Of a DNA stretch of 22,902 bases, positions 1 through 22,902 are shown piece after piece. The stretch lies in the IMG/VR virus record IMGVR_UViG_3300033170_000462; one strand, written 5' to 3'. The notes under the pieces were generated by a model. The model was not told the DNA's origin, made no database searches, and saw nothing but the letters and a program-made list of their open reading frames with translations. The DNA comes from an uncultured virus (IMG/VR IMGVR_UViG_3300033170_000462) (lineage: Duplodnaviria; Heunggongvirae; Uroviricota; Caudoviricetes). The position numbers were made by a program, and so were the translations under genes. The stretch's first letter is position 1; every line of letters begins with the position of its first letter.

Positions 1-353
1 AACACCAGAATGTCCGGATGCTCGGCGGCGGTCTGTCCCAGGGTTTCCATCATCGGCGCGTAAATGCCGAACTGATCGTCATCGATATGATCGCGATCCA
101 CGCCGACGGTGTTCTCGAAGGATTTGTTTTTGATGTTGTAGTCATGCTGCTTGAGGTTGTTGATCTGCCGATCGCCGATCCATTCGCGCATGCCGGGAAT
201 CTTGCCCAGCCAGCCGTAATCCTCGCTGGCCGTGCTCGAAGGCACCAGGGTGGCCACCTTGCCCCAGAGCGGCGCCACGCCGGCAAAGCCGCGCTGGAAG
301 CTGGCCTTGAAGCCCCGGGTCAGATGATCGAGGTTGCTGCGGTTGATGATCAT
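1..353 (-). CDS. Mu-like major capsid protein gpT (N-terminal part, runs off window)
   Basis: Not in ORF track; translated by hand from ATG 353: MIINRSNLDHLTRGFKASFQRGF...VPSSTASEDYGWLGKIPGMREWIGDRQINNL...KNKSFENTVGVDRDHIDDDQFGIYAP, typical of Mu gpT. GGAG RBS upstream. Confidence 0.92.
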   Translation of the reverse strand, partial: MIINRSNLDHLTRGFKASFQRGFAGVAPLWGKVATLVPSSTASEDYGWLGKIPGMREWIGDRQINNLKQHDYNIKNKSFENTVGVDRDHIDDDQFGIYAPMMETLGQTAAEHPDILV

Positions 354-388
354 GGTCAAAGCTCCATTCAATAAGGGTTAAGGGCCGA

Positions 389-799
389 TTAACGCAGATC
401 GACCCAGACGCCCAAAGCGTCCACGTCGAACACCTTGCCGGCCACCGAGCGGGTGCCGGTGCCGTCGGTTTTGGCGACGGTCTGATCGTCCACCATGTAG
501 CAGTCCTGACCGATGTCGGCGCGGCCCAGGGCGTCGGCGTCGGCCGAATTGCCAAAGCGGAAGATGCCGCGTTCGATGGGCACCTGGACGGCATCATTGC
601 CGCCGGCGCTGTTGTCGACGGTTTCCCGGCAGCGGCCGACACCGCGCAGGCCGACGGCCGTGGCGCCCGGAGTGGCCCGGCCGGCGGCATCCCGGGCCAC
701 CAGGGCGCCGGCGAAATAGGTCTTGGCGGCCGCCGACGGCAGGCTCAGCCTGTCGCCCGTGCGGCGGGGGGTATCGCGTTCCGTGGTCAATGCGGACAT
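389..799 (-). CDS. putative capsid decoration/cement protein (DUF2190-like)
   Basis: 136 aa, small-residue rich, motif ADIGQDCYMVDDQTVAKT...AGKV..VD..GVWV; lies between protease and capsid genes. Confidence 0.75.
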   Translation of the reverse strand: MSALTTERDTPRRTGDRLSLPSAAAKTYFAGALVARDAAGRATPGATAVGLRGVGRCRETVDNSAGGNDAVQVPIERGIFRFGNSADADALGRADIGQDCYMVDDQTVAKTDGTGTRSVAGKVFDVDALGVWVDLR

Positions 800-838
800 A
801 CGGCAACTCCTTGCTCAAAAGGGTGAAAAAACGATGAC

Positions 839-862
839 TTCAGTCTTCAGCCTGCAGCCTGC
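839..862 (+). repeat. heptamer tandem repeat (TTCAGYC)n
   Basis: ttcagtc ttcagcc tgcagcc, overlapping the gpI stop codon. Confidence 0.7.
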
Positions 863-1344
863 TTCAAGTATTCCTCTTCGGTCAGGCCCAACGCCGCCAC
901 CACTTTCCGTTCCTCGGCGTTCAGGGCTTGGGCGGATCCGGCGGGCGTTTTGCCATCCAGCCCGGAAGGATCGCCCACCACCGGCGCGGCCTGGACAAAC
1001 TGCTTGAACTGCTCCAGTCCGCCCGCTTGACGGCACATGGCCACGTAGAAATCCTTGGTGGCCGGGACGATCTTGCCGGACTGCAGGGCCGCATCGACTT
1101 CGCGGTTGATGGCCGTCTCCAGTTCGGCATCGGTCTTCTGTTTGAGCTGCTGCTCGGCGTTGCCCGCCCGCGCCAGGGCGGCATCGTAATCCGCCCGCGG
1201 CACGAACTTGTCGAGGCTGGGGGTTTGCGCCCGGTTCAGGGCCGTTTGCACATCGCTCTGCAGGGTGCCGATGGCATTGAGGGCTTCAACGAGGGTGGCC
1301 GTCTCGGGCAGGCCGAGCTTGGCCAGCAGTTCCTTGGGCAGCAT
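847..1344 (-). CDS. nested in-frame scaffold protein Z (internal start in gene I)
   Basis: AAGGAG RBS upstream of in-frame ATG (MLPKELLAKLGL...) immediately after the protease domain; Mu I/Z precedent. Confidence 0.65.
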   Translation of the reverse strand: MLPKELLAKLGLPETATLVEALNAIGTLQSDVQTALNRAQTPSLDKFVPRADYDAALARAGNAEQQLKQKTDAELETAINREVDAALQSGKIVPATKDFYVAMCRQAGGLEQFKQFVQAAPVVGDPSGLDGKTPAGSAQALNAEERKVVAALGLTEEEYLKQAAG

Positions 1345-1872
1345 CGCAATCTCCTTCTGTTGATGGTTGAGAGCCAGAACGTCGAGGTTCGGCTTGTTGG
1401 TCAGCCCCACCGAGGCGACCCCGTGAATGACCAGGGTCCGCGGATCGTAGAGCAGCACCGGCGAGTAGTAGCGGTATTCCCGGTTGCGCACCAGCTCCGC
1501 GCCCTTGGGGGTCCAGTCCACCCGGCCCCACACCGCGCCGCCGTCGCGCACTTCCAGGCCCTTGATCCAGGCCGCCGCCGGGGCCGGATCGCCCTGGGGC
1601 GCCTTGAGTTCCGTGGCGTGTTCGATGTCGATGGGCACGTCAAGTCCGCGGGCGGCGAAATAATCGACCACGCCCTGCGGGTCGGGGTTGCGCCAGGCCC
1701 GGCCGTCGCGGCCCCGCACCGTCTCCCCGGCGGGTATCAGGGGCAGCTCGGCCGGCGGCGCCTCGGCCGCCGCCAGCTCGAAATTCAGGGCCGCGCGGCA
1801 GGCGTTTTGCGGGAATGGGGCGCTGTGATGCGCGCCGGCGGTCTGTATGGCGGTTTTGACTTCACGGCTCAT
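847..1872 (-). CDS. Mu-like prohead protease I
   Basis: Motifs GRDGRAW, PIDIEH, APAAAWI, WGRVDWT, EYRYYSPV, GLTNKPNL. Start placed at ATG 1872 (uncertain). Confidence 0.9.
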   Translation of the reverse strand: MSREVKTAIQTAGAHHSAPFPQNACRAALNFELAAAEAPPAELPLIPAGETVRGRDGRAWRNPDPQGVVDYFAARGLDVPIDIEHATELKAPQGDPAPAAAWIKGLEVRDGGAVWGRVDWTPKGAELVRNREYRYYSPVLLYDPRTLVIHGVASVGLTNKPNLDVLALNHQQKEIAMLPKELLAKLGLPETATLVEALNAIGTLQSDVQTALNRAQTPSLDKFVPRADYDAALARAGNAEQQLKQKTDAELETAINREVDAALQSGKIVPATKDFYVAMCRQAGGLEQFKQFVQAAPVVGDPSGLDGKTPAGSAQALNAEERKVVAALGLTEEEYLKQAAG

Positions 1873-1978
1873 GATCGGAACCCCCTTTAAACCCTCTTTA
1901 AATTTTTGCGTGTTGCGACTTTTTTCCAAACCTGGCCCGTTGCCCGTCTCGCCGCCGGCAGCGGCTCACAGGGCAAAT

Positions 1979-2473
1979 TCAGCCGCCGGTCACATGCCGC
2001 AACAACGCGCGGTGAATTTTCGGCCAGTCCTCGGCGGCCACCAGCAGAAAGGGCCGTGCCGGGATGGTGCAGCCCGGGTGCCGCACCTGTTTCACCGGAT
2101 GGGCCGCGCCGGGCCAGAACAGGGCCCGGCCCGCCCGGGGCCGAATGACGTGCGGCCCGATCTTGGCGCCGAAGTGCAGCGGTGCGGCGTAGGCGACGTT
2201 GGTGCCCACCGCCACCTGGTGCGCGCCGGTCTGGACGCTGAAGCTGCGTCGCAGGCGGCCGGTGTCGCTCAGGGTCTGGCCGCCTTCGCGGCGCACCCGG
2301 GCCGAGGGGCTCCATGTGTGCGGCCGGCCGCCGGCGGCGAAGGTGCGCTCGATGCCGGTGCGGGCGATTTCGCCGATCTCCGAGAGCACCGGCTGCAGGG
2401 CGTGGCCGCGGCGCTGAATCTGATCCAGCAGCCCTTGGGCGCGGGCATCGTCGGCGGCGATGTGAAACTGCAT
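1979..2473 (-). CDS. phage virion morphogenesis protein (Mu gpG-like)
   Basis: Motifs TLSDTGRLRRS, VAVGTNVAYAA.LHFG, IPARPFL; GGAGG RBS before ATG 2473. Confidence 0.88.
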   Translation of the reverse strand: MQFHIAADDARAQGLLDQIQRRGHALQPVLSEIGEIARTGIERTFAAGGRPHTWSPSARVRREGGQTLSDTGRLRRSFSVQTGAHQVAVGTNVAYAAPLHFGAKIGPHVIRPRAGRALFWPGAAHPVKQVRHPGCTIPARPFLLVAAEDWPKIHRALLRHVTGG

Positions 2474-2582
2474 TGCGCCTCCTCCATGACGGTGGTACAG
2501 TGCGGGTGAAGGGAACACGAACGTCAAGGGGGGCCACCCCGCCTACCGGGCGTTCGCGGACCGTGGCCGTGAGCCGGCCCGG

Positions 2583-3827
2583 TCAACGTCCCTTCGTCAG
2601 CAGCAGACCCAACCTTTGCGCCTCGAGATAGCGCAGGTCGGGTTTTTCTTTGCGCAGCGGGGTAAAAGCCGTCACCCCCTGGAATACGCCGTCCGCTACC
2701 TCGAAGACCGCCAGCCCGCCGAGACGTTGCTTGTCCGGCGTTTTCCACAGGCCGATGTATCGCCGGGTCAGCCGAATCTGGCCGGCGGCGTTTTTTTGCG
2801 GCGTCAGCCAGATTTCAAAAGGCCGTTCGATCATCTCGGCCAGCAGCGGGATGATCTCGCCGTGGCCGCCCTTGGCGAACTTCCAGGACCCGGTCTGCTT
2901 GTCGGCCATGAAACTCCGCAGCGTCAGCACCACCGACTCGCCGGCCGCATCGGTCAACACCTTTTCCGGGCCGTACAGCTCCAGAAACCGTTGGCGGTAG
3001 AAGGCGTCCGGCCGCCCGGCCGGCAGCAGCCGCGCCGCGTCCAAATCCGGCATATCCGCCGGCCGCACCCCGGTCAGCTTCGGCCGCCGGTAGTCGGCCG
3101 GACCTTTAAGCCCCGGCAGGGTCCGCCAGATGCCGGAGCTCTCCGCGGACTCGCCCAGTCCGCCCCAGACAACCTTGCCGGGGTGGTGGGCAAAACCCGG
3201 ATCCGGCATCATCAGACGCGCCGGCAGCTTGCGGCCGCTGAGCGGATCCATCGGCTCGACCAGGCGGCCCGTCGGGTCGCGCTCCTCGACGCTCAGGCCC
3301 TGCTCGTGCAGTTCCGCTTCGCTGAGGGTCACCACCCCGCAGCGGCAGCGAAAGCCGTTGGGCGGGTACCAGGTATCCCAGAAGGGATCGTCATGCCGGA
3401 ACACCTTGCCGTCCATGGCGGCATGGGTCGGCCGGGTGCGGCTGTCGTTGACGGCGCTGTACTGCCAAAAGGGCCGTTCGGCGGCGACCCGTTGCATCTG
3501 CCGGTAACGGCCGACGCCGTAGGCGGTCTGGATGTTGGTGCGAAAGATGTTGTCCACCCGCCAGGCGCGCGGCCCGGTCCAGCCGCGCCGGCCCAGAATC
3601 TCGGCCAGATCCGCCTTGAAATCCGCGAACGAGGTGCCCGCGTCGATGGCCCGTTGCAAGGCGCTGAACACCGTGTCCAGCTCGGCCCCCTTGGCCATGC
3701 CCGAAACGGCGAAGGCCCGCACCTTGGCCTCGGCGGACAGCCGCGCGAACTCGCCCGGGCCGAGCCGGACCTTGCCGCGCCAGAAGGCTTGCGCCTCCTC
3801 CATGGGCAGGGGCGTCAGGTCGATCAT
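2583..3827 (-). CDS. MuF minor head protein with C-terminal extension (PBECR2-like nuclease fold)
   Basis: MuF motifs IFRTNIQTAY..GR, YSAVNDSRTRPTH, DDPFW..WYPPNGFRCRC; C-terminus LLAEMIERPFEIW...RRYI resembles PBECR2. Confidence 0.85.
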   Translation of the reverse strand: MIDLTPLPMEEAQAFWRGKVRLGPGEFARLSAEAKVRAFAVSGMAKGAELDTVFSALQRAIDAGTSFADFKADLAEILGRRGWTGPRAWRVDNIFRTNIQTAYGVGRYRQMQRVAAERPFWQYSAVNDSRTRPTHAAMDGKVFRHDDPFWDTWYPPNGFRCRCGVVTLSEAELHEQGLSVEERDPTGRLVEPMDPLSGRKLPARLMMPDPGFAHHPGKVVWGGLGESAESSGIWRTLPGLKGPADYRRPKLTGVRPADMPDLDAARLLPAGRPDAFYRQRFLELYGPEKVLTDAAGESVVLTLRSFMADKQTGSWKFAKGGHGEIIPLLAEMIERPFEIWLTPQKNAAGQIRLTRRYIGLWKTPDKQRLGGLAVFEVADGVFQGVTAFTPLRKEKPDLRYLEAQRLGLLLTKGR

Positions 3828-5383
3828 CGTCCCTCCGTGGCGGCGGCCCAGCGGCCGAACAGCTCGGCGTTCACCAGGGCGCGCTCCAGCAGCTCCTGCA
3901 GATCCTCCGTCCGCAGTCGCGGGTAGAGATCCAGCAGATTCGCCAGGGCCTCGTCATAACTCTCGGCCGCCAGCAGGGTCTGGCGAATCAGCGCCTCGTT
4001 GCCGGTCACATCCGCCGTCGCGTCCGCCACGCGGTCGGCCAGTTCCTCCAGAGCCTGCTGCTCCGGGGTAAAGGACGGCCGCTGCCGGTTCAGGGCGCGG
4101 TTCAGACCCGCAGGCCCGGCCGCCGCGGCCGAAGGCGGCGCCAGCAGATCCTCCGGCTTGGCCCGGGCATCGGGATCGGGCAGGTTCAGGCGGTCGCGCA
4201 CCACGCTCTGTTCCACCTTCAGGCCCATGGGCACCAGCTTTTCCAGGGCGGTGACCAAGGCGACGGTGTCCTCGGCCTGGGCCGCCCGCAGCTGCACGGC
4301 GGGGTAGTTTTCCTGCGGGCCGTGGTTCAGATCGATGTAGGCCTTGACCAGGTCGCGGCCCAGGGTTTCCTCCAGCTGCTCGGCGTCATCGTCGCGGATA
4401 TCGTCGCGCACCTCGGCCTGCAGCTGCTCGTTGCCGAGCTTGCCCGGAGTGCCGCTGCTGGAGGCGGTCTGGCCCAGGATGCCCTTGCTGACCTGCTCGT
4501 CCAGATAGCCGGCCAACAGCTTGAAGAACTCGGCGCTGCCGCCCTTGGCGGCCACCTCCACCAGCTCGACCATCATCGAATCGGGGAACACCGCCGCCGC
4601 GTCCGAACCGAGATTGGCCACGGCCGTTTTGAGCACCGCGATATCGGCGTCGCTGGCCCCGGCCTGGTACTTGCCCAGGCGCAGCGGCATGCCGAACACC
4701 TCGGCGAAGGCCAGCCAGTCCTTGACGCAAAAGCCCTTGCACAGGTAGGCCCAGGCCGCCAGCCGGGCCAAACCGCCGCGAATCGGAATGCCGGTCTTGA
4801 TGCGCGGTACATGGCAGATGAAGCCGAAGGGCGCCAGGGGCAACCCGTTCAGCAGATCGGCTTCATCGCGCAGGCGGATTTCACTGCGCGCCACCCGATC
4901 GAACTGGAAAAAGCGCGGGTCGCGGTGCTTGTAGGCGACCGGCCGCCACTTCGCTCCGGAGCGGTCCCAGACGATCTCCACCACCGAAAAGCCCTTGCCC
5001 AACGCGTCCAGCAGATCCTTGACCAGGCCGCGAAAGCCCGGCCGGCGCACCAGGGCGCGCACGTCGTCGGCCAGCTGCACGTCCCGGGCGCTGTCGCTAT
5101 AGGCCTCGACGCTGATCGGCAGGCGTGAAACGGCGAGCTTGCGCTTGCCGAGCTCGGCGGCGTAGTGCAGATCCCGCTCCTCCATCTCCTCGGCGAGCAC
5201 CAGGTACTCGTCATGATCGCCGGCCGCGGCGGCCTGCAGCAGGGCGGCCAGGCGCCGGGGAGTCAGCCCGCCGGCCACGGACTGATCCCAGATGCTGCGC
5301 ACCCCGGCCATCACCGGCGCGGCTTTTTCGCGGGTCAGCTCCTGCAGTCGCACCGGGCGGCCGTAGGCGTCCAGAAGAGCCAT
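3824..5383 (-). CDS. portal protein (DUF935, Mu gp29-like)
   Basis: Start MALLDAYG at ATG 5383 overlapping terminase stop (TAATG); motifs EEMEERD.H, KDW..FAEVFGMPLRLGKY, SKGILGQT. Confidence 0.92.
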   Translation of the reverse strand: MALLDAYGRPVRLQELTREKAAPVMAGVRSIWDQSVAGGLTPRRLAALLQAAAAGDHDEYLVLAEEMEERDLHYAAELGKRKLAVSRLPISVEAYSDSARDVQLADDVRALVRRPGFRGLVKDLLDALGKGFSVVEIVWDRSGAKWRPVAYKHRDPRFFQFDRVARSEIRLRDEADLLNGLPLAPFGFICHVPRIKTGIPIRGGLARLAAWAYLCKGFCVKDWLAFAEVFGMPLRLGKYQAGASDADIAVLKTAVANLGSDAAAVFPDSMMVELVEVAAKGGSAEFFKLLAGYLDEQVSKGILGQTASSSGTPGKLGNEQLQAEVRDDIRDDDAEQLEETLGRDLVKAYIDLNHGPQENYPAVQLRAAQAEDTVALVTALEKLVPMGLKVEQSVVRDRLNLPDPDARAKPEDLLAPPSAAAAGPAGLNRALNRQRPSFTPEQQALEELADRVADATADVTGNEALIRQTLLAAESYDEALANLLDLYPRLRTEDLQELLERALVNAELFGRWAAATEGR

Positions 5384-6888
5384 TACCAGAGTCCTTTCCC
5401 CAGGCCCAGCCCGGCGGTGGCGCGCACCCGGCGGGGCAGTTCGTCCTGCTTGCGCACCGGGTGATAGGCGTATTCCACGGCATCCATGGAGCTGGCGTAA
5501 TAGGCCAGGGCGATGGCGATGGCGGCGTCGCCGTGGCGGTTTTTGCCGGCGCCGGTCTTCCCCTCCGGCAGGCGGGGAATGCCCTTGATCACCTGGATGG
5601 CGCGTAAGTCGTCGAGCACATCGCGATCGCGCGGCACGCTCATCAGGTCGTCCTCCAAGGCGGCTTTGAGCTTGGGCATGTTCTCCAGGTACCAGGACTG
5701 GGAAAACATGACGCACTCGATACGGCCGGCCCCGTAACGGTACGCGGTCTGCTCGGCCAGGTACTGACCGTTGCCGCGAGCATCCAGGGCCCCGGCCTGC
5801 AGCCGCGGCAGGCGGTCGACGATGAAATTCAGCATTTGCTCCTGCTGCTTGAAGGGGACATTGCGCAGCTCGACCAAAAAAGGGACGCGCCGGCGCAGGT
5901 CCTGCCCGATGGCGATGGGCGCGAACACGGTCAAATCGCCTGTGCGGCCGAAGTCCTCACCGAAGGCGTGGCGCTCCTTCGGGTCGAGCTTTGCCAGCAG
6001 GGGCTTGAGATGCTCCTCGCACCAGTCGCGCATCTCCGCTTCGCGCAGGGGCTCGGGCCAGCCGTTGAACTCGGCCGAACCCTCGAAGCGCAAAACCGGC
6101 GCCTCGACCATGCGTGATTCGATGAGGGCGCGGGAGAGATAGGCCCCGCCGCCGCTTTTGGGCACGCAGTAATATTCCTCCAGGGCGTCTTCCTGGGTGG
6201 CGGTGTCGCGCAGCAGATTTTCCTTCCACTGGTCCTCGGCCGCCTGGCTCCAGGGCATGCCGCGCACCTGGCAGATGCGCTGATACAGACCGTCGGCGCA
6301 GGCGTCCTCCAGGGTGATGCGGTGGACGCTGTAGCGCTTCTTGCCGGCGCGGCTGTCCTGGATGATCTCGTTGAACAGGTTCTCCACCCCGTTGTGGGTG
6401 CTGATCAATCGCACCTTGGCGCCCCACATGGTGAGGGCCAGGGCGGCCTTCAGCACTTCCGCCAACTGCTCGTGGAAGGCGGCCTCGTCGATGGTGACGT
6501 TGCCCTGCCGGCCGCGCATGTTCGAGGGGCGGGAGGAAAGGGCCTGAATCTTGAAGCAGCTGGTAAAGCGGATGGTATAGGTGAGGATGTCCTTGTCCTC
6601 GTCCTGGAGGATCTCCTCTTCGATCTCGCCGGCCGCCTTGTTGAAAACCTTGGCCCACATGGCGCAGGCTTCGATGAATTCAAGGGCCATCTCCTTGTTG
6701 GAGCCGACGTAGAAATGATTGCTGCCGCCGGCCGCCTTGGCGGCGCCGGCCGTCAGCACGGCGTCGGCCGCTTCCGCCCAAGTGAGCCCGGTGCGGCGGC
6801 TCTTCTCGGCGATCTTGAGCTGCGCCTCGTCGGCGACCCAGCGCTTCTGATACGGCAGCAGTACGGATGCGGGCAGCTCAGTGGTCAT
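5383..6888 (-). CDS. terminase large subunit (Mu gp28-like)
   Basis: LLPYQ..W, EKSRRTGLTW, Walker B VTIDEAAF, ISTHNG, nuclease motifs GEDFGR.GD and HGDAAIA. Confidence 0.95.
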   Translation of the reverse strand: MTTELPASVLLPYQKRWVADEAQLKIAEKSRRTGLTWAEAADAVLTAGAAKAAGGSNHFYVGSNKEMALEFIEACAMWAKVFNKAAGEIEEEILQDEDKDILTYTIRFTSCFKIQALSSRPSNMRGRQGNVTIDEAAFHEQLAEVLKAALALTMWGAKVRLISTHNGVENLFNEIIQDSRAGKKRYSVHRITLEDACADGLYQRICQVRGMPWSQAAEDQWKENLLRDTATQEDALEEYYCVPKSGGGAYLSRALIESRMVEAPVLRFEGSAEFNGWPEPLREAEMRDWCEEHLKPLLAKLDPKERHAFGEDFGRTGDLTVFAPIAIGQDLRRRVPFLVELRNVPFKQQEQMLNFIVDRLPRLQAGALDARGNGQYLAEQTAYRYGAGRIECVMFSQSWYLENMPKLKAALEDDLMSVPRDRDVLDDLRAIQVIKGIPRLPEGKTGAGKNRHGDAAIAIALAYYASSMDAVEYAYHPVRKQDELPRRVRATAGLGLGKGLW

Positions 6889-7493
6889 GCGATCCCCAGA
6901 ATTTCGCGTTTGATGGTGTCGATGGACTCGCGGCTCAATCCTTGGCCGGCAAGGGTTTTCTCGGCCACGTCGGCGGCGGCTTCGGCGGCCTGCGTCCGGA
7001 TCTCCTTCTCCCGCTCCACGTTCAGATTCGCGGCCTTCTCCAGGCGCATGCTCGTCAGTGCCAAATCCTTCAACATGCCCACCACGGCCGGGGCGCTCTC
7101 CTTGTCCAGGCTGTCCTGCTGCATGAACAGCGTCACGTCGAAGGAGAGGGTGCGCAAAATCTCGTTGATCAGGTTGCCCACCTGGCCCTGGGGCGCGGCG
7201 CCCAGCTTGTTGATCCAGCGATCCGCCACCTCGCGCGACTGCCGCAGCCGCTCGCCGACCTCGCGCATCTGCAGGTCGTAACGGTTGACCGCCGATTTGC
7301 TGACCCGTTCCGGGCAGGCCGGATGGAGCACCTCGGGGTCGCCCTGGGCGCGCAGCTCGGCGAGGATGGCGTTGACCTGCTCCACCGCCTGCAGCTGGGT
7401 GATGCGCGGATTGTCCAGCATGGCCTGCAGCTGCCGGCGGACGCCGGGCGGCAGCAGATCGACGCTGGAGGGCTGACGCTTTTTGCGGGCCAT
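6885..7493 (-). CDS. DUF3486 family, putative terminase small subunit (Mu gp27-like)
   Basis: SSVDLLP, SKSAVNRY, C-terminal GLS...IKREILGIA; directly upstream of large terminase. Confidence 0.88.
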   Translation of the reverse strand: MARKKRQPSSVDLLPPGVRRQLQAMLDNPRITQLQAVEQVNAILAELRAQGDPEVLHPACPERVSKSAVNRYDLQMREVGERLRQSREVADRWINKLGAAPQGQVGNLINEILRTLSFDVTLFMQQDSLDKESAPAVVGMLKDLALTSMRLEKAANLNVEREKEIRTQAAEAAADVAEKTLAGQGLSRESIDTIKREILGIA

Positions 7494-7495
7494 GG

Positions 7496-7792
7496 CTAGT
7501 CCCTCGGCCGCGGACGCTTGACGCCCGGCACCGTCACCCGTCCGGCCGCGACATCGCCGCCCCGGCCGGTGAGGGTGGCCACCAGGTAGCCGGCGGCATC
7601 GCGCAGGGTGACCAGCCCCTGTTCGGCCAGCCAGCTCAGCTCGGTACGGATGCGATCGCGGCTGATGCCGTGGCCGAAGACCTCCAGCACCGACTGCAGC
7701 ACCGATTCGTTGTGGCTGTAGCCCGTGTCCTCGGCCAGGGCGCGCAGCATCACCAGGCGGATATCGGCGGTGACGACCTCGGCGAAACTCAT
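7496..7792 (-). CDS. Mu gp26-like winged-helix protein
   Basis: RLVMLRAL..GYS.NESVL, ELSWLAEQGLV, DVAAGR..VPGVKRPRP; gene position. Confidence 0.85.
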   Translation of the reverse strand: MSFAEVVTADIRLVMLRALAEDTGYSHNESVLQSVLEVFGHGISRDRIRTELSWLAEQGLVTLRDAAGYLVATLTGRGGDVAAGRVTVPGVKRPRPRD

Positions 7793-8187
7793 TTATCCCT
7801 CCTGAGCAGTTCTTCCAAAACCAGATCCAGCTGGCGGCGCGAGCCCTTCATCTCGCCGCCCAAATCCTTGACCAGCCCGAATACCTCATCGATGCGGGCG
7901 TGCAGTCGGCCGATGTCGGCCTGGCTGGGCAGATGCTTGATTTCCCCTTCGATACGGCGCAGGTCCTGTTCGCTCTGGTTGGTGCGGCGGGTATGGGCCT
8001 CGCAGACCTTTTTCTGCTCCTCTTCCAGCATCTGGTGGGCCTGGGTCGAGAGCCGCTCGGCGACCTGTTTCTCCAAGCTCGTGAAGCGCTTGGCGGTGAC
8101 CTTTTCGCGGTTGCCCCACCAGGTGTAAATCATCACCACGACCAGCAACACGTCGCGAAAAATGCCGTAGGCCAGCTTCCAATCCAT
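7789..8187 (-). CDS. DUF2730-like protein (Mu gp25-like), N-terminal TM plus coiled coil
   Basis: Start MDWKLAY (TAATG overlap); hydrophobic N-terminus; RIEGEIKHLPS..D motif. Confidence 0.75.
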   Translation of the reverse strand: MDWKLAYGIFRDVLLVVVMIYTWWGNREKVTAKRFTSLEKQVAERLSTQAHQMLEEEQKKVCEAHTRRTNQSEQDLRRIEGEIKHLPSQADIGRLHARIDEVFGLVKDLGGEMKGSRRQLDLVLEELLRRDK

Positions 8188-8405
8188 TAGCGTCTCCGGG
8201 TGGCCCGCTCCAGGGCGCGTTGGCAATCGATGCACAGCCGGCAGCCGGGCACCGCCAGCCGCCGTTGTTCGGGGATGGGCTCCCCACACTCATCGCACTC
8301 GGTACGGCTCGGGCCGTGGTTTTGCCGCCGGCGCCAGTCGCGCAGGGCATCGGCCTGCAGCGCCTCGTTGATGGCCTGGGCGCGGTCCAGATCGTCCGCC
8401 ATCAA
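8187..8405 (-). CDS. TraR/DksA C4-type zinc finger protein
   Basis: MADDLDRAQ...CDECGEPIPEQRRLAVPGCRLCIDCQ. Confidence 0.92.
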   Translation of the reverse strand: MMADDLDRAQAINEALQADALRDWRRRQNHGPSRTECDECGEPIPEQRRLAVPGCRLCIDCQRALERATRRR

Positions 8406-8590
8406 CGCCCCTCGCAGCGTTCCAGCTGCTCCTGCAGCCAGCGTTCGGTGCGGTAGCGGTCCTGCAGCCAGGCCGGCGTCACCTCATAGTTGCCGTTCGG
8501 CAGGGCCTGCACCGTCCGGTCCGCCGGCAGCACCGTCAACACCTCCCGGCGGGCGCAGGCGCTCGAACAGAGCAGACACAGCAGCAGCAT
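8402..8590 (-). CDS. small predicted lipoprotein, putative o-spanin-like
   Basis: MLLLCLLCSSAC lipobox-like signal; overlaps the 3' half of the upstream gene in another frame; stop overlaps the TraR start. Start uncertain. Confidence 0.5.
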   Translation of the reverse strand: MLLLCLLCSSACARREVLTVLPADRTVQALPNGNYEVTPAWLQDRYRTERWLQEQLERCEGR

Positions 8591-8723
8591 CGTGACGGGC
8601 CAGGGCCTGGTCCATGGCGTTGCAATCGGTTTGGTAGCGCGTTTCACGTTGTCTCCATTCCTCGACCAGGGCCACCACCACCGGTAGCAGCCCGGCCAGG
8701 ATGTGCAGGATCAGGGTCGTCAC
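8484..8723 (-). CDS. small membrane-anchored protein, putative i-spanin-like
   Basis: N-terminal TM (TTLILHILAGLLPVVVALV) then helical region; start overlaps the upstream stop; in lysis cassette. Confidence 0.55.
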   Translation of the reverse strand: MTTLILHILAGLLPVVVALVEEWRQRETRYQTDCNAMDQALARHDAAAVSALFERLRPPGGVDGAAGGPDGAGPAERQL

Positions 8724-9196
8724 CGCAGGGCCGCGTCACCGGTGGCCCCGGCGCCCGAAACCCGCGCCAGCAGGGCTTCCACCCAGTCCCGGGCCGTCTC
8801 CAGCTCGATGCCCGGCACCGCCTTGAGCACCTGCGCCACGGCCAGGTTGAGCTTTTCGCTGGAGCTGATCTTGACGTTGGCGGCCTTCAGCTTGTTGGCG
8901 GCGTACTCCTCGGCGTAGCAGATTCCCTTGTAGGCCGCCTTCTCGATGAGCTCCTGGTTGCGCATCAGAAAATCCAGCTTCCACTTGGCGGCCAGCTTGG
9001 CCATGGCCCAGCTCAGCAGCGCCAGCAGCAGCGCGCCCAACAGCGGCGTCACGGTCTGGGTCAATAGCGCGGCCAGGGGTTCGCCCAGACCGGCGGTTTC
9101 GGCCAGGGCCAGACTCGGCAGCAGCAGGGTCAGCAACAGCAGGCCTGTCAGCAGAGCAAAGCTTTTACGTGCGGATCCAACAAGTTGCGAAAGCAT
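8720..9196 (-). CDS. putative holin-like membrane protein
   Basis: GGAGG RBS, start MLSQLVG; two hydrophobic segments then ...YAEE...SEKLNLAV, reminiscent of LL-H-type holins; next to endolysin. Confidence 0.6.
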   Translation of the reverse strand: MLSQLVGSARKSFALLTGLLLLTLLLPSLALAETAGLGEPLAALLTQTVTPLLGALLLALLSWAMAKLAAKWKLDFLMRNQELIEKAAYKGICYAEEYAANKLKAANVKISSSEKLNLAVAQVLKAVPGIELETARDWVEALLARVSGAGATGDAALR

Positions 9197-9239
9197 GGGA
9201 CCTCCATCGGTTGGCAGTTGGAAACAGGCCTTCAGCCTG

Positions 9240-9602
9240 TCAGTACATCCACAGCACCTGCTGCGGCAGGGTTTCGGAGACATCCAGATGCACGAAGTGC
9301 TTGTGCACGCCAATCCGGTGGATGCCGGCCTGCAGGGCCAGGCGCACCAGCTCGTGGCGCAGGTGGCTGTCGAAGCAGGCCACGTCCACCGCCTGGCCGG
9401 ACACATGGGCCGAGGTCGGCTTGCTGCCCACCCGGCTGTTGTGCACCAGGCAGCGCACGCCGCTGGTGATGGACAGGGGCCGGCCGACGGCTTCGCGCAT
9501 CTGCTGCAGAATGGCCACCAGGCGCCGATCGATGTCGGCCGCGCCGCAGCCGCACTTGCAGGCAAACTCGCGGCGGCTGAAGTTCTTGGTCAGATCGCCC
9601 AT
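9240..9602 (-). CDS. endolysin, peptidase M15A family
   Basis: NFSRREFACKCGCG, ITSGVRC..HN..VG, SAH..G.AVD, FVHLD; GGAGGT RBS. Confidence 0.92.
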   Translation of the reverse strand: MGDLTKNFSRREFACKCGCGAADIDRRLVAILQQMREAVGRPLSITSGVRCLVHNSRVGSKPTSAHVSGQAVDVACFDSHLRHELVRLALQAGIHRIGVHKHFVHLDVSETLPQQVLWMY

Positions 9603-9827
9603 GGGGACCTCCCATGCCGGATGGTTCAACGCGGGGCGGCCGGCTCCGGATGCCGTGCCGCCCCTTTTCGCGGGGTGTTTGAAAAATTGGGGCGGCGCCG
9701 GTTGGGTGCGCCGCCCCGAGCCTTGGATCGGCGGACGGGGTCAGCCGTTCGCCTGGTCGATGGGGGTAATTTATTGGTTTTGCGTGGATTTAGCGCGGGG
9801 AGTTGTCAGGGTTTGGCAGGGGGAATG

Positions 9828-9854
9828 AAAAAGCCCCTCCCGGAGGGGAGGGGC
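9828..9854 (-). terminator. intrinsic terminator after 40-aa ORF
   Basis: Minus strand GCCCCTCCC-ctcc-GGGAGGGGC followed by TTTTT. Confidence 0.8.
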
Positions 9855-9865
9855 AAGGTGCGGGG

Positions 9866-9988
9866 CTAAAAAAGGTGGATAGGCCATGCTTTGAGACCGT
9901 AGTCCCAAGCATCCAAAATGCGGCCGTTTTTCAGTTTCCGGAATCGCCGGAAAATGACGCGACCTTTAGCAGATGCTCTTTTTGCCAT
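9866..9988 (-). CDS. small basic protein, 40 aa (MAKRASAKGRVIFRRFRKLKNGRILDAWDYGLKAWPIHLF)
   Basis: Below ORF-track cutoff; GGAGGT RBS upstream and terminator immediately downstream. Confidence 0.75.
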   Translation of the reverse strand: MAKRASAKGRVIFRRFRKLKNGRILDAWDYGLKAWPIHLF

Positions 9989-10134
9989 GAAAATTCACCT
10001 CCAATCCGGCAAATGATTTTTTCCAGCTTGAAGAGCATCCGCATGGTTGATATACTAAGCGGTGAAACGCAGTTGCAAGCTGACCCGACCTTGCCTATCG
10101 GGAAACCCATTCGTTGTTGGCGCAGCGAATGGGT

Positions 10135-10728
10135 TTAATTTTTTACTAATAATTTTAATGCCCGCAATCGGCTTTTGACGAAGGCTGGGTGAACGTTAAA
10201 TTGCTCGGCCATATCTAATACTCCTGCTCCCGTTCGCGCTAGTTGCACCACAGGTCCTGCCGGCATTAGCAGCGCCCCAGCAAAGCGATGGGCCTGCCAT
10301 TCAGGGTTTTTGAAGACAGGAACGTCATCTTTCCGATACAGCTTCGGTGAGTCGTCGGTTTTTGTTTGCCGGAAAATTTTTAGTGCTCCGGCCCTTTCTA
10401 TTTGCGGTGCGTGAATGATGCAGTGCGCTGTTTCGTGAGCCGCAGTGGAACGAAGCAGTCTCATATTATTGCTTTCCGTTAACTCTGCGTTAATCCAAAC
10501 CTTTCTTTCGATGCAATTCGTCACGCCAAATATTTCGTGTGGCAGCTCATCGGAGACATGGTAGGTAAAACCATAGGCGTCCTCAAGATCGATTTCGGCA
10601 AACCGCTCAATATCAAATTGTACTTCCCCCGCCAATACCTCTGGTTGAAATTTCCGAATAACCGCCTCAGCAATGCCATCAATATCCCGCCCGCTCATTC
10701 CTTTAAAATCCAAGGCTAATTTTGGCAC
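10135..10728 (-). CDS. ImmA/IrrE family metallo-endopeptidase
   Basis: R.TAAHETAH (HExxH) and EWQAHRFAGALLMP. Confidence 0.92.
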   Translation of the reverse strand: MPKLALDFKGMSGRDIDGIAEAVIRKFQPEVLAGEVQFDIERFAEIDLEDAYGFTYHVSDELPHEIFGVTNCIERKVWINAELTESNNMRLLRSTAAHETAHCIIHAPQIERAGALKIFRQTKTDDSPKLYRKDDVPVFKNPEWQAHRFAGALLMPAGPVVQLARTGAGVLDMAEQFNVHPAFVKSRLRALKLLVKN

Positions 10729-10731
10729 AAA

Positions 10732-11100
10732 TCAAGTCCCCTTTCGCTTTTCAAGGCTGTTTACAAGCTTGGCAAATTCACTTTCATCCATATCCGCAGT
10801 AACACGTAAAAGGCTCAACACACTTAAAGCCGGTCTCTTGTTTATTAGGTTCTTCATGTTGACATTGATTTCTTCATTGATCTGTGTCTCGCGGTTGGCT
10901 GCGGCAACCAAATTATTCCCATCGATACTGAGAAATTCTTGTAGTTTTAACACCGCCTCCACGCGAGGTGGGTTTTTTCGACCATGCTCGATGTCCGAAA
11001 TGTAACTCACTGCCAAACCCGAAACTTCAGACAATTCACGCAGCGTTTTCCTCTCCTTCTTTCGAGCATCCCTCAACATTTGCCCGAACCGGCCCGCCAT
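10732..11100 (-). CDS. XRE-family HTH transcriptional regulator
   Basis: FGQMLRDARKKERKTLRELSEVSGLAVSYISDIEHGRKNPP; AGGAGG RBS before ATG 11100. Confidence 0.92.
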   Translation of the reverse strand: MAGRFGQMLRDARKKERKTLRELSEVSGLAVSYISDIEHGRKNPPRVEAVLKLQEFLSIDGNNLVAAANRETQINEEINVNMKNLINKRPALSVLSLLRVTADMDESEFAKLVNSLEKRKGT

Positions 11101-11160
11101 AGCTTCCTCCTTGGCTCGTTGTCCCCCTGAATTTTGCATACTGGATTTCGGCTTCATTAA

Positions 11161-11211
11161 ATTTTACGCCACCAACAAGAGTAAAATACGCTTTTGTTTT
11201 GGGAATGTCAA
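11161..11211 (-). promoter_or_regulatory. sigma70-like promoter with overlapping palindromic operator
   Basis: TTGACA (11211-11206), 17 nt, TATTTT (11188-11183); inverted repeat ATTTTAC-N13-GTAAAAT at 11161-11187. Confidence 0.6.
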
Positions 11212-11347
11212 CCCAGTTTTTCGCCGTTTTTTAGAGTAAAGGTGCCCGGCGTTTTTCTAAAGTTTTTTGCGGGGTTTTTCCTGCTCAAGTGATTTCATCT
11301 GCAGCAGGGTCGCCGCAAGGTGCTGGATACGCGAAAACGTCAGCAAC

Positions 11348-11380
11348 AAAAAAAGCCCCGTCCTATAAAAGGACGGGGCT
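11348..11380 (-). terminator. intrinsic terminator downstream of SDH protease gene
   Basis: Minus strand GCCCCGTCCT-tttat-AGGACGGGGC followed by T7. Confidence 0.85.
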
Positions 11381-11456
11381 AAAAAGGCAAAATATTCAGT
11401 GTTTAAACCATTTGACTCATTCGAATTTTTGGAATCTGGTTGCCGATGACGCCTTG

Positions 11457-12437
11457 TTAGGCTGGAAGGGTTGGAAATTCTTCTGATTGCTGGTGAATAC
11501 TCTCTGGTAATTCGCCGCAGCTATTTCCGTCTGGCGCCGCAAAATTTCCCCCATCAGGTCCTGCCTCACGGGCTTCATGGTTTTCCTCCTCGTTGTTATC
11601 TTCTGACTCTGACAACCAAACGTTCAAAACAGAGTCGCATGGGTCCTTAACATGCTCCTCCAGCAGCAACTCAAGTACTGTCTCAGTTTCATTAGGCTGC
11701 CTAACATTTCCAAAAAGCTTTTTCGCCTCTTTAAAGTTTATCACAAATCCGTGGGATGGATAGCCAACGGTAAGATTTGTTACTGCATCGCTTTTGTTGG
11801 TTAAAAGCGAGCCATATGCCTGCGTAATTGCTAGCGCGCGATTAACTTCTCCTAGCCTGAGTGGGTCCAATTGTGCGGCAATGGGCGACATAACCCCAAC
11901 CGCTAGGTTGGTTGCGATCTCTGCCGCTGTTTTTGTTTTTATAGAATCTCCGCTATTTCTTTTAATATTAATAAAAAAGTGCTCGAACATTGAAAAGGTA
12001 GCAGTTTGCAAGCTAGTAAGCGCTTGAAGGTAAATCAAGCCAGACTCAGATGATAACAACTCATCAGGTTTTGAAAGCTGAATATCAATTGGCCCGAATT
12101 CGCCTTGGGCCCCCATCACAATCTGGTCTGCACCTAAAGCGATAAGGGTTCCCGCGCTTTTGCAAATACCAAAAACATATATGGTAAAGATTTTGTAATA
12201 TTTTTTGAAAAGGTCTGCGATTAGATACGCGGCATTGGGATCTCCACCATAGGTGCACAATAATAGGCTGGCGTTTGGCCTTTTGCACGATATACGGCTG
12301 AAGTTATCATACATTTGTTTTGCGGCTGCTCGACTGATATCTCCGTTTAATAGAAACAGATCGGAATCTGTCTCAGCAGAGACATGACGTGCATACTCTT
12401 TGATTTTGGCTACCCTCATTTTTGCTTCTTCTTGCAT
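11457..12437 (-). CDS. SDH family Clp-fold serine proteinase (SDH_sah/S49-like)
   Basis: TYGGD..AAY.IA, KSAGTLIALGAD.IVMG..GEFGPIDIQ, GYPSHGFVI; GGAGG RBS before ATG 12437; AT-rich relative to flanks. Confidence 0.85.
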   Translation of the reverse strand: MQEEAKMRVAKIKEYARHVSAETDSDLFLLNGDISRAAAKQMYDNFSRISCKRPNASLLLCTYGGDPNAAYLIADLFKKYYKIFTIYVFGICKSAGTLIALGADQIVMGAQGEFGPIDIQLSKPDELLSSESGLIYLQALTSLQTATFSMFEHFFINIKRNSGDSIKTKTAAEIATNLAVGVMSPIAAQLDPLRLGEVNRALAITQAYGSLLTNKSDAVTNLTVGYPSHGFVINFKEAKKLFGNVRQPNETETVLELLLEEHVKDPCDSVLNVWLSESEDNNEEENHEAREAGPDGGNFAAPDGNSCGELPESIHQQSEEFPTLPA

Positions 12438-12547
12438 TAACTCCTCCAAACAAAAAACAAAATCCGCCCTTCCAGGGGCGGGTTGCGGAGGTACAAGTAT
12501 TTTGAATGATTAATACAACCTAAATCAAATTGAAGTCAAGCGGTTTT

Positions 12548-12859
12548 TCAAAACAACCCCATCTGCCGAGGGTCCACGCCATGCACCCGCTCATAGGTGT
12601 TATTCCGGCCCAAAAACTCAACCAGCTCATCAAATCGAACGCGCCGTGACCGGCGCAGCATGTAGGAATCGAGACTGCAGGGGCAGGTAGGCTGCCCCGT
12701 GTCCGGATCGCGCTCGTAGGCGGCGACCAGGCGCCAGAAGGTGCGGTCGGAGACGCCCAGAATGGCCTGCACTTCGCCCGGGGCGTAGCTGGATTTTTTC
12801 GGCAACCCGGCCGCGCGCAGCATGCCCAGCAGGCGTTGTTCGGCCAGTTCGTGATTCAT
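12548..12859 (-). CDS. HTH DNA-binding protein, putative middle/late transcription regulator
   Basis: SYAPGEVQAILGVSDRTFWRLV (MerR/excisionase-like HTH); sits at the end of the early region, where Mu-like phages carry Mor/C activators; GGAGG RBS. Confidence 0.7.
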   Translation of the reverse strand: MNHELAEQRLLGMLRAAGLPKKSSYAPGEVQAILGVSDRTFWRLVAAYERDPDTGQPTCPCSLDSYMLRRSRRVRFDELVEFLGRNNTYERVHGVDPRQMGLF

Positions 12860-12876
12860 AATCCCTCCCGGATAAA

Positions 12877-12955
12877 GGCAGGCTGAAGGCTGAAGTCCGA
12901 AGGCTGAAGACAAAGCCAGCTTCCTTCAGTCTTCAGCCTTCAGTCTTCAGTCTGT
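12877..12955. repeat. inverted pair of heptamer arrays (GGCTGAA)n ... (TTCAGYC)n
   Basis: ggcaggctgaaggctgaagtccgaaggctgaagac ... ccttcagtcttcagccttcagtcttcagtctg; can form a long hairpin. Confidence 0.8.
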
Positions 12956-13739
12956 TCCCAAATTTCCGCGCCAGCTTGCGCGCCAGTTCAGCGCCCTGGC
13001 GGCGCTGGTCGGCATCCTCCGGCGGTTCCGCCAGCCGTGGCTGAGAGGGCCGGCGTGGCATGTGCGCCCAGATGGCCTTGGGTTCCGGCCATTTTTCAAC
13101 GGACTTTAAAAGGCCGGAAAAGGCCGCTTTAACCCGCTGTGAATCCACGGCCTCGATGCCGCAACTGCCGGCCATGACGTGGTGCCAGACATCGGCGGTG
13201 CGGGTGATCACGTCGGCACCGGGCGCGCCATCCAGCCCCATGACCACCAGAGCGGCCAGGCCGTCGGCGATGCGGCTGCGCAGCCAGTCGCCGGCGCCCC
13301 AGGCCGCCAGATCGGCGATGGCGCGGGCGCGTTTGCCGGTGGGTGGGTCGGTGGCGGCTCTTGATGCCCGATCGGGCGATGGGGAAACCACAACATTGGA
13401 GCTCACTGTCTCGATCACCGATTGCAAATAGCGATGGTCCTTGAGGGGCTTAAATGTGCCTTGGTCACGCTTACGGCGCAGAGCCTCGACTGTCTCGCCC
13501 AGCGCCATAACTAAAATGCGAGGTTCAATATCCAATGCCAATACTTCCTGAGCTAACCGCAGGGCTCGATTGTGAGCTAGGTCGCGGGTGGCTGGTCGAA
13601 AACATCCAAGGTATGATGCCAGCGGGCCGAAGAGGGGGCCTGACTTGGCCAGAAGAATAAGTAGTTCTCGGCCATCCGCGTCGGATGTGTAAGCTTCTAT
13701 GCTGTTACTACTGTGACAAATTGGACAACGTAGTTTCAT
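12933..13739 (-). CDS. Mu-like prophage hypothetical protein with N-terminal CxxC
   Basis: Probable start MKLRCPICHS at ATG 13739 with AAGGGA RBS; YLGCFRP...L...RALRL and PLKDHRYL motifs recall Mu-like early proteins. Confidence 0.75.
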   Translation of the reverse strand: MKLRCPICHSSNSIEAYTSDADGRELLILLAKSGPLFGPLASYLGCFRPATRDLAHNRALRLAQEVLALDIEPRILVMALGETVEALRRKRDQGTFKPLKDHRYLQSVIETVSSNVVVSPSPDRASRAATDPPTGKRARAIADLAAWGAGDWLRSRIADGLAALVVMGLDGAPGADVITRTADVWHHVMAGSCGIEAVDSQRVKAAFSGLLKSVEKWPEPKAIWAHMPRRPSQPRLAEPPEDADQRRQGAELARKLARKFGNRLKTEG

Positions 13740-13743
13740 GATT

Positions 13744-13821
13744 CCCTTGCTTTGCATCGCTATACAGAGCCTCGCCAAGCCACACTCGGCCTTGCAAAAC
13801 ATAGCATTGCGTGGCATTGCC
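13744..13821 (-). ncRNA. 5-nt-periodic array 2, (NGY-NN)n, candidate guide RNA
   Basis: GGC aa TGC ca CGC aa TGC ta TGT tt TGC aa GGC cg AGT gt GGC tt GGC ga GGC tc TGT at AGC ga TGC aa AGC aa GGG; 15 of 16 triplets are NGY. The periodicity is seen directly; RNA function is inferred. Confidence 0.7.
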
Positions 13822-13901
13822 GTTTGAATCGGCTGCTCATCAGGCCCAAAGCACCACCTCCGGGCGACCGGCCCCCGCAGGGGCACGGTTTCGCTTGAAA
13901 C
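13822..13901 (-). ncRNA. hammerhead ribozyme (type II topology) between the arrays
   Basis: GC-GAAA-CCG.GCCCC[ugcg]GGGGC-CGG-UC / GCCCGGAG[guggug]CUUUGGGC-CUGAUGA-GC; complete core, GUC triplet at 13868-13866. Confidence 0.85.
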
Positions 13902-13974
13902 ACCTTGCTTTGCATTACCGCGCTTGGCTTTGCCCGGCCAAAGCGCACAGTGCGATGCCATGGCTTGCCTAGCC
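13902..13974 (-). ncRNA. 5-nt-periodic array 1, (NGY-NN)n, candidate guide RNA
   Basis: GGC ta GGC aa GCC at GGC at CGC ac TGT gc GCT tt GGC cg GGC aa AGC ca AGC gc GGT aa TGC aa AGC aa GGT; 13 of 15 triplets are NGY; begins 10 nt after the stop of the RAMP-like gene. Confidence 0.7.
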
Positions 13975-13984
13975 AGATTTCGTA

Positions 13985-14557
13985 TCAACTGCCTTTATTT
14001 TCCTTCCACTCGACCACTGCAAACTTGCCGAACGGGCCGCGCCGGTCCGGTCGGAAATCGCCAAGTCCAACCTTCTTCCCAGCGTCGTCGACGATTTGCC
14101 GCACTAGAGCGGGACTGAACATCTCGGTATCAATATCCAATGTGAAGGAAAGTTTCCATTCGTCGAGTCTTGGCCTGTGGCACATGATGCGGCCACCAGT
14201 AGAGGGGATCACCACGCTGCGACTATCGACCTCGAACATTTTGGTCCCCAAAGGGCAGGCCAGATCGAGCAGGGCCACTCCGGCAGGAATCAGGCTGGAG
14301 CGCAGGGTGGTTACTTTACTTTTGCCACATTTGTGAAATTTCCCTGCGGCGATGATGGCGGCAAAGATGTTCGGTCCTGGGATAAAGAGGTTGCCCTTGT
14401 CATCGGCATACACCTTTTTCTCTGCACTTTGCCTGGGCGTCCCTTTTGCCCCTAGAGTCGTGCCAGATGTTCCGTTGGAAACTTTCACCTGGGCCTCTTC
14501 GGTAAATCGATTCATCAGCAGCGGAGTAGTTCCTTTGATCTTTACGGTGACAAGCAT
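13985..14557 (-). CDS. stand-alone RAMP/Cas7-like protein (candidate Vipr-like RNA-guided effector), 190 aa
   Basis: AGGAGG RBS, start MLVTVKIKGTTPLLMN; LFIPGPNIFAAI (cf. RAMP IPGSSxKG); C-terminal Gly-rich loop VGLGDFRPDRRGPFGKF. Fold inferred from motifs only. Confidence 0.65.
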   Translation of the reverse strand: MLVTVKIKGTTPLLMNRFTEEAQVKVSNGTSGTTLGAKGTPRQSAEKKVYADDKGNLFIPGPNIFAAIIAAGKFHKCGKSKVTTLRSSLIPAGVALLDLACPLGTKMFEVDSRSVVIPSTGGRIMCHRPRLDEWKLSFTLDIDTEMFSPALVRQIVDDAGKKVGLGDFRPDRRGPFGKFAVVEWKENKGS

Positions 14558-14559
14558 AG

Positions 14560-14736
14560 TTAATCCTCCTTTTGATGTTTGATCTTGAGTTCCGAAGCGA
14601 TACCCAGCGCAAATAAGCATACGCGCAATTCGTCCAAGGCGTCCTGGACACGGTTCAGCAAAGACGGCGTTGGGGGTTTTGCGGAATGCTGGCGATCGGG
14701 AAAGGGAATGACGCGGGTGGGTTGTCTGCTTTTCAT
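14560..14736 (-). CDS. 58-aa ORF under C4 control (icd/ant-like position)
   Basis: MKSRQPTRVIPFPDRQ...; AAGGAG RBS overlaps the b2 target; stop 2 nt before the RAMP-like gene start. Confidence 0.6.
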   Translation of the reverse strand: MKSRQPTRVIPFPDRQHSAKPPTPSLLNRVQDALDELRVCLFALGIASELKIKHQKED

Positions 14737-14744
14737 GACACGCT

Positions 14745-14783
14745 CCTTGTGAGGGGTTTCGTCATGCCGTTTTGCGCTGCCAA
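14745..14783 (-). promoter_or_regulatory. C4 downstream target a2/b2
   Basis: a2 TTGGCAG (14783-14777) and b2 TCACAAGG (14752-14745), complementary to C4 segments CTGCCAA and CCTTGTGA. Confidence 0.75.
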
Positions 14784-14791
14784 ACGCAAAA

Positions 14792-14863
14792 GGGCGACCG
14801 TGCGGGTTGGCAGACCGGTCACAAGGTACCCGGCGAGCCCGAAGGCTCCCCGCACGGCCGCCC
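14792..14863 (-). ncRNA. C4-type antisense RNA
   Basis: Cloverleaf: closing stem GGGCGGCCGTGCGG/CCGCACGGTCGCCC, GAGCC-TTCG-GGCTC hairpin, CCGG..CCTTGTGA..CCGG (b') and CTGCCAA (a'); flanked by complementary targets on both sides as in P1/P7 c4. Confidence 0.85.
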
Positions 14864-14892
14864 AGACGAAACGGAGCAATGCCATGCTGTGT

Positions 14893-14985
14893 GGACACAA
14901 AAATACCGCCAAATGCTCTGGGCGGTTGTGTCCGCCTCGTGAAACGGGCTGCCAAACCCGATCGCTGGATTTTGCCAGCGACAGA
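14893..14985 (-). promoter_or_regulatory. c4-a1b1-like leader with terminator-like hairpin
   Basis: a1 TTGGCAG (14955-14949) in CGGG..CCCG stem; b1 TCACGAGG (14942-14935); GGACACAA-CCGCC...GGCGGT-ATTTTTGTGTCC. Confidence 0.75.
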
Positions 14986-14988
14986 TTT

Positions 14989-15017
14989 ACGGTAGCCCAT
15001 GTGCGGTTTTGTGTCAA
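14989..15017 (-). promoter_or_regulatory. putative sigma70 promoter of C4 cassette
   Basis: TTGACA (15017-15012), 17 nt, TACCGT. Confidence 0.5.
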
Positions 15018-15026
15018 GCTCTGCCA

Positions 15027-15461
15027 TCATTCCCTTCTTTTCCCCCGCCGTTTCTGGTCGTAAACCAGCGCCGCCACGATCCGCCGCAGCTGATCGGCCG
15101 TGCAGAAGCGCACCAGGTCGATGCCGAACATGTGTTTGGCCATGGCGTCCGCGTAGGCCCAAGGCCGCCCGGCTTCGGCCAGCAGCGCCTCAATCTTGGC
15201 CAGGTAGCCGTCCTTGTCCACCGGCGCCGCGCCGGCAAAGGGCCGTTTCCCGGCCCGCTTGGGCGCGCCTTTCTTGCGCCATACCCCGGCGGCCAGGGCC
15301 TTGGCTTCCAGATCGGCCAGCAGGGCGCCTGCGTCGCGGTCGGACAGCTGCTTGCTGCTGGTTACGCCGTAACCGGCCAGCACCGCCCGGTAATCGTCGT
15401 CATTCAGCCCCAGGGCGCCCTTGACGGTATGAATCAGCTTGATCTGCGTCGGGTTGGCCAT
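15027..15461 (-). CDS. gemA: GemA/gp16 family regulatory protein (DUF1018)
   Basis: IKLIH..K.ALGLNDDDYRAVL...GVTSSKQL, KIEALL...RPWAYADAMAKHMFG, QLRRIVAAL. Confidence 0.88.
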   Translation of the reverse strand: MANPTQIKLIHTVKGALGLNDDDYRAVLAGYGVTSSKQLSDRDAGALLADLEAKALAAGVWRKKGAPKRAGKRPFAGAAPVDKDGYLAKIEALLAEAGRPWAYADAMAKHMFGIDLVRFCTADQLRRIVAALVYDQKRRGKRRE

Positions 15462-15750
15462 GGCCGTCTCCTTGGGGCTGCAGGTATTGGGCGCTGGCGG
15501 CGGCAAACCGCTCGCGGGCGCGCTTGAATTCATCGGCGGCCGCCAGAAAGGCCCGACGGCCTTCCGGGGTGCGGGTATCCTGAGCGGCCATGCGGGCGCC
15601 GGCGGCATCCATCTCGGCCAGGGCCTGTTCGGTTTCCAGCTCGTATTCCAGCCAGCGCAGCCGCTCCTGCAGGGCGACGCGGTTGTGTCGGCAAAGGGCG
15701 CGCAGGGCGCGTTCCAGGGCCGGGTTGGCGGTCTGTTCCGGGTGGCTCAT
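15400..15750 (-). CDS. hypothetical helical protein
   Basis: Start MSHPEQT overlaps upstream stop; GGAGGT RBS. Confidence 0.65.
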   Translation of the reverse strand: MSHPEQTANPALERALRALCRHNRVALQERLRWLEYELETEQALAEMDAAGARMAAQDTRTPEGRRAFLAAADEFKRARERFAAASAQYLQPQGDGHGQPDADQADSYRQGRPGAE

Positions 15751-16157
15751 CCGAGCACCTCCATCAATTCGAGGGTTTGGAATGTTTTCTGATAGTGCCG
15801 GCGGATCGCCGTGGCGTTGGGCCAGCACGCGTCAAAATAGTGCCACCGCCGATCGGGATCGAAGGCCGGCCCCAACGTCTTGCGCATCGGCTTGCTGAGC
15901 TTTTTCAGACTGGCCCGCTCCTTGGGCCTGCACAGGTACCTGGAGGCCGGCCGCAGGCAGCGTTGCTCGGGGTGCGCGTTGTCCGCCAAGAACCATTCCC
16001 CCCGATAAACGCCGTTGACATAGGTCAGGATGCCGAGGCGGTTTTTACTGACGAGGGTCCGGTAGAAGGTCACCTCGAACTGGTCCGCCTTGATTTTGGC
16101 GCTCCCGTAGGTACCGGAAAGCGCCTTCTCGACTGCCGCCCATTCTTCCTTGGTCAT
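15747..16157 (-). CDS. phage hypothetical protein
   Basis: Start MTKEEWAAVEKALS, GGAGG RBS, ATGA overlap; YVNG..RGEW motif. Confidence 0.75.
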   Translation of the reverse strand: MTKEEWAAVEKALSGTYGSAKIKADQFEVTFYRTLVSKNRLGILTYVNGVYRGEWFLADNAHPEQRCLRPASRYLCRPKERASLKKLSKPMRKTLGPAFDPDRRWHYFDACWPNATAIRRHYQKTFQTLELMEVLG

Positions 16158-16351
16158 CCGTCCTCCGTCTTCGCCAGGCTCACCGGATACGGCCAGGGCG
16201 CGGGGTGCCCCGGCATGTGTTTGGCGTCCCACTCCACCCAGTCGGGGCACTGCTTGCCCCACTTGCGGATGGCCCGCAGGTGGTCGGGATGCCGGCACCA
16301 TTTTTCCAGGCCGCGAAAGCCGAAGTATTTGCAATCCCCGCACGAGGGCAT
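16154..16351 (-). CDS. small Cys-rich hypothetical protein
   Basis: MPSCGDCKYF...WC...QCPDW; coupled to next gene. Confidence 0.6.
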   Translation of the reverse strand: MPSCGDCKYFGFRGLEKWCRHPDHLRAIRKWGKQCPDWVEWDAKHMPGHPAPWPYPVSLAKTEDG

Positions 16352-16364
16352 GTTTTTCCCTTCT

Positions 16365-16384
16365 GTCTTCAGCCTTCAGCCTGC
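16365..16384 (+). repeat. heptamer repeat (TTCAGCC)n
   Basis: gtcttcagccttcagcctgc. Confidence 0.65.
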
Positions 16385-16389
16385 TTCTT

Positions 16390-16456
16390 GTGGCTGCTCA
16401 TCAGTGCCGGGCCGCCACGCCCGGCAGACCGGCCCCTTGCGGGGCGCGGTTTCGCA
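16390..16456 (-). ncRNA. hammerhead ribozyme (type II topology, pseudoknot)
   Basis: UGC-GAAA-CCG.GCCCC[gcaa]GGGGC-CGG-UC / UGCCGGGC[guggcg]GCCCGGCA-CUGAUGA-GCA-GCCAC; loop GUGGC pairs with 3' GCCAC. Confidence 0.9.
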
Positions 16457-16627
16457 TCAGCACAGGGCGAGTTCCTGCTCGCCGGTATCCATATTCTCCA
16501 AAACCTCCACCTTCACCGCCTCGCCGAAGCTGTCGGCGAGGGGCATTGCGTCGGGAAACTCGGCCAGGGCCTGGCGCAGAGCGCCCACCGTCTCGATGCC
16601 GACGATCTCGCGCAACAGCTTCAGCAT
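16457..16627 (-). CDS. 56-aa hypothetical protein (MLKLLREIVGIETVGALRQALAEFPDAMPL...)
   Basis: Hand-translated; below track cutoff; CAGGT RBS-like; overlaps upstream stop; stop abuts the ribozyme. Confidence 0.6.
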   Translation of the reverse strand: MLKLLREIVGIETVGALRQALAEFPDAMPLADSFGEAVKVEVLENMDTGEQELALC

Positions 16628-16857
16628 GGCGCACCTGCCTCGGCTTCAGTCTTCAGCCTTCGGCCTTCAGCCTGCCTTTCGGCATGGCTGGCCGCGATGA
16701 GGGCCGGCCGGCGGCAGTTGGGGCAGCGCAGGTATTTGATGGGGCGGCTGAAGCCGGCGGGGCCGGTCGGGTAGCTGAGGCGGTGGCGCTGCTCGACAAA
16801 AAACCCGACCTTGCAGCCCGGCTGGCTGCAGAATGCGGTGACCAGATAGGGCATCAC
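16621..16857 (-). CDS. small hypothetical protein with two Cys pairs
   Basis: C...GC ... CPNC; start overlaps the gam stop; 3' end contains heptamer repeats. Confidence 0.55.
   Translation of the reverse strand: MMPYLVTAFCSQPGCKVGFFVEQRHRLSYPTGPAGFSRPIKYLRCPNCRRPALIAASHAERQAEGRRLKTEAEAGAPC
16642..16676 (+). repeat. heptamer repeat (TTCAGYC)n
   Basis: ggcttcagtcttcagccttcggccttcagcctgcc. Confidence 0.7.
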
Positions 16858-17387
16858 GCCACCTCCTCAAGCTCGGTTTCGAAGGGAACAATGACAAAAT
16901 CCTCCCCTTGGCTGATGGAGATGCCCTTGACATGTTCGACAGCTTCGGGCTCTGCCAAAATGGCATCCTTGTTGATCTCTTCCTTGACGCGGATAAAGCG
17001 GTTCAATTTCAGGCTTTTGAGCGCATCAAGTACAGTAGCGACGGACCGCACACTGACCCGAGGAGGCCGCATTCTCCAGCGCACCTCGCCGGCCGACAAA
17101 TTCGCCGTCTTGACCTTGCCGTCCCGGGTTAACTCGGCGCGGTTGGCTTCACACCAGGTCTGCACCCCTTCGGTCAAGGCCTTGATGGCCTCCGCGTGAG
17201 GCCGAGCCAGTTCTTCATACTCCTGTTTGAGGGCCGCGATACGATCGTTCATCTCCGCCTGAATTCGCTCGCGTTCGCGTTGCCGGCGACCGATTTCGGC
17301 GATGGACGAAACCGTTTCCTCGCGGCTCTGGGGAACAGGAAACTTGATCGCCTCGGTTTTGATGCGGGTTGTCTTGGCCATGGTCAT
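16854..17387 (-). CDS. gam: host-nuclease inhibitor Gam family protein
   Basis: VPQSREE, GVQTWCEANRAELT..GKVKTANL..GEVRWR.RPP.V, FIRVKEEINKDAIL, EDFVIVPFE. Confidence 0.95.
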   Translation of the reverse strand: MTMAKTTRIKTEAIKFPVPQSREETVSSIAEIGRRQRERERIQAEMNDRIAALKQEYEELARPHAEAIKALTEGVQTWCEANRAELTRDGKVKTANLSAGEVRWRMRPPRVSVRSVATVLDALKSLKLNRFIRVKEEINKDAILAEPEAVEHVKGISISQGEDFVIVPFETELEEVA

Positions 17388-17393
17388 CTCCTC

Positions 17394-17630
17394 TTAAATG
17401 GCGGTTTTAAGCGGTGTTTGCAGCACCTTGCGCGGCACGATTACCGGCTTGGGCGGCTGGTAGTAACCGCACAGCGACCCGCCGTCAAGCAGGTAAAAGG
17501 CGGTCTGGTCGGCCCCTTCGGGATCGAGCAGGTAATCGGCAAAGGTGATTTGCAAAAGCGGCCCGATTTGGTGCTGCACGAACCGGTCGGCCAGGTAGTT
17601 GAGTCGTTCATTGCTCATCATCATGGTCAT
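17394..17630 (-). CDS. hypothetical protein
   Basis: GAGGAGG RBS; RLNYLADRFV...ITFADYL.DP. Confidence 0.7.
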   Translation of the reverse strand: MTMMMSNERLNYLADRFVQHQIGPLLQITFADYLLDPEGADQTAFYLLDGGSLCGYYQPPKPVIVPRKVLQTPLKTAI

Positions 17631-17739
17631 CCTCCTCGGGGATGGACGGGTTATCGTCGGTCAGCCACAGGGGCGAGAGCAGCAGCAACATGGTGCCCCA
17701 GCCCATTATCAGCCCCGCGCAAAACACCAGGCTCATCAT
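17608..17739 (-). CDS. 43-aa putative membrane peptide (MMSLVFCAGLIMGWGTMLLLLSPLWLTDDNPSIPEEDDHDDEQ)
   Basis: Hand-translated; GGAGGT RBS, ATGA overlap with upstream stop; hydrophobic N-terminus and acidic tail. Confidence 0.5.
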   Translation of the reverse strand: MMSLVFCAGLIMGWGTMLLLLSPLWLTDDNPSIPEEDDHDDEQ

Positions 17740-18140
17740 GCCGTCACCTCCTGGGTCCCGCGAGCGGGGTTGACCATGTAGCGGCCGTCGCCCACGGGCA
17801 GCAACGGCGCGGGCCGGGTGCGTTTGCTGTTGACCCAGTTATGCCAGCGTTTGCCGTGCAGGGTGCAAAAGCCGCTGTGGTTGCCGCCGTTGAGCTTCCG
17901 GCCGCAGCCGACCACCGCGCAGCGGCGATCGCGGGGGTTCGCTTCTGCCTGCCGGTGCTCGATGGCGGCCGGATCGGGGTCGGCGGCCAGGGGCCGGTAG
18001 CGGCTCAGGGCCCGCGAGCGGCGCTCGCCGCATAACACGCAGCGCACGGTCTGCAGCACGGTGCCGTTTTCCAGGTGTTCGAGCCGAGCTTCCAACGCGC
18101 CGCGCCCGGCGCGGCATTTGGGGCAATGCACGGATGTCAC
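17736..18140 (-). CDS. hypothetical Zn-binding protein
   Basis: CPKC...CVLC and C.V.GC...FC.LH motifs; GTGA overlap. Confidence 0.65.
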   Translation of the reverse strand: MTSVHCPKCRAGRGALEARLEHLENGTVLQTVRCVLCGERRSRALSRYRPLAADPDPAAIEHRQAEANPRDRRCAVVGCGRKLNGGNHSGFCTLHGKRWHNWVNSKRTRPAPLLPVGDGRYMVNPARGTQEVTA

Positions 18141-18457
18141 TGGTGGCCTCCTCTCTCGCAGGTGGGGCAGGTCTGGGTCAGCATGCGCGCCACCGGGTTG
18201 GTGTAGCGCGGCAGTTTGCGGCGCTCCTCGGCGCAGCGGCCCAGGCTGATGTCTTCGCCGAACACCGGGCAGAAAAACCGGGTGTTGCCGTAGACTTCCT
18301 CCACCCGGGTCAGCAGGTTGGTCAAATCGCCCTGGTACTTGCCGTGCCGGGCCTGGCTGACGGCGCTCTGGCTGTAGCCGATGGCCCGCGCCACGGCTGC
18401 GGCGCCGTGGGTCTCGATCATGGCCAGAAACAGGGTCATGCGGTCAGTCTGCGTCAT
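18137..18457 (-). CDS. HTH protein with C-terminal Cys cluster
   Basis: AAVARAIGYSQSAVSQ..GKY.GD, CPVFGE.I...RC, CPTC; common downstream of transposase B in Mu-like phages. Confidence 0.8.
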   Translation of the reverse strand: MTQTDRMTLFLAMIETHGAAAVARAIGYSQSAVSQARHGKYQGDLTNLLTRVEEVYGNTRFFCPVFGEDISLGRCAEERRKLPRYTNPVARMLTQTCPTCERGGHQ

Positions 18458-19019
18458 GGCGGCCTCCCTGGCTCCACACCACCTGTTCAAGGTTGGGGTC
18501 GTAAATCTGCTTGACGCGCTGGATCATGGGCGGCTTCGGGCCGCTGTAGCGGCGGCGCACGAACTGGTAGTGTTGCCCTTGCTGCGTCAGGTAGCCGGCC
18601 CGCCACAGAAAGCGGCAGTAGGTCACGGCTTCGTTGGTGGCCACCTGGTGCTCTTCGGTGCTGGCATGGATGGCCAAATCCTGCGCCGTGAACCGCCCCA
18701 GCACGCGCATGGCGCGCCACATCTGCAACCGGCCCTGGCCCATGCTCACAGGCGCGCCGTTCTTGGTGACCCGGGGCGCGTGCTGGCCGGCATCGCGGCT
18801 TAGCCGCCAGATGGAGGCGGCGCCGGGGCCGCCCTGGGCGATTTTTTCCAGATATCCGGCCCGTTCCAGGCCGATGAGGTAATCGCGGATGGTCGCTTTG
18901 CCGAGCCGGGTATGGTGGGCCAGTTCGGTGACGGTGAACTCGGGCAGAGTGCGCAGCGCCTCCCACACCGCCTGGCGCTTTTCCTCCGGCCGGGTTTGGT
19001 CGATGGGTTTGCGGGCCAT
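18444..19019 (-). CDS. tandem winged-helix DNA-binding protein
   Basis: Start MARKPID (TAATG overlap); two repeats W.A.R.L..FT...L...AGYL; GPKPPMIQR...YDPN. Confidence 0.8.
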   Translation of the reverse strand: MARKPIDQTRPEEKRQAVWEALRTLPEFTVTELAHHTRLGKATIRDYLIGLERAGYLEKIAQGGPGAASIWRLSRDAGQHAPRVTKNGAPVSMGQGRLQMWRAMRVLGRFTAQDLAIHASTEEHQVATNEAVTYCRFLWRAGYLTQQGQHYQFVRRRYSGPKPPMIQRVKQIYDPNLEQVVWSQGGRHDAD

Positions 19020-19756
19020 TACAGTTTCCTCCCCGCCGGCGCTTCGCCGGTGTAGAAGGGGCGGTGGCCCCACTCCCGCAAACCCATGGCGGGCAGGCCC
19101 TGGCGACGGGCTTCCTCGCCGATCATGGCCAGGTTCACGCACACCCGGCGCACGCTGCCCTTGGCCAGGTTGTGCAGCCTGACCAGCAGTTCGTCCTCCA
19201 CCTGCACCGCCGGGCAGTACAGCCGCGCCAGGTGCGCCACGTCGCCGGGGCTGACCGGCTGGGCGCCCTCCCAGGCCAGGATGCGGCCGTGAAACCGCTC
19301 CCAGCGCTTGAGCTTGGCGGGCAGCTGCTCCTCGCCGATGAGGGCCACCACCACGCCGGTTTCGTCGTGAATGTCGCGCACGATGTCCACCGCCGATTTC
19401 TGCACCAGGTAGTCCATCTCATCGATGATCAGTAGTTTTCCGCCGCCTTCCAGGGCCGCTACGGCCTGGGCGTACATGGCGCCGATGGTGCGCTCGGGAT
19501 GAATGCCCATCTCCTTGAGCAGTTCGCCCAAAAAGGTCTTTTTGGTCATGGTGCTGCGGCACTCCACGTAGTGGGTGGGCAACTTCTGGTAGGCGTACAC
19601 CGCCGCCGTGCTCTTGCCCCAGCCGCTGGGACCGTGAAAGCAGACCATCCCCGGCAGTCGCGGGTCGCGGTTCATGGCCCGCTCGACCAGCCGCATGAAC
19701 AGGCCGACATTGGTCAGCGGCGCGACGGTCTTGCTTCCGGAATCCATTTGTGTCAT
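19019..19756 (-). CDS. transposition ATPase (MuB-like AAA)
   Basis: Walker A GPSGWGKS, Walker B LLIIDE, LIGEE.LP.KL..WERFH.R; follows the transposase. Confidence 0.93.
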   Translation of the reverse strand: MTQMDSGSKTVAPLTNVGLFMRLVERAMNRDPRLPGMVCFHGPSGWGKSTAAVYAYQKLPTHYVECRSTMTKKTFLGELLKEMGIHPERTIGAMYAQAVAALEGGGKLLIIDEMDYLVQKSAVDIVRDIHDETGVVVALIGEEQLPAKLKRWERFHGRILAWEGAQPVSPGDVAHLARLYCPAVQVEDELLVRLHNLAKGSVRRVCVNLAMIGEEARRQGLPAMGLREWGHRPFYTGEAPAGRKL

Positions 19757-19826
19757 GCTGTAACCCTCCGTGATTGAAGTCGGACGGCCCATCCGTCCGC
19801 GATTGAAGCCGCGTTGCAGCGCGGCT

Positions 19827-21992
19827 TTATGTCGTTGTGAAGCTTGAGTAAAAATCCCCGAAGTCCTCCTCCATCTTCTGCATGGCCCGCCAGTCCGCGC
19901 TCTGCGCGAAACTGCGGAAAAACGTTTCGTCCTCGGCATACAGCGTCTCGCCGGCGTTCACCTTCGCCTCCAGCTTCTTCCAGCGGGCGTAAGAGGCTTC
20001 CGGCGTGCTGATATCGGCAGTGATGCGCGCCTTGGCGGCGGCGCCCGTCAGGCTGCGGGCCGCCTCGCTTGCGGCCTGCAGGCCCTCGCTGGTGTATTCG
20101 CGGCTGGGGCGGGGCAATGCGGCCAGTTTGTTGGCCCGTTCCGCCGCCGTGGCGCGGATTTCGTTGACGATGTCGTCCACCCCAATCTTTCTGGCGTTGG
20201 CCTTGGATTCGGCCTTGGCTTGCTGCATGGCCTTTTTCTGCATCTCCTTGGAGCGGGCCGCCACCTCGGCGCGGTCGATGCCGAGGCGGTGGGGGCACTC
20301 GGCGGTGCAGATAAACTCGCTGAACGATTCGCCGCCGAACACCATGATCCGCCCCAGATCCGCCGGGTCGTACAGCACCCGCACATCGCGGCGCACGTGT
20401 TCCCACAACTCCGGAGCCACAAACAGGCCGTAATCCAGGCGGATGCCCTTTTTGCCGACGGTGCGTATCCCGCCCTTGCCGGGGGCTTCGGCCAGCAGCA
20501 GATCCAGGGCCCGTTCGTCGCGGATGCGCTCCAGAGGCTCCTGCCATTCGGCCACCATCTGATAGGGCGTCTTGCCGTTTAACCCCTCGTGCTCCCGATG
20601 CAGGTAGATGTCGTTCACCCAGTCGTCGCAAAAGCGCTGGAAAGCCTCAGAACTCATGTTGATCTCGACCACCGCATCCTTCTGAAACAGCCGCTCCGAA
20701 AACGTCTTGCGCGCCTCGATGCGCTTGCGTTCGGCCACGCTGTGCCCGATGTAACCCGACAACAGCTCCACCAGATCGTGGGCGAAGGTGCGGAAAAACC
20801 GTTCGATGTGGGGCTTGTGCCAGGGGGAGAAGGGCGGGCACAGCACCTGCTCGATGTCGAGCATTTCGAAGACCCGCTTCATGTGGTGGCCGGTATAGTC
20901 GGAACCGTTGTCCGTCTTGGCTGTCAGCCGCCAGGGCGCAGCCGGCAGGCCCCAGTCCAGCAGCGCGTTTCGCAGCAGGGCCGCCACCGCCGTGCCCCGG
21001 GCCGTGGGGGTGATCAGCATCTTCGGCCGGCGGCTGTACACGTCGATGACGCCGCAGATATGATGCCGGCCGTCCGTGAACATCACGTCCGCCGGGGTGC
21101 CGTCGAATTCCCACAGCTGGTTCAGCACCGTCACGTGCTCCGAGGCGCTGCCGAAGGCCGTCATGTATTGATCCTTCCAGGCGTCCGGATTGGCCAGGGC
21201 GCAAAACAGCTGCGCGTTCCGGCTCTTCCAGGTGACCATCCAGGCGTTCAGGCGGCCCTGGCTCGGCAAATCGACGTCCGCCCGGGCGGCAAAGCGGGCT
21301 TCCAGTCCCTGTATCACCTGGCTGGCCTTGCAGTGGGGAAATTCCGTCATCATCGCCAACACGAAATCCCGCACTTCCGGCTGCCGATCGATCTTGGTGT
21401 CGCCCTCGCGGTTGCCGTAGCGTGCGCCCAGGTGGCCTGCTTGCTTCACCCGTCGCCGCCACTTGGCCAGGGTGCTGGGATTGACGGTGGCAATCCGCTG
21501 CCGCACCGCCTCCAGGCCCGGCCGTTGCCCGGCGTTGTACAGGGCGCTGTAACTGGCCAGCGACGGATTCACGGCCTCGCCGGACAGTTTGCGGTAGGCG
21601 GCCCAGTCCATCAGAATGGCGCTGCGGTCGGCGTCGCGCTGGCGCTCCCGTTGTGGCAGCTGCAGGGCTTTTTTCAAAACTTCCTCGGCTTGGCGCAGTT
21701 GCGTTTCGCCTTCCACCCGGGCGGCCAAGGCCAGCTTGCGGCCCGCTTCGGCGCCGTCCTTGGCCGCCTCGGAAGTCACGCCGGGGCGGGACGCGGCCAG
21801 GGCTTTCCTTATCTCCTTGGGTAATCCACTTATGAGGAATAGTCGGCGCGTTCCATTGCGGCCCTTTGAGACTTCTTCCTCGCAAGGCCAGTTTTCCTTG
21901 GAGCTTCGTTGACGCACCGCCTCTTTTGATACGCCCATGGCTTTAGATATTTCGGCCATGGTGGCCAAGTGTGGTTTGACGTGCTCTTTCAT
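19827..21992 (-). CDS. Mu-like DDE transposase A
   Basis: N-terminal HTH; catalytic WEFDGTPAD, KTDNGSDY, KPHIERFFRT; Mu C-terminal VRVLYDPADLGRI. Confidence 0.95.
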   Translation of the reverse strand: MKEHVKPHLATMAEISKAMGVSKEAVRQRSSKENWPCEEEVSKGRNGTRRLFLISGLPKEIRKALAASRPGVTSEAAKDGAEAGRKLALAARVEGETQLRQAEEVLKKALQLPQRERQRDADRSAILMDWAAYRKLSGEAVNPSLASYSALYNAGQRPGLEAVRQRIATVNPSTLAKWRRRVKQAGHLGARYGNREGDTKIDRQPEVRDFVLAMMTEFPHCKASQVIQGLEARFAARADVDLPSQGRLNAWMVTWKSRNAQLFCALANPDAWKDQYMTAFGSASEHVTVLNQLWEFDGTPADVMFTDGRHHICGVIDVYSRRPKMLITPTARGTAVAALLRNALLDWGLPAAPWRLTAKTDNGSDYTGHHMKRVFEMLDIEQVLCPPFSPWHKPHIERFFRTFAHDLVELLSGYIGHSVAERKRIEARKTFSERLFQKDAVVEINMSSEAFQRFCDDWVNDIYLHREHEGLNGKTPYQMVAEWQEPLERIRDERALDLLLAEAPGKGGIRTVGKKGIRLDYGLFVAPELWEHVRRDVRVLYDPADLGRIMVFGGESFSEFICTAECPHRLGIDRAEVAARSKEMQKKAMQQAKAESKANARKIGVDDIVNEIRATAAERANKLAALPRPSREYTSEGLQAASEAARSLTGAAAKARITADISTPEASYARWKKLEAKVNAGETLYAEDETFFRSFAQSADWRAMQKMEEDFGDFYSSFTTT

Positions 21993-22024
21993 GCCTTTTT
22001 CTCCATGGACTGCTCCTTGTAGAT

Positions 22025-22090
22025 TGGCTGCTCGTCAGGACCGGGGCGCCGCCCCCGGCCTACCGGCCCCGGTTGGGGCGCGGTTTCGCT
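22025..22090 (-). ncRNA. hammerhead ribozyme (type II topology) upstream of transposase
   Basis: GC-GAAA-CCG.GCCCC[aacc]GGGGC-CGG-UA / GGCCGGGG[gcggcg]CCCCGGUC-CUGACGA-GC-AGCC; GUA triplet at 22063-22061. Confidence 0.85.
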
Positions 22091-22566
22091 CAACATTTCT
22101 TCTCCCAGGCCTTGATCAGGCGGTCGATCTCTGCCGTCTGATGCCGCATCTCGGCCATCTGTTCCGTCAGCCGCTGTTTCTGGCTGCGCAAGGCGTCCGG
22201 GCCGCCCAGGGCGAACATCCCCACCGGCTGGCACACCACCTCCAGCGGCCGTGTGCTGCCCGTCGCCCGGCAGAAGGCCGGCGCGTACTCCAGCGGAAAG
22301 CGGTGTCCCTCCTTGCTTTCGCTGGTCCAGGCGTCCAGCATGAAGCGGCTGATCTCCTGGTCCGTCAGTTCGCTCATCTTGGCCGCAATCTCCCAGCGGG
22401 AGAGCGCGCTGCCCTTGATCGCCTCGTACAGGGCGTTGCGCACCAAGGCCCGCATGTTCAGCGCCCCCGGCGCGTCGCGCAGTCCCAACAGCATCCGCTC
22501 CTCCTCTTTCTTCAGCACGTCCAGCAAACTCAGTTGATGGGGATCGGTGGTCTTCTGTCTGCCCAT
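22090..22566 (-). CDS. phage regulatory protein (CII-like)
   Basis: GGAGG RBS; SRWEIAAKMSELT...IS..MLDAWTSESKE.HRFP....AFC.ATG. Confidence 0.75.
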   Translation of the reverse strand: MGRQKTTDPHQLSLLDVLKKEEERMLLGLRDAPGALNMRALVRNALYEAIKGSALSRWEIAAKMSELTDQEISRFMLDAWTSESKEGHRFPLEYAPAFCRATGSTRPLEVVCQPVGMFALGGPDALRSQKQRLTEQMAEMRHQTAEIDRLIKAWEKKC

Positions 22567-22620
22567 GGCGTCCTCCCTGGTCAAAACCCTGTCCGAACCG
22601 CTCCCTCCTTTTGGCCATTG

Positions 22621-22902
22621 TTAATTCATTTCAGTTTTGCTACTCTTTTTTCGAGTTATGAAGCGTGGCGGCGCGGCCCCGTAGCGGCTCGGCCAGATCT
22701 CCTCGGGCTTCACGCCGATGATGTCGGCCACAATCCGCTCCATCGGCTTCCACCCGACCCACAGCACCGAGTTCGGCGAGTTCGAGCGGTAGCCGTGCTC
22801 CCGGGCGATGCGGGCGAAGGTATAGTCCTTCTTCGCCAGGGCGGCCTTGATATCCGCCGGGTGCCAGTCCGTTTTCGGGGTGTGTTTCTTTGCGCAGTTC
22901 AT
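22621..22902 (-). CDS. ner: Ner-like DNA-binding protein
   Basis: DWHPADIKAAL.K, E.IVADIIGVKPEEIWPSRY. Start is at the window edge. Confidence 0.9.
   Translation of the reverse strand: MNCAKKHTPKTDWHPADIKAALAKKDYTFARIAREHGYRSNSPNSVLWVGWKPMERIVADIIGVKPEEIWPSRYGAAPPRFITRKKSSKTEMN

What the first reader, a model, noticed from the sequence alone, without database searches (positions are those of the whole stretch)
13822..13901. Hammerhead ribozyme fills the spacer between the two arrays
The 80-nt spacer holds a complete hammerhead core: GAAA (13892-13889), stem III, GUC (predicted cut between 13866 and 13865), 8-bp stem I and CUGAUGA (13843-13837). Stem II is only 2 bp but may be extended by GUUUCAA/UUCAAAC. 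Self-cleavage would separate the two arrays into individual RNAs without a Cas6-type nuclease, leaving a 3' hairpin on guide 1 and a 5' hairpin on guide 2 (inference).
Basis: partly seen in the sequence, partly recalled or inferred. Interest (0 to 1): 0.88.

Follow-up and report, generated by a model that had tools for sequence, protein, structure and literature searches.

The report
Hammerhead ribozyme splitting phage VIPR guides
A self-cleaving hammerhead RNA sits between two guide-RNA arrays of a phage-borne VIPR system (a CRISPR-like gene silencer first described in 2026); this layout is already reported in a preprint, so it is a well-supported new example, not a new kind of thing.

Summary
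Rfam calls a complete type II hammerhead at 13827-13896 on the minus strand (51.9 bits, cut-off 37), with the predicted cut between 13866 and 13865. The "two arrays" are real: 15 five-base NGY-NN units on each side, 13974-13900 and 13821-13747. The gene just upstream (13985-14557) is a Vipr protein. It matches the solved SUSP1 Vipr by sequence (E 2.9e-7 alone, 2.4e-11 as a profile) and has a Cas7/Csm3-like fold. Read with the published 1-nt-skip code, both arrays match conserved sites in gemA and in a neighbouring early gene of other Mu-like phages, and they spare the phage's own copies. It is in print as "hammerhead ribozyme-interspersed arrays" of VIPR (bioRxiv 10.64898/2026.04.26.720920). 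Two points are added here. The layout is rare in this Vipr clade: 2 twin contigs of 176 loci. Type II hammerheads also sit at the same gene junctions in Mu-like phage records in which no Vipr was found, so the ribozyme was probably captured rather than built for the guides. Cleavage itself was not tested.

The parts
13827..13896 (-). Type II hammerhead ribozyme; predicted self-cleavage 3' of C13866 (between 13866 and 13865)
   Evidence: Rfam RF02276, 51.9 bits (cut-off 37), E 3.1e-8. All core bases are present. Four stem I pairs change on both sides among the phage's three copies.
13900..13974 (-). vrRNA 1 repeat tract: 15 pentamers, 13 fitting NGY-NN, ending TGCAA AGCAA GG
   Evidence: Its NN letters read with a 1-nt skip match a gemA site in other phages: 23 of 24 in L184 and 20 of 24 in L269.
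13747..13821 (-). vrRNA 2 repeat tract: 15 of 15 NGY-NN pentamers, ending TGCAA AGCAA then GG; the tail overlaps the ribosome-binding site of the next gene
   Evidence: run of 15; the maximum in 200 shuffles was 8. At least 80% NN match in 20 of 80 loci homologous to the downstream gene.
13985..14557 (-). vipr gene, 190 aa, Cas7-like RAMP
   Evidence: phmmer against PDB 36pp 'SUSP1 Vipr protein' gives E 2.9e-7; the profile gives E 2.4e-11. AF2 model pLDDT 83.9. Top Foldseek hits are Csm3/Cas7, E 2.7e-6. No Pfam or PADLOC match.
13903..13915 (-). Conserved 3' end of array 1 (ATGCAAAGCAAGG), identical to 13745-13757 at the end of array 2
   Evidence: repeat family D16. The array ends printed (70 of 224) mostly end in a GCAA..CAAGG-type tail.
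13822..13828 (-). UUCAAAC, possible outer extension of stem II; pairs with GUUUCAA 13901-13895 at 6 of 7 positions
   Evidence: Read. A similar imperfect outer helix can be drawn for the copy at 22022-22091. This is inference.
12933..13739 (-). Downstream phage early gene (268 aa, N-terminal zinc ribbon, phrog_2161 + phrog_8159). Not a conserved VIPR partner. Its orthologues in other phages carry the vrRNA 2 target.
15027..15608 (-). gemA homologue (likely true start at M50, about 15461). Its orthologues in other phages carry the vrRNA 1 target.
   Evidence: Pfam GemA, E 8.1e-18.
14789..14868 (-). C4-type antisense RNA upstream of a 58-aa ORF (14560-14736) and vipr
   Evidence: Rfam RF01695, 59.7 bits. 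Also found upstream of vipr in L028 and L031. ORF translated.
16388..16457 (-). Second type II hammerhead of the same phage; starts at the stop codon of a 56-aa ORF, with no pentamer array beside it
   Evidence: 70 bits.
22022..22091 (-). Third type II hammerhead, just upstream of the MuA-like transposase gene, with no array beside it
   Evidence: 46.9 bits.

Best explanation
The window is the early-to-head part of a Mu-like provirus. Between gemA and the next early gene it carries a minimal VIPR module, all on the minus strand: vipr (13985-14557), guide array 1 (13974-13900), a type II hammerhead (13896-13827) and guide array 2 (13821-13747). Shown here: the ribozyme matches the family model with an intact core; the arrays are 5-nt periodic (NGY fixed, NN variable); the protein is a homologue of the solved SUSP1 Vipr; such arrays accompany this protein family almost everywhere; and the NN letters of both arrays, read with the published 1-nt-skip rule, match conserved in-frame sites in gemA and in the phrog_2161 gene of other Mu-like phages, but not the phage's own copies. 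Inferred: the region is transcribed as one RNA. The hammerhead then cuts itself after C13866. Guide 1 is released with a 2',3'-cyclic phosphate behind the stem III hairpin. Guide 2 starts with a 5'-OH and the stem I hairpin. Vipr protomers coat each pentamer tract, and the two complexes bind the early operons of rival Mu-like phages and block them. The hammerhead was most likely already present at this junction as one of the phage's intercistronic ribozymes, and now doubles as the separator of the two guides.
For: Ribozyme: (51.9 bits against 37). The core, stems and pseudoknot are read. In one search, 95.8% of cells are paired across the phage's three copies and 4 stem I pairs change on both sides.

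Arrays: (runs of 15 and 8; the shuffle maximum was 8).

Vipr: SUSP1 Vipr, PDB 36pp; Csm3/Cas7 fold, probability 1.0, TM about 0.5; invariant C-terminal Gly-rich loop.

Co-occurrence: 167 of 176 Vipr-homologue loci have an NGYNN array within 250 nt of the gene, against 0 of 160 control loci.

Targets:
- Searches gave exact matches of the first 10 units in IMG/VR.
- One search shows that these lie in frame in homologues of the two genes flanking the module.
- In some searches, vrRNA 2 reaches at least 80% NN match in 20 of 80 phrog_2161-type loci with skip 1 and in 0 with skip 0, 2 or 3.
- The best of 100 permuted guides was 19 of 26, against 23 of 26 observed.
- vrRNA 1 reaches 23 of 24 in L184 and 20 of 24 in L269, against a permuted maximum of 18.
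- The best self matches are 18 of 26 and 15 of 24, and the phage's own site scores 15 of 26.

Precedent: hammerhead-interspersed vrRNA arrays in VIPR types I and V.

Capture:
- Model R1 finds type II hammerheads upstream of the phrog_2161 gene in 4 of 80 loci and upstream of gemA in 25 of 80 loci, none with arrays.
- Three of the records behind those loci hold no Vipr match, one of them 93% complete, yet carry 1-3 Rfam-grade hammerheads.
Against: - No cleavage or RNA-end data exist for this locus.
- Only 2 of 176 related Vipr loci (the twin contigs L016 and L017) have a hammerhead between arrays, so the family does not need one.
- Hammerheads at the same junctions in records without a Vipr match mean that this one may serve mRNA processing first.
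- The 5' end of guide 1 and the 3' end of guide 2 have no ribozyme and remain undefined.
- No conserved accessory (vap) gene was found.
- The first repeat letter is G in only 7 and 5 of 15 units, so the repeat is a relaxed NGY rather than the characterised GGY.
- Target matches fade after about 10-11 units.
- The 80 phrog_2161 loci were fetched partly through a peptide pattern that overlaps the target site, so 20 of 80 is not an unbiased frequency.
- No permuted-pattern control was run on the whole collection.
Confidence: 0.85

Rival explanations
1. The hammerhead is mainly one of the phage's generic intercistronic ribozymes. It cuts the long early transcript so that the downstream gene gets its own mRNA, and the VIPR arrays merely landed beside it. 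Guide separation would then be a by-product. This differs from the best explanation in emphasis and does not exclude it.
For: The provirus has three type II hammerheads, two of them with no array nearby. Hammerheads lie directly upstream of the orthologous gene in L185, L186, L193 and L232, and upstream of gemA in 25 of 80 loci, all without arrays. Three of those phage records have no Vipr match. In print, prophages carry multiple hammerheads flanking genes (PMC3088659), and ribozymes are most strongly associated with genes of Mu-like phages for unknown reasons (PMC10085705).
Against: In the window, and independently in L016/L017, an array lies on each side of the ribozyme, so cleavage necessarily defines one end of each guide. 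The VIPR preprint reports such arrays as a recurrent architecture.
Confidence: 0.3
2. The guides are matured by Vipr itself or by host RNases, as must happen in the many relatives without ribozymes. The hammerhead would then be dispensable or inactive here.
For: 174 of 176 related loci have arrays but no hammerhead (Rfam run on 136 of them). In several of the array ends printed a GC-rich hairpin follows the array. This hammerhead scores lowest but one of the phage's three, and its stem I carries two G-U pairs.
Against: All core positions and the pseudoknot are intact and the score is well above the cut-off. Type II hammerheads from prophage arrangements cleaved in vitro and in vivo (PMC3088659).
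Confidence: 0.1
3. The period-5 tracts are not guides; they would be the chance or compositional periodicity of a GC-rich spacer, or a coding extension of the downstream ORF. The hammerhead would then simply lie in a long intergenic region.
For: The ORF 12933-13988 stays open through both tracts and the ribozyme. Standard repeat finders see nothing.
Against: A run of 15 against a shuffle maximum of 8. Arrays accompany the Vipr family in 167 of 176 loci and in 0 of 160 controls. The target matches are specific to one skip rule. Homologues of the downstream protein all start at the ATG at 13739.
Confidence: 0.02

Closest known systems
VIPR 'ribozyme-vrRNA arrays' (hammerhead-interspersed vrRNA arrays, shown for types I and V; bioRxiv 10.64898/2026.04.26.720920, text and legends of figs S19-S20)
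   Same: A Vipr (ancestral RAMP) gene, pentamer-coded guide RNAs and a hammerhead between adjacent guides, carried by a phage. The guides fit the 1-nt-skip code and point at rival phages.
   Different: The repeat is the relaxed NGY/NN form rather than GGY/NN. No vap gene was found. There are only two guides and one ribozyme. The host element is a Mu-like provirus that has two further hammerheads outside the module. The type (I-VII) could not be assigned because the figures and data files of the preprint could not be seen.
Multiple type II hammerheads flanking genes in prophages (Perreault et al. 2011, PMC3088659), and the reported enrichment of self-cleaving ribozymes near genes of Mu-like phages (PMC10085705, one passage)
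   Same: Type II topology, 2-bp stem II, a loop I/3' tail pseudoknot, several copies on one polycistronic transcript of a prophage, each placed right after a stop codon or before a gene.
   Different: Here one copy is flanked on both sides by guide-RNA arrays, which gives it a defined non-coding product. Those papers state that the purpose of the prophage arrangements is unknown.
Type II VIPR of Escherichia phage SUSP1 (Vipr structure PDB 36pp; bioRxiv 10.64898/2026.04.26.720920 and .720927)
   Same: Homologous protein (E 2.9e-7, including the G-loop GxGDxRP..FGxF), guides of 9-16 pentamers, conserved 3' end, 1-nt-skip reading with the skipped base at codon wobble positions.
   Different: SUSP1 guides are separated without ribozymes and end in a structured pseudoknot tail. 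Here the conserved tail is a short GCAA..CAAGG motif. SUSP1 has a vap1 partner gene.
CRISPR pre-crRNA processing by Cas6-type endonucleases (textbook knowledge, not tested here)
   Same: One precursor is cut into unit guides that keep a hairpin handle.
   Different: Here the cut would be made by the RNA itself; there are no CRISPR repeats and no Cas6.

Membership tests
Hammerhead ribozyme, type II (Rfam RF02276) | Score at or above the curated gathering threshold of the covariance model | tested here: met
   51.9 bits against 37, E 3.1e-8, full-length match; found again.
Hammerhead ribozyme, type II (Rfam RF02276) | Conserved catalytic core (CUGANGA, GAAA, cleavage triplet NUH) and three stems, with stems I and III closed and stem II open | tested here: met
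   CUGAUGA 13843-13837, GAAA 13892-13889, GUC 13868-13866; stem I 8 bp, stem III 9 bp with one bulge, stem II 2 bp and open.
Hammerhead ribozyme, type II (Rfam RF02276) | Loop I / 3' tail pseudoknot typical of type II | tested here: met
   UGGU 13856-13853 with GCCG 13833-13830. The pseudoknot helix is 80% paired across the three copies of the phage. The feature is described in PMC3088659.
Hammerhead ribozyme, type II (Rfam RF02276) | Site-specific self-cleavage | not testable with these tools
   The runs laid are contigs, which cannot show RNA ends.
VIPR system | Vipr protein: RAMP fold with G-loop, homologous to described Vipr proteins | tested here: met
   SUSP1 Vipr (PDB 36pp), E 2.9e-7 and 2.4e-11. 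Foldseek top hits are Csm3/Cas7. The loop GLGD.RP.R.GPFG.F is invariant.
VIPR system | vrRNA: tandem pentamers with a fixed GGY (or related) trinucleotide and variable NN, next to vipr | tested here: met
   Two arrays of 15 units, NGY fixed. Canonical GGY occurs in only 7 and 5 of 15 units. The papers list relaxed forms: YNNNG and WGT/NN, TGH/NN.
VIPR system | Guides specify targets through NN letters with a 1-nt skip | tested here: met
   Skip 1 gives 24 of 84 and 2 of 81 loci at 80% or more; skips 0, 2 and 3 give 0. This is computational only.
VIPR system | Accessory vap gene beside vipr ('typically' present) | tested here: not met
   The 268-aa downstream gene has a homologue in only 2 of 176 related loci, and the 58-aa upstream ORF in 1 of 176. 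No neighbour is shared by more than 24 of 176 loci, apart from spurious ORFs that overlap the arrays. The paper says 'typically', so this is not an exclusion.
VIPR system | vrRNAs expressed and bound by Vipr; DNA binding and repression | not testable with these tools
VIPR ribozyme-vrRNA array | Hammerhead between adjacent vrRNA segments on the same strand | tested here: met
   Array 1 ends at 13900, the hammerhead spans 13896-13827 and array 2 starts at 13821, all on the minus strand.

The most novel reading that the evidence does not exclude
Ribozyme-interspersed VIPR arrays arise by capture. Mu-like phages already punctuate their early operon with type II hammerheads, and a vipr-plus-guide module that lands at such a junction gets its guides separated for free. 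In both instances found in this Vipr clade (this window and L016/L017), the layout is vipr - guide - hammerhead - guide - phage gene, at a junction (before the phrog_2161 gene, before gemA) that carries a bare hammerhead in relatives where no Vipr was found. The second guide's conserved tail then serves as the ribosome-binding site of the very gene whose orthologues it silences in rival phages. This could couple guide loading to expression of the phage's own, mismatched copy.
Probability: 0.4. Interest if true: 0.6.

Novelty: new member of a known kind. Interest (0 to 1): 0.5.

Why it matters
VIPR systems were first described in 2026, and how their guide RNAs are cut to size is barely documented. 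In what I could read, the only statement on ribozymes is one sentence and two figure legends of one preprint. This locus gives a compact, testable case of about 1 kb: one protein, two guides and one ribozyme. Its predicted natural targets lie in gemA and the next early gene of rival Mu-like phages, and the phage's own copies escape by mismatches. It also suggests a purpose for at least some of the hammerheads enriched in Mu-like phages, an enrichment the literature calls unexplained, and a simple evolutionary route by which ribozymes and guide arrays came together.

Tried and rejected
- **Standard repeat finders.** Exact-seed repeats and Tandem Repeats Finder do not detect the arrays. A direct alignment of the two flanks shows only 44 of 88 identical columns beyond the shared 13-mer, so the flanks are not a simple duplication.
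- **Family libraries.** Pfam and PADLOC give nothing for the 190-aa protein; in PHROGs it matches only phrog_4652 of unknown function.
- **The 268-aa downstream gene as a vap.** Rejected: it is not syntenic with vipr (2 of 176 loci). The 'orf60' query in the script was cut in the wrong frame; it was redone correctly as the 58-aa ORF (1 of 176).
- **Neighbour clustering.** The largest cluster (56 loci) consists of spurious opposite-strand ORFs that overlap the arrays.
- **My regular-expression hammerhead scan.** Too crude; its hits outside L016/L017 were not confirmed by Rfam.
- **Promoter and terminator scan of 12800-15100.** Nothing above chance on the minus strand.
- **RNA evidence.**
  - Of 8 runs listed, 4 were laid, all as contigs.
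  - Pieces from 3 runs of 2 studies end at 13858, 13862 and 13869, near the predicted cut.
  - Three of the four runs are flagged as probably DNA.
  - Contigs cannot show RNA ends.
  - The one clear RNA contig runs 8 nt past the site.
  - I count this as no evidence either way.
- **RNA fold of 13740-13984.** Stems I and III are kept, but the two arrays are also paired with each other (z -2.0). I draw nothing from that.
- **Controls not run.** No permuted or other-skip patterns were run on the whole viral collection; only local permutations were done.
- **Earlier notes of this scan.** Nothing for this genome or this protein.

Full report
**What is at the coordinates.** Rfam 15 at gathering thresholds over the whole window gives four matches:
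- Hammerhead_II (RF02276) at 13827-13896 (-), 51.9 bits, cut-off 37, E 3.1e-8, full model length.
- Hammerhead_II at 16388-16457 (-), 70 bits.
- Hammerhead_II at 22022-22091 (-), 46.9 bits.
- A C4-type antisense RNA at 14789-14868 (-).

Perreault et al. 2011 (PMC3088659; passages read) describe this pseudoknot as the usual brace of type II hammerheads, and note that stem II is commonly only two base pairs. The proposed GUUUCAA/UUCAAAC extension pairs at 6 of 7 positions and may exist, but the ribozyme does not need it. Across the three copies in this phage, 95.8% of cells pair and four stem I pairs change on both sides. Three related sequences are a small sample.

**The "two arrays" are real.** They are invisible to ordinary repeat finders. 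On the minus strand, the strand of the ribozyme and of all the genes, the downstream flank is 15 consecutive NGYNN pentamers (13821-13747). The upstream flank has 15 units, of which 13 fit (13974-13900). In 200 Markov shuffles of the window no run exceeded 8. Both arrays end in the same 13 bases, which is the only thing one search found (13745-13757 = 13903-13915).

**Context.** PHROGs identify a Mu-like provirus: MuA- and MuB-like transposition proteins, Gam, GemA (also Pfam), terminase, portal and protease, all on the minus strand. The window is the right-hand 22.9 kb of a 47,955-bp provirus record, and that record holds exactly these three hammerheads. The hammerhead lies in a 245-nt gap between a 190-aa gene (13985-14557) and a 268-aa gene whose true start is the ATG at 13739. 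GC is 0.49-0.58 over 13400-14750, against up to 0.70 in the flanking stretches.

**The 190-aa gene is a Vipr.**
- It has no Pfam or PADLOC match but has 1207 unnamed homologues.
- Its AlphaFold model (pLDDT 83.9, pTM 0.81) finds Csm3/Cas7 subunits of type III and type VII CRISPR complexes first (E 2.7e-6, probability 1.0, TM about 0.5).
- By sequence alone it matches PDB 36pp, 'SUSP1 Vipr protein' (E 2.9e-7; E 2.4e-11 with a profile of 33 homologues). The match includes the C-terminal glycine-rich loop, which is invariant in the family.

**Arrays travel with the protein.** I collected 176 related loci: 80 from IMG/VR, 16 from genomes and 80 from metagenomes; one of them, L100, is probably the window's own source contig. 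Of these, 167 have an NGYNN array within 250 nt of the gene. None of 160 control loci taken from the same kind of phages has one. Over 3701 units, position 2 is G in 95% and position 3 is C or T in 98%; both figures are partly by construction. The unconstrained positions read G 46% / T 28% at position 1 and are close to uniform at positions 4-5. The array ends printed (70 of 224) mostly close with a conserved GCAA..CAAGG tail. In several, that tail lies where the next gene's ribosome-binding site would be or is followed by a GC-rich hairpin.

**What is in print.**
- The preprint bioRxiv 10.64898/2026.04.26.720920 describes VIPR: a Vipr RAMP plus vrRNAs of GGY/NN pentamers that read DNA with a 1-nt skip between NN pairs. 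I read the outline, the whole Results, Methods sections 18 and 20, and figure legends; figures and data files were not visible.
[quoted passage not shown] S20). It also lists relaxed repeats (NNNGG, YNNNG, NNNNG).
- A later preprint (10.64898/2026.10.21.760802; passages) lists further non-canonical units such as WGT/NN and TGH/NN.
- The structural preprint (.720927) and the competition preprint (10.64898/2026.10.15.759431) contain no occurrence of 'hammerhead'.
- Earlier notes of this scan report another hammerhead-punctuated VIPR locus in a different genome. I did not check it.

**Are the arrays working guides?**
- I took the NN letters of the first ten units of each array, joined them with one free base, and scanned IMG/VR. 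Array 2 gave 4 exact hits (two pairs of near-identical contigs) and array 1 gave 1.
- All hits lie in frame in protein-coding genes, with the skipped base at the wobble position. The genes are homologues of the two genes that flank the module in the window: the phrog_2161-type gene for array 2 (site NHNYLKRVLE) and gemA for array 1 (site YKIITALRKQA).
- I then fetched 80 homologue loci of each gene by protein similarity and scored them with guides derived from the window by script.
- Array 2 (13 units) reaches at least 21 of 26 in 20 of 80 loci (maximum 23), always at the same site. The best of 100 unit-permuted guides was 19. With skips of 0, 2 or 3 bases no locus passes.
- Array 1 (12 units) reaches 20 of 24 in one of 80 loci and 23 of 24 in L184, against a permuted maximum of 18.
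- Cross-checks (each guide on the other gene's loci, and on the Vipr loci) stay within the permuted range.
- The best self-matches in the whole provirus are 18 of 26 and 15 of 24, and the phage's own copy of the array 2 site (DHRYLQSVIE) scores 15 of 26.
- Caveats: the phrog_2161 loci were fetched partly through a peptide pattern that overlaps the site, so the frequency is biased upward. Matches fade after 10-11 units. No collection-wide permuted control was run.

**How common is the ribozyme in such arrays?**
- Rfam at gathering thresholds on 136 of the 176 related loci and my own model R1, built from the phage's three copies, on all 176 find a hammerhead only in L016 and L017. These are twin contigs with the same coordinates and score. 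R1 also finds it in L100, which carries the window's own vipr sequence.
- In L016 the order is vipr - array - hammerhead - array - gemA.
- R1 is tuned to type II, so other topologies could be missed in the 40 loci not scanned with Rfam.
- The ribozyme is thus a rare way of separating guides in this clade.

**Where the ribozyme probably came from.**
- R1 finds type II hammerheads directly upstream of the phrog_2161-type gene in 4 of 80 loci (L185, L186, L193, L232) and within 300 nt upstream of gemA in 25 of 80 loci.
- None of these 160 loci has a pentamer array. In L193 and L232 the ribozyme starts at the stop codon of the preceding gene, as do the window's other two copies.
- The records behind L185, L193 and L232 (79%, 93% and 45% complete) hold no Vipr match but carry 1-3 hammerheads above the Rfam cut-off.
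- L193's phage is also one of the best predicted targets of array 2 (23 of 26).
- The literature already notes several hammerheads flanking genes in prophages and the strongest ribozyme-gene associations for Mu-like phages, 'biological reason still unknown' (PMC10085705, one passage).
- I therefore read the hammerhead at 13827-13896 as one of the phage's intercistronic ribozymes that now has a guide array on each side. Whether the module inserted around it or brought it along cannot be decided from these data.

**Mechanism, with its status.**
- Shown: ribozyme signature, arrays, Vipr homology, family-wide co-occurrence, code-specific target matches and self-avoidance.
- Inferred: co-transcription on the minus strand; self-cleavage after C13866; guide 1 ending in the stem III hairpin with a cyclic phosphate; guide 2 beginning with a 5'-OH and the stem I hairpin; Vipr coating of the tracts; repression of rival Mu-like phages' early operons.
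- Unknown: the 5' end of guide 1, which starts 11 nt after the vipr stop codon; the 3' end of guide 2, whose tail overlaps the ribosome-binding site of the next gene; and the promoter. A C4-type antisense RNA and a 58-aa ORF lie just upstream, and the simple promoter scan found nothing.
- RNA-labelled public runs gave only contigs and no usable ends.

**Verdict.** This is a new, unusually compact and testable member of a known kind, with added evidence on its targets and on the likely origin of the ribozyme.

Noticed in passing
window 14789-14868 (-), with the ORF 14560-14736 (-): A C4-type antisense RNA (Rfam RF01695, 59.7 bits) and a 58-aa ORF lie directly upstream of vipr. C4 also lies upstream of vipr in L028 and L031 (there with isrK in L031). 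This hints that an immI-like antisense switch controls the VIPR module.
   Followed up: partly
window 838-859 (-), 12881-12952 (both strands), 16367-16381 (-), 16644-16672 (-): Tandem 7-nt repeats (GGCTGAAG-type heptads) sit at intergenic junctions of the phage. At 12880-12953 they form a 25-nt inverted repeat across the end of the 268-aa gene. There are 59 matches with up to 1 mismatch, against 28.5 expected. Their function is unknown.
   Followed up: partly
window 16388-16457 (-) and 22022-22091 (-): Two more type II hammerheads lie on the early transcript. One starts at the stop codon of a 56-aa ORF. The other lies between a regulator-region gene and the MuA-like transposase gene. Neither has pentamer arrays.
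   Followed up: yes
window 13755-13895, contigs of runs X1 and X4: Two contigs match hammerhead plus array 2 at 99% or better but continue beyond 13895 into unrelated sequence that is not pentamer-periodic (9 and 23 letters seen). A close variant may carry this hammerhead and guide 2 behind a different upstream sequence.
   Followed up: no
L051 5266-5337; L108 2332-2605: tRNA genes lie among or just after the vrRNA arrays of two related Vipr loci, three in a row in L108. tRNA processing could be another way of cutting guides apart.
   Followed up: no
window 13742-13757 and related loci: The conserved array tail (..CAAGG) lies 5-9 nt before the start codon of the next gene in this window (before the 268-aa gene) and in several related loci printed, so it could double as a Shine-Dalgarno sequence.
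   Followed up: partly
window 11000-12500: A low-GC island (0.40-0.48, against up to about 0.69 in the neighbouring stretches) holds a ClpP/SDH-like protease gene (phrog_21683) beside two HTH regulator genes. It is probably another acquired cassette.
   Followed up: no
window 12933-13988 (-): The reading frame of the 268-aa gene stays open for 83 codons upstream, through both arrays and the ribozyme. Gene callers may therefore annotate a 351-aa protein that hides the RNA elements.
   Followed up: yes

What the first reader, a model, noticed from the sequence alone, without database searches (positions are those of the whole stretch)
16390..16456. Second hammerhead in the early operon, with the best-formed pseudoknot
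It starts immediately after the TGA of a 56-aa ORF. It has a perfect 8-bp stem I, GCAA-capped stem III, GUC site (cut between 16427 and 16426) and a 5-bp loop I/3' tail pairing GUGGC:GCCAC. Stems I differ in sequence among the three copies but keep pairing, which is within-genome covariation supporting a functional RNA.
Basis: partly seen in the sequence, partly recalled or inferred. Interest (0 to 1): 0.7.

Follow-up and report, generated by a model that had tools for sequence, protein, structure and literature searches.

The report
Known hammerhead ribozyme in Mu-like prophage
A complete type II hammerhead motif (a known self-cutting RNA) sits right after the stop codon of a small early gene in a Mu-like prophage and likely cuts the long early message into hairpin-ended pieces, an arrangement already described for such phages, so the find is real but ordinary.

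Summary
Confirmed base by base. 16390-16456 (minus strand) is a canonical type II hammerhead (Rfam RF02276, 70 bits, cut-off 37): intact core, 8-bp Watson-Crick stem I, GUC site (cut 16427|16426), 3-bp stem II, 5-bp loop I/tail pseudoknot. It is the middle of three copies in a Mu-like early operon. Covariation is real: 24 of 24 stem I pairs hold across the copies; at the orthologous site of a related phage lineage all 6 of 67 differences are paired stem I changes; across 177 stem I variants 97.9% of positions pair (shuffles 61%). The fifth pseudoknot pair is not conserved in the family (62 of 270). Clustered, pseudoknotted type II hammerheads in prophages and their link to Mu-like genes are published, and this scan has noted them on other DNA (23 findings, 20+ genomes). 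Likely role: cutting the early mRNA into a transposase-to-Gam piece and a downstream piece; cleavage is not shown here. Two extras: the family usually starts 1-7 nt after a stop codon (61 of 87 non-redundant sites), which could let ribosomes gate cleavage; and the third copy separates two VIPR-type guide arrays predicted to target related Mu-like phages.

The parts
16390..16456 (-). Type II hammerhead ribozyme motif, middle copy (HH2), whole element
   Evidence: RF02276 16388-16457, 70 bits; anatomy
16454..16456 (-). Stem II 5' strand (UGC), first three bases after the stop codon
16450..16453 (-). Core G12-A13-A14-A15.1 (GAAA)
   Evidence: core consensus as in PMC3088659
16428..16450 (-). Stem III with one bulged C (16446) and GCAA loop (16440-16437)
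   Evidence: pair probabilities 0.88-0.92 in context
16427..16429 (-). GUC cleavage triplet; predicted cut between 16427 and 16426
16405..16426 (-). Stem I (8 WC bp) with loop I GUGGCG at 16418-16413
16398..16404 (-). Core CUGAUGA
16395..16397 (-). Stem II 3' strand (GCA)
16390..16394 (-). 3' tail GCCAC, predicted pseudoknot partner of loop I GUGGC
   Evidence: family statistics
16457..16627 (-). 56-aa ORF whose TGA ends 3 nt before the GAAA core; orthologue at 51% identity in a related phage lineage
   Evidence: no PHROG, no Pfam hit over cut-off
16352..16389 (-). 38-nt leader after the ribozyme: period-7 repeat (GGCTGAA type) and a purine-rich ribosome-binding site
16154..16351 (-). 65-aa Cys-containing ORF, first gene of the predicted downstream cleavage product
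   Evidence: 51-58% identical orthologues after the ribozyme in relatives
22022..22091 (-). Sister hammerhead HH1 (GUA site, cut 22061|22060), 2 nt after the stop of a 164-aa regulator and just before transposase A
13827..13896 (-). Sister hammerhead HH3 (GUC site, cut 13866|13865), between two VIPR-type pentamer arrays
19827..21992 (-). Mu-type transposase A, first gene of the predicted HH1-HH2 segment
   Evidence: phrog_310, E 5.7e-97
16854..17387 (-). Mu Gam-like end-protection gene, upstream of HH2
   Evidence: phrog_491, E 1.1e-57
15027..15455 (-). GemA, downstream of HH2
   Evidence: PF06252, E 4.6e-18

Best explanation
This is a canonical pseudoknotted type II hammerhead motif, the middle of three in the early operon of a Mu-like provirus, and it likely cleaves the polycistronic early mRNA after C16427 to uncouple the upstream transposition genes from the downstream genes. 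Shown: the sequence, its fit to the family, selection on its pairing, its place between a stop codon and the next ribosome-binding site. Established for the family: the core catalyses 2'-OH attack, leaving a 2',3'-cyclic phosphate and a 5'-OH, and the loop I/tail pseudoknot speeds this up. Inferred: if HH1 and HH2 both cut, a 5,634-nt piece (transposase A, B, Gam, 56-aa ORF) is released that ends in the stem III hairpin, and the downstream piece (65-aa ORF, phrog_5671 gene, GemA and on) starts with a 5'-OH and an 8-bp hairpin at its first base. Only the 3-bp stem II and the core join the two products, so they would part and the cut would be close to irreversible. A base-paired 5' end without a monophosphate would be a poor substrate for RppH and 5'-end-dependent RNase E, so each piece would get its own half-life and translation context.
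For: RF02276 70 bits against a cut-off of 37, all 66 model positions. All core bases canonical. Orthologous site in one related lineage (L004, L009, L018, L020, near-identical to each other): 61 of 67 bases identical, all 6 differences are two-sided stem I changes, while the upstream gene is 108 of 168 identical. 177 distinct stem I variants collected with a pattern that did not require pairing: 1386 of 1416 cells pair (97.9%), shuffles mean 60.6% and maximum 64.9% of 1000, slid registers 28-50%. Same strand as the genes, no terminator-like site on the minus strand between 22902 and 12657. 112 of 166 family contexts lie near a same-strand homologue of this window's early genes. Three tandem-hammerhead arrangements cleaved in vitro and one in vivo; 14 of 18 consensus hammerheads tested were active (PMC3088659). 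5' secondary structure is stabilising because RNase E and RppH need single-stranded 5' ends (PMC3997798).
Against: No cleavage of this copy has been shown, and no raw RNA reads were available. The early promoter lies beyond the end of the record, so one long transcript is assumed; a C4/isrK-type control region at 14789-14995 may add its own start or stop inside the downstream piece. Nearest-neighbour folding gives stem II a pairing probability of 0.0 (the model ignores the core and pseudoknot). The element is patchy: my pattern hit 5 of 78 Gam-related loci, two of them near-identical records of this phage, and Rfam found it in 4 of the 15 loci scanned; many of these loci have short flanks. In hosts with RNase J a 5'-OH product is degraded, not protected (glmS), and the host is not known.
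Confidence: 0.7

Rival explanations
1. Translation-gated cleavage: a ribosome at the stop codon of the 56-aa ORF covers stem II and the GAAA core, so the cut happens only when that gene is not being translated or after the ribosome leaves. This modifies the best explanation and does not exclude it.
For: The stop ends 3 nt before GAAA here and the stop position is kept in relatives with different upstream genes. Family-wide a stop codon closing an ORF of 40+ aa ends 1-7 nt before GAAA in 125 of 167 contexts (control windows mean 4.7, maximum 17), 61 of 87 after redundancy reduction with ORFs of 50+ aa. That a ribosome covers roughly 6-9 nt beyond the A-site codon is from my own knowledge.
Against: The 3' side is nearly as tight (SD-like run within 7 nt of the tail in 39 of 73), so compact phage gene packing explains most of the pattern. 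HH3 in this window is 92 nt from the nearest stop. Termination is brief relative to cleavage at about 1 per minute, and a comparable cluster cleaved in vivo.
Confidence: 0.2
2. The cut mainly destabilises: it starts decay of the upstream transposase/Gam piece or of the downstream piece, and acts as a timer that limits early gene output.
For: glmS self-cleavage triggers RNase J decay; ribozymes placed in bacterial 3' UTRs alter expression (PMC6765202, PMC5502269).
Against: Both predicted products end in stable hairpins, and the family keeps a ribosome-binding site right behind the tail, which fits continued translation of the 3' product.
Confidence: 0.2
3. Pairs of copies release segments that are then circularised, by re-ligation of chimeric halves or by a host RtcB-type ligase.
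For: Segments between copies would carry 5'-OH and cyclic phosphate ends; stem II is GC/GC in all three copies, so halves are formally interchangeable.
Against: Perreault et al. looked for spliced or circular products and found none. A 2-3-bp stem II favours product release. No joint at any cut site among the contigs laid (contigs cannot show absence).
Confidence: 0.05
4. HH2 is part of the VIPR cassette and serves to release the vipr/guide transcript.
For: The HH2-HH3 segment (2,561 nt) contains the Cas7-like gene and the first guide array; hammerhead-interspersed VIPR arrays are described.
Against: No pentamer array next to HH2 (1 of 8 in phase). HH2 is kept at the same gene junction in relatives where no homologue of the Cas7-like gene was detected (L004, L009, L018, L020), and lies 1.8 kb and four or five genes upstream of it.
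Confidence: 0.04
5. An inactive relic or a misfolding copy with no function.
For: 4 of 18 consensus hammerheads tested by Perreault et al. were inactive; patchy presence among relatives.
Against: Perfect core, and orthologous copies differ only by compensatory changes while flanking coding DNA is 64% identical; stems I and III dominate the ensemble in 200 nt of native context.
Confidence: 0.06

Closest known systems
Type II hammerhead ribozymes with loop I/3'-tail pseudoknot (Rfam RF02276; Perreault et al. 2011, PMC3088659; passages, section 6 and first part of the Discussion read)
   Same: Permutation, core, short stem II, pseudoknot, prophage location, clustering of several copies between genes, proposed mRNA segmentation.
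   Different: Nothing in the motif itself. This copy has 3-bp stem II (103 of 270 family members) and an all-Watson-Crick 5-bp pseudoknot (18 of 270), both within the family's range.
Triple hammerhead clusters of Agrobacterium tumefaciens, Azorhizobium caulinodans and Clostridium scindens (PMC3088659, section 6 read)
   Same: Several ribozymes in one polycistronic region; those were shown to cleave.
   Different: Tested constructs were about 2 kb; here the three copies span 8.2 kb and bracket the transposase-to-Gam block. Activity not tested here.
Self-cleaving ribozymes associated with Mu-like phage genes (stated in PMC10085705 and PMC6765202, passages read; the primary papers Roth 2014 and Weinberg 2015 not read)
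   Same: Strongest gene association of bacterial hammerhead and twister ribozymes is with Mu-like phage genes; purpose still described as unknown.
   Different: None; this is one more instance.
VIPR hammerhead-interspersed guide arrays (bioRxiv 10.64898/2026.04.26.720920; passages and parts 1-2 of 6 read; figs S19-S20 seen as legends only)
   Same: Applies to the sister copy HH3, which separates two NGY/NN arrays behind a Cas7-like gene.
   Different: HH2 has no guide array beside it and occurs at this junction in relatives without a detected Cas7-like gene.
glmS ribozyme (passages in PMC3997798, PMC6765202)
   Same: Self-cleavage in a bacterial mRNA leaving a 5'-OH product.
   Different: Different fold, ligand-dependent, triggers decay; no ligand-binding element here.

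Membership tests
Hammerhead type II (RF02276) | Covariance-model score above the gathering threshold over the full model | tested here: met
   70 bits vs 37, positions 1-66 of 66
Hammerhead type II (RF02276) | Conserved core CUGANGA, GAAA and NUH triplet with core-adjacent pairs intact | tested here: met
   CUGAUGA 16404-16398, GAAA 16453-16450, GUC 16429-16427; adjacent pairs U-A, C-G, A-U
Hammerhead type II (RF02276) | Stems I and III closed by loops, stem II open and short | tested here: met
   stem I 8 bp + 6-nt loop, stem III + GCAA loop, stem II 3 bp open
Hammerhead type II (RF02276) | Loop I / 3' tail pseudoknot of four or more pairs | tested here: met
   5 complementary pairs; fourth pair formed in 238 of 270 family members, fifth in 62 of 270; the three central pairs were fixed by my search pattern and so not tested for covariation; formation not shown
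Hammerhead type II (RF02276) | Covariation in stem I | tested here: met
Hammerhead type II (RF02276) | Self-cleavage at the predicted site | not testable with these tools
   Only assembled contigs were available
Mu-like (transposable) prophage early operon | Ner-like repressor, transposase A, transposition protein B, Gam, GemA co-oriented upstream of lysis and head genes | tested here: met
   PHROG 769, 310, 296, 491, 894, 426, 2, 113, 328; PF06252
VIPR ribozyme-guide array (for HH2) | Adjacent pentamer GGY/NN (or related) guide array | tested here: not met
   1 of 8 pentamers in phase after HH2; upstream is coding
VIPR ribozyme-guide array (for HH3, noticed in passing) | Lone RAMP/Cas7-like gene plus pentamer arrays that decode by the 1-nt skip rule to phage coding sequence in codon phase | tested here: met
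   Fold matches Cas7/Csm3-type chains, best E 1.3e-06; 13 of 18 and 15 of 17 pentamers in phase; decoded matches 25/30 and 24/30, null maxima 20-23 and 20-22 in 40 shuffles each
VIPR ribozyme-guide array (for HH3, noticed in passing) | Guide RNA expression, binding to Vipr, and assignment to one of the seven types | not testable with these tools

The most novel reading that the evidence does not exclude
Prophage type II hammerheads are stop-codon-docked switches: the core starts inside the footprint of the terminating ribosome, so translation of the upstream gene sets when the early mRNA is cut, coupling release of the transposase-to-Gam message to translation flux.
Probability: 0.2. Interest if true: 0.6.

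Novelty: new member of a known kind. Interest (0 to 1): 0.2.

Why it matters
As a motif it adds one more example to a family with hundreds of prophage members (about 660 viral and 330 genome stretches estimated for my pattern alone). Its modest value is as a test bed: the purpose of ribozymes in Mu-like early operons is still described as unknown (PMC10085705, PMC6765202), and this operon has three copies with different jobs in prospect (before transposase A, between accessory genes, between two guide RNAs). If the stop-codon docking proved regulatory it would give these orphan ribozymes a control logic.

Tried and rejected
RNA evidence: no run held half of the stretch and all were contigs. 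In the one run on record as RNA (X5) a contig of a related strain stops at 16463, 36 nt short of the cut, with no cover downstream, and two contigs leave a gap at 22051-22090 across HH1, while the other run of that sample (X10, kind not on record) covers both sides. This is one study, low depth, and X5 contigs also break at several places without ribozymes, so I do not count it. Small-share wastewater runs are probably DNA and say nothing on habitat. Promoter/terminator scan of 11000-22902: counts at chance level (5 vs 3.2; 13 vs 16.5), no early promoter in the window. Pfam/PHROG give no name for the 56-aa and 65-aa flanking ORFs (one sub-threshold DUF6225 hit). Idea that HH2 belongs to the VIPR array: rejected. 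Idea that the 5-bp pseudoknot is a conserved family trait: rejected. Guide decoding with skips of 0 and 2 gave 20-22 of 30, no better than shuffles. Literature searches for ribosome- or stop-codon-gated hammerheads in phages gave nothing relevant; Felletti et al. 2016 (PMC5785228), which may treat ribozyme position in 3' UTRs, is not held, and Roth 2014 and Weinberg 2015 were not read, so the stop-codon pattern may be in print. Supplements of the VIPR preprint could not be seen and may already list this locus type; I did not open the supplements of PMC3088659.

Full report
Observation. Rfam scores it as Hammerhead_II (RF02276) at 70 bits against a cut-off of 37, and finds two more copies, 22022-22091 (46.9 bits) and 13827-13896 (51.9 bits). 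These three are the only copies in the 84.9-kb provirus record. A structural descriptor found 0 hits in 1.03 Mb of resampled control sequence.

Context. The minus strand carries a Mu-like early operon: Ner-like repressor, a regulator, transposase A, transposition protein B, Gam, several small ORFs and GemA, followed by endolysin, terminase, portal and protease genes. All three hammerheads are on the coding strand and in gene gaps. The record ends at the start of ner, so the early promoter is not in view.

Covariation. Within the genome all 24 stem I pairs hold; four positions change on both sides, two on one side, two are invariant. Three copies are few, so I looked at relatives. One related phage lineage (four near-identical contigs, counted once) has the ribozyme at the same gene junction: 61 of 67 bases are identical and all six differences are three two-sided stem I changes, while the upstream gene is 108 of 168 identical. 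Pooled with the loci this gave 270 distinct motifs and 177 distinct stem I variants, in which 1386 of 1416 positions pair (97.9%); 1000 shuffles gave a mean of 60.6% and a maximum of 64.9%, and slid registers 28-50%. Relatedness among sequences was not modelled. For the pseudoknot, the fourth pair forms in 238 of 270 and the fifth in only 62 of 270; the central three were fixed by the pattern. So this copy's 5-bp pseudoknot is the longest of the three but its fifth pair is not a family trait, and Perreault et al. found that extra pairs in stems I or II lowered activity in their construct.

Distribution. 112 of 166 family contexts with long flanks lie near a same-strand homologue of this window's early genes. 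The element is patchy among Gam relatives: 5 of 78 loci by my pattern, two of them near-identical records of this phage, and 4 of the 15 loci that I gave to Rfam, in each of those four about 0.6-0.7 kb downstream of gam; many loci have short flanks.

Mechanism. By established hammerhead chemistry the cut leaves a 2',3'-cyclic phosphate upstream and a 5'-OH downstream. Stems I and III are predicted at 0.74-1.0 and 0.88-0.92 in 200 nt of native context; stem II scores 0.0, as expected from a model that ignores the core and pseudoknot. The upstream product would end in the stem III hairpin and the downstream product would start with an 8-bp hairpin at its first base, followed by the leader and ribosome-binding site of the 65-aa gene. 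If HH1 and HH2 both cut, a 5,634-nt transposase-to-Gam piece is released; HH2 to HH3 is 2,561 nt. RNase E and RppH need single-stranded 5' ends (PMC3997798, passages), so the downstream piece is likely protected in an RNase E host; in an RNase J host a 5'-OH end can start decay (same paper). I commit to segmentation into separately stable pieces at 0.7. Cleavage of this copy, the long transcript and the stability effect are all inferred.

Stop-codon docking. Of 277 distinct contexts, 167 had 700 nt of flank on both sides; in 125 of these a stop codon closing an ORF of at least 40 codons ends 1-7 nt before GAAA, against a mean of 4.7 (maximum 17) in equal windows further upstream and 3 in an antisense control with ORFs of 60+ codons. 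After clustering upstream sequences the figure is 61 of 87 (ORFs of 50+ codons). Against a regulatory reading: the 3' side is almost as tight (39 of 73 within 7 nt of an SD-like run), so packing may suffice, and HH3 is 92 nt from a stop. A ribosome at the stop would cover stem II and GAAA (footprint size recalled, not from a call). I found no paper on this, but Felletti et al. 2016 was not held. Two earlier notes of this scan touch the same idea.

RNA data. Only assembled contigs were available and none settles the question (see Tried and rejected).

What is known. Perreault et al. 2011 (PMC3088659; passages, section 6, first part of the Discussion) described natural type II hammerheads, the pseudoknot and its mutational test, multiple copies flanking genes in prophages, the segmentation hypothesis, cleavage of three tandem arrangements in vitro and one in vivo, and no circular products. 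PMC10085705 (passages) states that the strongest gene associations are with Mu-like phages and that the reason is unknown; PMC6765202 (passages) repeats the polycistron-processing idea. PMC5737381 and PMC5502269 (passages) added little. The scan has 23 earlier findings of this kind in at least 20 genomes.

Neighbouring VIPR locus. The 190-aa protein at 13985-14557 folds (pLDDT 84.9, alignment of 71 sequences: the window protein and 70 of the 120 listed hits) like Cas7/Csm3-type chains, best E 1.3e-06. Two period-5 NGY/NN arrays flank HH3 (13 of 18 and 15 of 17 in phase), the only such spot in the record. The loci were chosen for kinship with this phage, so other targets are not excluded. The phage's own orthologous codons score 11 and 15 of 24. 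HH3 is therefore likely a guide separator of a described kind. HH2 is not: it has no array beside it, and only 1 of 167 family contexts (HH3 itself) has one.

Verdict. Real, correctly read, under selection, and a new member of a known kind in its usual setting. Interest 0.2.

Noticed in passing
window 13740-14557 (-): VIPR-type locus inside the early operon: Cas7-like 190-aa gene (13985-14557), two NGY/NN pentamer arrays (13897-13984, 13740-13826) split by hammerhead HH3. Guides decode to gemA and the phrog_2161 gene of related Mu-like phages, while the phage's own copies mismatch. No accessory vap gene identified. More interesting than HH2 itself.
   Followed up: yes
L017, L021, L025 versus window 13827-13896: Relatives have a hammerhead just before the phrog_2161 gene without a detected Cas7-like gene, so the HH3 slot may predate the VIPR cargo and have been co-opted as guide separator.
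   Followed up: partly
window 14789-14995 (-): C4 antisense RNA (RF01695, 59.7 bits) with a1/b1 target and isrK-like matches just under their cut-offs, upstream of a short ORF and the Cas7-like gene; also in L025 and L029.
   Followed up: no
window about 16364-16385, 16640-16680, 12870-12955, 815-855: Short period-7 repeats (GGCTGAA/GACTGAA type) in or near gene gaps, one directly between HH2 and the next ribosome-binding site; at 12870-12955 they occur in both orientations. The related lineage has a different leader after HH2.
   Followed up: partly
L004 about 6070-6150 (+); also L009, L018, L020: In the related lineage the leader after the orthologous ribozyme holds a GC-rich hairpin with a T run and a stretch complementary to the downstream GGAGG, possibly a terminator or translation switch.
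   Followed up: no
L137-L139 (IMGVR_UViG_3300017605_000570): One viral contig carries at least ten type II hammerheads spaced a few hundred bases apart.
   Followed up: no
window 10135-12449 (-): AT-richer cargo between early and lysis genes: ClpP-like SDH protease gene, HTH gene and an ImmA/IrrE-like metallopeptidase gene, with a terminator-like hairpin at 11380-11354 and a promoter-like site at 11211.
   Followed up: no
L029 8158-8230, L031 8097-8161: Family variants with one extra base between CUGAUGA and the stem II/tail strand, still above the Rfam cut-off.
   Followed up: no
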